From an uncultured Bacteroidales bacterium (GTDB lineage: Bacteria; Bacteroidota; Bacteroidia; Bacteroidales; DTU049): a DNA stretch of 64,000 nt. This document shows positions 1 through 64,000 of the stretch, in pieces (within the stretch, counting starts at the first letter, position 1; each line of letters begins with the position of its first letter). The stretch lies in the NCBI GenBank assembly GCA_964428185.1, contig CAYRXH010000003.1, forward strand, positions 14,577 to 78,576, in the 5' to 3' direction. The notes below the pieces were generated by a model. The model ran no database searches, was not told the DNA's origin, and saw only the letters and a program-made list of their open reading frames with translations. The translations under genes were made by a program, and so were the position numbers.

Positions 1-270
1 CCGAAAAAAAACCACTGACCACCGATCCACCGCCAATTTCAAGGGCAAATAGGCCGTTTTCATTGGTGTTCCCAGTATGTGTTACCACATACACAGCTGT
101 TCCCGAAGGGGAATTCAGCAAAATGCTGAGCTTCATTCCTATGATTTGAAAAACCGCAAGCTGATCGTTGGTGTCTCTGATCACTGCCTGGTAGCTCATT
201 TTCTGGGGGACCTGAGCAAGCAGAATTCTTCCGATTATTCCTATTGCAAAAAAATCATTGTGTTTTTCAT
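1..270 (-). pseudogene. 5' part of a secreted fibre-like protein (paralog of the N-terminus of 12686-14440); frameshifted and running off the window start
   Basis: Not in the ORF track. Manual translation from ATG at 270 gives MKNTMI, then a stop because the T-run (plus-strand A7 at 248-254) is one base short. The shifted frame reads AIGIIGRILLAQVPQKMSYQAVIRD...VYVVTHTGNTNENGLFALEIGGGSVVSG, matching [15 protein letters not shown]...[28 protein letters not shown] at 12686. Confidence 0.75.
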
Positions 271-281
271 AACTAGTACTG

Positions 282-753
282 TTATACAATTTTGAAAGTC
301 TTGATGTTTTTTTGTCAGCAATAACATTCAGGAAATATGTCCCTGACGCAAGTGAACTCAATGAAACTATAGTGTATGTGGCGATAATTTTTTTTAGTTG
401 TATCAACATTCCCTTTGCATCAAAAACTTGAAAAAAAAGAGATTATTTGCCTGAATATTTTCTATGGACAACGTAAGGAAGTCAACAGCAGGATTTGGAT
501 AGACAGAAACAGATAATAGAATGCAGTTAGCTTCTTCCACTTCAGTAACAACAGAAATTTCCCAGTGCTGCTGAACCCCCTGTATTTCAGATCCGTTTGA
601 TCCACTGTTGGCCTGACAAGCAACCTGTCCAACAGAAAAACTCACTGAACCCCCAGTTCCTGATGCATTTCCGCCGCAGGGAACTACAGCCTGCTGTGAA
701 TGTACAAAATCAAAAATCAATACTAGCCAGCCAAACAAGAACAGTTTCTTCAT
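282..753 (-). pseudogene. Small T9SS type A sorting (CTD) domain protein with two -1 frameshifts
   Basis: Signal peptide, then GGSVSFSVGQ...QGVQQ and VSVYPNPAVD (start of the CTD). Restoring one base in each of the A8 (431-438) and T7 (307-313) runs continues the frame as QVFDAKGMLIQ...LASGTYFLNV...IKTFKIV*, a typical CTD ending; stop at 282-284. Confidence 0.75.
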
Positions 754-854
754 AACAATGGATTTTTAGAAGAAATATAATAATATTTCTTACAAAACTC
801 TGAAAATGAGAAAAATCTGTAAACAACAATAAAAAACAGTAAATAAAACTGTAA

Positions 855-1193
855 TTATATCAGCACTGACACTTTCTGCATTTCACCCCCCAGGGGAGGA
901 TTCATTTTGGAAATCCTAACCGTAACATCCTCTGCTTGGGGAAACTTTTCAATAATTGATTGTTTGATCCTCAAGCCCACGTTCTCTATCAGATTTGATG
1001 TTTTTTTCATTTCTCCGGCAACAATATCATAGACTGTCTGATAGTTCAGAGCATCCCTGATGTCGTCTGATTCTGCAGGAACCGATACATCACAAACAAT
1101 GTGAACATCAACCAGAAAATGAATACCAACTTTTTTTTCTTCTTCAGAACATCCGTGAAAAGCATAAAACTTCATTCCTTCAAGAGAGATCAT
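855..1193 (-). CDS. folB: Dihydroneopterin aldolase
   Basis: LEGMKFYAFHGCSEEEKKVG, LNYQTVY, NLIENV and KMNPPLGG motifs; start moved to ATG at 1193. Confidence 0.93.
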   Translation of the reverse strand: MISLEGMKFYAFHGCSEEEKKVGIHFLVDVHIVCDVSVPAESDDIRDALNYQTVYDIVAGEMKKTSNLIENVGLRIKQSIIEKFPQAEDVTVRISKMNPPLGGEMQKVSVLI

Positions 1194-1276
1194 AATAATA
1201 TTGATGTTTGCTGCAAAGGTAAGATTTTTAAGAAAAGCCCGTTTGTCCTGAATAAAAAAGTTGAAAAAAAACAACG

Positions 1277-1284
1277 TAAATTTG
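1277..1284 (+). promoter_or_regulatory. Bacteroidota -7 promoter element for glnS
   Basis: TAAATTTG matches the TAnnTTTG consensus, 30 nt upstream of ATG 1315. Confidence 0.5.
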
Positions 1285-1314
1285 CACCCTGATAAACAAC
1301 AGATTTCTTTCAAT

Positions 1315-3006
1315 ATGAACACAAATGATCCTGAAGAAAACAAGCCAGTAAAGAACTTTATTGAGCAACTGATAGACGAAGACCTGGCAACAGGGCGCTA
1401 CAACAAAGTACACACCCGTTTTCCGCCTGAACCCAACGGGTTTTTGCATATCGGGCATGCCAAATCAATCTGTCTGAACTTCGGACTTGGAAAAAAATAT
1501 GGCGGATTAACCAATCTCCGTTTTGACGACACCAATCCTGAAAAGGAAGACACCACCTATGTGGAAGGGATCATGGAAGATGTGAGATGGCTTGGCTTTG
1601 ACTGGGAAGAACGGTTGTATTATGCTTCGGATTATTTTCAGCAATTGTATGACTGGGCTGTGGAACTTATTAAAAAGGACAAAGCCTATGTTTGTTTTTT
1701 ATCTGCTGAAGATGTGAGTAAAACCCGCGGAACAGTTACTTCTGCTGGTCAAAACAGTCCCTACAGAAATACTTCTGTTGAAGAAAATCTGCAGTTGTTT
1801 GAAAAGATGAAGCACGGTGAATACAAAGAAGGAGAATGTACTCTTAGAGCAAAAATTGATATGGCTCATCCCAATATGCTGATGAGAGATCCTGTGTTAT
1901 ACAGAATCAACTATACTGCTCATCACAGAACCGGCACAGACTGGTGTATTTACCCAACTTATGATTATGCCCACGGTCAAAGCGATTCTCTTGAAGGAAT
2001 AACACATTCGATCTGCACTCTGGAGTTTGAAGTGCATCGCCCGTTATACAACTGGTTTATTGAAACTCTGGAAATATATGCACCTCGTCAGATAGAATTT
2101 GCCCGCCTCAATCTTACCTATACCGTGATGAGTAAAAGAAAACTCCTCCGGCTTGTTCAGGATGGCCTCGTATCTGGCTGGGATGACCCAAGAATGCCGA
2201 CAATCTGCGGACTCAGACGAAGAGGCTATACTCCTTCATCAATTCGCACTTTTGCTGAAAAGGTGGGCGTTGCAAAAAGAGACAACACCATTGATCTGTC
2301 TCTGCTTGAGTTTTGTCTTCGTGAAGAGCTGAACAAAACTGCCAATAGATATATGGTAGTCATCAATCCCATAAAACTTGTTATAACAAATTATCCTGAA
2401 GGACAGGAAGAGGAGCTTGAGGCAATCAATAATCCGGAGTTTCCTGATCATGGCAGCAGAAAAGTCCCCTTTAGCAGGGAACTGTACATCGAGCAGGAAG
2501 ATTTTGCTGAAGTGCCTCCGCCAAAATACTTCAGACTTGCACCAGGACAGGAAGTGCGTCTAAGATATGCCTATTTTATTAAATGCACCGATGTAATTAA
2601 AGATTCTGATGGAAATATTACAGAGGTTCACTGCACCTATGATCCTGCAAGCAGGGGCGGCAACAGCCCTGACGGCAGAAAAGTCAAAGGCACTCTGCAC
2701 TGGGTTTCCATCAAACATGCCAAACATGCAGAAGTCAGATTGTATGATCGTTTGTTCTCTCAGGAAAACCCTGAAGATGTTGAAGAAGGTGAAGATTTTA
2801 TCAAGTATCTGAGTCCTGAATCCCTGATCACAAAAACTGCTTTTTGCGAACCTGCATTGCTTGAAGCGGCAAAAGGTACGTTTACCTGTCAGTTTGAAAG
2901 AGTGGGCTATTTTTGTACTGATAAGGATCATACAAATGAAAGACCTGTATTCAACAGAATTGTGATGCTGAAAGATCCCTGGGCAAAAATGCAACAGAAG
3001 AGATAA
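1315..3006 (+). CDS. glnS: Glutamine--tRNA ligase
   Basis: [18 protein letters not shown] (HIGH), VMSKRKL (KMSKS-like), FARLNL and QFERVGYF; start moved to ATG 1315. Confidence 0.97.
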
Positions 3007-3078
3007 AACAGACGGTGGTTTCTATTTTTCCGGAGCAATTTTTTTTTGATTTTTTTGTGATTAGATAAAAAAAATTAA

Positions 3079-3086
3079 TACTTTTG
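3079..3086 (+). promoter_or_regulatory. -7 promoter element for tRNA-Gln
   Basis: TACTTTTG (TAnnTTTG) 9 nt before the tRNA 5' end. Confidence 0.55.
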
Positions 3087-3095
3087 CACACACAA

Positions 3096-3168
3096 TGTCC
3101 GATGGTGTAACTGGCAACACGTCTGACTCTGAATCAGAAGAGTCTAGGTTCGACCCCTAGTCGGACAA
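3096..3168 (+). tRNA. tRNA-Gln, anticodon CTG
   Basis: Acceptor stem TGTCCGA/TCGGACA, anticodon arm TCTGA-CT CTG AA-TCAGA, T-arm CTAGG-TTCGACC-CCTAG. CCA is not encoded. Confidence 0.95.
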
Positions 3169-3170
3169 CA

Positions 3171-3199
3171 AAAGCCGCAGTAAAAGCTGCGGTTTTTTT
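3171..3199 (+). terminator. Intrinsic terminator after tRNA-Gln
   Basis: GCCGCAG-TAAAAG-CTGCGGT stem-loop followed by a T-tract. Confidence 0.85.
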
Positions 3200-3226
3200 A
3201 TATTTTTGCATCAAATCAGATATTCG

Positions 3227-4504
3227 ATGATACGGGTTTTTAAATTTGGAGGTGCTTCTGTTAAAGATGCTGACGCAATCAGAAATGCCGTAAGAATTAT
3301 TCAGGAACAAAGAAAGGGGGCGTCAGTGTTGCTCGTGGTTTCGGCAATGGGAAAGATGACTAATGCATTTGAGGATCTTCACAAACACTGGTTTTCAGGT
3401 GAAAACACCACTGCAGCCCTGCAAAAAATTAAATCTTTTCATACGGATATCATACAGCAACTATTCGACAAAAACCACAAAGTCTGGTCCGAAACTGAGA
3501 CACTTTTTAACGAGATCGACGTGTTTCTTTCTGCTCCCCCTGTAGCTCCTGATCTTTTTGATCGAACCTATGACTCACTTATTCCTTTTGGAGAGCTTCT
3601 TTCTTCATGCATCCTCGTAAATTATGCAACAGAAAATCTGAAGAATGTGTCTGCTGTTCAGGCCTGTGAGTTAATTTTTGCAGATGATTTATGGAGAGAA
3701 GGTAGAATACATTGGCAAAAAACAACCGACACCATCAGAAAACACTTGTTACCCAAACTGCAATCATCACAATCAGCAGTTGTTATTACTCAGGGATTTG
3801 TTGCACGGTCCTCATCAGGACAGATGATCACGCTCGGAAGAGAGGGCAGCGATTTTTCGGCATCAGTGTTTGCCTATGCTCTTGAGGCTCACGACGTGAC
3901 AATCTGGAAGGATGTGGCCGGACTTTTTAATGCCGACCCCAAGGCATTTGATGATGTTACACTTATTCCCCATCTTTCCTATCACGAAGCTGTGGAACTG
4001 GCCTATTACGGACAGTCAATTATTCACCCCAAAACAATTAAACCTCTTCAAAACAAAAACATTCCACTGTATATTAAGTCTTTTATCAACCCCGAACTTC
4101 CCGGAAGCCTCATTGATGAAAATTCAGCAGATGATACTAATATTCCGTGTTTTATTGTTAAACAGAACCAGGTGCTCGTGTCTGTTTCACCCAAAGATTT
4201 TGCTTTTATCAATGAACACAATCTGAGTGAAATCATAAACCAGCTGGCACAATCTCGAATCAGAATGAATGTGATGCAGAACAGTGCCATCAGTTTCTCG
4301 TTCTGTGCAGACTTCAACAAATTTAAAATGACAGAATTATTAAAACTACTGCAGGAAAATTACTTCGTTAGATATAACCCTGAACTCCAACTTATTACTA
4401 TCAGAAACTATGATGAACACATAATTAGCAGACTTACTCAGGGCAAAAAAATATTTCTTGAACAAAGATCACGTACCACAGTTCAGCTGGTAACAGCTAT
4501 GTGA
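3227..4504 (+). CDS. lysC: Aspartate kinase (monofunctional)
   Basis: VFKFGGASV, VVSAMGK, TLGREGSDFSA, IWKDVAG and LSYHEAVELAYYG motifs; start moved to ATG 3227. Confidence 0.92.
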   Translation: MIRVFKFGGASVKDADAIRNAVRIIQEQRKGASVLLVVSAMGKMTNAFEDLHKHWFSGENTTAALQKIKSFHTDIIQQLFDKNHKVWSETETLFNEIDVFLSAPPVAPDLFDRTYDSLIPFGELLSSCILVNYATENLKNVSAVQACELIFADDLWREGRIHWQKTTDTIRKHLLPKLQSSQSAVVITQGFVARSSSGQMITLGREGSDFSASVFAYALEAHDVTIWKDVAGLFNADPKAFDDVTLIPHLSYHEAVELAYYGQSIIHPKTIKPLQNKNIPLYIKSFINPELPGSLIDENSADDTNIPCFIVKQNQVLVSVSPKDFAFINEHNLSEIINQLAQSRIRMNVMQNSAISFSFCADFNKFKMTELLKLLQENYFVRYNPELQLITIRNYDEHIISRLTQGKKIFLEQRSRTTVQLVTAM

Positions 4505-4526
4505 AAAATTAACAGATTTTGAATTT

Positions 4527-5188
4527 ATGTTAATTATTAATACGTATGCAGAAAATAACTTTTCCAACAGTTTTTTATATCTTCTGATGAAAATAATCAT
4601 CGGAACACAGGAATCTCAAAATCAGAATCAGAACCGGAAATCAGACAAACCTATTTCTGTTTTTACAAAATTATTCAGACCCTCAGACGAATACAGCTTA
4701 AAAGGTGATTATGAAAAAGCCATACAGAATGATTTCTCGATTCTGAGAATGGCAGAAGCACTGATTCTGTTGGATGAAATAGGAAGAGCATATAATAACA
4801 TCGGGATCAATCCCTTGAATATTTTCAAAAAGGGGCAGGAATCAGAATGATGTTGCGTGACACCATAAGGCTGGCAGATACAAACTGCAATTTGGGAATG
4901 CTGTATGATGATATGAAATTTCATATCTTTAGTGTGCAAAATGGACAAATTCAGCAATTAACACCCACTCCCTTATTTAATCAGGCATATATCGGCTTTG
5001 TAATTCCCCATATTTTTTTAAGTTTAATCACTTTTTTTATGGAATTTTGTTCATCAGAAACATTTTTTATGGATTTTTCTTCCAAAAGAAAGAAAAACAC
5101 CGATGAATTAGCAATATCCAACAGCTTATATGTAGTTTTTTTAGTCAACATTCTGCATTTTCCAAAATCAAGTGCCAGAATAAATTAA
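4527..5188 (+). pseudogene. Degenerate remnant of a TPR-repeat protein
   Basis: TPR-like segments YSLKGDYEKAI...IGRAYNNIGI and LADTNCNLGMLYDDM split over two ORFs; the flanks are low-complexity and non-coding-like. Confidence 0.4.
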
Positions 5189-5428
5189 AAATTATTCCAA
5201 CATTTTGTCTTGGATATTACAAAATGGAGCATTTTTTTGTGGGCTATGAAGTCATTGTGTGTTTAAAAAATTTGAGTTTTCGTTTTTTTGATACCGGTAA
5301 GTATTTAGAAGTATCTGATATTCATAAAAGAAAAGAATTTTCTTTTAATTTTATTTGGCGGATAGAGTTTCATTCGCTTATGAGACAAAAATGCGCACAA
5401 ATATAAATATACAGGCAATTACACCGAC

Positions 5429-6010
5429 TTAAATTCTCAGGCAAATCTTCTTTTTCATCAGAAGCCACCAGAACACCCCAATCCCTATGCCGATGACACA
5501 TCCTGCCAACACATCAGATGGATAATGAACACCCAGATATACTCTTGAATAACAATTCAGTAGGGTATAAATGACCAATATGGGCACCAGCCAACTTATC
5601 TTTCTGAAAAAAACCAGAATTCCTGAGGTTGCAACAGCAGCAGTGTTTGTAGCATGGGAAGAAACAAATCCGTATTTTCCTCCACATTTTTCATTTACAA
5701 GATGCAGGAGATCTCTTATTTCAAGATTATGACAAGGACGGTATCTCAAAAACACATTTTTAAACAGATGTACAGACACAAGATCGGCCGAAATGACAGC
5801 AAGCAGAAAAAGAGCAACAACCCACAATGATTTTTTGCCGTAAATTTTCCACACATAATACAAAAGCAACAGATACAGTGGTATCCAGATATACTTGTTG
5901 CTCACTCCATACATCACCACATCCCAGAAGTTGCTGTACATTCCATTTATTGCCAGAAGCAACTTTCTGTCAAGCATTTCCAGTGTATCAATGAAACTGA
6001 GAATGATCAT
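5429..6010 (-). CDS. PAP2-family membrane phosphatase
   Basis: K..F.RYRP, FVSSHA and [13 protein letters not shown] motifs, with hydrophobic helices. Confidence 0.92.
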
Positions 6011-7005
6011 ATAGTGAAACGGTTAAGGACAGACCAGAGTTTGTCTTTCAGTTCCGAGATGCCGGCACCTGTATGTGAGGAAATGAACAAGGGATGGTAT
6101 TTTTCCAGTTTCTTTCTTAGTTTTGTCAGTTCCTCCTCATGAGTGAGGTCGCATTTGGTAATTGCAAGTAAAAAATCCTTATCTGCAAGTTCAGGATTAT
6201 ACATTTTCAATTCGTTCTGAAGAATTTTGAATTCTTTGATAATGTTTTCTGAATCAACAGGGACCATATACAATAGCAGAGAATTTCGTTCAATGTGTCT
6301 TAGAAACCTCAATCCCAGTCCTTTACCCTTGTGTGCTCCTTCAATAATTCCGGGAATATCAGCCATTACAAAGGATTTAAAATCTCTGTATTGCACCATT
6401 CCGAGATTTGGTGTGAGAGTTGTAAATGGATAATCAGCAATTTTTGGCTTTGCGGCAGAGATGACTGAAAGCAGGGTTGATTTCCCCGCGTTGGGAAAGC
6501 CCACCAGTCCAACATCGGCAAGAATTTTCAGTTCAAAGAGAACTCCCATTTCAATGCCTTCTTCACCGGGCTGAGCAAACCTGGGAGTTTGTAGAGTAGA
6601 GCTCTTAAAGAACTCATTTCCCATGCCTCCGCGCCCTCCGGCAAAAAGAATTTTCTCTTCTCCATGTTCAAGAATTTCAAGAAGAAACTCCCCTGTTTCA
6701 GAGTTTTTTACAACTGTTCCCAGCGGAACCTCAATGATCACATTTTTCCCGTCGGCACCTGTTTTTTTGTTGCCCATGCCACCCTGTCCGTCTTCGGCAT
6801 ACACATGACGAGTGTATCTTAGGTGAAGTAATGTCCACAACTGGCTGTTGCCCCGGACAATGATATCTCCACCTTTACCGCCGTTTCCCCCATCAGGACC
6901 GCCCTTGGGAATATATTTGGCCCTGTAGAAATGCACAGAACCTGCACCACCACTGCCCGAACGACATAAAATACTCACATGGTCAACAAAATTTTCGTTT
7001 GACAT
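6007..7005 (-). CDS. obgE: GTPase ObgE/CgtA
   Basis: Gly-rich Obg fold ([11 protein letters not shown]), [20 protein letters not shown] and TKCD; start moved to ATG 7005. Confidence 0.97.
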
Positions 7006-7015
7006 ACTTCTGCTC

Positions 7016-7603
7016 TCAAGAATTTTTATCACCTCTGACTGTTTCAACAATGTTCCGAATATCAGAGGCCACAGAATTGACAGGTCTGTTGCCTTCAACT
7101 TCAATCAGTCTGTGGCTTTTTTTGTAATAATTAATCACCGGATGTGTCAGGGCTCGATACACTTCAAGTCTTTTTTCCATGACTTCAAGATTGTCATCTG
7201 TTCTACCGGAATCTTTTCCCCTTTCAAGGACACGTTGTATCAAAACATCTTCAGGGACAATCATAGAAACAACCAGAGCAATGCGAAGTTCTTTTTTATG
7301 AAAGACCTTGTCGAGAGTAGCAGCCTGATCAGGATTTCTGGGAAAGCCGTCAAAAACAATTCCTGGTGCATCCTGATGTGCAAGGGCATAACGGTACAGT
7401 TCACGCATCACAATATTATCAGGGATCAGCAGCCCCCTGTCAATGAATTTTCTTACCAGATCCCCCATGGCAGTTTGGTTGGCAATTTCCTGTCTGAACA
7501 ATTCACCTGTTGATAGGTGGAGAAATCCGAATGTATCGGCCACGAGTTTTGACTGTGTCCCTTTTCCCGAACCGGGAGGCCCGAAAAGGATCATATTGAA
7601 CAT
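7016..7603 (-). CDS. adk: Adenylate kinase, single domain, short LID
   Basis: [22 protein letters not shown] and GRTDD motifs. Confidence 0.9.
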
Positions 7604-7605
7604 GC

Positions 7606-8778
7606 TTATCTGATATTTTTAAATGCTTTCTGTATGACCTTTGAAATATTGGAAAAGATTTCATCTTCATCTCCCACACCATCAAATGCCTGGAGCATGT
7701 TCCGTTTTTCATAAAAATCGAGCACCGGTTTGGTAAATTTCTCATACACCTCAAGTCTGTGAATGATAATATCCATATCCATATCATACACTCTTGCTGT
7801 GTCTGTTTTTGCCCTGGCAGTCAGACGTTTTATGGATTGCAATGTGGGAGATTTTATTTCATAAACACAGGAAACCCTTGATCCCATTTTCTGAAGCAGC
7901 CCTTCGAGGATATATGCCTGTACCAATGTTCCGGGAAACCCTTTAAAAATAAATCCTTTGGCGCTATGTGATTCCTTGATTTTCCTTTCGATCAGTTTGA
8001 TGGCAATTTCGTCGGGCACAGGATCTCCTTTTTCGAGGAATGGTTGGGCTAGACAACCCATTTCAGTACCATTGGCAATTTCATTCCTAATCATTTCACC
8101 TGTTGACACATAGACAAGATTGAATTCCTTTGCCAGTTTTTTTGCCTGTGTTCCCTTACCTGCTCCCGGAGGACCTACAAGAATAATGTTCAGCCAGATA
8201 TTTTCAAGTTGCTTTTCAATTATAGCATCAACACCTGAAAAGATTTCATCCACTGTTCCGGTGCCGTCAACACTGAAAAATTTATTCTGAGCTTTATAAA
8301 AATCTGCCACAGGGACGGTTTTGTTTTCATACTCATCAAGTCTGTGGTTAATGATTTCCATGCTTCTGTCGTCCGATCGGTTTTCCTTCTCGGCTCGGGC
8401 AACCATTCTTGAAATCAGTTCTTCCCGAGGAACATCAAGGCTGATCATACAAGTCAGACTCATCCCCATTTTCAGCAATAAACCCTCAAGGATATATGCC
8501 TGAACCACAGTTCTGGGAAAACCATCAAAAAGAAAACCGTTTGTATCAGTACTCATTTTAATTTTTTCTTCGATGATCTGAACGATGATCTCATCCGACA
8601 CCAGCTTCCCCTGATCAATGGCTTCCTTTGCAATAAGCCCTAGCTTGGTTTGTTGCTTGATTTCTTCTCTCAGCATATCACCTGTCGAAATATAAGTGAG
8701 TTTATATTTTTCAAGCAGCAGTTTGGACTGCGTTCCTTTGCCCGCTCCGGGCGCTCCGAATAATGCAATATTTATCAT
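7606..8778 (-). CDS. Tandem two-domain adenylate kinase
   Basis: Domain 1 has GAPGAGKGTQ, TGDMLR and DGFPR. Domain 2 has GPPGAGKGTQ, TGEMIR and KGFPG. Start moved to ATG 8778. Confidence 0.88.
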   Translation of the reverse strand: MINIALFGAPGAGKGTQSKLLLEKYKLTYISTGDMLREEIKQQTKLGLIAKEAIDQGKLVSDEIIVQIIEEKIKMSTDTNGFLFDGFPRTVVQAYILEGLLLKMGMSLTCMISLDVPREELISRMVARAEKENRSDDRSMEIINHRLDEYENKTVPVADFYKAQNKFFSVDGTGTVDEIFSGVDAIIEKQLENIWLNIILVGPPGAGKGTQAKKLAKEFNLVYVSTGEMIRNEIANGTEMGCLAQPFLEKGDPVPDEIAIKLIERKIKESHSAKGFIFKGFPGTLVQAYILEGLLQKMGSRVSCVYEIKSPTLQSIKRLTARAKTDTARVYDMDMDIIIHRLEVYEKFTKPVLDFYEKRNMLQAFDGVGDEDEIFSNISKVIQKAFKNIR

Positions 8779-8791
8779 GTCGCTTTTCCTT

Positions 8792-9343
8792 TTACTCTTC
8801 AATAACTGAATATATATCTTTCAGATTTCTCCCGAATCCATTATAGTCGAGTCCATAGCCCACAACAAAATCGTTGGGAATGGAAAATCCGATATAATCA
8901 ACAGGATAAGTCTTCTGAAATTTCCCTTTTTTGAACAATAAGGTTGCTATTTTCACAGATGCTGCTCCCCTGTTCTGAACAACATTTAAGATGTGTTCCA
9001 TGGTAATCCCTGTATCTATTATGTCTTCAACAAGAATGACATGTCTGTTGCTCAGGTTTTCTTCTATCCCCAGAACCTCACTGATCTTTTCGGTGGAGTT
9101 CATCCCATGGTATGAGGAAACTCTTAAAAACCCAATCTCAGATTCTATATTGATTTTTTTTAGCAGATCAGATGCAAACATAAAAGCCCCATTGAGTATA
9201 ATAAGGAATAATGGTTTTTTGTCATTGTATTCAACATTGATCTGCTGAGCAATCAATTGCAGAGAATTCTGAATCTCGTCATGGGTGATATAGTGTTTGA
9301 AGTTGCGGTCAGATACTTTTACGATTGTATTTTGATCACTCAT
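8792..9343 (-). CDS. hpt: Hypoxanthine phosphoribosyltransferase
   Basis: ILNGAFMF, VEDIIDTGIT and FVVGYGLDY motifs; start moved to ATG 9343. Confidence 0.95.
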   Translation of the reverse strand: MSDQNTIVKVSDRNFKHYITHDEIQNSLQLIAQQINVEYNDKKPLFLIILNGAFMFASDLLKKINIESEIGFLRVSSYHGMNSTEKISEVLGIEENLSNRHVILVEDIIDTGITMEHILNVVQNRGAASVKIATLLFKKGKFQKTYPVDYIGFSIPNDFVVGYGLDYNGFGRNLKDIYSVIEE

Positions 9344-9437
9344 TTTCAAAAAATTAAGTTCCAAAATTACAAATTTTCACTGAACTTATTGCAAAAAGGC
9401 GAAAATTCACTATTTTTGTAAAAAAACAAAACTCATT

Positions 9438-9701
9438 ATGAGTCCTATTGTAAATATTATTATGGACAGTAAATCTGATTATAAAGTTCTTGAAGCGGTT
9501 ACCAGATTTCTTGATAAAAATGAGGTCCCTTTTGAAATGCATGTCTTGTCAACACTCCGTACTCCTGAAGAAGTGAAACAATTTGCTTCTTCAGAGAAAA
9601 AACATGAAGAAAAAATGCTTACTTTCAAATCCGTCCTTAAGAAAAAAGTTATCACCGCGAATGTAGAACTGGCACAAGGAAAATTTAAATTTTGGGTATA
9701 A
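9438..9701 (+). pseudogene. purE: PurE with an in-frame central deletion
   Basis: N-terminus IVNIIMDSKSD...FEMHVLSTLRTPEEV corresponds to PurE IIMGS.SD...SAHRTP. It is joined directly to a C-terminal helix EEKMLTFKSVLKKKVITANVEL. The central AG.AAHLPG, GVP and QMP.G.PVATV segments are missing. Confidence 0.75.
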
Positions 9702-9716
9702 TTATTATCAATGCTT

Positions 9717-10541
9717 ATGAAAAAAGTTCTGATTATTGCACTGGGTGTGCTTCTTTTTGCTTCGACAGCCAATTCACAGACAGAAAGCTTCGGTGCTGTA
9801 AGTGCCGGAATGGGAGGTACATATGTTGCCGGGAATGATTTCTGGTCAGCACTGAACAATCAGGCCGGGCTTGCTGATATTGAGGTTGCAACTGTTGGCG
9901 TGGGTTATAACAACGAATTTCTCCTAAAGGAAATGGCAACAAGATATGCCGGATTCGCTATGCCTGTTGCAAAGAACAGTGCTTTTTCTCTGAACCTGTC
10001 ACAGTTTGGATATTCTCTGCTCAATCAAACCAAGCTGGGGGTGGGCTATGGAATGAAATTTAGTGAAAAACTCAGCGGAGGGATACAATTGGACTATTTT
10101 CATCTGAAGCTGGGCGATCTTTACGGAAGTACCGGAGCCATTACCTTTGAACTGGGTGCCATGTACAAGCTTAGCGATCGGTGGCTCATCGGGTCCCATA
10201 TTTTTAATCCTGTGATGGCTAAACTTGCTGATTATAATGACGAACGTATGACAACCGTTATCAATGCAGGATGTACTTTCATTGCTTCAGCTCAAACAAG
10301 AATTTCAGCAGAAGCCGAAAAAGCAATGGATACAAAACCGTCAGTTAAAATTGGTATTGACTATGTGATTATGGATTTTCTCAGTATCAGAGCCGGCGCA
10401 GCATCCAATCCAACAAAATTGGCCTTTGGCTTCGGTCTCAATTTTAGCAACTTTCATCTTGATCTTGCCGGAAGTTACCATCAGGTACTTGGCTTTAGCC
10501 CTTCTACAGGGATTATTTACAAGTTTAACAAAGCTGAATAA
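9717..10541 (+). CDS. Outer-membrane beta-barrel protein, PorV/FadL-like
   Basis: Signal peptide, GAVSAGMGG...NNQAGL N-terminal hatch-like motif and alternating amphipathic strands. Confidence 0.6.
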   Translation: MKKVLIIALGVLLFASTANSQTESFGAVSAGMGGTYVAGNDFWSALNNQAGLADIEVATVGVGYNNEFLLKEMATRYAGFAMPVAKNSAFSLNLSQFGYSLLNQTKLGVGYGMKFSEKLSGGIQLDYFHLKLGDLYGSTGAITFELGAMYKLSDRWLIGSHIFNPVMAKLADYNDERMTTVINAGCTFIASAQTRISAEAEKAMDTKPSVKIGIDYVIMDFLSIRAGAASNPTKLAFGFGLNFSNFHLDLAGSYHQVLGFSPSTGIIYKFNKAE

Positions 10542-12640
10542 TGAAAAAAAGAATTGGTATAGTAGTATGCCCTCTACTGTTGGGATTTTTTCTGCTGTTT
10601 CAAATGACTGTGTCTGCCCAGGTTGATGAAGAACAACAATCTTCAGGGACAATCGAAGAGACCATGGAAAATATTACAGAGACTACTGAAAGCGATGTTG
10701 ACTTCACCGAATTCATTGAAATTCTTGAAAGGTTTAAAAATAATCCAATCAATCTCAACAAAACTACTGCAGAAGAGCTGAAGATGCTGCCGTTTCTAAA
10801 TGATATTCAGATCAACAATCTGTTAAATCATATCAAAAAGAACGGAAATCTTGTTACCATATTTGAGTTACAGACAGTAGAAGGGTTTGATCAGCAAACC
10901 ATTGAGAATATCCTTCCCTATGTGGAAGTAACAACAGATTTTAAAAAAAGAAATGTCACCTTCAATGATATATTTGCAAGCGGAAAGCATCAGATGTTTA
11001 TCAGATATGCAAGGATTTTGCAGGAACAGGAAGGATATTCAGAGGTTACAGAAGAAGAACTTGCTGAAAATCCCAATGCACGATATCTTGGTGACCCTGC
11101 AAAAATTTATTCACGTTACAGGTTCACCTATTTCAACAGCCTGAGTGTGGGAGCCACAGCAGAGAAAGATCCCGGTGAACATTTTTTTCAGGGAACCCAG
11201 CCTCAGGGTTTTGACTTTTATTCGGCCCACTTCTGGATGCGTGATATCAGCATATTTAAAACACTGGCTGTGGGAGATTATAACCTGTACTTCGGACAGG
11301 GTCTTGGGTTGTGGACCGGTCTTGGATTCGGAAAATCTTCTGATGTGGCAACCATGAAAAAAAACGGAAGAGGGATTATGCCCTACACTTCTGTTGAGGA
11401 AAACAACTTTCTCAGGGGCGGAGCTGCTTCTTTTCAGCTTGGCGATTTTGAGGTGTACGGGTTTTATTCAAAGAAAAAAAGAGATGCCAGCCTTGAAAGC
11501 ACCTCAGATACTCTGGACAGTGAAGAGTTTTATTTTACTTCACTCAATGCAACAGGCTATCACCGCACACCCGGAGAAATTGCAAAAAAGAATGTGCTGG
11601 ATGAACAGCTTTACGGAGGCAGAATTGAATATATGGCATCCCGTTTTCAGATAGGAGCTACAGGGTATGCTCTTTCATACGAATATCCCCTCGGCAGGGA
11701 TCTTCAGCCATATAGTCAGTTTGAATTCAATGGCCAGAATCTTTGGGTTGCTTCAGCAGATTATAACTTCGTGCGACGCAATATCAACATGTTTGGAGAA
11801 ATTGCCAGAAGTGACAACGGAGGTATTGCCTTTACTCAGAGCCTGCTTGTTGCTCCTTCGCGGACAGTTTCTGTGGGTCTGAACTACAGAAATTATCAGA
11901 AAGACTATCAGTCAATTTTTGCTGCAGGATTTGGCGAATCAAGCAAAACAGCCAATGAAAAGGGGTTGTACGCAGGTATTCAGGTTTTACTGATCCCAAA
12001 GTGGACACTGAACGGATATTTTGATATTTTCAGCTTTCCCTGGCTCCGATACAGAGTAGATGCACCTTCTCACGGTCATGATGCGCTTGCTCAGCTCACC
12101 TACAATCATTCAAAAACTGCATTTGTAACTTTCAGATACCGCCAGAAATTTAAATACCTCAATGGCGATGACGGCGCAATCACCAATATTTATCTCACCG
12201 AAAAAAGTAATTACCGTATTCATGCTCAGTATGCAGTTTCTCCTTCTGTCACACTGAAAAACAGAATTGAGTTTCTCACTTATGCTATGGAAGGAGAAAC
12301 AAATACTGGCTATCTTATCTATCAGGATGTGACTTGGCGCCCAAAGGAAACTCCATGGGCACTTTCCATCAGGTATGCTCTTTTTGATACCGATACGTAT
12401 GATGAACGAATATACGCTTACGAAAATGATGTGTTATATGCCTACTCAATTCCTGCTTATTACTACAAGGGCAGTCGCGCTTACATTCTGGTCAAATACA
12501 GCCTGGGAAGAAATGTTGATCTGTGGCTTCGCTACGCACAGACATATTACAGCAACAAACAAACCATTGGATCGGGACTTGATGAAATTCAGGGTCGTCT
12601 GAAATCTGAAATTAAAGCACAGGTGAAAGTGAAGTTTTAA
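10541..12640 (+). CDS. Helix-hairpin-helix (ComEA-like) domain outer-membrane protein
   Basis: Signal peptide; PINLNKTTAEELKMLPFL...FELQTVEGFD (ComEA HhH); beta-strand-rich body ending in KAQVKVKF. Its start overlaps the upstream stop. Confidence 0.75.
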   Translation: MKKRIGIVVCPLLLGFFLLFQMTVSAQVDEEQQSSGTIEETMENITETTESDVDFTEFIEILERFKNNPINLNKTTAEELKMLPFLNDIQINNLLNHIKKNGNLVTIFELQTVEGFDQQTIENILPYVEVTTDFKKRNVTFNDIFASGKHQMFIRYARILQEQEGYSEVTEEELAENPNARYLGDPAKIYSRYRFTYFNSLSVGATAEKDPGEHFFQGTQPQGFDFYSAHFWMRDISIFKTLAVGDYNLYFGQGLGLWTGLGFGKSSDVATMKKNGRGIMPYTSVEENNFLRGGAASFQLGDFEVYGFYSKKKRDASLESTSDTLDSEEFYFTSLNATGYHRTPGEIAKKNVLDEQLYGGRIEYMASRFQIGATGYALSYEYPLGRDLQPYSQFEFNGQNLWVASADYNFVRRNINMFGEIARSDNGGIAFTQSLLVAPSRTVSVGLNYRNYQKDYQSIFAAGFGESSKTANEKGLYAGIQVLLIPKWTLNGYFDIFSFPWLRYRVDAPSHGHDALAQLTYNHSKTAFVTFRYRQKFKYLNGDDGAITNIYLTEKSNYRIHAQYAVSPSVTLKNRIEFLTYAMEGETNTGYLIYQDVTWRPKETPWALSIRYALFDTDTYDERIYAYENDVLYAYSIPAYYYKGSRAYILVKYSLGRNVDLWLRYAQTYYSNKQTIGSGLDEIQGRLKSEIKAQVKVKF

Positions 12641-12685
12641 AAAATTAGTTTATTTTTACAATCACAAACAGAAAATATATACATT

Positions 12686-14440
12686 ATGAAAAAAATCATT
12701 TGCCTGCTGATTGCTGTTCTTTCAGCTTATCAGCTTTTTGCACAGGCACCCCAGTCGTTTAAATATCAGGCTGCCCTCAGGGATGACAATGGCGTTTCAT
12801 TGGTCAATACAGCCGTAACAGTCAGAATCAGCATCCATCAGACAAATTCGGGTGGCACTGTCGTTTATCAGGAAACATTCTCTGTCACAACCAATGATTA
12901 CGGTCTGATTTTTCTGAATATAGGCTCCGGCACTGTTATTTCGGGAACTTTTGCATCAATTGACTGGTCTGGTGATCAGTATTTTATTAAGACAGAGGTA
13001 GACAGCGGCAGCGGATATGCTGACCTTGGAACCACCCAGTTACTTTCAGTGCCTTATGCCCTGCATTCAGCCAGCGCTGTTGAAACTGATCCTTCTTTCA
13101 GTGCCAGTGCTGCAGCAGGTATAACTTCAACAGACATTACGAACTGGAACAGCATGACAGGGTCCCAGTGGATAGACAACAGTCCGTCCATATATTTTAC
13201 CGGCGGAAATGTGGGAATCGGCACCAACGCCCCCACGGGATTGCTTCATACATACGGTAACGGAATTGGTGAAGGCAATGTATTATTTCAGGGAATATAT
13301 AAGGGAACACCTGGTGATCCGCCTGCCAGCGGTGGAGGAACACGCATGATGTGGTATCCTGACAAAGCAGCCTTCAGGGTGGGGAGAGTTTCCTCCACTC
13401 AATGGGATAAAGACAGTATCGGCAATTATTCATTCGCAACAGGTGAAAATGTCAAAGCCAAAGGACATAATTCAATGGCCTGGGGACAGAACACAAGTGC
13501 CACAGGAATGAGATCCACTGCCTGGGGCAGCTCAACATCAGCCACTGGTGAAGGAGCCACAGCCTTCGGGCTTTCAACAGTTGCTGCAGGAAATTTTTCA
13601 ATAGCTGTTGGAGAAGGGAATTCATCTCCCACTTATACAGAAGTTGTTGTGGGAAGATTTGCTACCACTTATACAGCTTCAGGAACAGGAGCTACCAATT
13701 GGGCAGCCACCGACAGATTGTTTACAGTTGGTAACGGCACAGCCACAACATCAAGAAGCAACGCCATGACAATATTTAAAAACGGAAATGTGGGGATTGG
13801 AATAGACAATCCAGGCAACCATCGCTTATATCTTCAGTCTGCCGGCGCAGGATCCTCGGCCGCTACCCTCAATATTGAAAACACTGCTTCCAATGGTATG
13901 GCACTCAACGTTTCTACTTCAACCAGTGACGGAAGTGTACTCATTACACAAAACGGCTCCGGATATGCTCTGAGGTGTGATTATCTCACTCCACTTCGTA
14001 CAGTTTTTGTTGTGGCAGGTGATAATGTGGGAATTGGTCTTGCCAATCCGTCAAACAGGCTTGTTGTCTATAATGGCACCACAACAGGTCAATATACAAC
14101 TTCAGGATGGACTCACTCATCCGACAGGAGGCTGAAAAAAAACATCATTGATATGGAGCCGGCACTTGAAAAACTTCTGCAACTGACTCCCAAAAGGTAC
14201 GACTACATCACAGAAGAAAGCAATAGCAGTGCTCACATCGGCCTTATAGCTCAAGAAGTAGAGCTCCTGTTTCCCGAATTTGTAAATACAGATGCTAACG
14301 GAATGAAGTCCATTGCGTATGGCGAAATGGTTCCTGTGTTGATTCAGTCAATCAAAGAACAACAGCAACAGATTGAAATGCTGATGCAGATGGTCAAAGA
14401 ACAACAGCAAAGAATCGAGACTCTGGAATCAGGGAAGTAA
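12686..14440 (+). CDS. Secreted tail-fibre-like protein with 14-residue beta-roll repeats and a C-terminal Peptidase_S74 intramolecular chaperone
   Basis: Signal peptide; GNVGIG repeats; YadA-head-like repeats ([56 protein letters not shown]); [10 protein letters not shown] cleavage motif; [13 protein letters not shown]; terminal coiled coil. Confidence 0.85.
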
Positions 14441-14448
14441 TAAAACCA

Positions 14449-14472
14449 ATCAACCTGCCGGAGCAGGTTGAT
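14449..14472. terminator. Perfect 10-bp hairpin between convergent genes, likely terminator
   Basis: ATCAACCTGC-CGGA-GCAGGTTGAT; no strong U-tract. Confidence 0.55.
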
Positions 14473-14523
14473 GATTATATGAAGATGAGAGGTGAGGGCT
14501 TCTGGCTTGATAAACTTTGTTTA

Positions 14524-17424
14524 TCAGTGGAATTTATATGAGAATTTCATTTGAAATGTTCTTCCTTTTTTGAGACTTTTATAAAGCTGATCTTCTGCCA
14601 TATATGATTTGTATTCAATTTCAGCAGCACTGTTGAGAAGATTATCAATTTTTATCCCCAGCTGAATGTTATTCTCCTTTCCCAGATTTATGGAAGAATT
14701 AAAATTCAAGCCATGAAAAGGAACAGTATAAATATCTGGTCTGTCTGCAATTCCTGCATAAAGCAGGGTTTGACCCTGCACATTATAGAACAATCCAACT
14801 TCGAGTCCCTTGAGATTTTTATTTTCTCCTGCCTGATATAGTATTCCTCCATTAATTATATATGGGGACTGACCAGCCATATCTCTGGTATCAGAAATAA
14901 TTTCGCCCTGTCGGGCATTTTCTGTTCTGGAATCAAATTCTGTTTTGCTGAGCTTAATTTCTGATTGTGTAAATGTTAGGTTTCCTGCAATGCTGAGCCT
15001 ACTTAAAGTTTCTTCATTTACAAAAAGGTTTTTTCTGAATTCAACTTCTATTCCGAGAACACTGCCGTTTCCGACATTTCTTGGTTGGATTGCGCCAGAC
15101 TGTGTTGCATATTGAACAATTTCGATAGGATTGATAAAATATTTGTAAAACCCACTGAGTGAAAGAGTTTGTTCAAAAGATCCGAAAATTTCCCAGCGCA
15201 CATCGGCATTGTGAATGTCAGAACTTGTTAGATTTCCATCCCAGTATTCAATACCGGCAATATCATCTGCATCTTTGAATATGCCTCCGATAAATGTTGT
15301 CCCGGATATTGGATCGTAGATTTCAGCATAAGAAAGTTCCTTAAAAGATGGTCTGGCAATGGTTTTGGAATATGAAGCCCTGAAATTCTGCTTTTCGGCA
15401 ATGTTGTAAATCAGATTTAGTGCAGGAAAAAAGCCGATTTCGCTGAGCACATTGGCATTATCTAGAACGTTGATCCCAAGTTGGTCTTGACCGGTATAGT
15501 TTTGAGAGTAATATTCAATCCTTATTCCTGCATTGGTTTTTAGTCTTTCAAAAAGAGATATCTCTGTTGACAGGTATGTGCCTGTGGTATTGATAGTCGC
15601 ACTAAACTGATTGGGATTGTTAGGAATAAATGGAGTTTCAAAAGTTGTTCCTCTGCCGGGATTATCATTATACGGCCAAAGGTTTTCTTCATAAAACAAC
15701 TCATCGGGATTTCCTGTAAGTGGAATATCACGGATGTTTAAGGCAAAATTCCGGATATTAAAATCTCTTTGTTTGAAAGTGTGGGAAGCACCAAAAAGAA
15801 GTTTAGCATCTCTGTTTCTCAAAGAATAATTCCTGGTAACATGAACAACACCAGTAATATTGTATTCTTGCAGGTTTCTCCAGATTCGTTCAGGAAACCC
15901 CGATTCAGTGCCAATGATAAATTGATCATCTCTGATTTCATATCGGGTAAACCGTATATCAGGATCTGATATTTTGGAAAAGGAAGGCGAAATTTTCCAA
16001 ACATATTGCCATTTTGAATTTTCAGGCATCATTTTTCCTTCAATAAAAAGATTGGTAAGTGACCTTTGATTATAATCAATATTGTGTTGAATGGCTATAA
16101 AATTAGACCCAAGATCTGACCCGATAAAATCAAAAATACCTGCAGATGATTCACCGTTTTGAAGATGCATGAGATTAATTTTCAGCCTGAAGGTTTTAGT
16201 TTTTATTGCAAACCCTGCGAGCCCGTTAAGAAAAACACTGTTGAGACCGTAATTTCCTCTCTGATATTCTCTCTGGTCCATTTCAAACACAGATCTATCA
16301 CCATTCAGACCGTATTTTGCCAAAACAGCGTCTTCATAAAATTCTGTATCGTTTTTATATGAAAAAGCGAAGTTATATCCGACAATATGTTTTTGAAGGG
16401 TTACCTGATTTCCATAATTCATAGAAAATCCAAAATCCATCAGGCTGTTTTTCTTATAGGCTGACAGATTGGGGTTGAACGATGTTAGAATATTTCTGTA
16501 TGCTTCAGCTTCCTCTCCATCCGGGTTTCCAACCACCTGAGCGAACTGAGGAATATTTGATTCTGCAGGAATTTCACGACTGCCGTCATCAAAACCCAGA
16601 AAATCAGTGCTGCCACCATCTGCTGTAAGATAGTCAGCCTGAAAATGAAACATTGGATTGTATCCGGCACTTACTGAAACTGAAGCAGTTTTTTGCTCGG
16701 GAAAATCCTTGGTTTCAATATCAACAACTCCTCCTGTGAAATCGGCTGGTAACTCTGCTCTGAAAGACTTGTGAATGACAATATTATCAATAATGTTTGT
16801 CGGAAAAATATCCATCTGGATGGTGTTTCTGTCAGGATCAAGACCCGGAATATCCACTCCGTTCAGAATGGTTTTGGTATATCTGTCGCCCAGTCCCCTC
16901 ACATAAACATACTTCCCGTCATTGATTGAAATTCCAGGAACTCTTTTCACTGATGAAGCAGCATCCGAATCACCGGTTCGTTTAAATTGCACGGCTGATA
17001 TGCCGTCCAGCATATTGGGTGATTTCATTTTCATGGTCTGCAACGATGTCTCAGTGTTTCTGGTTTGCTCTGCAGTAATTGTAACAGTTGTCAGCTCTAT
17101 GGCAACTTCTTTCAGACTGATATTTTCAAAAAGACAGACTTCTTCAGGCTTCAGGACAACATTTTCGATAAGCACTGTAGTGTACGAAATATATGACACC
17201 CTGAGTGTATATGTTCCGGGTGGTGCATTAAAACTGAACTTCCCATCGAGATCACTCATGGTACCGTATGTGGTGCCCTCAAGCATAACGGTTACACCGG
17301 GCATTTCTTCTCCTGTTTTTGCGTCATACACTGTCCCTCTCACAGTGCAGTTCTGAGAAAAAAGCATTTCAGACACGATGAATAAAAACAGAAGCGGAAT
17401 AAATCTGAAAACCCTCATTTTCAT
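14524..17424 (-). CDS. TonB-dependent receptor with N-terminal carboxypeptidase-regulatory-like domain
   Basis: VRGTVYDAKTGEEMPGV (CarboxypepD_reg), plug KRVPGISINDGKYVYVRGLGDRY, C-terminal NLLN...KGRTFQMKFSYKFH. Confidence 0.92.
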   Translation of the reverse strand: MKMRVFRFIPLLFLFIVSEMLFSQNCTVRGTVYDAKTGEEMPGVTVMLEGTTYGTMSDLDGKFSFNAPPGTYTLRVSYISYTTVLIENVVLKPEEVCLFENISLKEVAIELTTVTITAEQTRNTETSLQTMKMKSPNMLDGISAVQFKRTGDSDAASSVKRVPGISINDGKYVYVRGLGDRYTKTILNGVDIPGLDPDRNTIQMDIFPTNIIDNIVIHKSFRAELPADFTGGVVDIETKDFPEQKTASVSVSAGYNPMFHFQADYLTADGGSTDFLGFDDGSREIPAESNIPQFAQVVGNPDGEEAEAYRNILTSFNPNLSAYKKNSLMDFGFSMNYGNQVTLQKHIVGYNFAFSYKNDTEFYEDAVLAKYGLNGDRSVFEMDQREYQRGNYGLNSVFLNGLAGFAIKTKTFRLKINLMHLQNGESSAGIFDFIGSDLGSNFIAIQHNIDYNQRSLTNLFIEGKMMPENSKWQYVWKISPSFSKISDPDIRFTRYEIRDDQFIIGTESGFPERIWRNLQEYNITGVVHVTRNYSLRNRDAKLLFGASHTFKQRDFNIRNFALNIRDIPLTGNPDELFYEENLWPYNDNPGRGTTFETPFIPNNPNQFSATINTTGTYLSTEISLFERLKTNAGIRIEYYSQNYTGQDQLGINVLDNANVLSEIGFFPALNLIYNIAEKQNFRASYSKTIARPSFKELSYAEIYDPISGTTFIGGIFKDADDIAGIEYWDGNLTSSDIHNADVRWEIFGSFEQTLSLSGFYKYFINPIEIVQYATQSGAIQPRNVGNGSVLGIEVEFRKNLFVNEETLSRLSIAGNLTFTQSEIKLSKTEFDSRTENARQGEIISDTRDMAGQSPYIINGGILYQAGENKNLKGLEVGLFYNVQGQTLLYAGIADRPDIYTVPFHGLNFNSSINLGKENNIQLGIKIDNLLNSAAEIEYKSYMAEDQLYKSLKKGRTFQMKFSYKFH

Positions 17425-17450
17425 ATTGATTTCTCTTTGTGGTTAAAGTG

Positions 17451-17481
17451 AAAGCCCGCAAGTGGTAATCCTGCGAGCTTT
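17451..17481 (-). terminator. Intergenic stem-loop between the lipoprotein and TBDR genes
   Basis: On the minus strand AAAGCTCGCA-11 nt-TGCGGGCTTT gives a 10-bp stem with one G.U pair. It may act as a partial terminator or mRNA-stability element. Confidence 0.55.
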
Positions 17482-17506
17482 TTAGTTAAATGGAGTTGTA
17501 TGGAGT

Positions 17507-18703
17507 TTAGAATTCTGTCAGTTCTCCTTTAATCGCTGCCCATGACCATCCTGTGAACTGACTTGCATCTGCGCCGACAGTGTTTGCTCCTGCAGCAATT
17601 GCTGTGACAAATGCATCTGACCCTCCTTTGAAAAAGTCAGAAATTGACGTTCCTTCTGGCAATGTCGCCTGAAGAGCACTAATAACAGTAGTATAATCTG
17701 TTGGCAATTCGTCAAAATCCTGCCCCAGTGTCAGTTCAAAAAAATAAATATTGTTCATGTCCACATTTGTATTCGGATCGTTATCAACCAGTCCATCAAC
17801 ATCAACAGCCTTTACAGTTCCATTTTTAATCAAATAGTTGGCTGTAACTGCAGCTCCTTCGGGGCCATCAAGTTCAAAGCACTCATCACCAGAATTAATC
17901 ACTATAACATTATCAATTGTACCTGTCCATCCTTGATCTGCATCAACTGCATCATCACCGGCATTCCATACCAATGCGTTTTTGACATTTACTGTGCCAC
18001 CAAACCATTCTATTCCGTCATCCTGATTGGCAATAATTTCTATGTTTTCTATGACTGTACCTGAGCCAACTCCACCAAGTGTAAGACCGTTGATTTCGTT
18101 GCCCTCGCCAATGTTGGCTCCACCGTGGCGGATTGATACATATTTAATAACACCTGAATTGTCATCAGCTTTTGTCCCACCATACAAACCATTGGGATCT
18201 GAAGCAGGAATACCTTCAATCTGAACAGATGCTGCTGAAGCAGAAATGGGTGCATTGCCAAGAATAATCAAACCACCCCACAATCCGTTGATTTCTGGAT
18301 CAAGATTGGGACTTGCAATCTGTCCAGGTACAATTTCATCAGCAACAGATGTAAAAATAATCGGAGATGTGGCTGTTCCTTCTGCCATCAGTTTGCCGCC
18401 TCTTGCAATAAGTAATGCTGTCGCATTGGTTCCTGTTCCTGCCTGACCTTTAATTATAACACCAGGCTGAATTGTTAATGTTACTCCTGATACAACTGTG
18501 ATACGACCTGCAAGAATGTAAGTTTTTCCCGTTTCCCAGGTTGTGTTGCTGGTAATGTTGCTGCTAACAATAATTTCATTGCTTATTGGATCCGGTTCCG
18601 GTTCCGGATCATCTTCCTTTTTACAGGATGCAAATACAAGCCCAAAAGATAAAATAAGAATACTTGAGCTGTAAATTTTTGATTTAAAAGTTGTTTTTTT
18701 CAT
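17507..18703 (-). CDS. Surface lipoprotein with beta-helix (pectin-lyase-like) repeats
   Basis: Lipobox FASC, DDPEPEPDP linker, TLTIQPGVIIKG, PIIFTS, GLWGGLIILG, NGLTLGGVGSGT and DDGIEWFGG. Confidence 0.75.
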   Translation of the reverse strand: MKKTTFKSKIYSSSILILSFGLVFASCKKEDDPEPEPDPISNEIIVSSNITSNTTWETGKTYILAGRITVVSGVTLTIQPGVIIKGQAGTGTNATALLIARGGKLMAEGTATSPIIFTSVADEIVPGQIASPNLDPEINGLWGGLIILGNAPISASAASVQIEGIPASDPNGLYGGTKADDNSGVIKYVSIRHGGANIGEGNEINGLTLGGVGSGTVIENIEIIANQDDGIEWFGGTVNVKNALVWNAGDDAVDADQGWTGTIDNVIVINSGDECFELDGPEGAAVTANYLIKNGTVKAVDVDGLVDNDPNTNVDMNNIYFFELTLGQDFDELPTDYTTVISALQATLPEGTSISDFFKGGSDAFVTAIAAGANTVGADASQFTGWSWAAIKGELTEF

Positions 18704-18841
18704 AATTTACTGTTTTGGTTTTACAATGCAAAATTATTTCTGCACATTTTCTTAGAAGTTAACATTATGTTATGAAATTTTTAAGAAAGATCAGCCCAAT
18801 AATAAGCCAATATTAAGAATAATGAACTGTGAAAGCCCAAA

Positions 18842-19132
18842 TCAGGTATTCCTGTCATTTGCGGGCATAATCCTGCCTGTAAGACAACTTTTTTTACTCT
18901 TCAGTTTGGTAATAAAAGCATTCTCAGAATTCTCTTCAGGATATCCCAAAGAAAAGAGTTTGGTTGAAAATACCTGTCTCTCAACCGATCCATCGTGAAT
19001 GATGCTAAAAATATCAGTTTCAAGATCGACAGACACTGAATCAACCCCTTCAATGGCAGATAGATTTCTGATAATGGTATTCACACATCCCTTGCAGCTC
19101 AGATTTAGGATTTTTATTTCTGTTGTTTTCAT
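18842..19132 (-). CDS. Heavy-metal-associated (HMA, CopZ-like) domain protein
   Basis: NLSCKGCVNTI CxxC motif followed by IEGVDSVSVDL. Confidence 0.85.
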   Translation of the reverse strand: MKTTEIKILNLSCKGCVNTIIRNLSAIEGVDSVSVDLETDIFSIIHDGSVERQVFSTKLFSLGYPEENSENAFITKLKSKKSCLTGRIMPANDRNT

Positions 19133-19204
19133 GATTTTTTATTTAGAATAAGAACAAACAAAGATAATAATATTTTTTTATTATTTTTGCAAAAATGATT
19201 TGAC

Positions 19205-19393
19205 ATGTGGAAGGTTTTTCTGGCTAGTGTTATTTTTATCGGAGTGGCAATTGCGGCAATAGCAGTCAAGATGTTTGTGCTGAAAGGAGGAAAGTTTGAA
19301 AAAAACTGCAGTTGCGGAAGGAACGAAGAAGGCAGTGGTTGCACCACCCATTGTGAAGATCATGACAGAATTCATGGTCACGAAAAGGAATAA
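19205..19393 (+). CDS. Small single-TM protein with a Cys/His-rich tail
   Basis: Hydrophobic N-terminal helix, KGGKF, CSCG...GC..HC and a His-rich end. Confidence 0.6.
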   Translation: MWKVFLASVIFIGVAIAAIAVKMFVLKGGKFEKNCSCGRNEEGSGCTTHCEDHDRIHGHEKE

Positions 19394-19451
19394 TATCCAA
19401 TAGCATCAGGAGAAGTTTTTTGTTTTTTTACTACTTTTGAAAAAAAACAGC

Positions 19452-19865
19452 ATGATTTTCATTACCCGACGAGAGCAGTTTAATGCAGCTCACCGCTTGT
19501 TCAGGCTTAATTTTACTGATGAGGAAAACCTGCAGGTATTTGGTAAATGTTCAAATCCCAACTGGCACGGCCATAATTATACTCTTTTTGTAACTTTGAA
19601 GGGGGAGGTCAATCCTGAGACCGGATTTCTGATGAATCTGAAGGAGTTGAGTTCAATCATCAGGACACATATTATTGAGCCTCTTGATCACAAGAACATG
19701 AATGTAGAAGTGCCGTTTATGGAAGGAGTGATGCCCTCAACCGAAAATCTTGCCATTGCTGTCTGGAAAGAACTTGAAAAGCATCTTGTTGGCCAAGGGG
19801 CAGTGTTGCATTGTGTCAGAATTGAAGAAACAGAAAATAACTTTGTAGAATATTACGGACAATAA
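19452..19865 (+). CDS. queD: 6-carboxytetrahydropterin / 6-pyruvoyl-tetrahydropterin synthase
   Basis: FNAAHRL, GKC.NPNWHGHNY, LDHKNMN, STENLA and ETENN motifs. Confidence 0.9.
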   Translation: MIFITRREQFNAAHRLFRLNFTDEENLQVFGKCSNPNWHGHNYTLFVTLKGEVNPETGFLMNLKELSSIIRTHIIEPLDHKNMNVEVPFMEGVMPSTENLAIAVWKELEKHLVGQGAVLHCVRIEETENNFVEYYGQ

Positions 19866-19876
19866 ACTCATAAGCT

Positions 19877-20512
19877 ATGATGAAAAACCAGAATCTTATC
19901 GATCATTCGGTTGATGGATACACCAAAATTGACAATTATGACGATGCCGCAATAGAGCAAATGAAAGTTCATTATGAGCAGATATTGAAATTTATTGGTG
20001 AAGACCCTCAGCGAGAAGGATTGCTGAAAACTCCTGAGCGTGTTGCCAAAGCCCTGCAGTTTCTGACTCACGGGTATAACGCAGATCCTGAACAAATTCT
20101 CAGGTCTGCAATGTTTGCTGAAGAATATCGCGAAATGGTTATTGTGAAAGACATAGAGCTGTATTCAATGTGTGAACATCATATGCTGCCATTTTTTGGC
20201 AAGGCTCATGTGGCCTATATTCCAAATGGTTATATTGTTGGTCTCAGTAAAATTCCACGTGTGGTTGATGCCTATGCACGCAGGCTTCAGGTACAAGAAC
20301 GATTGACTTCGCAGATAAAGGACTGTATTCAAAACACGATTAAACCTTTGGGAGTAGCGGTTGTAATTGAAGCTCATCATTTGTGTATGATGATGAGAGG
20401 TATTCAGAAGCAAAATTCTGTTACTACAACATCCGATTTTACGGGTGCTTTCAGAAAAGAAGAGACACGTGCCGAATTTCTCCAGCTTATTGGAAACTCT
20501 CGTCTTCACTGA
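19877..20512 (+). CDS. folE: GTP cyclohydrolase I
   Basis: [35 protein letters not shown] and HLCMMMRG motifs. Confidence 0.97.
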
Positions 20513-20645
20513 TACCGTTCTGAAATGCCTATTGCTTGTTGAAGGCGTTATTTGACGCTTTTTTCTGTGTGTCTGCCAATTTTAGTGCATTCTGCCAGTT
20601 GTGGCATCCTTATTTTTGCGTCATCAAACGTAAAACAAAATCATC

Positions 20646-21130
20646 ATGAATCATTTTCATAAACATCACGACAAAAAACAGCAAACTCAAGAGTGTGGTT
20701 TTAAGACTTCTCGTCATCACTGGCGGTGTACTGCTTATCTATAACAACATGGGCATGCTTGATTACGCAACAAAAAAATTGTCTTTTCATGACAGCTGCT
20801 GCTGACTGCCTTTGGATTTGTCAATCTGTTCGGAAAAATCAGCAGATTATTCGGGCTGATTCTCCTATCAGTGGGTGGCTTTTTTATTCTCCCTGAATTT
20901 TTTATTTAGCCGAACAATTTTACTCACACTTTCTGGCCTCTGCTGATTGTAATTGCCGGACTGATGATTGTTTTTTTCAGTGTAACAATAGCCCGCAAGA
21001 TCAGACATATCCAGCAAAGCAATTCCAATGAGGTAATTGATGAGGTACTTGTTTTCAGTGGAACCGAGCAAATTGTATCAACTGAATCAAACAGAGGTGG
21101 AAATACATTTAATGGTGTAACTATTATTCC
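20646..21130 (+). pseudogene. LiaF/DUF2154-like membrane protein remnant
   Basis: Fragments in several frames: LVITGGVLLIYNNMGML, QLLLTAFGFVNLFG...LILLSVGGFFILPE, DEVLVFSGTEQIV...GGNTFNG. Confidence 0.55.
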
Positions 21131-21160
21131 GAAAAAATCCTATCTTACAGAATTATTTTA

Positions 21161-21817
21161 TTGCTGATGTTTTATATCTGCTCTGTTGTAATTTATTATG
21201 CGATCAGCTTTTACCAGTCACTTCAGGAAAAACTGGTACGTGAAATGGAACTGAAGTCTTTGGTTCGTGAAGATCATCTCAATGAACTGAGATCCCAGCT
21301 GCACCCGCACTTTTTATTTAACCGCCTGAACTCCATGAATTCGCTGACAATATCAAATTCTTCAGCAGCAGGAGAGATGATCATCAAACTCTCTGAATTT
21401 CTTAGATATTCGCTGAGCAGGAAAGGACGCAGCATGACAACACTTGACAAGAAACTGTATCATATCAGGTTGTATCTTGATACTGAAAAGCTTTGTTTTG
21501 GCAACAGACTTGATTTTGTTTGTGATACAAATGAAGCAGCCGATTTATGACCATTGCCACTGATGCTGCTGCAACCTCTTATAGAAAATGCTGTGAAACA
21601 CGGTGTATATAATACCGGCGAAACAGTTATAATTCAATTAAAAGCCTCAGTAATAGATGAAATTCTCTGTGTCGAAATTGAGAACAACTTTGATCTCGAT
21701 GCCATACCTGAAAAGGGGACAGGAACTGGCTTGAGCAATGTCCAGGAGCGTCTGAAACTTGTGTATGGCAGAAATAAGATTTTTGAGTTCAGAAACGAAC
21801 AATACAAAGAATCATAA
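21161..21817 (+). pseudogene. LytS/YehU-type histidine kinase remnant
   Basis: LRSQLHPHFLFN and LLQPLIENAVKHG...GTGTGLSNVQERL, with an in-frame TGA at 21548-21550 between them. The N-terminal membrane part and the C-terminus are truncated. Confidence 0.85.
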
Positions 21818-21821
21818 ATAA

Positions 21822-22588
21822 AAACAAAGCCATCATTATTGAAGATGAAATGCCGATAGCCGAGCTGAATATTGCCTATTTGAAAGACCATCCGAATGTG
21901 GAAATTATCGCTATTTGAAATGATAGATTCAGCGTACTAAAAGCAATTCAGGAACATAAACCTGATCTTATTTTTCTTGATGTTCGAATGCCCAAACCGA
22001 CAGGTTTTGAGTTGCTTGAAATGCTTGAAAGTCCGCCCATCGTGATCTTCACAACTGCCTTTGATGAATAAGCCATACGGACTTTTGAAATGAACGCAGT
22101 GGACTATCTGATAAAACCTTATTCTCGCCAACGTTTTGCTTTAGCACTGAAAAAAGCATCCGAAAAAACAATTACCCTCCGAAAAGGTGAACATACCACT
22201 ACACACAATCATACTGCTGACTTTCTGCAGCCCGAACAAACCATTGAAAGAATTGTTGTCAAAAAAAAACAACCGCATTGTGGTTGTTCGTGTTTCTTCA
22301 ATAATCCATATCGGAGCCTGGGATGATTATGTTTTTACCTATGCAGATGGAAAACAACACATCAAACAGAAAACCATGACATATTATGAAGAACATCTGA
22401 ATCCGTGCAAGTTTATCAGAAAACAATGCTCATGGGTTGTTAATGTTGATTGTATTGAACAACTCAGTCTGTACGAAAAGGAAACGTATATGGTCAGGCT
22501 GAAATCAGGAGAAGAACTTCGTGTCAGCAGAGCCGGGTATAAAAGACCGAAACCTTTTTTTAAACCAGAACTACTTAACTGTATCTGA
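21822..22588 (+). pseudogene. LytTR-family response regulator remnant
   Basis: KAIIIEDE...[11 protein letters not shown]...[10 protein letters not shown]...NAVDYLIKP, with in-frame stops TGA 21916-21918 and TAA 22069-22071, then a frameshift before the LytTR domain (...ELRVSRAGYK). Confidence 0.88.
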
Positions 22589-22774
22589 AGGAATTTCTGC
22601 CAAAGTGTCTGAAGTTGATTCCGTAATAAATGCATCTGCATCTTCAATGGCACTAAGACGTTCTTCTTCGGCTTTAATGGAATCTTGAATTCTTTGTTTT
22701 TCAATATCTTCGGCTGATGGCCCACAGGATGAAAGTACGATACCTAAAACAAGAGATGCAAATAGAAATTTCAT
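22571..22774 (-). CDS. Small lipoprotein
   Basis: MKFLFASLVLGIVLSSC lipobox followed by a charged helical segment. Confidence 0.7.
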   Translation of the reverse strand: MKFLFASLVLGIVLSSCGPSAEDIEKQRIQDSIKAEEERLSAIEDADAFITESTSDTLAEIPSDTVK

Positions 22775-22820
22775 AGCAGTGTTTTTTTTATTGTAGAACG
22801 CAAAAATAAAAATATTTTAT

Positions 22821-23382
22821 CACTACTGTACGACTAAAAAATATAAAGAAGGGGGGCATACTTCCTTGAAGTTTCACCCCATGTTGTAAATTTGCTTTGA
22901 AAAAAATCAACAACATGAACAAAAACACGGAAATAAAATTAGTCGGACAGCCGAACTTTCGGATTGACCTTTAAAGAAGTGTTATTGATTGATTCCACCA
23001 CCATTCGTATATTCAGCGATATGTTAAAAGGCGTGGGACACAATGCGAAAAATGACGGCAAAAACAAAGGCGGCTTAAAAGTTAACATGCTCATAGCGCA
23101 ACTACTGCTGAGTATGATTCAAAAAAACTGCGCAAGCGAAAAAGGCATTTTCAGTGGTGGCGGCATTGGTGAGAATACATTTAATCAGCTTGCTAGATGT
23201 ATTTGAATTGCTCAGAAGCACAAGCAGGATTTATGTGAAAAACTATAAGCCTCCACCAAATCAGTTACAGATGTCATTGAGTTTTTAGGGGGGGGTCACT
23301 TTTTGAATTGAAATATTCGTGCTTGACTACTAATAACTTACAGGCAAAATAGTCAAAAATTAATTTTAGTTGGATAGTAGTG
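22821..23382 (+). mobile_element. Internally deleted IS4-family element (562 bp) with both terminal inverted repeats
   Basis: Left IR CACTACTGTACGACTAAAA (22821) versus reverse-complemented right IR CACTACTATCCAACTAAAA (ends 23382), 16/19 identical. Transposase pieces: MNKNTEIKLVGQP (ATG 22915), LLIDSTTIRIFSDMLKGVG...GGLKVNML, and LIAQLLL...(frameshift)KKAFSVVAALVRIHLISLLDV...* (TAG 23286-23288). No clear target-site duplication. Confidence 0.8.
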
Positions 23383-23451
23383 AAAAAATATATTTGTATT
23401 TTTGACATTTTTATAGATCTTTGAAATAGGTGTGCGCTGCTCATGCAGGAC

Positions 23452-23581
23452 ACACATAGGCGGTCATAAAACATAGCGGTTTCAGTGGGTTTGGAAACTA
23501 TCGTCCCGCATCAAGGTTTGTCACGCGAGATACAGACGCAGCTTCGCAATCCGCTATATTTCATACCGCCAACCGTTATGC
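23452..23581 (+). repeat. attC-like imperfect palindrome
   Basis: Left arm GGCGGT-C-ATAAAACATAGCGG (from 23459) pairs with right arm CCGCTATATTTCATACCGCC (23551-23570), leaving one unpaired C. It ends in GTTATGC (23575-23581); the left core is degenerate (CACATA). Confidence 0.5.
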
Positions 23582-23698
23582 ACAAGCGAAAAAAATACAA
23601 TGATACAGCAAATTGACAATCAAAATTAAATATTAAACTTGGAATGAAAAACCAAACTGACAGACAAAAGACCCGACACTCATTGCCTACACTTTTAG

Positions 23699-23706
23699 TA
23701 TCTTTG
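23699..23706 (+). promoter_or_regulatory. -7 promoter element upstream of the brx operon
   Basis: TATCTTTG (TAnnTTTG) 20 nt before ATG 23727. Confidence 0.5.
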
Positions 23707-23726
23707 ACCATTTTAATTTAACTTAT

Positions 23727-26300
23727 ATGTTCAGAGTAGTCTGGGACAAAGAAATTAATGGAGTTTTGCTTACAACAAACGGAAACGGTGATGCCTTAAA
23801 TGTTTCACCGCGACCGGTTTTTCATGAAGAATTAAACCTGCTTGGTTTTGATAAAAACTGGAATTGGAAATATCCAGAATCAAAAGCCCCTTTACTTTGG
23901 GCACTAGATAGACGATATTTTTACAAAGGTGAATTGGTTGCTGAAGTAAAAGGTGGAAATATATTTGACGAACCAATAATTGAAATCACCGATGTAGGGA
24001 AAGACTTAAAACTTAAGCCTATAAATATTCATAAGGTAGTTGAAAAAAATCAAAAATTACTTTTTCTACTTGAACAGGAAGCCATTGAATTCATTGAACA
24101 AACCTATCGCACTTATAGTTTTAAGAAAATAAGGAGCAAAGCTAAAGCAAATGAAGAAGTTGACTGGGCTTTACTGGCTGAAATGCAAGAAAAGAATACA
24201 AAAATTAAACATGCAGTAGTTAGGCAAGACTGCGATAGTTTTGATATAATACCTCTTGACTTGGCCAAAGAAAACAACAAAACTGTTTACCTGAACACAA
24301 AGATTGACCAGTTTATTGCTTCCTTTAGTGGCGGAAAAGATTCTCAGGTTATGCTTGATCTTGTAAGCCGCGTGATACCTCCTGATGATTTTATAGTGAT
24401 TTATTCAGATACTGGTATGGAAATTCCTCCTTCAATTGAAATCTATCAACTGACAAAACAGATTTACACCAAACAGTATCCTGAACTGAAATTTCATTTA
24501 TCAAAAAACCACCAAAATATTATTGATAATTGGGGCGAGTTTGGTGCACCAAGTCGTCTTAATAGATGGTGTTGCACTGTTGCTAAAACAGCCCCACTTT
24601 ACAAATTATTAAAAGATTTAAAAGGGAATGGGAAGCAACCTAATGTTCTTGTTTTTGAAGGTGTTAGAGCGGAAGAAAGTAATGCTAGGGGAAAATATGC
24701 TCGAATCGGTAAAGGAGTAAAGCATAACAATGTAATAAATGCAAGACCAATTTTTGATTGGAGTGCTACTGAAATATATTTGTATCTTTTTAGTAGAAAT
24801 TTGCCATTTAATTCTGGCTATAGAAATGGTTTATCACGGGTTGGTTGTACAATATGTCCATTTTCTTCAGAGTGGTCCGAACATATAGTAAAAAAACTGT
24901 ATCCAAAGAGCATTGATAAATTCATTGATATTATATTTAATCAAACGGACACCATAGGGATTGAGAGTAAAGAGAAGAAGATTAACTATATAAAAGAAGG
25001 TAATTGGAAAAAAAGAGCAGGTGGCAAATTAAATGATTCAAATACCTCAAGAATAGATTTTATTCAGTTTAAACCTGAATTTAAGGTAATTCTCACCAAT
25101 CCTAAAGAAAAAATTACTGAATGGTTAAAAGTTTTAGGCAAGATTAATTTTAATTACACAAACGATATTATTTCTGGAGAAATACTAATTGATAAAATAC
25201 CTGTTATCGTAAATATTACTACCATCCTACATGATGAAAATATCAAACAAATTATTGTATTTAAAAATATAAGTGAGAATCCATTATTAGTTAGCAAAAT
25301 TAAAAAAGTATTATACAAAACAACTTATTGTACTCATTGTGAAGCATGTGAAATAGAATGTCCTAAAGGAGCTCTTAAAGTGGAACCAAAAGTTACTATT
25401 GATTCCAATAAATGTATTCATTGTGGTAGGTGTTCTGAAATAAATGAAAAGGGCTGTTTATTGGCAAAAGCAATTAATATCTCCGAAGGAAACATAAAAA
25501 ACTCATCAAATATGAAATCATCTGGTATTGACAAATATTCTACATTTGGTCTACGTGAAAAATGGCTTAGCCAGTATTTCCAGAATATTGAGAATTATTT
25601 TGAGACTGGGAATAATGATTTAGGAACAAAAATGATTCCCGCTTTAATACATTGGCTTCGAGATGCCGATTTACTAAATCGAACAGATAAAAACGCAAGT
25701 GAAACGGCAATCTTTTTAAAAGAAGTTTATCAACACAAACCAAACCTAACTTGGGAAATTATTTGGATAAATCTTTCCTATAATTCAACAATTACTAATT
25801 GGTATGTAGGCAATGTTCTATATAATAGATCATACTCAAAAAGCGAATTGTTAGCAATGCTTCAAAATGATTATCCAAATTATGGTGCTGGGACGCTCAA
25901 AAATCCATTAGGCGCATTACTCAATACATTTGATGAAAGTTCCTTGGGTAGTGTATTAGAAATTAGTCAATTAAAGAAAAAAGGAAATGCTATTGATACA
26001 ATTATTAAAAAACCTTACGAAACTATTGATTCAATAACTGTAGCTTATTCACTTTACCGTTACGCCAACAGCAAAAACCGCTATAATTTAACAGTTTCCG
26101 AATTATATGCTCCTGAACAAAAGCAAGGCATTTACAAGGAATTTGGAGTATCAAAAGAACGATTCCAAAACATATTGAGAACTTTACAAGAAAATAAAAA
26201 CGGAATTGTAAAAGTGGATTTAGTGATGGGTCTCGACAATATCTCATTACGCGAAGATTTAACCTATACCGAAGTGCTTAAACTTTTACTTGAAAAATAG
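23727..26300 (+). CDS. brxP: BrxP-like fusion: PAPS-reductase/DndC-SspD-like domain + 2x[4Fe-4S] ferredoxin + DUF4007 (SspB/BrxA-like winged helix)
   Basis: SFSGGKDS PP-loop (24321-24344), RWCC (24564-24575), EGVRAEES, RVGCTICP (to 24860), CTHCEACEIECP...CIHCGRC-x7-C (25329-25457), and a C-terminal KYSTFGLREKWL...ALIHWLRDADLL domain. Confidence 0.82.
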   Translation: MFRVVWDKEINGVLLTTNGNGDALNVSPRPVFHEELNLLGFDKNWNWKYPESKAPLLWALDRRYFYKGELVAEVKGGNIFDEPIIEITDVGKDLKLKPINIHKVVEKNQKLLFLLEQEAIEFIEQTYRTYSFKKIRSKAKANEEVDWALLAEMQEKNTKIKHAVVRQDCDSFDIIPLDLAKENNKTVYLNTKIDQFIASFSGGKDSQVMLDLVSRVIPPDDFIVIYSDTGMEIPPSIEIYQLTKQIYTKQYPELKFHLSKNHQNIIDNWGEFGAPSRLNRWCCTVAKTAPLYKLLKDLKGNGKQPNVLVFEGVRAEESNARGKYARIGKGVKHNNVINARPIFDWSATEIYLYLFSRNLPFNSGYRNGLSRVGCTICPFSSEWSEHIVKKLYPKSIDKFIDIIFNQTDTIGIESKEKKINYIKEGNWKKRAGGKLNDSNTSRIDFIQFKPEFKVILTNPKEKITEWLKVLGKINFNYTNDIISGEILIDKIPVIVNITTILHDENIKQIIVFKNISENPLLVSKIKKVLYKTTYCTHCEACEIECPKGALKVEPKVTIDSNKCIHCGRCSEINEKGCLLAKAINISEGNIKNSSNMKSSGIDKYSTFGLREKWLSQYFQNIENYFETGNNDLGTKMIPALIHWLRDADLLNRTDKNASETAIFLKEVYQHKPNLTWEIIWINLSYNSTITNWYVGNVLYNRSYSKSELLAMLQNDYPNYGAGTLKNPLGALLNTFDESSLGSVLEISQLKKKGNAIDTIIKKPYETIDSITVAYSLYRYANSKNRYNLTVSELYAPEQKQGIYKEFGVSKERFQNILRTLQENKNGIVKVDLVMGLDNISLREDLTYTEVLKLLLEK

Positions 26301-26307
26301 TGGCATC

Positions 26308-29300
26308 ATGAAATATTCAGAAATCATTGGATTACAGGAGTATTTTCACCCTGTGTTTAATATAGAGAACGAAACCATTAATTATTGGAAACAGTTTATT
26401 CCAAACGACCAATTTTATGAGGTTTTACGGAAAACACTTTCTGCGATAGATACAAGTGAGCCAAGTTTAAGAAAATCCATCTGGATTCAGGGAACTTTTG
26501 GCACAGGGAAAAGTCATGCAGCTTCTGTGATTAAGCATTTGCTCTTTGATGATTATGCACAGGTTGAAAATTATGTAGAAGTGAATATTGATGATTCCAG
26601 TTTAAAGTCAAAAATAAAGAACTATCGAGGTAAAAGTAAATTAATGCCTATTGTATTAAAAGGATTAGGAAGTATATCCAATAGCAGAACATTTGCTTTA
26701 CAAATTGAAAAAGCTGTAAGAACTTCACCTGGTTTTAAGGATTTAGGCATTGTAGCAACCAGCGACTTTGACAGATTGATTGAAAAGGTAAATAGCCCTT
26801 TAATAGATTGGGATTCACTTATAAATAAGCATGATGATCTGAGTATCTATGTTTCAACCAAAACCGACATTTTAAAGAAACTAAATGCTTATGATATTGA
26901 TTTCTTTCATGTAATTGAAGGCACTCTGAATAAAGAGGGTGTTCACTTCTCCCATTCAGATATTACGAAGTGGCTTGTGGAAGTTAATAATGAGGTTATA
27001 TCTCAAAAGAAAGCTGATGGGATTATCATCATTTGGGATGAGTTTACTTCTGTAATGGATTCTATTAACTCAGGAATAATTAACCAGCTACAAAATATTG
27101 CTGAATTAAGTGAGAAAAACAACATCTTTTTGTACTTAATCAGTCATAGAACGCCCCACCAACATTCTATACCCAAAGAAGATTTATCACGAATGAATGA
27201 CAGGTTTCATATTATTCAGTATCGCATGGAACCTATTACGACCTATCATATTATTGCAGCAACCATTAAAAAAATTAATATTGAAGAATGGCTCCGTCAC
27301 CAAGCAGAAATATTTGAGGGTTCAACACAATGGGATGATTTAATTAATTTGCTAACCAATAACCACAGTGCATCTGCAAAATCAAAAATAAAAGACCTTT
27401 TCCCCATTCATCCCTATTCAGCATATTTATCCACCTTTATTGCCAGAAATTTAGGTTCTACCAATAGAAGTATTTTTGGGTTCTTGTATGATAAAGAATT
27501 TGGCTTTCTGAATTATTTAGACAAGGAGTTAAACGGAGAACGCTTACTTACAGCTGATTATTTGTGGGATTTCTTTGCCAATGCATTTGAAAATGATCAG
27601 GAAGCGAGGTTTAATCAGGTGCTTGATAAATATCGTTTAAATATTCAAAGAGTTCAGGAGCATGGAGAAAATTGCACAAAGGTATTTAAGGGAATTTTGC
27701 TTCTGAACGTATTATTTAAAGTAATTGAAATAACTGGCGAAGAAGGAAGTCCGGTTACTCCTTCAACCGAAAACATTACTTCACTTTTTACTGGTTCTGG
27801 GTTTGAAAAAGAAATTCCAGAAATACTTTTCTTTATTGACGAAAAAGGAATCATTACAAAGACCCCAGGTGGCGACTATTTAATTGAGTTTTCATCGTTA
27901 CCAATAAGAGAAATTGAGCAGGCAAAGGAAAGCGTTAGGAATCAGTTTAAAGATATAATCAATGTGCTAAAGTATGCTCAAGTCGATAAGGATTTGGAGA
28001 AAAGTATTTTCAAGGACAATATTTACAGAGAATCTGAAATTACTTTGTTTTCAACTAATATTGACAATGAACATATTTTAAGGAATCGTTTAAACAAAGC
28101 TTTTCAGAAACCTTACAGTCTGAAATGTGCAGTTTTTTTAGCAAATGGAGAGTATGAACATTTAACGACCATTCACAAAATTAAAGAACTAGCACAGGAT
28201 GAGGATTTTCAGGATATAGTTTTTATTATCGTTGAAGAACCATTTTCTGAAAGAAATTACGAAAAGTTTATTGATTATATTGCCAGGAAGCAGGTAAGCG
28301 ACAATCATAGTTATGACGAACAGTCGGCTAATTACGAAAACTACGCAAAAGAGCAAGTAAAAGAGTGGTTTTCTAGAATTAAAAACAGATATATGCAGAT
28401 CATTTTTAGGGATAAAGATGAAAAACTTCTTGCCAATAAAATTGGAAATGTGATCAATCGTTCCTACAGTCCGGTAATTTTTTCAAAAGGAATCGATAAC
28501 ATTTCTGACTTATTCAGGAACGCAAACGTTTGGAAATTTCAAACAGCAATAAAGGCAGCGGAGATTTTTATTTTTGCTGACGACCGTACTGAACTTGAAG
28601 AAAAAACATCGGGCGGCCCCAATGTCTATCTTAAATATTTAGTTAAAGACAAGGAAGGCGAATATATCATTGCTGATAATTTACTATTAAAGCCAGATAG
28701 CGACCCTAATCACACTTTAAATATTATTCAAGGAGAAATAGACTCAAAATTTTCTAAACTTAAACAGAGATCACTTTTCAATATTGGTGAAGAACTAAAA
28801 TTCCTAACAGAGGCACCTTTTGGACTTTATACAAATATGCCCAATATGGCACTTATAGGTTATGTTCTTAGAAAATATATTGGAGAACTTTATGTAGCTG
28901 ATGTGGGAAGACCTATTGAAAAGGATGAAATGCGTGATTTGATCGGCTATATGTTTAGTTTCTGGCAGGACGGCAGAAATCAAAATAAATTGAATGTACG
29001 TTTTGGTTCCAAAGAAGAAAGGGAACTAAAAGAGATATTACTTGACCTATTTGATTTAAAAGATTTTAATAGTATTACTGATACTCGCTGGGCAATTGTA
29101 AATTACGTAAAAACAAACGCGAAATACCCTATCTGGGCATTAAAATATTGTACTGAAGGGAAGAACATTACTGTTGCTATTGATGAGTTGCTAAAGCTTA
29201 TTTATAATTCCACAAATGATATAGATGTTAAGTTAATTTCTGGAGTTTTAGGAAAAACAAAGGACTATCGTTATGAACTAAAATTAGCACTTAAGCATGA

Positions 29301-29697
29301 AAATTTTAAAGCAGGGTTTCTAACATTTTTGCAAAATGTAGATGATGGTATTTTAATCACAAATGAAAACTTTAGCGAAGTTATGGATCATCTGAAATCT
29401 AGCATGCAGGAAGAAATAGGTTTATGGAAGGAAGACAATGTTAAGTTAAAAGTTTATCAATGGCACACGCACAAAAATCAACCTCCAACTAATCCAACAC
29501 TACCAACTAATCCCGACACATCTCAAAATCCTGATACTCCCACACATACTCCCACACCTGAAAGAGAAAAAATCATTTTCAAAGTCAGGAATTTTAATCT
29601 TGGTGAACAGGAACTTAAAAATAGAATTGTGAAAATGATTGAAGAAAATCAACACTTTTCTCAACTCTTAAGTTTGATTGATAAATATTTAAATTAG
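26308..29697 (+). CDS. brxC: BrxC/PglY (SspC-like) large P-loop ATPase
   Basis: Walker A WIQGTFGTGKSH, Walker B IIIWDEF, and DLFPIHP motif; operon position between brxP and pglZ. Start placed at ATG 26308. Confidence 0.78.
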   Translation: MKYSEIIGLQEYFHPVFNIENETINYWKQFIPNDQFYEVLRKTLSAIDTSEPSLRKSIWIQGTFGTGKSHAASVIKHLLFDDYAQVENYVEVNIDDSSLKSKIKNYRGKSKLMPIVLKGLGSISNSRTFALQIEKAVRTSPGFKDLGIVATSDFDRLIEKVNSPLIDWDSLINKHDDLSIYVSTKTDILKKLNAYDIDFFHVIEGTLNKEGVHFSHSDITKWLVEVNNEVISQKKADGIIIIWDEFTSVMDSINSGIINQLQNIAELSEKNNIFLYLISHRTPHQHSIPKEDLSRMNDRFHIIQYRMEPITTYHIIAATIKKINIEEWLRHQAEIFEGSTQWDDLINLLTNNHSASAKSKIKDLFPIHPYSAYLSTFIARNLGSTNRSIFGFLYDKEFGFLNYLDKELNGERLLTADYLWDFFANAFENDQEARFNQVLDKYRLNIQRVQEHGENCTKVFKGILLLNVLFKVIEITGEEGSPVTPSTENITSLFTGSGFEKEIPEILFFIDEKGIITKTPGGDYLIEFSSLPIREIEQAKESVRNQFKDIINVLKYAQVDKDLEKSIFKDNIYRESEITLFSTNIDNEHILRNRLNKAFQKPYSLKCAVFLANGEYEHLTTIHKIKELAQDEDFQDIVFIIVEEPFSERNYEKFIDYIARKQVSDNHSYDEQSANYENYAKEQVKEWFSRIKNRYMQIIFRDKDEKLLANKIGNVINRSYSPVIFSKGIDNISDLFRNANVWKFQTAIKAAEIFIFADDRTELEEKTSGGPNVYLKYLVKDKEGEYIIADNLLLKPDSDPNHTLNIIQGEIDSKFSKLKQRSLFNIGEELKFLTEAPFGLYTNMPNMALIGYVLRKYIGELYVADVGRPIEKDEMRDLIGYMFSFWQDGRNQNKLNVRFGSKEERELKEILLDLFDLKDFNSITDTRWAIVNYVKTNAKYPIWALKYCTEGKNITVAIDELLKLIYNSTNDIDVKLISGVLGKTKDYRYELKLALKHENFKAGFLTFLQNVDDGILITNENFSEVMDHLKSSMQEEIGLWKEDNVKLKVYQWHTHKNQPPTNPTLPTNPDTSQNPDTPTHTPTPEREKIIFKVRNFNLGEQELKNRIVKMIEENQHFSQLLSLIDKYLN
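29485..29557 (+). repeat. Short direct repeats encoding a Pro/Thr linker in BrxC
   Basis: CCAACTAATCC at 29485 and 29503; tandem ATACTCCCACAC x2 at 29534-29557. Confidence 0.8.
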
Positions 29698-29705
29698 AGG
29701 CAACC

Positions 29706-32051
29706 ATGAAATTGTCAGAAAAAATAAAAGAATTTGATAGTATCGAAGGATTGATTTCACAAATTAATTCTGACAAGTTTACAAATGAAATACTATCGAG
29801 ACGATATCCTGTCAGATTAATTTTTTTACAAAAATTTGAAACTTTCAGGTTGTTAATTGAAAGGTTATCTTCAATCGGGATTGAAAACTATCATCTTGAA
29901 AAAGATTTACCTCATCCAGATGGGTGGATTACAAAAGATACATTAATCAACATTGTTAAAAACTTATCAAAGGATACAGCGGTTGTGCCTTTTTCAGAAA
30001 TTGTAAGATTTTATTCAAAAGAGGACTTTAAAAATTTCTTCAATCAGTTGCTATTGATTGAAAATGTTGAATTAACAAGACGGATTTATTTACCGTTAAT
30101 AGGAGTTGAAGAAAGATTTGAGAAAGATTTTTTTCAGGATTTTACCAGAAAAGATGAATCTGCTCCCTATTGGAAAATATCAAGAGAAACTCCGAATTCG
30201 ATAAAAGTATTTTTGACTTCACAAACACTCACTAAAAAGATTGGCAATTATGAAACTATTGTCAATACTGAAGAATGGCTCAAGTTTTGGAAGAAAAAAA
30301 GCCCCTGTGATGTTATTTGCAATTCGAAACCCCTAAACTTATTCTACGAGAACACTTTACCTGACACTATTTTTACTATTGAAAATGTTGATAACCCGAA
30401 AATTTTGATTGAAAAAATCTTCAATATTGAAGTTCCGATTCCTTTTGATAATTCTGATATATTATTTTGGGAAAAATTTCTCAGCCTTTTAAACAAAGAC
30501 TTTACAACCTTTAAGGCTTTTGTAAAAAGTTATTTCAAGGTTACTTCTTTAACAATTTTCACGTTACTGGATCATTGGCTAAAGTCAAACGATTTATTTG
30601 AGAAATGGCTTTTAAAACACTTTGTACTGACTCAAAGTTGTTTAGAAACAAAATACATCTTTAAAGTTTTTGAGTCACTATCAGATTATTCTGATCACAC
30701 TCTGCTTAAAAGCCTCTACCAAAGAATATTTAGTCTGGAAATCAATGAGGAATATATTAATGATCGGTTAGAGTTGATTCAGCAGCTCTCAAGGCTTAAA
30801 CCAATTAATCTTTGTGATGAAACGCTTGTCGAATTAAATTTTAATATTCAGACGATTGCCGATTATAGACAAGCTTTATTGCTTACTACAGGTATGTTCC
30901 AATTCGAGAAAGTCTATATTCTTGAATTATTTGCAAAAGGGGAAATTGATAATTTAGGTTTATTGTCCCAACGATTTCCTGAAATTTTATATTACAATTC
31001 TGAATGCTCATTTGACAACATTAAAAGTGAAAATGAATGGGTTTTAGAATATTTAAGTGAGTATAAGAAATCAAAATTAAACGACTCTACAACCAACCGT
31101 TTAAGTGAAATATTGCTTTTAAAGAATGCCAATGACCAATCATTTTACAATTGGTATCATAGTTTTGAATCAATTCACAGCATTTTCCATTCAAATAAAG
31201 TGGATAAAGTAATATGGATTGATGCCATAGGGATTGAATGGGTCTCTTTTATTGAGAGTTATGTTATCAATCAAAAGCATGATTTAAATGTAATTAAAAA
31301 AAGCATTGGAGTTGCCAATCTACCAACAAGCACCGACCAAAATAAATTTCCTAACGTAAAGTATATTCAAGATTTTGATAGTCATATCCACTCAACACAA
31401 TATTCCTTTCCGAACTCCATCATTACGCAATTTGATGAAATAAAAAGAATAATTGATACTTACATTATTCTTGATTCTGAACAGACAATTGCAATAGTTT
31501 CTGATCATGGATTAACCGCTTTGTCTAGACTTGCAGCATCTAAAAAATATGGCAAAGACGATAGCCATGAAGGGCGTTTTATTGAAGTTAAGGATAAAGA
31601 CCATATTCCTGATCCTGATTACATAATTCATAAATCAGAAATTGACCAAAAAAACTATTTAATTGCATTAAAGCATAGTTCACTTGGTAAAAAACCAATA
31701 AGAGAAGTTCATGGAGGAGTAACTCCTGAAGAAGTGCTAGTTCCATTTATTGTAATTTCTAACAAGAAAGAAAGTGCAGAAATTGATTATTCCATTATAA
31801 TTGAGAAGACTGAAATACCAAAAAAAGAACCTCTTATTTCAGTTAAAATAACTCCAAAACCATCTGCAGCACATATAGATATTAAGGAAAAAATAGTGAA
31901 ACTTAATTTTAATGAAACAACTCAAAAGTGGGAAGCAAACCTTGATAAATCTTTATCAGGCAAAATTACAATTAAAGTAAAAACAGGCAAATGTGAAAAA
32001 GCATTCACAATTAACATAATCTCAGGTATAATAGAGGAGGACTTATTTTGA
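29706..32051 (+). CDS. pglZ: PglZ (alkaline-phosphatase-superfamily) BREX core protein
   Basis: Metal-binding motifs VIWIDAIGIEW, ANLPTST, IVSDHG and HGGVTPEEVLVP in the C-terminal third. Confidence 0.88.
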   Translation: MKLSEKIKEFDSIEGLISQINSDKFTNEILSRRYPVRLIFLQKFETFRLLIERLSSIGIENYHLEKDLPHPDGWITKDTLINIVKNLSKDTAVVPFSEIVRFYSKEDFKNFFNQLLLIENVELTRRIYLPLIGVEERFEKDFFQDFTRKDESAPYWKISRETPNSIKVFLTSQTLTKKIGNYETIVNTEEWLKFWKKKSPCDVICNSKPLNLFYENTLPDTIFTIENVDNPKILIEKIFNIEVPIPFDNSDILFWEKFLSLLNKDFTTFKAFVKSYFKVTSLTIFTLLDHWLKSNDLFEKWLLKHFVLTQSCLETKYIFKVFESLSDYSDHTLLKSLYQRIFSLEINEEYINDRLELIQQLSRLKPINLCDETLVELNFNIQTIADYRQALLLTTGMFQFEKVYILELFAKGEIDNLGLLSQRFPEILYYNSECSFDNIKSENEWVLEYLSEYKKSKLNDSTTNRLSEILLLKNANDQSFYNWYHSFESIHSIFHSNKVDKVIWIDAIGIEWVSFIESYVINQKHDLNVIKKSIGVANLPTSTDQNKFPNVKYIQDFDSHIHSTQYSFPNSIITQFDEIKRIIDTYIILDSEQTIAIVSDHGLTALSRLAASKKYGKDDSHEGRFIEVKDKDHIPDPDYIIHKSEIDQKNYLIALKHSSLGKKPIREVHGGVTPEEVLVPFIVISNKKESAEIDYSIIIEKTEIPKKEPLISVKITPKPSAAHIDIKEKIVKLNFNETTQKWEANLDKSLSGKITIKVKTGKCEKAFTINIISGIIEEDLF

Positions 32052-33469
32052 ACACACTTGACGAAAAAATAAAACAAGCATTTCCTGATGAATCAGTTAT
32101 TAAGATTCCTCAGAATTATAGCATTTTTGCTGGTAAAAATTTGCCTTCATTCATTAAGGACTTCTTAATAAAACGCTATACTGACAGCTATGGCAATCTA
32201 GACCGAAATGGAGTTCTAAAATTCTTGGAAGACCATATTCCCAGCAAGGATAACGATCTCAAGAATCGTTTACGAACCCACAGGGAAGAAGTGACTGTAT
32301 TAACTAGATTTATTGTTGAAACAGATTTAAAAAATGATAAATTACTTTTTTCTATTCCTGATTTGGGCATAAAATCAAGTGAAGGTCGAATACCTGACCA
32401 TGTTGCAAAAAAAAATAAAGAGTTAAAAGATGGTGAACTTTGGGGAGTTGTCACCTTAGTATATCAACCACCTGCAGATAAAGAGAAGGGTTCTGTTGAA
32501 CTCGTTAATTATAAAGCATTCAAACCCTATAAAGTAGATTTGGAATATTTCAGAGCAGCAAGAAAAGAATTTAGCACAGCTGAGTGGATGGACCTTTTGA
32601 TACGTTCAATGGAGTACAATCCTGATGGTTTTGAATCATTGTCACAAAAACTGATGTTTTTGAGCAGAATTCTGATATTTATTGAACCTCGGCTAAATAT
32701 GATTGAATTAGCACCGAAGGGAACGGGAAAATCATACATTTTTGGTAATCTCAGTAAATATGGTTGGATGATAAGTGGTGGGAAAGTAACTAGGGCAAAG
32801 TTATTTTATGATATGACTAAAAAATCCATGGGTGCAATTACATTATACGATTTTGTTACAATGGATGAAATTCAAACAATTACTTTTTCTGACTCAGCAG
32901 AAATTCAGGCTGCACTTAAAAGCTACCTTGAATTCGGCTATACCACTGTTGCTAATGTAAAATTAGTCTCTCAGGCTGGCTTGATAATAATGGGAAACAT
33001 TTCTCTTTCAAAAGATAAAAAACCTATTCGACTAAAATATTTTTCAGAATTACCTGAAACGTTTAAAGAATCAGCCCTTTTGGATCGATTTCATGGTTTT
33101 ATCGAAGGATGGAAACTTCCAAGAATTAGTGAGGATTTAAAAATTAATGGATGGACGCTAAATGTTGAATATTTTTCAGAAATAATGCATGAACTTCGTG
33201 ATAAACCAATTTATTCTGCAATTGTTAACGACCTATTGGAAGTTCCTTCAAAAGCCGACACCAGAGATACTACAGCAGTTAAAAGAATAGCTACTGCATA
33301 TTTGAAACTGCTTTTCCCAAATGTAAATGACACTACTGAAATCAACAAAGAAGACTTTAAAAACTATTGTTTAATACCAGCAATAGAAAAAAGAAAAATC
33401 ATTAGAAAACAAATTCACCTAATTGATGAAGAATTTTCAGATGAAATGCCAGACATAAAAATAAAGTGA
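32048..33469 (+). CDS. brxL: BrxL-like MCM-type AAA+ protein without the C-terminal Lon protease domain
   Basis: EWMDLLIRSMEYNP, NMIELAPKGTGKSY, VTMDE and SALLDRFHGFIEGW; 473 aa; TTG start overlaps the pglZ stop (TTGA). Confidence 0.88.
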   Translation: MNTLDEKIKQAFPDESVIKIPQNYSIFAGKNLPSFIKDFLIKRYTDSYGNLDRNGVLKFLEDHIPSKDNDLKNRLRTHREEVTVLTRFIVETDLKNDKLLFSIPDLGIKSSEGRIPDHVAKKNKELKDGELWGVVTLVYQPPADKEKGSVELVNYKAFKPYKVDLEYFRAARKEFSTAEWMDLLIRSMEYNPDGFESLSQKLMFLSRILIFIEPRLNMIELAPKGTGKSYIFGNLSKYGWMISGGKVTRAKLFYDMTKKSMGAITLYDFVTMDEIQTITFSDSAEIQAALKSYLEFGYTTVANVKLVSQAGLIIMGNISLSKDKKPIRLKYFSELPETFKESALLDRFHGFIEGWKLPRISEDLKINGWTLNVEYFSEIMHELRDKPIYSAIVNDLLEVPSKADTRDTTAVKRIATAYLKLLFPNVNDTTEINKEDFKNYCLIPAIEKRKIIRKQIHLIDEEFSDEMPDIKIK

Positions 33470-33484
33470 CTTGTCCTGAAATAG

Positions 33485-33506
33485 ATTTACACAAATTAGT
33501 GTAAAT
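33485..33506. other. AT-rich inverted repeat just after brxL
   Basis: ATTTACAC-AAATTA-GTGTAAAT, an 8-bp stem. Could be a terminator or an operator. Confidence 0.35.
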
Positions 33507-34057
33507 TTATCTCCGCACAAAAAATGAAATAGACAAGAAAAATAAAACATCAGCAAAGAGGCAATCGTAACCGAGTATCGAAACTGGGAATATAAAATAT
33601 ATAGTGACAATTCCGGAGCAAATGATGCCACCTTTTTTGCGATGAATTTCACACTAATTTCGAGGAACTTTTTTTGCAAAATTGTTCTGAACATTAACTC
33701 TGACAGTGTGTTATACAACAAATATATCCTGCTTAAGCGGAGCGGTGTAAGTGTTGGTTTTTCATGCAACAAAAATATTGTTCCTTTGCTTAGTGGACTA
33801 CTTTCTATCGGAATGTCAGTTTTTTCTTACACATTAAAGTGGAATACTTTGCTCCGTAATTATCACTGTTTATCTGGCAGTTAGTAATATCCAGAAAAAA
33901 TGGACTAAACCAATCAGAGATTGGGGTATGATTTTAAATCAATTTTTGATTAAGTTTGAAAACAGATGCAAATTCAATTAGTTACCTGTTTACACAAAAA
34001 TTTTCACACCCTCGGGGGTAATTTCAGTGCTTGCGCAAAATAAAATGAAAGGGCAGT

Positions 34058-35167
34058 TTAAATATATTGCTCGCCTTTTTCAACAAGCACATCATTGACA
34101 AACTGTCTTATTTTCTGCTCGTCGCCCTTTTTGCAGACCAGCAGGATGTTGTCGTTTTCCACCACAATATAGTCATCCAGTCCCTGCACAACCACAAGCT
34201 TTTCTTTGGCCACATGAACAATTGAATCACTTGTTTCGTAAAGCATCACATTTTTCCCGTACACAGCATTGTTGTTTTCATCTTTTTCGCGGTGTTCGTG
34301 AAGTGATCCCCATGTTCCTAGATCGCTCCATCCGAAATCGGATACAAACACATACGCATTGGGTGCTTTTTCCATAACACCGTAATCAATGGAAATGCTT
34401 CTGCATTCTGTATATGTTGAATCAATCACATCGAACTCTAAAGGAGTATTAAGCTGTGGCAAAATATTTTCAAACAGCCTGGCAACATCTGACAAGTGTT
34501 TTTCCAATGCGCTTATTATCGCCTTTGATGACCAGATAAACAATCCCGAATTCCACAGAAAATCCCCGCTCTGCAAAAAAGACACAGCCATCTCGTGTCC
34601 CGGTTTTTCAGTGAATGTTTTCACCTTTTTGATATTGATGTTTTCAAAGGTATAATAATATTCGTCCTTATGTTCGGCATCCATAAACTGAATATAGCCG
34701 TATCCTGTATCAGGGCGGCTGGGCGTGATTCCGAGAGTCATCAGAATATCCTTATCTCGGACAGCATGGAGTGCTGCTTTCACTGTGTTGAGAAACTCCT
34801 GTTCTTTCAGAATGATATGGTCTGAAGGAGCAACCACAACGCGTGCTTCGGGATTCATTTTGTGAATTTTATATATTGCATAAGCAATACAGGGAGCAGT
34901 GTTTCTGCGTGCTGGCTCAAGAATAATACGACTGTCGTCAATATCAGGAAGTTGTTCTTTCACATGTTCCCGATAGGCAACATTGGTGACTATATAAATG
35001 TTTTCAACAGGTATTATATTTACAAACCTGTCATAGGTCATCTGTATCAGGGTTTTGCCTGTACCGAGAATATCAATAAACTGTTTGGGTCTGGAATTGC
35101 GGCTCATGGGCCAGAATCGTGCACCCACACCTCCTGCCATAATCACACAATAATCGTTTGTATCCAT
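34058..35167 (-). CDS. manC: Mannose-1-phosphate guanylyltransferase
   Basis: IMAGGVGARFWPMSR..RPKQF, EPARRNTAP, PSDH, FTEKP, WNSG and WSDLGTWGSL motifs. Confidence 0.93.
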   Translation of the reverse strand: MDTNDYCVIMAGGVGARFWPMSRNSRPKQFIDILGTGKTLIQMTYDRFVNIIPVENIYIVTNVAYREHVKEQLPDIDDSRIILEPARRNTAPCIAYAIYKIHKMNPEARVVVAPSDHIILKEQEFLNTVKAALHAVRDKDILMTLGITPSRPDTGYGYIQFMDAEHKDEYYYTFENINIKKVKTFTEKPGHEMAVSFLQSGDFLWNSGLFIWSSKAIISALEKHLSDVARLFENILPQLNTPLEFDVIDSTYTECRSISIDYGVMEKAPNAYVFVSDFGWSDLGTWGSLHEHREKDENNNAVYGKNVMLYETSDSIVHVAKEKLVVVQGLDDYIVVENDNILLVCKKGDEQKIRQFVNDVLVEKGEQYI

Positions 35168-35198
35168 CTCTGATCTGTTTGCGGTGCAAAAATAATAA

Positions 35199-35828
35199 TT
35201 ATTCCAATGAATTTACCAACAAATGCTCACTGACGAGATATTGCCTGTTGTTCTGAACACAGCGACACACATATCTGGTTCTGCGCTTATACTGTTTTTC
35301 ATATATTCTTGGGCTTTGTCCGATGGTAAACTTCGCCCCTACAGAAATATTTTCCAGAGCAATATGTCCTGTGTCGAACTTCATATAATTAAAAAGAGCT
35401 GTAAACAGCTTGCTGTTTCTTTTCACCGTAGCTGTGGGATTGTGGAGATATTTCTGTATTTCTGCTGCCACATTCTCTCCAAAGCAATTTCCTTCAAGCA
35501 ATTTCTGAAGAATCATCCCAAATGTCTGTTTCCATAAATGCCCATGTGCCTGATTTGCTCTTCTTTGGGAATGAACAAAATAATGAGCAGCTTCATGAGC
35601 CAGTATAAATATCGTGGCATCAGCGCTCATGCCCCGGTTTACCGTTATTGTTGCTTTTTCTTTGTAACGTGCACATCTGAAATCTCCGAATTTTGACCTT
35701 CTTTCTTTCACCATTCTGATCTGTAGAGGATGTGTGGCAAAGAGGGCTTCAAACACACTCACTGCAGATTCCGGAATGACATCGCCAAACCCTTGCATAT
35801 ATTTCAATTCGGTAAAAGGATTATCCAT
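35199..35828 (-). CDS. SprT-like zinc metalloprotease domain protein
   Basis: RRSKFGDFR, HEAAH, HGHLWK, and a C-terminal KRRTRYVC.C...QYL segment. Confidence 0.8.
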   Translation of the reverse strand: MDNPFTELKYMQGFGDVIPESAVSVFEALFATHPLQIRMVKERRSKFGDFRCARYKEKATITVNRGMSADATIFILAHEAAHYFVHSQRRANQAHGHLWKQTFGMILQKLLEGNCFGENVAAEIQKYLHNPTATVKRNSKLFTALFNYMKFDTGHIALENISVGAKFTIGQSPRIYEKQYKRRTRYVCRCVQNNRQYLVSEHLLVNSLE

Positions 35829-35988
35829 TGTAAAAAAAACTTACTGAATTGTTTCTGCTATCACCAAAAGTTGGGCAGGTTTTACACTTTTTGGGATTAT
35901 ATCTGGGATTTTTTTTCCCCCTACAAGATCCAAACACAAGAGCTGTACATAATATGATTACCAAAAACAAAATACTGTATGATTTCAT
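35821..35988 (-). CDS. Small basic Cys-containing lipoprotein
   Basis: Hydrophobic signal ending VFGSC, then RGKKNPRYNPKKCKTCPTF. Confidence 0.55.
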   Translation of the reverse strand: MKSYSILFLVIILCTALVFGSCRGKKNPRYNPKKCKTCPTFGDSRNNSVSFFYNG

Positions 35989-36036
35989 ACATTCAGTTTT
36001 TTTCAAAATGTATAACGAAGAATTATTTCCTTTGTT

Positions 36037-36654
36037 TCAAGGAATGGGATTAAGTAAATAGATATTGAGCAACATCCCAAGCACATAACCCGATCCACCA
36101 CTGATGACTGCAGACCGCAGCTTTTTTGCCCTTGCAATATCCTTATAGCCCAACATATAGTAATAATTCCCAAGTTGCTGGGAAGTTAAATTGGGCAGAT
36201 TTTTTTCCTTTATTTTAACCAGTGAAATAACTGCAGGATAGGACACCGGAACAACCAGACCCCATGGTATTCCCGGCCAGATTCCGGCTCCGGCAGACAC
36301 AGCAAAACCAATGATTGGCACATATGGGTTGTGATATGATTCCCATGCATCAGCCATACCGTCTATATAATCGAACATTTTTCCCTGATCAAGCACAAAT
36401 CCAAGACTGTCCTGTTTGTAGGTAATAATGCGGTGTCCTTCTTTTGTATATACGGCATACACTTCATCTTTGGCAATGAGCTTGATTTTGTTCTTCTCTC
36501 CCTTCCACACCTGATAATAGAGAAAATCATCCTGCACTTTCATAAACTCTACATCCTTCTTTTGCTTTCCGTTAATCAGAACCAATGTATCCTGTGCATT
36601 CATCAGCATTGAAATACATATCAGTATTGAAATAGTTAAAATTGCCTTCCTCAT
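36037..36654 (-). CDS. Hypothetical exported/membrane protein
   Basis: Signal peptide ending AQDTLVLING and two C-terminal hydrophobic segments; 205-aa open frame. Confidence 0.7.
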   Translation of the reverse strand: MRKAILTISILICISMLMNAQDTLVLINGKQKKDVEFMKVQDDFLYYQVWKGEKNKIKLIAKDEVYAVYTKEGHRIITYKQDSLGFVLDQGKMFDYIDGMADAWESYHNPYVPIIGFAVSAGAGIWPGIPWGLVVPVSYPAVISLVKIKEKNLPNLTSQQLGNYYYMLGYKDIARAKKLRSAVISGGSGYVLGMLLNIYLLNPIP

Positions 36655-36813
36655 GTTCAGGGTATTTTTTACGAAATTAGCTATTTTTCCTTAAAAAAAA
36701 CTGTTCATGCTGTAGTTTTTTTTTAAAAATAATCTGTTCTGTCATGAAAAATCATTTTTAAAAATTTGTAAGTTTGCATTCCATTCAAAGTTTAACGTAA
36801 AACTTATTATATC

Positions 36814-39690
36814 ATGATTACTGACAATTTTCATTACAGACACAACGGTCCCCTGGAGAATGAAATTCCTCAGATGCTGAACGCCATCGGTGTAAATTCA
36901 ATAGATGACCTGATTAACAAAACTGTTCCTTCAAAGATACGGCTTAAAAATCCTCTCAATCTCCCTAAAGGAAGAAGTGAAGCTGAAGTATTTGACCTGC
37001 TAAAAAATATCGGTTCAAAAAACAAGCTCTTTCGTTCTTTCATCGGATTAGGTTACTACAATACCATTTTGCCTCCTGTTATCCAGAGAAACATTCTGGA
37101 AAATCCGGGCTGGTACACTTCTTACACTCCCTATCAGGCTGAAATTTCTCAGGGAAGGCTGGAAGCTCTTCTTCTGTTTCAAACCATGGTCTGCGATCTG
37201 ACTGCCATGCCTATCAGCAATAGCTCTCTGCTTGATGAAGCCACAGCTGCTGCAGAGGCAATGGTGATGTCTTTCAATTCCCGTTCACGAGACAAGGTTA
37301 AGGCAAATGCCAATGTTTTTTTGGTTTCTGACAAAATATTTCCACAGTCTCTTGATGTCATTCTGACCCGTTCTAAACCATTGGGAATCACCGTAAAAGT
37401 ATTACCTTTTGAACAGTTTGTATTTGACGAAACAGTTTTTGGTGCCATTGTTCAGTATCCTGATGAACAGGGCGAAATTCATGATTTCCGTTTCCTTGCA
37501 GATCAGGCACACAAGAACGATGCATTGCTGAGTGTTGCCGTTGACATCATGGCCATGGCTCTGCTCACTCCTCCTGGAGAATGGGGAGCTGACATTGTGA
37601 TTGGTTCAAGCCAGCGCTTCGGCATACCCATGGGATTTGGAGGTCCTCATGCTGCTTTTCTGTCCTGCAAAGATGAGTTAAAAAGAAATGTTCCCGGACG
37701 AATCATCGGCGTCAGTATTGACAGTCATGGAAAACGGGCGCTCCGAATGGCTCTGCAGACAAGGGAACAGCATATCAAACGGGAACGTGCCACATCAAAC
37801 ATTTGTACAGCTCAAGCACTCCTTGCAATAATGGCTGCCATGTATGCCGCATATCACGGTCCCAAAGGGATCAGAGATATTGCAGAGCACATCCATTTGC
37901 TGACAACAGCATTGGTTAAGGAAGCTGAAAAACTTGGATATGTACAGCTTAACAACAACTATTTTGACACTGTCCGTTTCAAAGTCCCTCAGGGCGTTTC
38001 GGTAAATAAAATTCGTGAATATGCTCTTGATGCCAAAATGAATTTCAGATATTATGACCATGAAGTGTTTGGTCTCAGTTTTGACGAAACTGCATGTGTT
38101 AATGACATCAATAATATTATCTGTATTTTGTCAAAAGCGCAGGGCAAAGCTTGTTCTGAGTTTCTGTGTAACAAGCAGAATTGTTCAGGAAATCAGGGGT
38201 TTGATCAGAAATTTAAGCGAACCTCTGAATTTCTTACACATGCTCTGTTCAACAGCTTTCATTCAGAAACCGACATGATGAGATATCTGAAGTCTCTTGA
38301 AAACAAGGATCTTGCACTGAACAGAACCATGATTCCGCTTGGGTCATGCACCATGAAGCTAAACGCAGCCATTGAGATGTTTCATCTGAGTTGGCCTGAG
38401 TTTGCAGCCATTCATCCCTTTGTTCCCAAAGATCAGGCAGAAGGATATCTCTATCTGATCAATGATATGGACAGTATTTTATCTGAAATTACGGGGTTTG
38501 CCAAATTCTCATTTCAACCAAATTCAGGTGCAGCAGGAGAATACGCCGGTCTTATGGTTATTCGTGAATATCATATCAGTCGGGGTGAAGCACATAGAAA
38601 TGTCTGCCTGATTCCTTCATCTGCACATGGCACCAATCCTGCCAGTGCGGCCATGGCCGGCATGAAAATCGTTGTGGTTAAATGTGATGAAAAGGGCAAT
38701 ATTGACCTTGAAGACCTGAAAGCAAAGGCCAAAGAACACAAAAACGATTTGTCTGCATTGATGATCACTTATCCCTCAACACATGGCGTTTTTGAAGAGG
38801 ATGTGATGGAAATAATCAGTATTATTCACGAATGTGGCGGACAGGTTTATATGGATGGTGCCAATATGAACGCGCAGGTGGGTCTTACAAGTCCCGGCTT
38901 TATCGGAGCTGATGTATGCCACCTTAATCTTCACAAAACTTTTGCTATTCCTCATGGTGGTGGCGGCCCCGGCATTGGACCCATCGGCGTTGCAAAACAT
39001 CTGGTTGATTTTCTGCCAGGACATCCTGTGTTTGAAACAGGTGGAGAAAAAGCAATCAAAGCCGTGTCGGCAGCGCCATTCGGCAGCCCGTTGATCATTC
39101 CTATCTCGTATGCATATATCAAACTGCTTGGCAGAAACGGCCTGAAAAAAGCAACAGAATATGCAATACTCAATGCAAATTATCTTAAAGCAAAACTTGA
39201 AAAACACTATCCCATTCTCTATGTGGGAAAAAACGGCTTCGTTGCCCATGAAATGATTCTCGACTGTAATGCTTTTAGCAAAACTGCACATATTGAAGTG
39301 ATCGATATTGCAAAACGACTCATTGATTACGGCTTTCATGCCCCTACCGTTGCTTTCCCTGTTCACGGAACACTGATGGTTGAGCCAAGTGAAAGCGAAC
39401 CATTGAAAGAACTGGACAGATTTATCGAGGCAATGATCAGCATCCGTCAGGAAATCAGAGATATTGAAGAAGGAAAAGTTTCGAAGGAGAACAACGTGAT
39501 CAAAAATGCACCTCACAAGATGGAACTGATGCTTGATGAAGAATGGACACTACCGTACTCAAAGAAAACGGCATTTATGCCTGTTCCCATTCAGAACAAA
39601 TATTTTGCTCCCGTGGGAAGAGTCAATGATGCTCACGGAGACCGGAATCTGGTGTGTACATGCCCCCCCATAGAAGAATACATGGGATAA
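36814..39690 (+). CDS. gcvP: Glycine dehydrogenase (decarboxylating), single-chain P protein
   Basis: YTPYQAEISQGRLE, SLLDEATAAAEA, TSNICTAQ, PLGSCTMK and HLNLHKTF (PLP lysine). Confidence 0.97.
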   Translation: MITDNFHYRHNGPLENEIPQMLNAIGVNSIDDLINKTVPSKIRLKNPLNLPKGRSEAEVFDLLKNIGSKNKLFRSFIGLGYYNTILPPVIQRNILENPGWYTSYTPYQAEISQGRLEALLLFQTMVCDLTAMPISNSSLLDEATAAAEAMVMSFNSRSRDKVKANANVFLVSDKIFPQSLDVILTRSKPLGITVKVLPFEQFVFDETVFGAIVQYPDEQGEIHDFRFLADQAHKNDALLSVAVDIMAMALLTPPGEWGADIVIGSSQRFGIPMGFGGPHAAFLSCKDELKRNVPGRIIGVSIDSHGKRALRMALQTREQHIKRERATSNICTAQALLAIMAAMYAAYHGPKGIRDIAEHIHLLTTALVKEAEKLGYVQLNNNYFDTVRFKVPQGVSVNKIREYALDAKMNFRYYDHEVFGLSFDETACVNDINNIICILSKAQGKACSEFLCNKQNCSGNQGFDQKFKRTSEFLTHALFNSFHSETDMMRYLKSLENKDLALNRTMIPLGSCTMKLNAAIEMFHLSWPEFAAIHPFVPKDQAEGYLYLINDMDSILSEITGFAKFSFQPNSGAAGEYAGLMVIREYHISRGEAHRNVCLIPSSAHGTNPASAAMAGMKIVVVKCDEKGNIDLEDLKAKAKEHKNDLSALMITYPSTHGVFEEDVMEIISIIHECGGQVYMDGANMNAQVGLTSPGFIGADVCHLNLHKTFAIPHGGGGPGIGPIGVAKHLVDFLPGHPVFETGGEKAIKAVSAAPFGSPLIIPISYAYIKLLGRNGLKKATEYAILNANYLKAKLEKHYPILYVGKNGFVAHEMILDCNAFSKTAHIEVIDIAKRLIDYGFHAPTVAFPVHGTLMVEPSESEPLKELDRFIEAMISIRQEIRDIEEGKVSKENNVIKNAPHKMELMLDEEWTLPYSKKTAFMPVPIQNKYFAPVGRVNDAHGDRNLVCTCPPIEEYMG

Positions 39691-39748
39691 TGGAATAATC
39701 CCTTTTTAAAAAAAGGACGATTGCAGTGGCTTTCGGTCTTTTTTATGC

Positions 39749-40258
39749 CTAATTAATTACTGAATAACTGAGATTTTCAAACTTCCCTTCTGTGATGGGA
39801 ATCTTTGTTTCAGTCGGATCCCCGTTTGGGTACATATCTGCCTGAAAAGTGCCTGATATACGCTTTTGGTCGGTGTCAACCTCTGTCAGAACAACAGTTG
39901 CTGAATATGAATTATAATATGTTGCTGTTCCTGATGTAGCATTGTCACTGGTTTTGTAAACCAGCATGCACTGACCTGACATTTCATCCACAAAGGCAGA
40001 CAAAGAGTACGTGCCGGCAGCACTCCCCCTGACAGTAATTACAATACTCTGAGAAGCCGTTTGTGAAAGCGTTGGAAATCCACTGATCACAAAAATATTC
40101 TGCGACTGGGAAAGAGTGACATTTCTGACCAGAGCCGTCCATGAACTTCCGTTCACTTTTGCAGTCATCAGCGGCTCATCATCTTCCTTACGGCAGGATG
40201 TGGCAACAAAAACAGAAATAAGAATTCCGATAAAAAAATAATACCCGAGTGTTTTCAT
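39749..40258 (-). CDS. Lipoprotein of unknown function (DUF6252-like)
   Basis: Lipobox ATSC, MTAKVNG, ISGTFQA and ITEGKF motifs. Confidence 0.65.
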   Translation of the reverse strand: MKTLGYYFFIGILISVFVATSCRKEDDEPLMTAKVNGSSWTALVRNVTLSQSQNIFVISGFPTLSQTASQSIVITVRGSAAGTYSLSAFVDEMSGQCMLVYKTSDNATSGTATYYNSYSATVVLTEVDTDQKRISGTFQADMYPNGDPTETKIPITEGKFENLSYSVIN

Positions 40259-40445
40259 GTTGAGATATATTTATTGTTCTTCAAAGTTACAAAAAAATCA
40301 TCACTTCTGCTTGCAAAATATTCTTCCTCCTGGTGGTTTTAAAATATGACGGTGTGAGCCCTATGATTTTTTCAGATGCGACCAGCACATTGTGTTAAAA
40401 ATCTTAACTTTGCAACCGTTTTTTTCGATAAACAGATAATTCCAA

Positions 40446-43064
40446 ATGAATACTTCTTCCGAGATCAGGCAGGCTTTTCTGGACTTCTTCCGTTCCAAAC
40501 AGCACCACATTGTTCCTTCTGCACCCATGGTACTTAAAAATGACCCAACACTGATGTTTACCAATGCCGGAATGAATCAGTTCAAGGATGTTTTTCTTGA
40601 CAACAAACCGGCAACACACCCAAGGATTGCAGATACCCAGAAGTGCCTGAGGGTATCCGGAAAACACAACGACCTTGAGGATGTGGGCCATGACACCTAT
40701 CATCACACCATGTTTGAAATGCTTGGCAACTGGTCTTTCGGAGATTATTTCAAAAAAGAAGCCATTGAATGGGCATTTGAACTTCTTAACAAAGTTTACG
40801 GCATTCCTGCTGATATTATGTATGCCACCTATTTTGAAGGTGATGCTGCTGAACATCTTGATCCTGATACTGAAGCACGGGATTTGTGGCTCAAACTGTT
40901 GCCCGCTGAACGAATTCTGCCAGGAAATAAAAAGGATAATTTTTGGGAAATGGGAGAATCTGGTCCCTGTGGCCCGTGTTCTGAAATTCATGTTGATCTG
41001 AGACCCGAGGCCGAAAAGAAAAAAATACCCGGCTATCAACTTGTCAATACTGATCATCATCAGATGATTGAAATCTGGAATCTTGTGTTTATACAGTTTA
41101 ACAGAGATATGCAGGGAAAACTGCATCCCCTGAAAAACAAGCACGTTGACACAGGCATGGGATTTGAACGCCTCTGTCGTGTGATACAAGGAAAATCATC
41201 CAATTATGACACTGATATCTTCACTCCCATCATCAGCAAACTGGAAACCATTTCAGGCGTAAGATATGGCCAGTGTGAGCCTACAGACATTGCATTCAGG
41301 GTGGTTGCCGATCACCTCAGAGCTGTGGCCTTTGCCATTGCCGACGGCCAAATCCCATCCAATGTGAAAGCCGGTTATGTGATCAGACGAATACTCCGCA
41401 GAGCTGTTCGCTACGGATTTACTTTCCTGAACCTCCGCAAAACTTTTGTCAATGAACTTGTTCCAACACTTGTTGAACTCATGGGAACCTTTTTTCCCGA
41501 ACTTGAAAAACAACAGCAACTGATCATTAAAGTCATTTTTGAAGAAGAACAGTCGTTTCTTAAAACCCTTGAAACAGGCATTCACAAATTTGAAGAATAT
41601 CTGAAGTTGCATCCCGACAAAAAAATGCTCGACGGTCATTTCGTATTTGAACTATACGACACCTACGGCTTTCCGGTAGACCTGACAGAACTTATGTGTC
41701 GTGAAAAAGGACTCAGTATTGATATGAATACATTCAATGCCAATCTTGAGGCACAAAAGGAACGAAGCAGAAAAGATGCTGTTGTGGAAAAAGAAGACTG
41801 GACAGAACTGATTCCCTCTGCAAAAAGTGAGTTTGTTGGGTGGGACCATATCAGTCACGAGGCAAAAATTACACGCTACAGAAAAGTGAACCGCAAGGGA
41901 AAGGATTTGATTCATCTGGTGCTTGACAACACTCCTTTTTATGGCGAAAGCGGAGGACAAACAGGAGACAGGGGTATCCTGAAAACCAAAGACGAAGAAA
42001 TTACTGTTATTGACACCATCAAGGAAATGGATCTAACCATTCACGTGACTGAAGCCCTTCCTTCTGCCCCCAAAGAAATGTTTACTGCCATTGTTGACAA
42101 ACAGGCCAGAGAAAACACAATGCGAAATCATTCTGCTACCCACCTGATGCACCATGCACTTAGAAGTATTCTCGGCCTTCATGTTGAGCAAAAAGGTTCT
42201 CTTGTTACTTCAGAGTATCTGAGATTCGACTTTACTCATTTTCAGAAAATGAGCAACAGAGAGATTGAGCAAGTTGAACTGGCTGTAAACAGCGAAATTA
42301 TGGCCAACCTGCCACTGGAAGAAAACAGAAGCATTGCTTATGATGAAGCTGTAGGCCAGGGAGTCATCGCATTGTTCGGTGAAAAATACGACGAAAAGGT
42401 GAGAACAATCCGATTTGGTGATTCCATAGAACTGTGCGGAGGCACACATGTAAAAGCAACCGGAAGCATCGGCTTCTTTAAAATCATTTCAGAAAGCGCC
42501 ATTGCAGCAGGCATCAGAAGAATTGAAGCTGTTACCGGCGAAGCTGCCCTCAGACTTGTTCTGGAACAATGGAATACATTACAGTCCATCCGTTCTGCAC
42601 TTAATAATCCCGCAAACATTATTGCAAGTGTAGATGCCATGCGGGAATCTGTGAAAAAAATGGAAAAGCGTATTGAAGAACTTGAAATGGCCGGACTGGG
42701 AACACTTGCAGCTGATTTGTTGAATGAAGCTACAAGCCGGGAAGGGGTTACTATCCTTCAGAAACGGATTTCCATTCCTTCGTCACATCTCAAAAATCTT
42801 TCTTTTGAGCTGAAGAACCGTTGCAAAGATTCATTTTTCCTTGTCATCGGTAATGAATCTGAAGGAAAGGCATCCATCACAATTCTGATTTCAGATGATC
42901 TGATCAGTGCACGCGGGTTACATGCAGGCAAGCTTGTCAGAGAACTGGCTAAGGAAATCGACGGAGGTGGAGGAGGTCAGGCAGGAATGGCAACTGCAGG
43001 TGGCACCAACCCTGCCGGAATTGACTCTGCCATCAAAAAAGCCACTGATCTTGCAGGATTATAA
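40446..43064 (+). CDS. alaS: Alanine--tRNA ligase
   Basis: LMFTNAGMNQFK, FEMLGNWSFGDYFK, DTGMGFERL, NHSATHLMH, ELCGGTH and GGGGGQ motifs. Confidence 0.98.
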   Translation: MNTSSEIRQAFLDFFRSKQHHIVPSAPMVLKNDPTLMFTNAGMNQFKDVFLDNKPATHPRIADTQKCLRVSGKHNDLEDVGHDTYHHTMFEMLGNWSFGDYFKKEAIEWAFELLNKVYGIPADIMYATYFEGDAAEHLDPDTEARDLWLKLLPAERILPGNKKDNFWEMGESGPCGPCSEIHVDLRPEAEKKKIPGYQLVNTDHHQMIEIWNLVFIQFNRDMQGKLHPLKNKHVDTGMGFERLCRVIQGKSSNYDTDIFTPIISKLETISGVRYGQCEPTDIAFRVVADHLRAVAFAIADGQIPSNVKAGYVIRRILRRAVRYGFTFLNLRKTFVNELVPTLVELMGTFFPELEKQQQLIIKVIFEEEQSFLKTLETGIHKFEEYLKLHPDKKMLDGHFVFELYDTYGFPVDLTELMCREKGLSIDMNTFNANLEAQKERSRKDAVVEKEDWTELIPSAKSEFVGWDHISHEAKITRYRKVNRKGKDLIHLVLDNTPFYGESGGQTGDRGILKTKDEEITVIDTIKEMDLTIHVTEALPSAPKEMFTAIVDKQARENTMRNHSATHLMHHALRSILGLHVEQKGSLVTSEYLRFDFTHFQKMSNREIEQVELAVNSEIMANLPLEENRSIAYDEAVGQGVIALFGEKYDEKVRTIRFGDSIELCGGTHVKATGSIGFFKIISESAIAAGIRRIEAVTGEAALRLVLEQWNTLQSIRSALNNPANIIASVDAMRESVKKMEKRIEELEMAGLGTLAADLLNEATSREGVTILQKRISIPSSHLKNLSFELKNRCKDSFFLVIGNESEGKASITILISDDLISARGLHAGKLVRELAKEIDGGGGGQAGMATAGGTNPAGIDSAIKKATDLAGL

Positions 43065-43139
43065 GTTCTTATGAAGATGTGAAGAGAAAGGGATGGGGAT
43101 CACTTTGTGATGGGAAATATTGAATGTTGAAGTTTTTTA

Positions 43140-43169
43140 ACCAGTTACTAGTCACTAATTACCAGCCAC
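43140..43169. repeat. Degenerate heptamer tandem repeat in the alaS-tauE intergenic region
   Basis: ACCAGTT-ACTAGTC-ACTAATT-ACCAGCC-AC. Confidence 0.5.
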
Positions 43170-43211
43170 ATAAAAGCTTATCCTGATTCATCTATAACTC
43201 TACTTTCTTTC

Positions 43212-43985
43212 TCAAACCATTCCTGAGATCATTGCAAGAGAAATCAGAATCAGCATCACAGCCACCACAATTTGAATAAATGAGAGGGTGATCTTTTTCA
43301 GCAGGAAATTTCCTGCAACTGCACCAAGCATTGCAGAGAGCGTAGCTGCAACAATCAAGGTCATATTGTCAGACAATCCTGAGTTACTGTATCGTGAAGC
43401 ATATACAGACAAGCGGGTCATATCAATAAAGCACGCAATCACCACACCTGTTGCAATATATGCTTCCTTTGTAAGTCCTGTTTTAATAAGAAAAGCACTT
43501 CGGATGGCTCCCTGTATTCCGGTCAGTCCTCCAAAAAATCCGCTGAGCAAACCTCCGTAGATAAGTTTATCTTTTCCAAAATGAATTTTTTTAAACCCCG
43601 GGGTCAATTCCAGAATGGAGAAAACCAACAACAAGCTTCCAATAATTAGCTTAATAGGTGTCATTGTGAAGGTTTTGCCGGCTAGGCTGTATTCCGCAAG
43701 AACAGGCATTCCGCTGATTTGCAACAGCAACCATGCCCCAGCAAAAGATGCAGCAATAGCAGGAACACCAAAACGAAACAGTACTAATTTTTGAGCATGC
43801 CTGCCCACAAGGACAATTTTAAATAGGTTATTTGCAAAATGAACCAGACCTGTCAGCGCAATGGCTATATCCAGCGGAAAAAACAAGGCAAAAACAGGCA
43901 TCAAAATTGTTCCCAGTCCAAAGCCTGAAAAAAAAGTTAGCACAGATGCCAGCAAGGCCACAAGAGAAATAACAACAATATCCAT
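43212..43985 (-). CDS. TauE/SafE-family membrane transporter
   Basis: FSGFGLG, LSGFFGGLTG, and about eight hydrophobic helices in two repeats. Confidence 0.85.
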   Translation of the reverse strand: MDIVVISLVALLASVLTFFSGFGLGTILMPVFALFFPLDIAIALTGLVHFANNLFKIVLVGRHAQKLVLFRFGVPAIAASFAGAWLLLQISGMPVLAEYSLAGKTFTMTPIKLIIGSLLLVFSILELTPGFKKIHFGKDKLIYGGLLSGFFGGLTGIQGAIRSAFLIKTGLTKEAYIATGVVIACFIDMTRLSVYASRYSNSGLSDNMTLIVAATLSAMLGAVAGNFLLKKITLSFIQIVVAVMLILISLAMISGMV

Positions 43986-44071
43986 AGTGTAAAATTACTG
44001 AATTTGAATGTATCAAAATCCGGAAAAATAAAAGAAATTCCTATCTTTGTGACATCTTCAAAAGAAACTCA

Positions 44072-45418
44072 ATGAACACCTCTCATCCTTTGTTTGCCAT
44101 TTCGCCTGTAGATGGCAGATATCATAGTACCACAGAACCGCTCACAGAATATTTTTCTGAATATGCACTCTTCCGCTATCGTTGTCTTGTTGAGGTGGAA
44201 TATTTCATTGCTTTGTGCGAACTCCCTCTGCCACAGCTGAAAAAGGTTGACCCCGGTACTTTTCAGGCATTAAGAAGAATCTATGAAGAATTCAGTATAG
44301 ATGATGCGATGAGAATCAAAAATATAGAAAAAACAACCAATCACGACATAAAAGCGGTTGAATATTTTCTGAAAGAGAAGATGAAATTTGAGGGACTTGA
44401 AGAGTTTTCAGAATTCATTCATTTCGGGCTTACTTCACAGGATATCAACAATACTGCGATCCCTCTTTCCCTGAAAGAGGCATTTAACGACTATGTTTTT
44501 CCACTGATTGAAGATATGCTTACTGCATTGCAGGAAAAAGTAACTGATTGGGCCTTGATTCCGATGCTTGCCAGAACACATGGTCAACCTGCTTCTCCTA
44601 CCCGTCTGGGAAAAGAATTTGAAGTTTTTACCGTGCGTCTTCAAACACAACTCATGCTTCTTTCACGAATTCCTTTTGCTGCCAAGTTTGGGGGGGCCAC
44701 AGGAAATTTCAATGCTCACTATGCTGCTTACCCTCAGGTTGACTGGCAGCTTTTTGCCAATGATTTTGTAAAAAACATCCTTGGGCTGATTCGCTCCTAT
44801 CCTACTACTCAAATAGAACACTATGACCATCTTGCAGCTTTCTGTCATGCAATGTCCAGACTCAACACCATACTGATAGACTGCTGCAGGGATATCTGGA
44901 CATATATTATGCTGAATTATTTTACCCAGAAAACAAAAGAAGGAGAAGTTGGCTCATCGGCAATGCCCCACAAAATAAATCCAATTGACTTTGAAAATGC
45001 TGAAGGTAATCTGGGTGTGGCAAATGCTCTCTTTGCACATCTGGCAGAGAAACTCCCTGTTTCACGACTTCAGAGAGACCTGACAGACTCCACTGTTTTG
45101 CGCAATCTTGGAATTCCAGTATCCCACAGCATCATTGCATATAAATCATTTCTGAGAGGACTTTCCAAACTGGAAGTAAATGAAACTGCTATCAGAAATG
45201 ATCTCGAAAACCATCCCGAAGTCCTTACTGAAGCTATTCAAACAATTCTGCGAAGAGAAAACTACCCCAAACCCTATGAGGCATTGAAAGACCTTACAAG
45301 AGGCAACAAAGCAATTACCCGAGAATCTCTGAATCAGTTTATTGACTCTCTTGACATTGACGAAGGTGTCAAAAAAGAACTGAAACAACTGACACCCTTC
45401 AACTATACAGGCAAATAA
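44072..45418 (+). CDS. purB: Adenylosuccinate lyase
   Basis: ISPVDGRY, TNHDIKAVEY, HFGLTSQD, RTHGQPASPT and GSSAMPHKINPIDFEN motifs. Confidence 0.97.
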   Translation: MNTSHPLFAISPVDGRYHSTTEPLTEYFSEYALFRYRCLVEVEYFIALCELPLPQLKKVDPGTFQALRRIYEEFSIDDAMRIKNIEKTTNHDIKAVEYFLKEKMKFEGLEEFSEFIHFGLTSQDINNTAIPLSLKEAFNDYVFPLIEDMLTALQEKVTDWALIPMLARTHGQPASPTRLGKEFEVFTVRLQTQLMLLSRIPFAAKFGGATGNFNAHYAAYPQVDWQLFANDFVKNILGLIRSYPTTQIEHYDHLAAFCHAMSRLNTILIDCCRDIWTYIMLNYFTQKTKEGEVGSSAMPHKINPIDFENAEGNLGVANALFAHLAEKLPVSRLQRDLTDSTVLRNLGIPVSHSIIAYKSFLRGLSKLEVNETAIRNDLENHPEVLTEAIQTILRRENYPKPYEALKDLTRGNKAITRESLNQFIDSLDIDEGVKKELKQLTPFNYTGK

Positions 45419-46290
45419 TGAAAGTTTGCGGCTTTACTATCATCCGAAACGCTGTAAAATATGATTACCCCGTTGTAGAGTCAATTACTTCGGTTCTGGA
45501 TATCTGTGACCAGTTTCTGGTGTCTGTGGGAAACTCAGAAGACGACACCCTTGGTCTGATCCGGTCAATCAATTCGCCAAAAATCAAAATCATTGAATCC
45601 GTGTGGGATGACACACTAAGGGAAGGGGGAAAAGTGCTTGCTGTGGAAACCAACAAGTGCATGGATGCCATTGGCGATGAATTTGACTGGTGTTTTTATC
45701 TTCAGGCCGATGAAGTTGTGCATGAAAAATATCTTCCTTCTGTTCTAAGTGCTATGACTAAGCATCTGAATAACAAGGCTGTTGATGGCTTGCTGTTCAG
45801 ATATCTACATTTTTACGGGACTTATGATTATGTTGGGGATTCAAGAACATGGTACAGGAACGAAGTGCGCATTATCCGCAACAATAAGAACATAAGATCT
45901 TTCAGAGATGCTCAGGGGTTTAAAATCAATGGCAAACTTCTGAAAGTGAAAGAAACAGGAGCTGAAATTTATCACTACGGCTGGGTCAAACCACCTGAAA
46001 AGCAACAGCAGAAACAGAAAGATTTTCACAAACTTTGGCATGATGACCATTGGATCGAAAAAAACATTTCTCAGCAACAGGTGTTTGATTACTCAAAATA
46101 TGATTCTCTGAAGCTGTTTCAGGACACACATCCTGAAGTAATGAAAGATAGGATTGAACGCCTCAACTGGAAAGCAAACATTGATCCTGGTAAAAAAAAG
46201 CACAAAAACCTTATCAAATGGTTTCAGTATGTTGTGGAAAAAAAGACCGGATATCGGATTGGAGAATATAAGAACTACAAGAAAATTTGA
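45418..46290 (+). CDS. Glycosyltransferase family 2
   Basis: FTIIRNAVKYDYP, YLQADE and IYHYGWV motifs; coupled to purB by TAATG. Confidence 0.85.
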   Translation: MKVCGFTIIRNAVKYDYPVVESITSVLDICDQFLVSVGNSEDDTLGLIRSINSPKIKIIESVWDDTLREGGKVLAVETNKCMDAIGDEFDWCFYLQADEVVHEKYLPSVLSAMTKHLNNKAVDGLLFRYLHFYGTYDYVGDSRTWYRNEVRIIRNNKNIRSFRDAQGFKINGKLLKVKETGAEIYHYGWVKPPEKQQQKQKDFHKLWHDDHWIEKNISQQQVFDYSKYDSLKLFQDTHPEVMKDRIERLNWKANIDPGKKKHKNLIKWFQYVVEKKTGYRIGEYKNYKKI

Positions 46291-46357
46291 CGTAATAACT
46301 GCTTCTTCTCTTTTTGTTTGAAGCCCCTCCCGAGTCAGGTTACAATCACGCTAAATA

Positions 46358-48049
46358 TCAGAACGTATAACTCACTCCCAGCATGGCATTCAGCCTGTGA
46401 GAAGGATAATTTTTCCATAAAAAATGCCGCTGGTTTGTAAAATTATTTATCCTTACCCATGCACTTAAAAACTTGGTATAACGGTATTCTGCTTCAAGAT
46501 TGAAATCATATACAGGCTTGAGTTTGATTTCTAACACTTCGTCAATTGCATATCTGTCGCCAAATACAAACACATTGGCACGTCCGTAAATTTTATCTGC
46601 AATATTATATGTCACCGACAGCACCCCTTCATAACGTGGCATGTGCCATGCTTTTGACTGTGTTTCAGGAGAGAAGATATGATATAATCCCTGCAGTTCT
46701 GTTGTTATTTTTTTTCCGAATGCCATTTGAATTTCAGCAGAAAAAGTGAGGATATCCACATTATCATATACTGCCGTAAATCTTGTTCCTGATGTTATAA
46801 TCGTTGTATCAGACATCACAGGGAGTGTATCATTCACAAACAGCGGAAGATTTTCAATCTTTCGGTTTTTTACCATCAGTCTGTAGTTGTATGCACCGCC
46901 AAAACCACCGTTCACCCCGCCGAACAAGATGCTTCTTGTAACGGTATTATCCACTGGAATAATTTCTGTATTGATGAACGGATTGATGGTCATATAACTT
47001 CTAAAAGTATTTCTTTCGGCCATTCCATCAACTCCCAGAAAGATATTCAGCGTATTAGGTACAATTCTGATATCAAGCCGACCATAAGGAAACATCAATA
47101 CATTACCAATACTGTCAAGCTGGGCACACAAGGTTCCTCCGGCAGTGAATTTCAACTCATCCATCTGCACAATCAGATACGGCTTTAAAGTTGCAAGTCC
47201 TGTGGAAACACTCTGAAGTGCATAATTTTGCGAAAAGAATCCTCCGCCAGCTTCCACTACAATTTGTTCCTCCTTAAAAAATTCCGCAATCTGCAAACCT
47301 TTTTTCAGTGAGCCATTCAGAAATATATTCTGTTCTCCTGCATCATATTTGTCCCAAAGCCCCTGATATTTCAATCCGAAAGAGTTGTGAAAAGCCGTTT
47401 TCCGGTCAAAATTACTCTCTCCCCGAAAGAAAAAGTCAAACAAATGGAATACCTGTCTGATCTCCATATTATCAAACTCCGGGCTCAGGCTGTCCTGAAT
47501 AAATCCGTAATAATGAATGCCTTCCCGGATATAATCTGCTCCCGTTGAAAAGGTATATTCAGGCCGGATGAAATGACCGAACAATCCCGCATTATTTTTA
47601 CTGAAGCCCGGATAAGCATATTCTTTTATTTTACCCATTGCAGAATGATGATTTAGATGAATTTCTCCTCTCAGTTTTTTATTCCTGTAGGAAAAATATC
47701 TGAAATCAAGAAGCGGAGATATATAGTTCCCAAATCCGGCAATGAGATGGTTTTTATAAAGTTTATTAAATGTTTCTCCAACCATTTTTGCCGGAGGAAC
47801 AGGCATTACTTCCACCGGAGCAGTAACCGGCACAGAAATGATCTTATAATTCATAGGTGGCACAGGGATCACAGTATCTTTCAGTTCGGGTGAGAACCCG
47901 ATTTTTCTGGCTTCAGATAGTTGGGGAGTATATGTACCGATTACATTAACTGTTTCATGTTGCCCGTTACCCTGAGCAGAAAGATGCACTGATAGTCCTG
48001 ATAAAATCAAGAAACTGCCGGTAGTAATGAATATCTTTATCTGTTTCAT
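46358..48049 (-). CDS. Outer-membrane beta-barrel protein (TonB-receptor-like, no obvious plug)
   Basis: Signal peptide, VNVIGTYTPQLSEARKI N-terminus, amphipathic strands and a C-terminal GVSYTF. Confidence 0.7.
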   Translation of the reverse strand: MKQIKIFITTGSFLILSGLSVHLSAQGNGQHETVNVIGTYTPQLSEARKIGFSPELKDTVIPVPPMNYKIISVPVTAPVEVMPVPPAKMVGETFNKLYKNHLIAGFGNYISPLLDFRYFSYRNKKLRGEIHLNHHSAMGKIKEYAYPGFSKNNAGLFGHFIRPEYTFSTGADYIREGIHYYGFIQDSLSPEFDNMEIRQVFHLFDFFFRGESNFDRKTAFHNSFGLKYQGLWDKYDAGEQNIFLNGSLKKGLQIAEFFKEEQIVVEAGGGFFSQNYALQSVSTGLATLKPYLIVQMDELKFTAGGTLCAQLDSIGNVLMFPYGRLDIRIVPNTLNIFLGVDGMAERNTFRSYMTINPFINTEIIPVDNTVTRSILFGGVNGGFGGAYNYRLMVKNRKIENLPLFVNDTLPVMSDTTIITSGTRFTAVYDNVDILTFSAEIQMAFGKKITTELQGLYHIFSPETQSKAWHMPRYEGVLSVTYNIADKIYGRANVFVFGDRYAIDEVLEIKLKPVYDFNLEAEYRYTKFLSAWVRINNFTNQRHFLWKNYPSHRLNAMLGVSYTF

Positions 48050-48066
48050 ATCCTGTGTTTTTTTAA

Positions 48067-51000
48067 TTATTGTTCATTTTCAGGATTGCTCTGGTTTTCC
48101 AGTTCCTGAATTTCTGTCATTTTCTTCTGTGCCTCCATAACAAGATCAACTCCTTCGTAATTGTCAATCACACTTTGCAGGGTGTGCTTTGCCTGATACA
48201 GGTTTCCTGTTGCAACATAATTGTCAGCAAGTAGAATAAATGCCCGGGCAATCCAGTATTCATAAGATGGCAGAATGTTTATGAGTTCAAAAATCAGTTT
48301 TTCCGATTCCTGATATTTTCCAATGGTATAATTTATCAGTGCAAGATAGTAGTATGCTTCAGCGCCATACTCGCTCTTTTGAGTTTTCTGCTCTTCGAAC
48401 ACCTGTTGTGCTTTTGCATAGTCCTCCACTTCGAAAGCAGCAACACCCATCACTGATCGTGCTTCGGCTTTGGTTTCCTCGCTTGCCTTGGGTGTGTCAA
48501 TAACTTTTTGTGCCGCAATGATTGACTGTCTGTATTGTTTATCTCTGAAATAACTTCTCATCATCCCTTCTCTTGCTATAAGGATATTTTCCTGAAACTC
48601 TGCCTTTTCTTCAAGTGAAGAAAAATAAGCGGCTGATTTGGTATAATTTTCATTGCTGTAATAGATTCGGGCTGCATTTAACAAGGATTTTTCAGTGAAT
48701 TTGTTCCATGGCTTTAAAATAACATATTCATACCCCGGAAGAGCTTTGTCAAATTTCTGCGCCGAATAATCACACTCCGCTTTGTAAAAATGTGCATTGA
48801 GAGCAAAGGCTCCGTCAGGAAAGTTCTGAAGATACTTTTCAAAAGCTGAGGAAGCAGCTGCAAAATCCCCTTTGAAATATATATTTTCTGCAGCAACATA
48901 TGAAATTGAATCCTGCTCACTGATTGCAACCGACGTTCCAAGTTCCTGTGCATAGGTAAAAAAGGCTTCCGGTTGTCCCAGTTCTGTATAAATATTTCTA
49001 ATCACCACAAGGGCTTCCTTGGCTTCTTCAGTTCCAGGATATTCCTGAATAACTTTCTTAAGTTCAGCAAGTGCCTGCTGAGACTGATCCTGATTGTAAT
49101 AAATCATCCCGATTTGTTTCATTGAACGGACATGATAGGTTGAGTTCGGATAATTATCAACCACCTGCTTGTGATATCTTATGGCATTCTGATACTGTTC
49201 TGTCAGCTCGTTTGCAAATGCCAGTTCATATAGAACATCTGCCATATAGGTGCTGTTGGGATGGTTTTTTATTAAGAGTTCAAGATCTTCAATTTTTCCT
49301 TTGAAATTTCCCTGTACACCCTTTGAGTTGCCCCGCTGAAACAGTGCATAGTCAACATATGCAACACCAGGCTGCACAGATTTGTTATATTCCTTTTCTG
49401 CATCTGCAAACCGCTTCTGTGCATAGTAACAATCGCCTGTCCTTATATAAGCATCATACGCAACAGGGTCTGTTTTGCGCTCATATTTCTCCTGAAATGT
49501 CCGGAATGAGGTAAGTGCCTTGTCGTATTCTTTTTTATTAAAATAACAATATCCAATATTGTAGTAAGCCAGAGTATATTGTTCTGTGCCAAAAGATCCG
49601 GGTGATTGAAGGAATGAATTATATGTAATGATGGCAGAATCAAGATCCTGAAGCCTGTAATAGGCTTCCCCCTTCCAGAACAAGGATTGAGATCTGAATT
49701 TCTTATCGTATGGAAATTTGAGTGATTTATCAAAAACATTGATAGCTTCTCTGTAATTTCTGTCATTAAACAACTCTACTCCTCTGAAATATGCAATTTT
49801 CTGATAGGCCATATTAAGTTGTTCGTTGGGTCGTTTAATTTTCTCAATGGAAACAATTGCTTCTTTGTAATTGCGTGTCTGCATATAAAGATTGATGAGA
49901 TATTCATAAGCCTCATCAACCCTGAAGTTATCCGGATAGGCAAGAATATATTCCATCAGTGCTTTAATTGCCTCGTTGTATGGATTCATAGCCAACTCAT
50001 AAGACAACTTGGCAAAATGAAATAAAGCATCTTCTGCAATGATAGGGTTGCTCCCCTGCTTATATGCCTGATAAAATGCACTTCTGGCAAAGGGCTTATT
50101 ATTAACTCTGATATAACAATCTCCCAGATGATAATGGGCACTTTGTGCTAGAGAGTCTTTCCCTGAAGCAGCGTGCTGAAATGCAGGGATTGCCCTGAAA
50201 AAATCATTCTGCCTATAATATGCATATCCAAGCTTATAATAGTCTTCGGGGCTGATTGCTGTTTTTGTGCTTTCCTGATATACTTCATAATAATGAGCTG
50301 CCTTTTTATAATCACCTATGTTGAAGTGTGCCTCCCCCAGAAGTTGTGCTATTTCGGGAAGCCTTTTTGTTGTTGCCTTTGTCATCATGGGCTCTGCAAA
50401 CTCTATCAGCTCTTCGTACTTCTTCTGAAAATACAGAATCTGCGTTATGTAGTAAGGAACAACAGGACCAAAGTTTTCATCATCTGTAAGCCTTTTAAAA
50501 TGCTCCAGTGCAGTTGAATAATTCTTTTCCTCATAAGCGATGTGCCCGAAATAATAGGTGGCGGGAGCTGAATACAGGCTCTCTCCATCCTTGATTTTTG
50601 AAAAACAACTCCGGGCTTTCTCATAATCACTGATCATAAAAGAAGAATATCCGTATTTGAAATAAAACTCAACAGATTCCTGTTCGTTCAGCAGGACAGG
50701 ATCTGTTGTCTGATATTTATCAAAGGCTTTCTGATATTTTTTTTCACGATAATGAATATTGGCGATGTAGAATTGGGCTTTCCCAGTATATGCATTTTCA
50801 GGAAAATCATTGATAAACTGCTGAAGTCTGTATTCGGCATCATAATTCAGCAAATGATATGCACAAACGCCCATATAATAAATGGATGATGCATATATCA
50901 GAGATTCCTTGTCGCCAGTGAGTTCTGAAACCTTAAGATATATGTCAAATGCAGCTGAATATAATTCCTTTTCAAAATAAATTCCGGCCTGTCTGTACAT

Positions 51001-51096
51001 TAGCCCTGGAGAATTATAGACTGCTGTTTTCTGTGCTAAACTGAACTCTGCAATAAGAATTGCAATTCCTATGAATACTATTCTTTTAATTCCCAT
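48067..51096 (-). CDS. Large tetratricopeptide-repeat periplasmic protein
   Basis: Signal peptide, then roughly 1000 aa of TPR-like helices (for example AHYHLGDCY and ALFQRGNS). Confidence 0.88.
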   Translation of the reverse strand: MGIKRIVFIGIAILIAEFSLAQKTAVYNSPGLMYRQAGIYFEKELYSAAFDIYLKVSELTGDKESLIYASSIYYMGVCAYHLLNYDAEYRLQQFINDFPENAYTGKAQFYIANIHYREKKYQKAFDKYQTTDPVLLNEQESVEFYFKYGYSSFMISDYEKARSCFSKIKDGESLYSAPATYYFGHIAYEEKNYSTALEHFKRLTDDENFGPVVPYYITQILYFQKKYEELIEFAEPMMTKATTKRLPEIAQLLGEAHFNIGDYKKAAHYYEVYQESTKTAISPEDYYKLGYAYYRQNDFFRAIPAFQHAASGKDSLAQSAHYHLGDCYIRVNNKPFARSAFYQAYKQGSNPIIAEDALFHFAKLSYELAMNPYNEAIKALMEYILAYPDNFRVDEAYEYLINLYMQTRNYKEAIVSIEKIKRPNEQLNMAYQKIAYFRGVELFNDRNYREAINVFDKSLKFPYDKKFRSQSLFWKGEAYYRLQDLDSAIITYNSFLQSPGSFGTEQYTLAYYNIGYCYFNKKEYDKALTSFRTFQEKYERKTDPVAYDAYIRTGDCYYAQKRFADAEKEYNKSVQPGVAYVDYALFQRGNSKGVQGNFKGKIEDLELLIKNHPNSTYMADVLYELAFANELTEQYQNAIRYHKQVVDNYPNSTYHVRSMKQIGMIYYNQDQSQQALAELKKVIQEYPGTEEAKEALVVIRNIYTELGQPEAFFTYAQELGTSVAISEQDSISYVAAENIYFKGDFAAASSAFEKYLQNFPDGAFALNAHFYKAECDYSAQKFDKALPGYEYVILKPWNKFTEKSLLNAARIYYSNENYTKSAAYFSSLEEKAEFQENILIAREGMMRSYFRDKQYRQSIIAAQKVIDTPKASEETKAEARSVMGVAAFEVEDYAKAQQVFEEQKTQKSEYGAEAYYYLALINYTIGKYQESEKLIFELINILPSYEYWIARAFILLADNYVATGNLYQAKHTLQSVIDNYEGVDLVMEAQKKMTEIQELENQSNPENEQ

Positions 51097-51389
51097 ATCT
51101 CTATGCGTTTAATCTTTATTCTGGTTCTTTTTTCAACAAATATCAATAATGCGACTTCGGAATCTAAGATCTTCCGAGCCGCTAATAATGATATTTTATG
51201 GGATAAAATTATATACTATCAGCTGGCTGAATTTCTGCTTCAAGGAATTTTATCAACAGTTTGGTTTTAATAACTCTTAAAACTTAAATCCTTTCTTAAT
51301 AATACCAAAAAAATCTCACGCTATCCCTTTTTTAAAAATTTATCAAATTGAACTCTTTTGTTTAAACCTATAAAAAAAAATTTCCCTTA

Positions 51390-51837
51390 ATTATTCTTGC
51401 TTCGAAAAAAGCAAGGCTACTATTGAGTGTTTTCACAGGAGTTACTCCTGAATTGTCCATCCTTTCAATATCTTTCCCTGAAACAGAGCTCATTTTCACC
51501 AGAATGTTTCTATACTCTTCAGAATAAAATGTCAGTGTAAAATATTCTTCCCTTTCTGTGAAAACTTGTGTATAAGGCTGAGGCCTGACAAATATAAATG
51601 CAACCGGCTTTTCCCAATGCCACCCGAGCCCGCCCAGTTTGCCATCATCATATTAAAGTCTTTGTCTAAGCTGCCAGCGGCAACGAGCATCCATTCATTG
51701 CCGATGAGTTCAGTGGTATTTTCATCCGATGTCTGCGGGTTTTTTTTCTTAAATGCTTACATATTGTCAATGTTGGTTTGTGAAATTAGTACGAACTGAA
51801 CAGAAATTAAGAACAGCAGTATTATTTGTTTTTTCAT
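51390..51837 (-). pseudogene. Flavin reductase-like (FMN-binding split barrel) pseudogene with signal peptide
   Basis: Not in the ORF track. MKKQIILLF...DNM* (stop at 51757-51759), then ELIGNEWMLVAAG...FNMMMANWAG, a frameshift near 51625, and WEKPVAFIFVRPQPYT...YFTLTFY...SGKDI...AFFEAR. Confidence 0.75.
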
Positions 51838-51939
51838 AGTTTACTGTTTGAGTGTCAAAGAAAGGTATTTCTTTTTCTCTTAATAGATTCAATCACTGAA
51901 CCAGGTAGAAATTTGTAATTTTGCCTTGAACTTTCATCC

Positions 51940-52806
51940 ATGAAACAGGCCTCCAATTATTTCTCTTCTGACACATCTGTTCTCCCTTATATCATTAGGA
52001 TGAAACAAAACGAAGATATCGTTCCGCAAGAGTTTTCAAGAACCAACAAAGCCCCATTTCCAAATGACAGCAATAAACTTCTCAGGGAGAAATACCTGGA
52101 AAGCACTGAATATAGAAAAGGATCAATGAAAGATCATTTTATTTCCTCCGACATTCAGACAAATGTTTTTCCTGTGTTTTTGCTTCTGGTTTCTCTGGGA
52201 TTTCTTCTCTTTAGCAAGCTGTTCTATTGGAAGGGATATAAACAGCTCATAGATTCACATGTATCTCATATTAAGTTCAGATACTGGTTGCGTGATCAGG
52301 GAAGCGTTCTGAGTGGTATTTTTCTGTATGCCATGCCGGCATACTTCATTCTGCTTAGTTTAACCATCTGTCTATACTTTACAAAACAAGCCGGTAAAGA
52401 GAATACAATTGATCCTCTTTTATTTTTATTTGTTTTGTTAATATTATTATGCTGGTTTTTTTTCAGGGAATTTTTAATGTGGATTGCAAAAATTATTTTT
52501 CAGTCTCATAAATCAACATCTGAACAACGCCAAAACATCTATATTCACGCTGTTCTTACAACCATACTTCTGGCTTTGGGGCTTCCTGTTTTTATTTATT
52601 ATCCCGGCTCTGGCATATTCCAAACAATACTGATTATCAATCTGTTTGTTGAACTTGTAAGAATTATTAAAGCAATTTATTTTGCCCTAAAACTTCGTGA
52701 ATTCGGTACATATTACTTTTTTTTATATTTTTGCACCGTAGAAATTATTCCTCTTTTAATCTTAATAAAAACAGGAATTCTTTTTTCAACACACTTTCAG
52801 TTCTGA
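51940..52806 (+). CDS. DUF4271-like membrane protein
   Basis: Several TM helices and a C-terminal YFFLYFCTVEIIP; lies upstream of hemD-rnpA as is usual in Bacteroidota. Confidence 0.75.
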   Translation: MKQASNYFSSDTSVLPYIIRMKQNEDIVPQEFSRTNKAPFPNDSNKLLREKYLESTEYRKGSMKDHFISSDIQTNVFPVFLLLVSLGFLLFSKLFYWKGYKQLIDSHVSHIKFRYWLRDQGSVLSGIFLYAMPAYFILLSLTICLYFTKQAGKENTIDPLLFLFVLLILLCWFFFREFLMWIAKIIFQSHKSTSEQRQNIYIHAVLTTILLALGLPVFIYYPGSGIFQTILIINLFVELVRIIKAIYFALKLREFGTYYFFLYFCTVEIIPLLILIKTGILFSTHFQF

Positions 52807-52831
52807 GTCTCACTTATTGTATTATTTGGAA

Positions 52832-53590
52832 ATGGTAAAGAAAATTAAAACAATTCTTGTATCGCAACCCATCCCTGCTGATCCTGAAAAATCACCCTTT
52901 TTTGAACTTTCTAAAAAATTCAATATCAAAATTGACTACAAAAAGTTTTTCAAGGTAGAAAGACTTACCTCCCGTGAATTTCGCGAACAGAAGATTTATC
53001 TGAGCGATTATGCATCTGTATTGCTGACCAGCCGCCAGGCTGTTGACCATTATTTCAGCATGTCAAAAGATTTGCGTTTCAACCCTCCCGATACAACCAA
53101 GTATTTCTGTATGTCTGAGGCTATTGCACTATATCTTCAGAGATATATTCAATTCCGAAAACGGAAAATCTTCTTCTGCAACAACAATTTGGAAGAATTG
53201 GCTTCACTTATGAAAAAACATGACAAGGAAACATTTCTTCTCCCTTGTTCAAATGAGCACAATGAAACTTTGCCAAAATTTCTTGCTTCTAAAAATTTCT
53301 CTATCAAAACTGCCGTTTTTTTCCGGGCAACACAAGAAGATCTTTCTGACATTAATCTATCAAAATATGATTTATTGGTCTTTTTCAGTCCCTTTGGAAT
53401 CAAAGCCCTGAAAGAAACTTTTCCTGATTTTCAACAAGAAGAAACTCTCATTGCTGTTTTTGGTGAGTCAACAGCAAATGCCGTAAAGGAAGCAGGATTG
53501 AGGCTGGATGTCTGCGCTCCGTCAGAGCAGTTCCCGTCAATGACCATGGCTCTTGAGGATTATATTGTTAAACTTGCCAAAAAGAAATGA
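52832..53590 (+). CDS. hemD: Uroporphyrinogen-III synthase family protein
   Basis: IKTILVSQP, TSRQAVDHYF, YFCMSEAIALYLQ, VFFSPFGI and PSMTMALE motifs. Confidence 0.85.
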   Translation: MVKKIKTILVSQPIPADPEKSPFFELSKKFNIKIDYKKFFKVERLTSREFREQKIYLSDYASVLLTSRQAVDHYFSMSKDLRFNPPDTTKYFCMSEAIALYLQRYIQFRKRKIFFCNNNLEELASLMKKHDKETFLLPCSNEHNETLPKFLASKNFSIKTAVFFRATQEDLSDINLSKYDLLVFFSPFGIKALKETFPDFQQEETLIAVFGESTANAVKEAGLRLDVCAPSEQFPSMTMALEDYIVKLAKKK

Positions 53591-53973
53591 AATCCCATAG
53601 CGGTTTCAGATATCCCAAAACATTAAGGCTTCATAACGAAAAAGAAATCAGCTTCCTTTTTAACAGGCACAGTTCTTTTCTCGTTTTCCCTGTTAAAGTT
53701 CTTTTTTGTGAAATCAATCAGAGGGACACTCCCTTTTCATTGTTGATTTCTGTGCCCAAATCAAGGCTCAGAAAAGCATTTCATCGCAATCGCATCAAGC
53801 GAATTATCCGTGAAGCATTTCGAAAAAACAATGCTCTCCTTTCAAACAAACTCAAAGCCGAGAATAAACAAATGCTGTGTGCCTTGATTTATGTTCACAA
53901 TACTCCTCTGAACTATCACCAAATTGAACTCGCTGTGGTTGAAGCATTGGGAATTCTAGAAAAAAAAGTGTAA
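53587..53973 (+). CDS. rnpA: Ribonuclease P protein component
   Basis: PKTLRL and LISVPK.RLRKAFHRNRIKRIIREAFR (RNR motif). Confidence 0.9.
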   Translation: MKSHSGFRYPKTLRLHNEKEISFLFNRHSSFLVFPVKVLFCEINQRDTPFSLLISVPKSRLRKAFHRNRIKRIIREAFRKNNALLSNKLKAENKQMLCALIYVHNTPLNYHQIELAVVEALGILEKKV

Positions 53974-53976
53974 CAA

Positions 53977-54415
53977 TCAGTCAAAATTCTTTTCCTGAAT
54001 AAACCGGCCTTCTTTATCAAAAAATTTCCAGTTTCCACTCGGGGTATCATCAGTATATGTCCCTTCATAATATAATTTTCCATTTGGATGATACACCTTC
54101 CTGTATCCGTGAGATTTTCCATCTTTGAAATCCCCTTCACTCCACAAAACTCCTGTATCATACCAATACTTCCATGTTCCATTTCTTTCTCCATTTTTAT
54201 AGTGCCCCTCCTGCTCTTTCTGACCGTTTTCATAATAAGTTTCTTCCTTGACCAACTCCTTAGTTTCATCATGTTCTCTATAATACTTCACAACTTTTTC
54301 ACTTCCTCCGGGCCAGGTTTCTTCAACAACACGGATTTCAGGCGCTGACGAACATGCCACCACGACAAACAATAAAAAAAACAATGAACAAAAAAATAAT
54401 TTATTCTTTTTCATT
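53977..54415 (-). CDS. Lipoprotein with MORN-variant (YwqK-like) repeats
   Basis: Lipobox VVAC, with repeats YYENGQKEQEG.Y..G...G.W and WYDTG...EG.F..G. Start moved to ATG 54415. Confidence 0.75.
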
Positions 54416-55057
54416 GAGAGGCTGATTAGCAGCATAACGCTCATTAAGAATACCAACAACTTTCTCAGTGATTTCAAGCTCGGGATTGGCATATAAAATT
54501 CCGACACCCTGAGAATATCCCAGTATATAATCATAGTTTTCTGTTTCGTTGACAATGGAAAGGGCCACATTGAGAGAATCAAGAACTCTTAAGGTCATAG
54601 CGTATTCCTTTTCGGCAATCTGGTTAGTATAGGTTTCACCAAGCTCCATCAGCTTCTGTTGCTGAGAAGCAAGATATTCCTCCGTTTTCTTTGCATCATC
54701 ATAGCTAATATTACCGGTTTGAACCTTCTGTTGATATGATAATATCTGCGACTGTAAGCTCTTTTCTTTCTGTGCAAGATCTTCTCTTAGTTTCAGCGTT
54801 TCAGCCTCCAGTTCTGTTTTAAGATCAATGAAAAGATCATAGTGAACCATTAACGAATCGGAATTGATAAACCCGATTTTTAAATTACGAGCACTCCCTT
54901 CTTTGTCCTCCCCGTTTTTTCCGGTAAAAGTCAGCACCAGACAGGCAATAATTCCTACTAAAAAAACCACATTTAATATCATTTGCAATCTGGACATTGC
55001 AAATGTTTTACATTTTTCATTTCCCGCATCTGAATGTGTCATTTGTTCGTTCTCCAT
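54401..55057 (-). CDS. OmpH/Skp-family periplasmic chaperone, membrane-anchored
   Basis: N-terminal TM helix, KIGFINSDSL, coiled coil and YDYILG...ILYANP..EIT..V. Confidence 0.85.
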   Translation of the reverse strand: MENEQMTHSDAGNEKCKTFAMSRLQMILNVVFLVGIIACLVLTFTGKNGEDKEGSARNLKIGFINSDSLMVHYDLFIDLKTELEAETLKLREDLAQKEKSLQSQILSYQQKVQTGNISYDDAKKTEEYLASQQQKLMELGETYTNQIAEKEYAMTLRVLDSLNVALSIVNETENYDYILGYSQGVGILYANPELEITEKVVGILNERYAANQPLNEKE

Positions 55058-55073
55058 GTTTTATTGTATTTTT

Positions 55074-57278
55074 TTAATTCCCCAAATCAGAAATAAATTT
55101 AATTCTCATAAGTCTTACTTCTTCTTCTGAATACTCATTTTCTCCAAGCGCAAAAAGAGCATCTTCAATTGAATCCGTTTCCGCAGTTGAAAAATAATCA
55201 TGAATATCCTGCTGATGATACTCATCAATAACTTCTTCAATATAATAATTCAGGTTTACCTTGGTACCGCTTGCCACAATACGTTCTATTTCATCAAGGA
55301 GATCGCTGAATCTCAAACTTTTGGCAATTGCAATTTGTTCGAGTGGTATTTTCCTGTCAATAGCCTGAATAATATATACTTTAAGCCCAGATTTATTGAT
55401 CACTGATTTTACAACCACATCATTAGGTCTAACAATTTCATTCTCTTCAACATGTTTTTTTATCAGCTCAACAAAAGGTTGCCCATACTTTTGTGCTTTT
55501 CCAACACCCACTCCGGAGATGTTTTTCATCTCTTCAAGAGTAATGGGATACTGAATTGCCATATCCTCCAGTGATGGATCCTGAAATATTACAAATGGCG
55601 GAATTTTTTCTTTCCGGGCAATTTCTTTTCTCAGGTCTTTTAAAAGAGAAAACAACATTTTATCCGTTCCGCTTCCTTTCTGCATCCCCCCTGAGGTTAT
55701 AAAGTCATCATCATCTCCGTCGGATTCATAATCATGATCCTTTGTCATATGAATCTCCTGAGGATTTTTCAGAAATTTCTCTCCTGCTTCTGCAAGTTTA
55801 ATCACTCCGTAATTTTCAATATCCTTACTCAAGAACTTCATTATAAGCATCTGGCGGATGATTGCATTCCAGAATTTTTCATCATAATCAATTCCTGTTT
55901 CAAAACACTCATAGGATTTTACTTTCGGATTTTTCAAAGTTCCGGTTACATTTCCAATCAGAATACTAATAAGTTGTTTGGCTTTAAATTGTTGTTTTGT
56001 TTCCTGAACAGCACTAAGCACAGTTAGTACATGTTCTTTTGCTTCGAATTTCATTTTTGGATGCAGACAATTATCACATGTTGAACAATTTTCGGGTTCA
56101 TAGGTTTCCCCAAAATAATGAAGTAATTGTTTACGGCGGCAAACCGAAGATTCGGCATAAGCAATTACCTCCTGAAGAAGCTGTAGGGCTATTTCCTGTT
56201 CAGCTACAGGTTTGTTTTTGCCAAATTTTTCAATCTTCTGAATATCGTCAAAACTGTAAAATCCCAGACATTTACCTTCTCCTCCATCTCTTCCGGAACG
56301 TCCGGTTTCCTGATAATACCCCTCGAGGCTTTTGGGCATATCATAATGAATAATAAATCTGACATCAGGTTTGTCAATACCCATGCCAAATGCAATAGTA
56401 GCAACAATGATGTCAATTTCTTCCATAAGAAACATATCCTGATGCATTTTCCTTTTTTTGGCATCAAGACCTGCATGATAGGCCACAGCTTTAATACCAT
56501 TTACCTGCAGTTGTGAGGCTATTTCTTCAACCTTTTTCCGGCTTAAACAATAAATTATTCCTGATTTACCTGCATTGAGCCTGACAAATTTCAAAATTTC
56601 CTTAAATACATCTTGGTTTTTCGGCCTGACCTCATAATACAGATTCGGCCTGTTGAAAGAGGAATGAAAAACCTTGGCATCAGCCATCTGAAGTGTTTTA
56701 ATGATATCCTGCTGTACTTTAGGAGTAGCTGTTGCTGTGAGTGCAATTATAGGAACCTTCTGACCGATTGTTTCAATAATGGGTCTGATCCTTCGGTATT
56801 CGGGCCGGAAATCATGTCCCCATTCCGAAATACAATGTGCTTCATCTATGGCATAAAATGCTATTTCAATATCCCTTAAAAACAAGATGTTATCTTCCTT
56901 GTTCAGAGATTCCGGGGCAAGATATAACAGCCTTGTTTTTCCTGATAAAAGATCTTCCTTCACTTGGGCAATTTCAGTCCTGGTCAAAGATGAATTCAAT
57001 ACATGAGCAATCCCTATTTCTGTTCCGAAATTTCTTATATTATCTACCTGATTCTTCATTAGTGCAATCAATGGAGAGATAATTATTGCAACACCAGATT
57101 TCATTAATGCCGGCAATTGATAACACATGGATTTGCCCCCGCCGGTGGGCATAATTACAAATGTATCATGACCATCCAGCAGGCTCTTGATGATCGCTTC
57201 CTGATTGTCCTTGAATTTATCAAATCCAAAAACCTTCTTCAACACATTGTGTAAATTCATTTCTTTCGATTGAGGCAT
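55074..57278 (-). CDS. recQ: ATP-dependent DNA helicase RecQ
   Basis: MPTGGGKS, IDEAHCISEWGHDF, LTATAT, ATIAFGMGIDK, YQETGRSGRDG, RQC zinc cysteines and an HRDC domain. Confidence 0.97.
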   Translation of the reverse strand: MPQSKEMNLHNVLKKVFGFDKFKDNQEAIIKSLLDGHDTFVIMPTGGGKSMCYQLPALMKSGVAIIISPLIALMKNQVDNIRNFGTEIGIAHVLNSSLTRTEIAQVKEDLLSGKTRLLYLAPESLNKEDNILFLRDIEIAFYAIDEAHCISEWGHDFRPEYRRIRPIIETIGQKVPIIALTATATPKVQQDIIKTLQMADAKVFHSSFNRPNLYYEVRPKNQDVFKEILKFVRLNAGKSGIIYCLSRKKVEEIASQLQVNGIKAVAYHAGLDAKKRKMHQDMFLMEEIDIIVATIAFGMGIDKPDVRFIIHYDMPKSLEGYYQETGRSGRDGGEGKCLGFYSFDDIQKIEKFGKNKPVAEQEIALQLLQEVIAYAESSVCRRKQLLHYFGETYEPENCSTCDNCLHPKMKFEAKEHVLTVLSAVQETKQQFKAKQLISILIGNVTGTLKNPKVKSYECFETGIDYDEKFWNAIIRQMLIMKFLSKDIENYGVIKLAEAGEKFLKNPQEIHMTKDHDYESDGDDDDFITSGGMQKGSGTDKMLFSLLKDLRKEIARKEKIPPFVIFQDPSLEDMAIQYPITLEEMKNISGVGVGKAQKYGQPFVELIKKHVEENEIVRPNDVVVKSVINKSGLKVYIIQAIDRKIPLEQIAIAKSLRFSDLLDEIERIVASGTKVNLNYYIEEVIDEYHQQDIHDYFSTAETDSIEDALFALGENEYSEEEVRLMRIKFISDLGN

Positions 57279-57438
57279 TTGGAGTTATATTTTTTTTTGA
57301 CCTGCAAAGGTATTTTTTTTCCTTATCTTTATGCAAACTTAATAGTTTATTTTATCATCAACAAAAAAAATTTTCATCTTATTTTTGGGCATATATCATT
57401 AATTCTCTGAACATGTTCTCAATCAAATATTATTCATT

Positions 57439-57798
57439 ATGAAAAACAAAAATCATCTTGTTGAAAATTTTCGTGAATACAGACAAACCATGAATGAAAA
57501 GATACTGGCTTCTGACAATGCTGTATTAAAAAGATTATACAACCTTGACACTCTTACCTATCAGGCTGGTGCTCTTGATGTTAAAACAAAAGAAATGCTC
57601 GGTTTGTGTGCTTCTCTTGTTTTGCGATGTGATGACTGTGTAAAATACCATCTTGAAAAATGCAAAGAACTGGGAGTCACCGGTTCACAGATTTTTGATA
57701 TTTTTGCAGTTGGAAGTGTTGTCGGTGGTACCATTACAATCCCTCACATCAGAAGAGGGGTTGAATATTGGGAAGCACTCAATGACAATGCAGAATAA
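57439..57798 (+). CDS. Carboxymuconolactone-decarboxylase (AhpD-like) family protein
   Basis: ALDVKTKEMLGL.ASLVLRCDDCVKYH CxxC motif. Confidence 0.88.
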   Translation: MKNKNHLVENFREYRQTMNEKILASDNAVLKRLYNLDTLTYQAGALDVKTKEMLGLCASLVLRCDDCVKYHLEKCKELGVTGSQIFDIFAVGSVVGGTITIPHIRRGVEYWEALNDNAE

Positions 57799-60247
57799 TC
57801 AAATGCACAGATATTTCTTGTATTTTTTCATTCTTTTTTGTTACGCTTCTGCAGCTGTTGCCCAGAAAATTCTCATCTCTGGACGTGTCATGGATGCTTC
57901 CACCGGAGAACCTCTTCCCTATGTTAATGTTTCTGTTAAAAACACAACAACTGGAGCTATTTCTGATGAATCAGGTGTTTTTTCCTTTTCCTGTTTTCAC
58001 AATCCCCATGACAGTATTCAGTTCCGATATGTAGGATATCAAAGCCAATCAATATCTGTTGACAGGTTTATAAACACAAAATACACCGTAGAACTTCAAC
58101 CCTCTAACCAGACCCTCCCCGAAGTTGTTATTGTCCCTGGGGAAAATCCGGCCGAAGTCATGCTCAGAAAAATTATTGCCTCAAAGCCTCTTAATAATCA
58201 GGAGGAATTTGCATATTATTCGTGTGAAATTTACAATAAAGTTAGGTTTGATCTGAAAAATTTTGATGCCCAACTAAAAGAAAGAAAGTTGCTTCAGCCT
58301 TTTGCTTTGGTTTTCGAAAATTCTGATACTTCTGAGTTAACTGGAGAGGTTTATGTCCCCCTGTTTCTATCAGAATCTCTTTCAGACTTTTATTATAGAA
58401 AAAATCCTCTGGCTCAGCGGGAAATTATTCGTGCAGTAAGGGTTTCCGGAGTAGAAAATGAAAGTTTTTCTGCATTTCTTGGCAATATGTACGTGCAAAC
58501 AAACATTTACGATAATTTTATTGTGCTTTTTGAAAAGAACTTTATCAGCCCCATTGCCTCAGGAGGCCTGATGTACTATAGATATTATCTGACCGACAGC
58601 ACATTCATCAACAATCAGTGGTGCTACAGAATAGACTTTAAGCCAAAAAGAAAACAGGAACTTACCTTTAATGGTCATTTTTGGGTACACGACAGCACTT
58701 GGGGCATCGTTTCATACGAAATGGAAATGGCTCCTGATGCTAATATCAATTATGTCAGATATCTGAAAATGTCTGCCTCATATACACAAAATGACAGTCT
58801 CTGGGTTAAAGAAAAAGAAGCCTTTTTTGTTGATTTCTACACAATTTCTGCCAATGAGAAACTGCCTGGATTTTTTGGCCAAAAGAATACTTCATATATG
58901 AAGTATTCTTTTGTCCCTCCGGATGCTAAAATTTTTAATAATGCTGCTCTTGTAACACTGCAAACTGATATTTCTTCTGAAAACAACGACTTCTGGATAC
59001 ATCACCGACATGATTCTTTGAACACACAAGATCTTTTTGTGTATGAGATGATTGACTCTGTGCAGCAGCTCAGGGCTTATAAAACTTGGTCAGATATCAT
59101 TCAGATGATTGCAACAGGCTACTATGTAGGAAAATACCTGGAATATGGTCCCTATGCTTCTATGTTAAGTTTTAATACCATCGAGGGAACTCGACTACGC
59201 TTCGGAATGAGAACTTCCAATGAATTCAGCACCAAGGTTATGCCCTATGGTCACATAGCATATGGCATAAAGGATGAACAATTCAAGTATGGAGCAGGAA
59301 TTTGGTATATGTTCAGTAAATCCCCAAGACGCGCCTTCAATATGAATTACAAATATGATTATGAGCTTCTTGGTAAAAGCGAAAATTCTTTCAGGGAAGA
59401 TTTTTTAATTGGCACACTCTTTTCCAGAAACCCCGTTGACAATCTGACTCTCACAGAACAATCAAATATTCAATATGAACATGAATGGATGAACGGATTT
59501 TCCATGACATTGTTTTTCTCTGACAAACATCTTCTTGCTTCGGTTAATGATGCTTTTCTTTTTCAATCTGGTGGAGTGCTCAAGTCTGTGTCCGTTCTTA
59601 AAACAACCGAAACCGGGATTCAGATCAGATATGCTTACAAGGAGCGGTTTCTTTCGGGAGAGTTTGAAAGAATAAGTCTGGGATCTCGCTATCCGATAAT
59701 ACGCTTGCGCATTTTCAAAGGAGTTTCCGGCTATGACTACCTGAAAACAAGTTTGCAAATCAGCCATTGGTTTAACCTAAGAGGTCTGGGCTGGTCAAAA
59801 TATGTGATTGATGCTGGAATTATAAACGGATCTATTCCCTATCCTTTTTTGAAAATTCACGAGGGAAACGAATCTTTGATGTTCGACGAAATGGCCTTTA
59901 ACATGATGAATAATTACGAATTCGTAAGTAATCGTTGGGTTAGTTTATATTATACACATCACTTTGAAGGATTGTTTTTCAACAGAATTCCTTTGTTAAG
60001 AAAAATGAAATTCCGTGAAGTTGTTTGGGGTAAAATTCTTTTTGGTAATTTAGATGTCCAAAATCAGATGTATAATATTTTCCCGGAAAACATGTTTATT
60101 TTAACACAACCATATTTGGAAACCGGTGCAGGAATTGAAAATATATTTAAGTTTTTCCGAATTGATCTGGTTTGGAGGCATTCATATCTCTCTCATCCCA
60201 ATATTCAACAATTCGGAATTATGGCAGGGCTCCAGTTTTATCTATAA
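57788..60247 (+). CDS. DUF5686-type outer-membrane protein with N-terminal carboxypeptidase-regulatory-like domain
   Basis: Signal peptide, ISGRVMDASTGEPLPYVNV, ENPAEVMLRKII, YLETGAGIENIFKFFRID and a C-terminal aromatic residue. Start moved to ATG 57788. Confidence 0.8.
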   Translation: MQNNQMHRYFLYFFILFCYASAAVAQKILISGRVMDASTGEPLPYVNVSVKNTTTGAISDESGVFSFSCFHNPHDSIQFRYVGYQSQSISVDRFINTKYTVELQPSNQTLPEVVIVPGENPAEVMLRKIIASKPLNNQEEFAYYSCEIYNKVRFDLKNFDAQLKERKLLQPFALVFENSDTSELTGEVYVPLFLSESLSDFYYRKNPLAQREIIRAVRVSGVENESFSAFLGNMYVQTNIYDNFIVLFEKNFISPIASGGLMYYRYYLTDSTFINNQWCYRIDFKPKRKQELTFNGHFWVHDSTWGIVSYEMEMAPDANINYVRYLKMSASYTQNDSLWVKEKEAFFVDFYTISANEKLPGFFGQKNTSYMKYSFVPPDAKIFNNAALVTLQTDISSENNDFWIHHRHDSLNTQDLFVYEMIDSVQQLRAYKTWSDIIQMIATGYYVGKYLEYGPYASMLSFNTIEGTRLRFGMRTSNEFSTKVMPYGHIAYGIKDEQFKYGAGIWYMFSKSPRRAFNMNYKYDYELLGKSENSFREDFLIGTLFSRNPVDNLTLTEQSNIQYEHEWMNGFSMTLFFSDKHLLASVNDAFLFQSGGVLKSVSVLKTTETGIQIRYAYKERFLSGEFERISLGSRYPIIRLRIFKGVSGYDYLKTSLQISHWFNLRGLGWSKYVIDAGIINGSIPYPFLKIHEGNESLMFDEMAFNMMNNYEFVSNRWVSLYYTHHFEGLFFNRIPLLRKMKFREVVWGKILFGNLDVQNQMYNIFPENMFILTQPYLETGAGIENIFKFFRIDLVWRHSYLSHPNIQQFGIMAGLQFYL

Positions 60248-60259
60248 CTACCATTACTT

Positions 60260-60985
60260 ATGAAGCTTCGAACCGAACACATTGTAAAAAAATATAAAGG
60301 CAGAACTGTTGTAAATCAGGTATCCATTGAAGTCAACAGGGGTGAAATTGTTGGACTTCTGGGTCCCAATGGTGCTGGAAAAACAACATCTTTTTATATT
60401 ATTGTTGGCATGATCAAACCCAATGATGGGGAGGTGTTTTTGAATGATATCAATATTACTGAAACCCCGATGTATAAAAGAGCACAGATGGGCGTTGGTT
60501 ATCTTGCTCAGGAAGCTTCTGTGTTTAGGCACATGAGTGTTGAAGACAATATTCGTTCAGTGCTTGAATTTACCGGTCTGAATCGTACTGAGCAAACAGA
60601 TAAACTTGAACTATTATTGAATGAATTTGGATTGCAGAAAATAAGAAAAAATCTGGGGAATCGTCTTTCGGGAGGAGAACGCAGACGGACTGAAATTGCC
60701 AGAAGTCTGGCTGTAGATCCTAAGTTTATTCTGCTTGACGAACCTTTTGCCGGTGTAGATCCAATTGCTGTTGAAGACATCCAAAATATTGTAATCCGGC
60801 TTCGTGAAAAAAACATCGGAGTACTCATTACCGATCATAATGTGCACGAAACCTTATCAATCACTGACAGGGCATATCTTTTGTTTGAAGGGTCTGTGCT
60901 CAAGTCGGGAACCGCAGAAGATCTTGCCGGAGATGAACATGTGAGACGGGTATATCTTGGACAGAATTTCCAATTACGAAGATAA
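60260..60985 (+). CDS. lptB: LPS export ABC transporter ATPase
   Basis: [38 protein letters not shown] and ITDHNV motifs. Confidence 0.96.
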
Positions 60986-60989
60986 TACA

Positions 60990-62516
60990 TTGATATCAAA
61001 ACAGGACATATATAAACAAAAAGTTCTCTGGAAATGGTTATTGTTTCTTGGAGGAGTTGTTATTGTGGTAATTTCTTTGCTATATACAAATTCTATTGTA
61101 CGAAAGATTGCTAAAGACGAAAGAAATACTGTTGCCATTTGGGCAGATGCAATACAACGTAAGGCGGCACTGGTAAATTACACCAATGATTTTTTTCTGA
61201 AAATCGAAACAGAGGAGAGAAAGCGTGTTGAATTGTGGGCAGAAGCAATGCACCGGCTGATTGCTGCTGATCTTAATGAAGATCTAACATTTTATAGTAA
61301 AATTATTCAGAACAACACCAACATTCCTGTGGTTCTGACAGATGCAGAAAACAAGATCATCACAACCTCAAATGTCAGCTTTAAGCCTGACAGTATCAGA
61401 ATTCTTGAAGGTTCCTTGCTTGATGAATTTTCAGAAAACCCACCCATAGAAATCATGAATTTTTCAGGGGGAAAAATTCAAAACCTTCTTTATTACAAGG
61501 AGTCTATCTTGTTTTCTGAATTGAGAATTGTCCTTAAGGATCTGATTGACTCCTTTTTTTCAGAAATTGTTACTAATAACCCCGGGGTTCCTGTAATAAT
61601 TACAGATTCAGCAAAAACAACAGTCTATGCCTATGGAAATGTTGACACGATTCTTGTCAAAGATATGGAATGGGTCAAAGAAACTATTCACACAATGGAA
61701 TCTCAAAATAAACCAATACTTATTGAGCTACACGGTATGGATGATAAGTATATTTATTATCAAGATTCTTATTTGCTTTCTCAACTTCGGTATTATCCCT
61801 ACGTACAATTTATCATTATTGGTTTTTTTCTGTTAATTGCATATATTTTATTCAGTATTTCCCGAAGTTCCGAGCAGAATCAGGTTTGGGTGGGGATGGC
61901 AAAGGAAACTGCTCACCAACTGGGCACTCCGATTTCTTCAATGATGGCATGGATTCAACTTCTTAAAGAACAGGGAGATCATAATCCAATCATTGAAGAA
62001 TTATCCAGTGACATCAAACGTCTGGAAAGCATCGCTGAACGATTCTCAAAAATCGGATCTGTTCCCGAGTTGCACAAAGCCAATGTTTATGATCTCCTCT
62101 CAGATTCTCTTAACTACATGAAAGTAAGGTCTTCCAATAAAATCTCTTTTGCTCTAAGCGGTGATAAACATATTATGGCTCCTGTCAATCAGAATCTATT
62201 CAGCTGGGTTGTAGAGAATATTGTGAAAAATTCTGTTGATGCAATGAGCGGAGAAGGTGAAGTCAATATAGCTATTGAAAAGCATCATGATAATAAACTC
62301 ATCAATATAGATATTTCTGATACGGGAAAAGGGATCCCCAAATCGAAGCATAAAATGATTTTCAAACCCGGGTACACAACAAAAACCAGAGGCTGGGGAC
62401 TTGGACTTACTTTGGCAAAACGCATTATTGAAAACTATCACAATGGGAAATTGTTTGTCAAGCAAAGTGCTCCCGGAAAAGGGACTGTTTTCAGAATTAT
62501 CTTGAAGGTGTCTTGA
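60990..62516 (+). CDS. Sensor histidine kinase (start codon uncertain)
   Basis: Two TM helices, KETAHQLGTP H-box, ENIVKNSVDAM, DTGKG and GWGLGL motifs. Confidence 0.9.
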   Translation: MISKQDIYKQKVLWKWLLFLGGVVIVVISLLYTNSIVRKIAKDERNTVAIWADAIQRKAALVNYTNDFFLKIETEERKRVELWAEAMHRLIAADLNEDLTFYSKIIQNNTNIPVVLTDAENKIITTSNVSFKPDSIRILEGSLLDEFSENPPIEIMNFSGGKIQNLLYYKESILFSELRIVLKDLIDSFFSEIVTNNPGVPVIITDSAKTTVYAYGNVDTILVKDMEWVKETIHTMESQNKPILIELHGMDDKYIYYQDSYLLSQLRYYPYVQFIIIGFFLLIAYILFSISRSSEQNQVWVGMAKETAHQLGTPISSMMAWIQLLKEQGDHNPIIEELSSDIKRLESIAERFSKIGSVPELHKANVYDLLSDSLNYMKVRSSNKISFALSGDKHIMAPVNQNLFSWVVENIVKNSVDAMSGEGEVNIAIEKHHDNKLINIDISDTGKGIPKSKHKMIFKPGYTTKTRGWGLGLTLAKRIIENYHNGKLFVKQSAPGKGTVFRIILKVS

Positions 62517-62577
62517 TATAAATGACTCCTCTGGCAGCTAATTACAAAATGTTTAATTTTATATCTGAAATACTCTT

Positions 62578-63528
62578 ATGAAAGCAAAATACAAGCTCAA
62601 TCCTGAAACGTTAACCTACGAGAGAATCGGAGATGATTCATCCCTTCGCATCCGGAATGTTCTCTGGATAATATTATCGGGTATTGCTTTTGGATTTGTT
62701 TTTATAATCCTGGGAGCCTATCTTTACCCTACTCCTCATGAAAGACAACTCAAACATGATTTACTGTTGCTTCAGGAAAATTATAATGACCTCAATGCTA
62801 AGTTGGAAAAATCTGTCATCATGTATGAACAACTCATTGAAAAAGACAAAGAAATTCACAAACTCACTTTTGATACTGAACTCAAAAATCTGAAATCCAT
62901 TACTGAAGAAATGAATTTGTATTCACCTGATTTCAATTTCAACACATTAATGGCAGAGACATCTTCAAATATTCAACGTTCTTCCGGAATAGCTATTCAG
63001 TCATTACACAAAATCCGCATTCTTCTTGAAATTGCATACGGGAAAAAAATGTTTATTCAGAATATTCCTTCTGTTCTTCCACTTGAAAAAGGAAGCTTTG
63101 TTTTGGTTTCCGGTTTCGGAGAAAGAATTCATCCCATCTTCAAAGCGCTTCGGCAGCATAACGGGGTGGATCTGGCAGCACGACAAGGGACACCTGTCAA
63201 AGCAACAGGTTCAGGAATTGTTGTTTCTCCGCCATCCGATATTGGTGGGCTTGGTAATGTCGTAGTCATTGATCACGGGTTTGGATATATCAGTATTTAT
63301 GCATGTCTTTTAAAATCAGATGTAAAAAAGGGAACTAAAGTAAACAGGGGGGACGTTATCGGGCAGGTTGGACGAAGTGGCATTGCAACTGGCCCTCACC
63401 TCCATTATGAAGTTCGAAAAGACGGAATCCCTGTCAATCCTGTGAACTATTTTTTTCTTAGTCTTTCTCCATCCGAACTCATTGGATATATGGAAAAAGC
63501 ATCTGTTCAGAATCAGAATATGTCTTAA
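62578..63528 (+). CDS. M23-family metallopeptidase
   Basis: N-terminal TM helix and coiled coil, HNGVD, IDHG.GY and GPHLHYEV motifs. Confidence 0.9.
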   Translation: MKAKYKLNPETLTYERIGDDSSLRIRNVLWIILSGIAFGFVFIILGAYLYPTPHERQLKHDLLLLQENYNDLNAKLEKSVIMYEQLIEKDKEIHKLTFDTELKNLKSITEEMNLYSPDFNFNTLMAETSSNIQRSSGIAIQSLHKIRILLEIAYGKKMFIQNIPSVLPLEKGSFVLVSGFGERIHPIFKALRQHNGVDLAARQGTPVKATGSGIVVSPPSDIGGLGNVVVIDHGFGYISIYACLLKSDVKKGTKVNRGDVIGQVGRSGIATGPHLHYEVRKDGIPVNPVNYFFLSLSPSELIGYMEKASVQNQNMS

Positions 63529-63545
63529 CTTTAAACCAATACAAT

Positions 63546-63758
63546 ATGAAAAAGTACATTTTAATTGCAGGATTATCATTGTTTTTTATTGCCTGTGGCA
63601 ATCAGGAAAACAATGAAGAAGCCGAAGAACTTACTCCCGAGCAGGAAACTGCATTTGTGGAAGAAGAATCACAGGCCATTGATTCATCTTTGACAGAGGT
63701 AAAAGCCACTGTTGATGACTCTGAAAAGAAAGTAGATGAATTATTAGAAGGAATTTAA
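63546..63758 (+). CDS. Small acidic lipoprotein
   Basis: LFFIAC lipobox followed by a Glu/Asp-rich helical body. Confidence 0.7.
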   Translation: MKKYILIAGLSLFFIACGNQENNEEAEELTPEQETAFVEEESQAIDSSLTEVKATVDDSEKKVDELLEGI

Positions 63759-63776
63759 AACAAGGAGGAACTAACA

Positions 63777-64000
63777 ATGAAAACATTACAATTTACAGTA
63801 TTTCTTGCAGCCCTTTTTATTGCCGTTTCCGGAGCAATGGCTCAGGGTCACGGAAAAGGACAGGGACAGGACAACAAGCAGCAAGGTCGGGAAAAAGAAA
63901 AAACAGAAGTTTCAAAAGAAAACACACAAGGTCAACAACAGCGTGAAAACCAAAAAGACAATCAGGCTGTCAATGACAATAAAAGAAATCAAAACCAGAG
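63777..64000 (+). CDS. Secreted Gln/Gly/Lys-rich low-complexity protein, partial at the window end
   Basis: MKTLQFTVFLAALFIAVSGAMA-QGHGKGQGQDNKQQ..., open to the end of the window. Confidence 0.65.
   Translation, partial: MKTLQFTVFLAALFIAVSGAMAQGHGKGQGQDNKQQGREKEKTEVSKENTQGQQQRENQKDNQAVNDNKRNQNQ

Follow-up and report, generated by a model that had tools for sequence, protein, structure and literature searches.

The window analysed here, a 64-kb stretch of DNA from an uncultured Bacteroidales bacterium, carries four co-oriented genes, whose coordinates were taken from the listing of open reading frames (ORFs) and direct reading of the junctions:

23727-26300, + strand: brxP, 857 aa, ATG start
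26308-29697, + strand: brxC, 1129 aa, ATG start
29706-32051, + strand: pglZ, 781 aa, ATG start
32048-33469, + strand: brxL, 473 aa, TTG start

An earlier note on this DNA had described gaps of 7 and 8 bp followed by a 4-bp overlap, and this spacing was found to be exact. We read the brxC start as ATG, as did an independent gene call on contig L001, while a TTG at 26290 is only an in-frame upstream alternative. The block is also AT-richer than its surroundings, as had been noticed before, with a GC content of 32.0% compared to 39.6% in the left flank and 38.8% in the right, and a GC3 of 23-28% in the operon genes compared to 32-42% in six flanking genes. All four ORFs were full length, free of stops and frameshifts and intact in all catalytic motifs, with dN/dS values of 0.04-0.14 against two relatives, and the four-gene module was kept in at least 10 independent contigs. 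Since the GC content differs from that of the flanks (32% vs 39%) and the operon shares ~91% nucleotide identity (blastn) with loci whose flanks are unrelated, it was probably acquired horizontally. No DNA methyltransferase domain was observed by Pfam scans among the ~55 ORFs of the 64-kb window, a result that applies to the window rather than the whole genome and agrees with the absence of a PglX/BrxX methyltransferase in the earlier note.

The PADLOC BrxP model matched BrxP over its full length (900 bits), and Pfam placed PAPS_reduct at residues 197-378 (E=2e-31), Fer4 at 528-571 and DUF4007 at 605-852. The architecture consists of an N-terminal domain, a PAPS-reductase/PP-loop domain, an alpha+beta domain, a 2x[4Fe-4S] ferredoxin and DUF4007, so that the PAPS-reductase-type fusion proposed earlier was recovered as PAPS_reduct, two ferredoxin-type Cys clusters and DUF4007 in one protein, resembling an SspD-SspB fusion. 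The PP-loop SGGKDS (201-206) is intact and accompanied by Cys 282/283 and 374/377, while the Fe-S cysteines comprise CxxCxxCxxxC at 535-545 plus C563/566/569/577. Residues 400-750 were the most variable part among close relatives, and searches against PDB sequences returned generic PAPS-reductase and ferredoxin matches only. The remaining three calls (large ATPase, PglZ and BrxL) were borne out by the PADLOC, Pfam and NCBIfam searches. BrxC, a large P-loop ATPase with Walker A GTFGTGKS (62-69) and Walker B IIIIWDE (239-245), matched the PADLOC BrxC model with 844 bits over residues 7-1132 of the 1135-aa query, with weaker matches to SspC models and no Pfam or NCBIfam match in the scans made. 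PglZ, of the alkaline-phosphatase superfamily and BREX-4 type, matched NCBIfam NF033445 BREX_PglZ_4 ("BREX-4 system phosphatase PglZ") with 518 bits (cutoff 140) and the PADLOC PglZ model with 354 bits, and contains the motifs IWIDAIG (D506), PTST (541-543), SDHG (599-602) and HGG (669-671). Neither PglZ nor BrxC had a match in the PDB sequence searches. BrxL matched TIGR02688 (472 bits, cutoff 329) and Pfam BrxL_N and BrxL_ATPase; it is a short form with an N-domain and an AAA+ ATPase (Walker A PKGTGKS at 223-229, Walker B D273/E274) that lacks the Lon-protease-like C-terminal domain. In the Acinetobacter BrxL structure 8EMC (679 aa) the alignment spans residues 11-458 (E=8e-53).

Because of the near full-length model matches, the gene order, the tight coupling and the missing methyltransferase, the block at 23727-33469 is, as judged from its sequence, an intact four-gene BREX type 4 (brxPCZL) system, in which brxP replaces pglX and is joined by a brxC/pglY-type ATPase, a type-4 pglZ and brxL. 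The order brxP-brxC-pglZ-brxL is reportedly that of type 4 in the 2015 classification of Goldfarb et al., and the layout named in the earlier note fits this definition in gene identities, order and absent methyltransferase. The BREX type 4 systems of Bacteroides salyersiae and Butyricimonas faecalis (Yuan et al.), likewise from Bacteroidales, have the same genes in the same order, a PAPS-reductase/DUF4007 BrxP, a short BrxL and no methyltransferase. Our operon, likened to characterised type-4 copies by gene content and order, represents the minimal "brxCLPZ" gene set, without the McrA, BrxR-type regulator, cysteine desulfurase and zinc-finger gene present in some type-4 loci (PMC12839542).

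Phosphorothioate (PT) modification has been shown genetically for Bacteroidales brxPCZL, via brxP and brxC (Yuan et al., bioRxiv 2024, Nat Commun 2026, PMC12914056). PT was found in the type 4 systems of Bacteroides salyersiae and Butyricimonas faecalis, PT dinucleotides measured by LC-MS/MS were lost on brxC deletion in B. salyersiae, and brxP with brxC reconstituted PT in B. thetaiotaomicron; brxZ and brxL were dispensable for the modification (PMC12914056). The earlier proposal that self-DNA is marked by backbone sulfur is probably correct given these homologues, and the phosphorothioate reading of the operon appears sound, yet it is already published and so not new. As shown for the homologues, BrxP and BrxC would put sulfur in place of a non-bridging phosphate oxygen at a short host-DNA motif. 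BrxP would be the PP-loop sulfurtransferase, with a ferredoxin module and a BrxA/SspB-like DNA-binding domain in the same chain, and BrxC an SspC-like ATPase. The sulfur donor, again as in the homologues, would be a housekeeping cysteine desulfurase, and SufS/IscS can stand in for a dedicated enzyme (PMC12839542, PMC12914056). No cysteine desulfurase was observed in the window, where the sole Aminotran_5 match sits within GcvP, so that sulfur must be supplied by another part of the genome. The short AAA+ protein BrxL and PglZ, probably with BrxC, would then stop replication of unmarked incoming DNA, as is also inferred in the literature.

The same modification side links the operon to SspABCD-SspE and DndABCDE-FGH, as BrxP matched the PADLOC models of SspD, DndC and SspB and BrxC those of SspC; PP-loop sulfurtransferase chemistry and dependence on a cysteine desulfurase would be common to all. 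Unlike in Ssp and Dnd, the SspD and SspB functions are fused in BrxP and a ferredoxin module is added. The effector side of the window system is PglZ and BrxL rather than SspE, SspFGH or DndFGH: the operon proteins matched only BREX, SspBCD and DndC models in PADLOC, and the flanking ORFs had no Pfam domains of these effectors. DndA/SspA was likewise absent from the locus. In itself the operon is ordinary, one more copy of a known PT-making BREX-4 kind, and its context matters more.

The flanks of the operon, whose cassette edges lay beyond what the earlier note had noticed, contain the following features:

23459..23570, + strand: remnant attC-like stem-loop with 5' arm GGCGGTCATAAAACATAGCGG (23459-23479), variable centre and 3' arm CCGCTATATTTCATACCGCC (23551-23570)
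23575..23583, + strand: R'-type crossover box GTTATGCAC, cassette start (G|TT)
23584..23683, + strand: what is left of the conserved cassette leader, its 5' part (subfamily A; alignments A1 and A2)
23699..23706, + strand: predicted -7 promoter box of Bacteroidetes type, TAtcTTTG, 21 nt ahead of the ATG of brxP (direct reading)
33463..34057, no strand assigned: right edge of the block (blastn against relatives and comparison of downstream regions)

A profile of the upstream element (75 related copies) matched the window at 23496-23697 (E=6e-20), and no further copies were found elsewhere in the window. The two stem arms pair at -21.0 kcal/mol compared to -15.3 kcal/mol with the arms of other copies, and the stem-loop folds at -20.4 kcal/mol (z -2.4) on the bottom strand compared to -14.9 kcal/mol on the top strand. 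An attC-like folded site with a GTT... box is thereby present at 23459-23583; its left ...AAC box is degenerate (CACACAT), and the GTTATGCAC box occupies the identical place in the related loci L004 and L130. The leader ends at a ~132-nt deletion, with a junction at repeated TTGCC(G/A)AC motifs, that removed the T-run and core hairpin H1, turned the -33 TTTG into ATTG and left an R'-to-ATG distance of 152 nt compared to 284 nt in L004 and L130. Expression of the operon could be altered by this deletion. The Bacteroidetes -7 promoter consensus is TAnnTTTG, from which we infer that TAtcTTTG serves as the promoter box, and the stretch TTTTAGTATCTTTGACC was near-invariant across six aligned loci. 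Rfam yielded only a tRNA in the window and assigned the conserved element, whose core 27-mer had no copy in viral contigs, to none of its families. A brxP-specific regulator or riboswitch was ruled out, as the element precedes >80 unrelated gene families, and so was a conserved backbone upstream of it, the upstream genes being diverse.

On the right, homology to all relatives ends at 33462 (blastn), and the hairpin H2, trailer and R'' box that follow brxL in intact cassettes are missing, with AT-rich DNA found instead. An IS256-type transposase remnant lies at ~33890-33980 on the + strand (the peptide QKKWTKPIRDWGMILNQFLIKFENR matches annotated IS256-family transposases), and a further IS remnant lies left of the operon at 22964-23206. 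The complementary closing box GTGCATAAC was absent anywhere in the window, the window ORFs contained no Phage_integrase domain, and a tblastn search of the window with the recombinases of L075 and L108 was negative. With its 3' site lost, no recombinase within 64 kb and IS debris at its flanks, the cassette is apparently stranded (decayed), having kept on its upstream side an attC-like site, an R' box and one half of the leader and having lost the downstream site. Borders of an island by classical signs were sought and rejected: there was no flanking tRNA, no bracketing direct or inverted repeat and no integrase in the window, and the only tRNA of the window is a tRNA-Gln at 3096-3169. The neighbouring genes of a LytS/LytTR two-component system are fragmented (pseudogenised).

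Relatives show what a complete cassette looks like. In L004 the BREX cassette is closed by GTTATGCAC...GTGCATAAC, the exact reverse complement GTGCATAAC lying 247 nt after brxL, and the L130 array contains three exactly matched short cassettes plus a BREX-4 cassette whose own ends mismatch (GTTATGCAC vs GGCGGTAAC). The matched 9-mer box recurred downstream in 31 of 69 loci compared to 9 of 487 control tests, and the stem arms covary (own -22.3 vs cross -13.1 kcal/mol, p=2.5e-9, 60 distinct arms). Cassettes are 3-14 kb long and mostly contain defence genes, stop codons are embedded in the ...TAAC box, and start codons follow the right core at a distance of 15-130 nt, with a T-run before the core. 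Xer/IntI-like recombinases head arrays, co-oriented with the cassettes, in L020, L075, L108 and L113; a recombinase was visible in only 4-5 of ~125 loci because the contigs are short. These recombinases scored 211-214 bits against TIGR02249 (integron integrase carrying the integron-specific insertion), below the cutoff of 265 and with the match split into two stretches, and 222-224 bits against NF040815 "XerA/integron integrase" (cutoff 220). The substrate of such a tyrosine recombinase would be attC-like sites in folded form whose crossover boxes read G|TT...AAC. Platform cargo included whole systems (BREX-4, restriction-modification of types I and III, helicase-nuclease defence) and, on Flavobacteriia plasmids, antibiotic resistance genes.

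Classical integrons share with this platform the sites that fold as imperfect palindromes between ...YAAC and GTT... boxes, the complementarity of start and end boxes, stop codons inside the site, co-oriented cassettes, and defence and resistance cargo. The platform departs from them in its recombinase, which scores under the curated IntI cutoff and shares its orientation with the cassettes, in the site length of 130-165 nt, in cassettes that reach 14 kb, and in the ~200-nt leader and flanking hairpins that each large cassette brings with it. The closest described system, likened by description only, is rAID-1, the recombinase-associated gene arrays of Bacteroidales (Ross et al. 2019, bioRxiv 10.1101/471110); its cargo is small T6SS immunity genes, whereas the 3-14 kb cassettes of the relatives hold whole restriction, BREX and helicase-nuclease systems. 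The window operon probably arrived by recombination as a ~10-kb cassette of such a platform, a little-described integron-like means of gene capture in Bacteroidota. On balance we lean towards the broader view that a widespread Bacteroidota integron-type platform moves giant 3-14 kb multi-gene cassettes and has been largely missed by standard integron tools and surveys, with the window BREX-4 as a domesticated, immobilised cassette.

The flanking element might instead be a repeat, regulatory or MITE-like, that is interspersed between genes, a terminator and promoter module with no recombination site, as suggested by its right core just before start codons, the preceding T-run, the hairpins H1 and H2 with no assigned role and the lack of an Rfam match. 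Such a repeat does not predict exact 9-nt complementarity across 3-14 kb (31/69 vs 9/487), stop codons in the ...TAAC box, covarying long stems or co-oriented Xer/IntI-like recombinases at array heads, and we regard it as unlikely. That the operon has fallen silent or is in decay, perhaps no longer expressed or active after stranding, seems similarly improbable. The deletion directly upstream of the promoter region, the altered -33 element, the lost 3' site, the IS remnants on either side and the fragmented LytS/LytTR genes would fit such decay, and the L004 brxC carries an in-frame stop, so that such copies do decay; however, the four full-length ORFs with intact catalytic motifs, the low dN/dS and the conserved -7 promoter box and short leader argue against it.

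It is more doubtful still, and in our view very improbable, that PT is made without restriction, in an epigenetic or redox role in which PglZ and BrxL control modification rather than kill phage DNA. In every PT system modification of the sites is only partial, brxZ and brxL are dispensable for PT (PMC12914056), and the literature holds no phage data for these Bacteroidales type-4 variants, whose anti-phage activity "awaits investigation". Nevertheless, a brxP deletion was unobtainable in B. salyersiae, as would follow from an attack on unmarked self-DNA (PMC12914056), a comparative analysis of 457 type-4 taxa found PglZ kept in 100% and BrxL in 96% (PMC12839542), and the cassette platform on which the operon moves is rich in defence genes and carries restriction-type cargo as well. 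We hold with considerable confidence to the explanation that the window contains an intact BREX-4 PT defence operon, putatively acquired as a ~10-kb integron-like cassette and now stranded.

For the PT motif and for how PglZ and BrxL read the sulfur mark, the operon offers a further natural minimal brxPCZL variant. Sedentary chromosomal integrons have been described as defence biobanks (Darracq et al. 2024), it has been stated that BREX is "entirely absent from integrons", and from Bacteroidetes there are hardly any reports of integrons. Should the signatures at the flanks stem from genuine site-specific recombination, defence systems of several genes would circulate complete in Bacteroidota as integron-style cassettes, which would contradict the current view of BREX-sized systems as excluded from integrons and would provide a mechanism for unexplained defence-gene mobility in Bacteroidota, possibly also for erm(F), blaOXA and MBL genes. 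A link to 7-deazaguanine modification through the neighbouring folE and PTPS genes was considered and set aside as coincidence, as these genes lie 3 kb off, have a host-like GC content and are grouped with folB and housekeeping genes.

The operon occupies 23727-33469 of the window and comprises four genes.

Genes of the brxPCZL operon (window coordinates, strand, gene)
23727-26300, + strand, brxP, 857 aa, ATG start
26308-29697, + strand, brxC, 1129 aa, ATG start
29706-32051, + strand, pglZ, 781 aa
32048-33469, + strand, brxL, 473 aa, TTG start

For brxC, the ATG was preferred to the TTG at 26290 reached by the ORF lister, following an independent gene call on L001, one of the related contigs and loci (L001-L137) compared with the window. 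Direct reading of the junctions gave the four co-oriented genes described in the earlier note, with gaps of 7 bp and 8 bp and then a 4 bp overlap, and its observation on the operon was matched in every detail. This includes the AT-richer block: GC was 32.0% in the operon, 39.6% in the left flank and 38.8% in the right. At third codon positions, GC was 23-28% in the operon genes and 32-42% in six flanking genes. A strong Shine-Dalgarno-like sequence (GAGGAGGA, window 32035-32050) was also observed 6 nt 5' of the brxL TTG start. Such pairing is seldom used by Bacteroidetes; translational coupling or a foreign source may account for the sequence.

HMM searches (PADLOC, Pfam, NCBIfam, TIGR02688) agreed on the BREX type 4 gene identities proposed earlier. 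BrxP matched the PADLOC model of that name over its full length (900 bits), with weaker matches to SspD, DndC and SspB, and contained PAPS_reduct (197-378), ferredoxin-type 4Fe-4S (528-571) and DUF4007 (605-852) domains. Its PP-loop SGGKDS (201-206), the cysteine pairs 282/283 and 374/377, and CxxCxxCxxxC at 535-545 with C563, C566, C569 and C577 were all intact. BrxC (PADLOC BrxC, 844 bits; SspC match weaker) carried Walker A GTFGTGKS (62-69) and Walker B IIIIWDE (239-245) motifs. PglZ scored above the curated NCBIfam "BREX-4 system phosphatase PglZ" cutoff (518 bits, cutoff 140) and BrxL above that of TIGR02688 (472 bits, cutoff 329). Against the Acinetobacter BrxL structure 8EMC (679 residues), BrxL aligned from residue 11 to residue 458 of the structure, and BrxL is therefore a short form without the Lon-protease-like domain. 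Values of dN/dS against two relatives were 0.04-0.14 in all four genes, which thus evolve under purifying selection. Judged by sequence, the operon is a bona fide BREX type 4 system and apparently functional.

The marking of self DNA by sulfur, which the earlier note had inferred, has already been published for Bacteroidales brxPCZL homologues. Yuan et al. (bioRxiv 2024; Nat Commun 2026, PMC12914056) reported phosphorothioate (PT) dinucleotides in Bacteroidales carrying brxPCZL, the abolition of PT by brxC deletion in B. salyersiae, and its reconstitution in B. thetaiotaomicron by brxP plus brxC (mcrA co-expressed, host SufS present), with brxZ and brxL dispensable; the mapped motifs were CpsCTC-type NCTC and GApsAG/GApsCG. 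A survey of 457 type-4 taxa (PMC12839542) described the same BrxP architecture, termed DUF4007 BrxA-like, and found a cysteine desulfurase in just 56% of the taxa. Among approximately 55 ORFs of the 64 kb scanned with Pfam, none encoded a cysteine desulfurase, a recombinase or a DNA methyltransferase; for the operon itself, the earlier note had already remarked on the absence of PglX/BrxX. BrxP of the window type is common: a search at E<=1e-20 gave 2267 proteins, and relatives spanning the full length, 49-93% identical, occur in Bacteroidales and beyond. The PT chemistry predicted for the window operon is supported by analogy with published homologues, and anti-phage activity of Bacteroidales type-4 variants "awaits investigation" in the literature. 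Given the published PT work and the abundance of BrxP relatives, the window BREX-4 copy is known biology; the added value lies in its proposed origin as a stranded giant cassette.

The operon flanks are ordinary Bacteroidales chromosome, with housekeeping genes (GlnRS, Obg, Adk, AlaRS, GcvP, PurB, RecQ, RnpA) and genes typical of Bacteroidota (TonB-dependent receptors, a PorV-family protein). The immediate left neighbour of the insertion is a LytS/LytTR-type two-component system (21161-22588) that has become a pseudogene, its His_kinase, HATPase_c and LytTR domains spread over several short ORFs. Insertion sequence debris was observed on both sides, as a weak DDE_Tnp_1 fragment at 22964-23206 (E=0.07) on the left and an IS256-family transposase remnant, its C-terminal end, at approximately 33890-33980 (tblastn E=1e-5) on the right. 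In SRR11582163, the sole public sample with the window sequence, contigs break at approximately 22893, 23460 and 33655. The flanks also include a 398-aa ORF with two adenylate-kinase domains (7016-8802, - strand) directly upstream of a 195-aa adenylate kinase gene, giving three such domains in tandem, and a 584-aa protein (12686-14440) in which a YadA-head repeat is combined with a Peptidase_S74 (endosialidase chaperone) domain; this protein resembles a tail fibre or adhesin, among otherwise housekeeping neighbours. Genes for 6-pyruvoyl-tetrahydropterin synthase (QueD-like), GTP cyclohydrolase I and FolB were observed at 19437-20512 and 855-1343, the first two at a distance of 3 kb on the upstream side of the operon and the third elsewhere in the window; a role as DNA-modification genes was rejected on their host-like GC, and they were judged to be housekeeping folate/queuosine genes.

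The block 23683-33462 was common to five reference-genome relatives, three of them approximately 91% nucleotide-identical to it, and the flanks were not. Alignment revealed a strongly conserved non-coding element upstream of brxP in all relatives, even where BrxP identity was 67%, of which approximately 132 nt are absent from the window. A 27-mer of this element matched at least 120 metagenome contigs, and in almost all contigs listed an ORF started 15-130 nt 3' of it. These first ORFs belong to dozens of unrelated families with defence genes predominating; overall, the approximately 400-nt inter-cassette element is followed by members of over 80 unrelated gene families, most of them with defence functions (loci L002-L127 and L130-L131; in the window only the 5' half is left, at 23459-23683). 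The 85 distinct first genes included ResIII (12), SNF2 (10), XRE-type HTH (9), N6_Mtase (8), PLD/NgoFVII (8), DUF1848 (5), HsdM_N (5) and Eco57I (4), to which PADLOC added HKD+Snf2, type I methyltransferases and DrmD. Genes upstream of the element were just as diverse. No Rfam family was found for the element, nor was it found in viral contigs. A cobalamin riboswitch (113 bits) was observed after the cassette leader in one locus (L081:1114-1293), so cassette cargo is not confined to defence genes.

An alignment of 75 copies and inspection of the sequences resolved four modules.

Modules of the inter-cassette element, 5' to 3'
Module 1 (5'), imperfect attC-like stem-loop of 130-165 nt, opening with a ...YAAC box and closing with a GTTNNNNNC box
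Module 2, A-rich leader, at least three subfamilies
Module 3, T-run
Module 4 (3'), hairpin H1, approximately 75 nt, nearly invariant

The stem arms of module 1 vary from copy to copy yet stay complementary. In an alignment-free comparison, pairing of the 5' region averaged -22.3 kcal/mol with the 3' arm of the same copy and -13.1 kcal/mol with arms of other copies, the own arm being better by >5 kcal/mol in 43 of 62 copies (60 distinct arms; Wilcoxon p = 2.5e-9). The inner stem of H1 also covaries (TTGCCAAAGC/GCTTTGGCAA versus TTGGCAAAGC/GCTTTGCCAA). Among the 69 loci with enough sequence, 31 contained the exact reverse complement of the start-box 9-mer exactly once, 3.4-14 kb downstream, against a chance expectation of approximately 0.03 per locus; control boxes of other subfamilies gave 9 matches in 487 tests. 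Many closing-box matches were followed after approximately 200 nt by a contig break, a pattern that repeats are expected to produce.

The locus L130, whose BrxP is 89% identical to that of the window, is an array with all genes co-oriented. It holds three short cassettes with exactly matched boxes (GTTAGTGGC...GCCACTAAC, GTTAGGTGG...CCACCTAAC and GTTAGTTGC...GCAACTAAC), their stop codons falling within the closing box, as well as a 10-kb BREX-4 cassette. In a second BREX-4 relative, L004, the opening box of the BREX-4 cassette is GTTATGCAC, and the closing box, GTGCATAAC, lies 247 nt 3' of brxL. Large cassettes contain the core hairpin twice in direct orientation (L004:240-330 and L004:10112-10190; L130:19787-19868), before the first gene (H1) and after the last (H2). 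In L004, H2 directly follows brxL as a second copy with compensatory changes. Between the two hairpins of large cassettes, the outer stems differ in a compensatory manner (ATTGCAC/GTGCAAT versus TTGCAAGC/GCTTGCAA). The L130 short cassettes contain neither hairpin, and H1 and H2 could serve as insulators, terminators or protein-binding sites. In the L130 BREX-4 cassette, the opening box is GTTATGCAC, but the closing box is GGCGGTAAC, which pairs with the GTTACCGCC subfamily (L130:19782-20110); the cassette ends are chimeric, perhaps via homologous exchange between conserved leaders or trailers. The L004 brxC, in a Bacteroidales MAG, has an in-frame stop (L004:2939-6328; 409 + 719 aa, one frame), so that this copy is either decaying or misassembled.

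Arm complementarity, matched boxes and the L130 array support the reading of the element as a putative recombination site. Such features are signatures of integron cassettes: because crossover there takes place at G|TT, a cassette begins with bases that are complementary to the inverse core site by which it ends.

Two loci (L075, L108) have co-oriented tyrosine recombinases 98-145 nt upstream of the first box, with a short hairpin and a GTATAAACAA|GTT-type junction in between. Homologues were observed in L113 and in L020, where an IS91-family transposase follows, and fragments in L099. The recombinases scored above the NCBIfam "XerA/integron integrase" cutoff (222-224 bits, cutoff 220) and below a curated integron-integrase model (211-214 versus 265 bits, match in two stretches). 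The 3' half of the attC-like module was also found at 85-91% identity in several Bacteroidota plasmids. In Myroides odoratimimus p63039 (L128, NZ_CP013691.1) it lies at 7001-7077, with blaOXA on one side and blaMYO-1/aadS on the other; pairs of tyrosine recombinase and IS91 transposase recur on the flanks of this region. In a Riemerella anatipestifer plasmid (L129, NZ_CP072192.1) it lies at 7001-7080 between estT and erm(F), a placement shared by Riemerella plasmids, and a further copy is on a Chondrinema plasmid. From these matches, antibiotic resistance cassettes in Flavobacteriia may use the same platform.

The window copy retains three features of the opening side.

Retained features of the window cassette
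23459-23570, attC-like stem-loop, bottom strand -20.4 kcal/mol (z -2.4), top strand -14.9
23575-23583, crossover box R' (GTTATGCAC)
Up to 23683, subfamily-A leader

A deletion of approximately 132 nt between repeated TTGCC(G/A)AC motifs took the T-run and H1. It spared a conserved stretch with a Bacteroidetes-type -7 box TAtcTTTG (23699-23706), and the -33 TTTG of relatives is ATTG in the window after the deletion. Right of 33462, homology to relatives ends, and the window copy lacks H2, the trailer and the closing box. With the closing side lost and no recombinase in the window, the cassette is therefore stranded; its genes are intact and it is probably immobile. The reading that the operon arose as a giant cassette of an integron-like platform and was then stranded is well supported by the statistics in related loci and only partly visible in the window, with recombination by such a platform inferred from sequence.

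Judged by published description, the nearest match found in the literature is rAID-1, the recombinase-associated gene arrays of Bacteroidales (Ross et al. 2019). Integron surveys list next to nothing for Bacteroidetes (In0 only in earlier work, and one complete integron in Salinibacter), and a study of integrons as defence biobanks found BREX "entirely absent from integrons", ascribing this to size. The cassettes here are giant and rich in defence cargo, and every one brings a leader and hairpins of its own. Given this sparse record and the reported absence of BREX, the integron-like platform would be at least an under-described variant.

Divergent brxPCZL operons (BrxP 65-76% identical) were observed in five further loci (L132, L133, L134, L136, L137), with DUF3800 or DUF2779 genes after them. 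In L132, L133, L136 and L137 the vehicles are small integrative elements (integrase, HTH_17, DUF3987 primase-like, DUF6965), the integrase being of CTnDOT type in L132 and L136; in L134 the operon lies within a STAND/KAP-NTPase/SLFN-helicase defence island. Several routes of mobility are thus open to the four-gene module. Another relative (L005) was mosaic against the window, with BrxC 92%, PglZ 87%, BrxL 76% and BrxP just 67% identical. Within its BrxP (L005:2559-5111 versus window 23727-26300), residues 400-750, comprising the alpha+beta, ferredoxin and DUF4007 domains, were 34-64% identical and the termini 84-100%. This divergence suggests the exchange of a specificity module and makes residues 400-750 a candidate specificity determinant.
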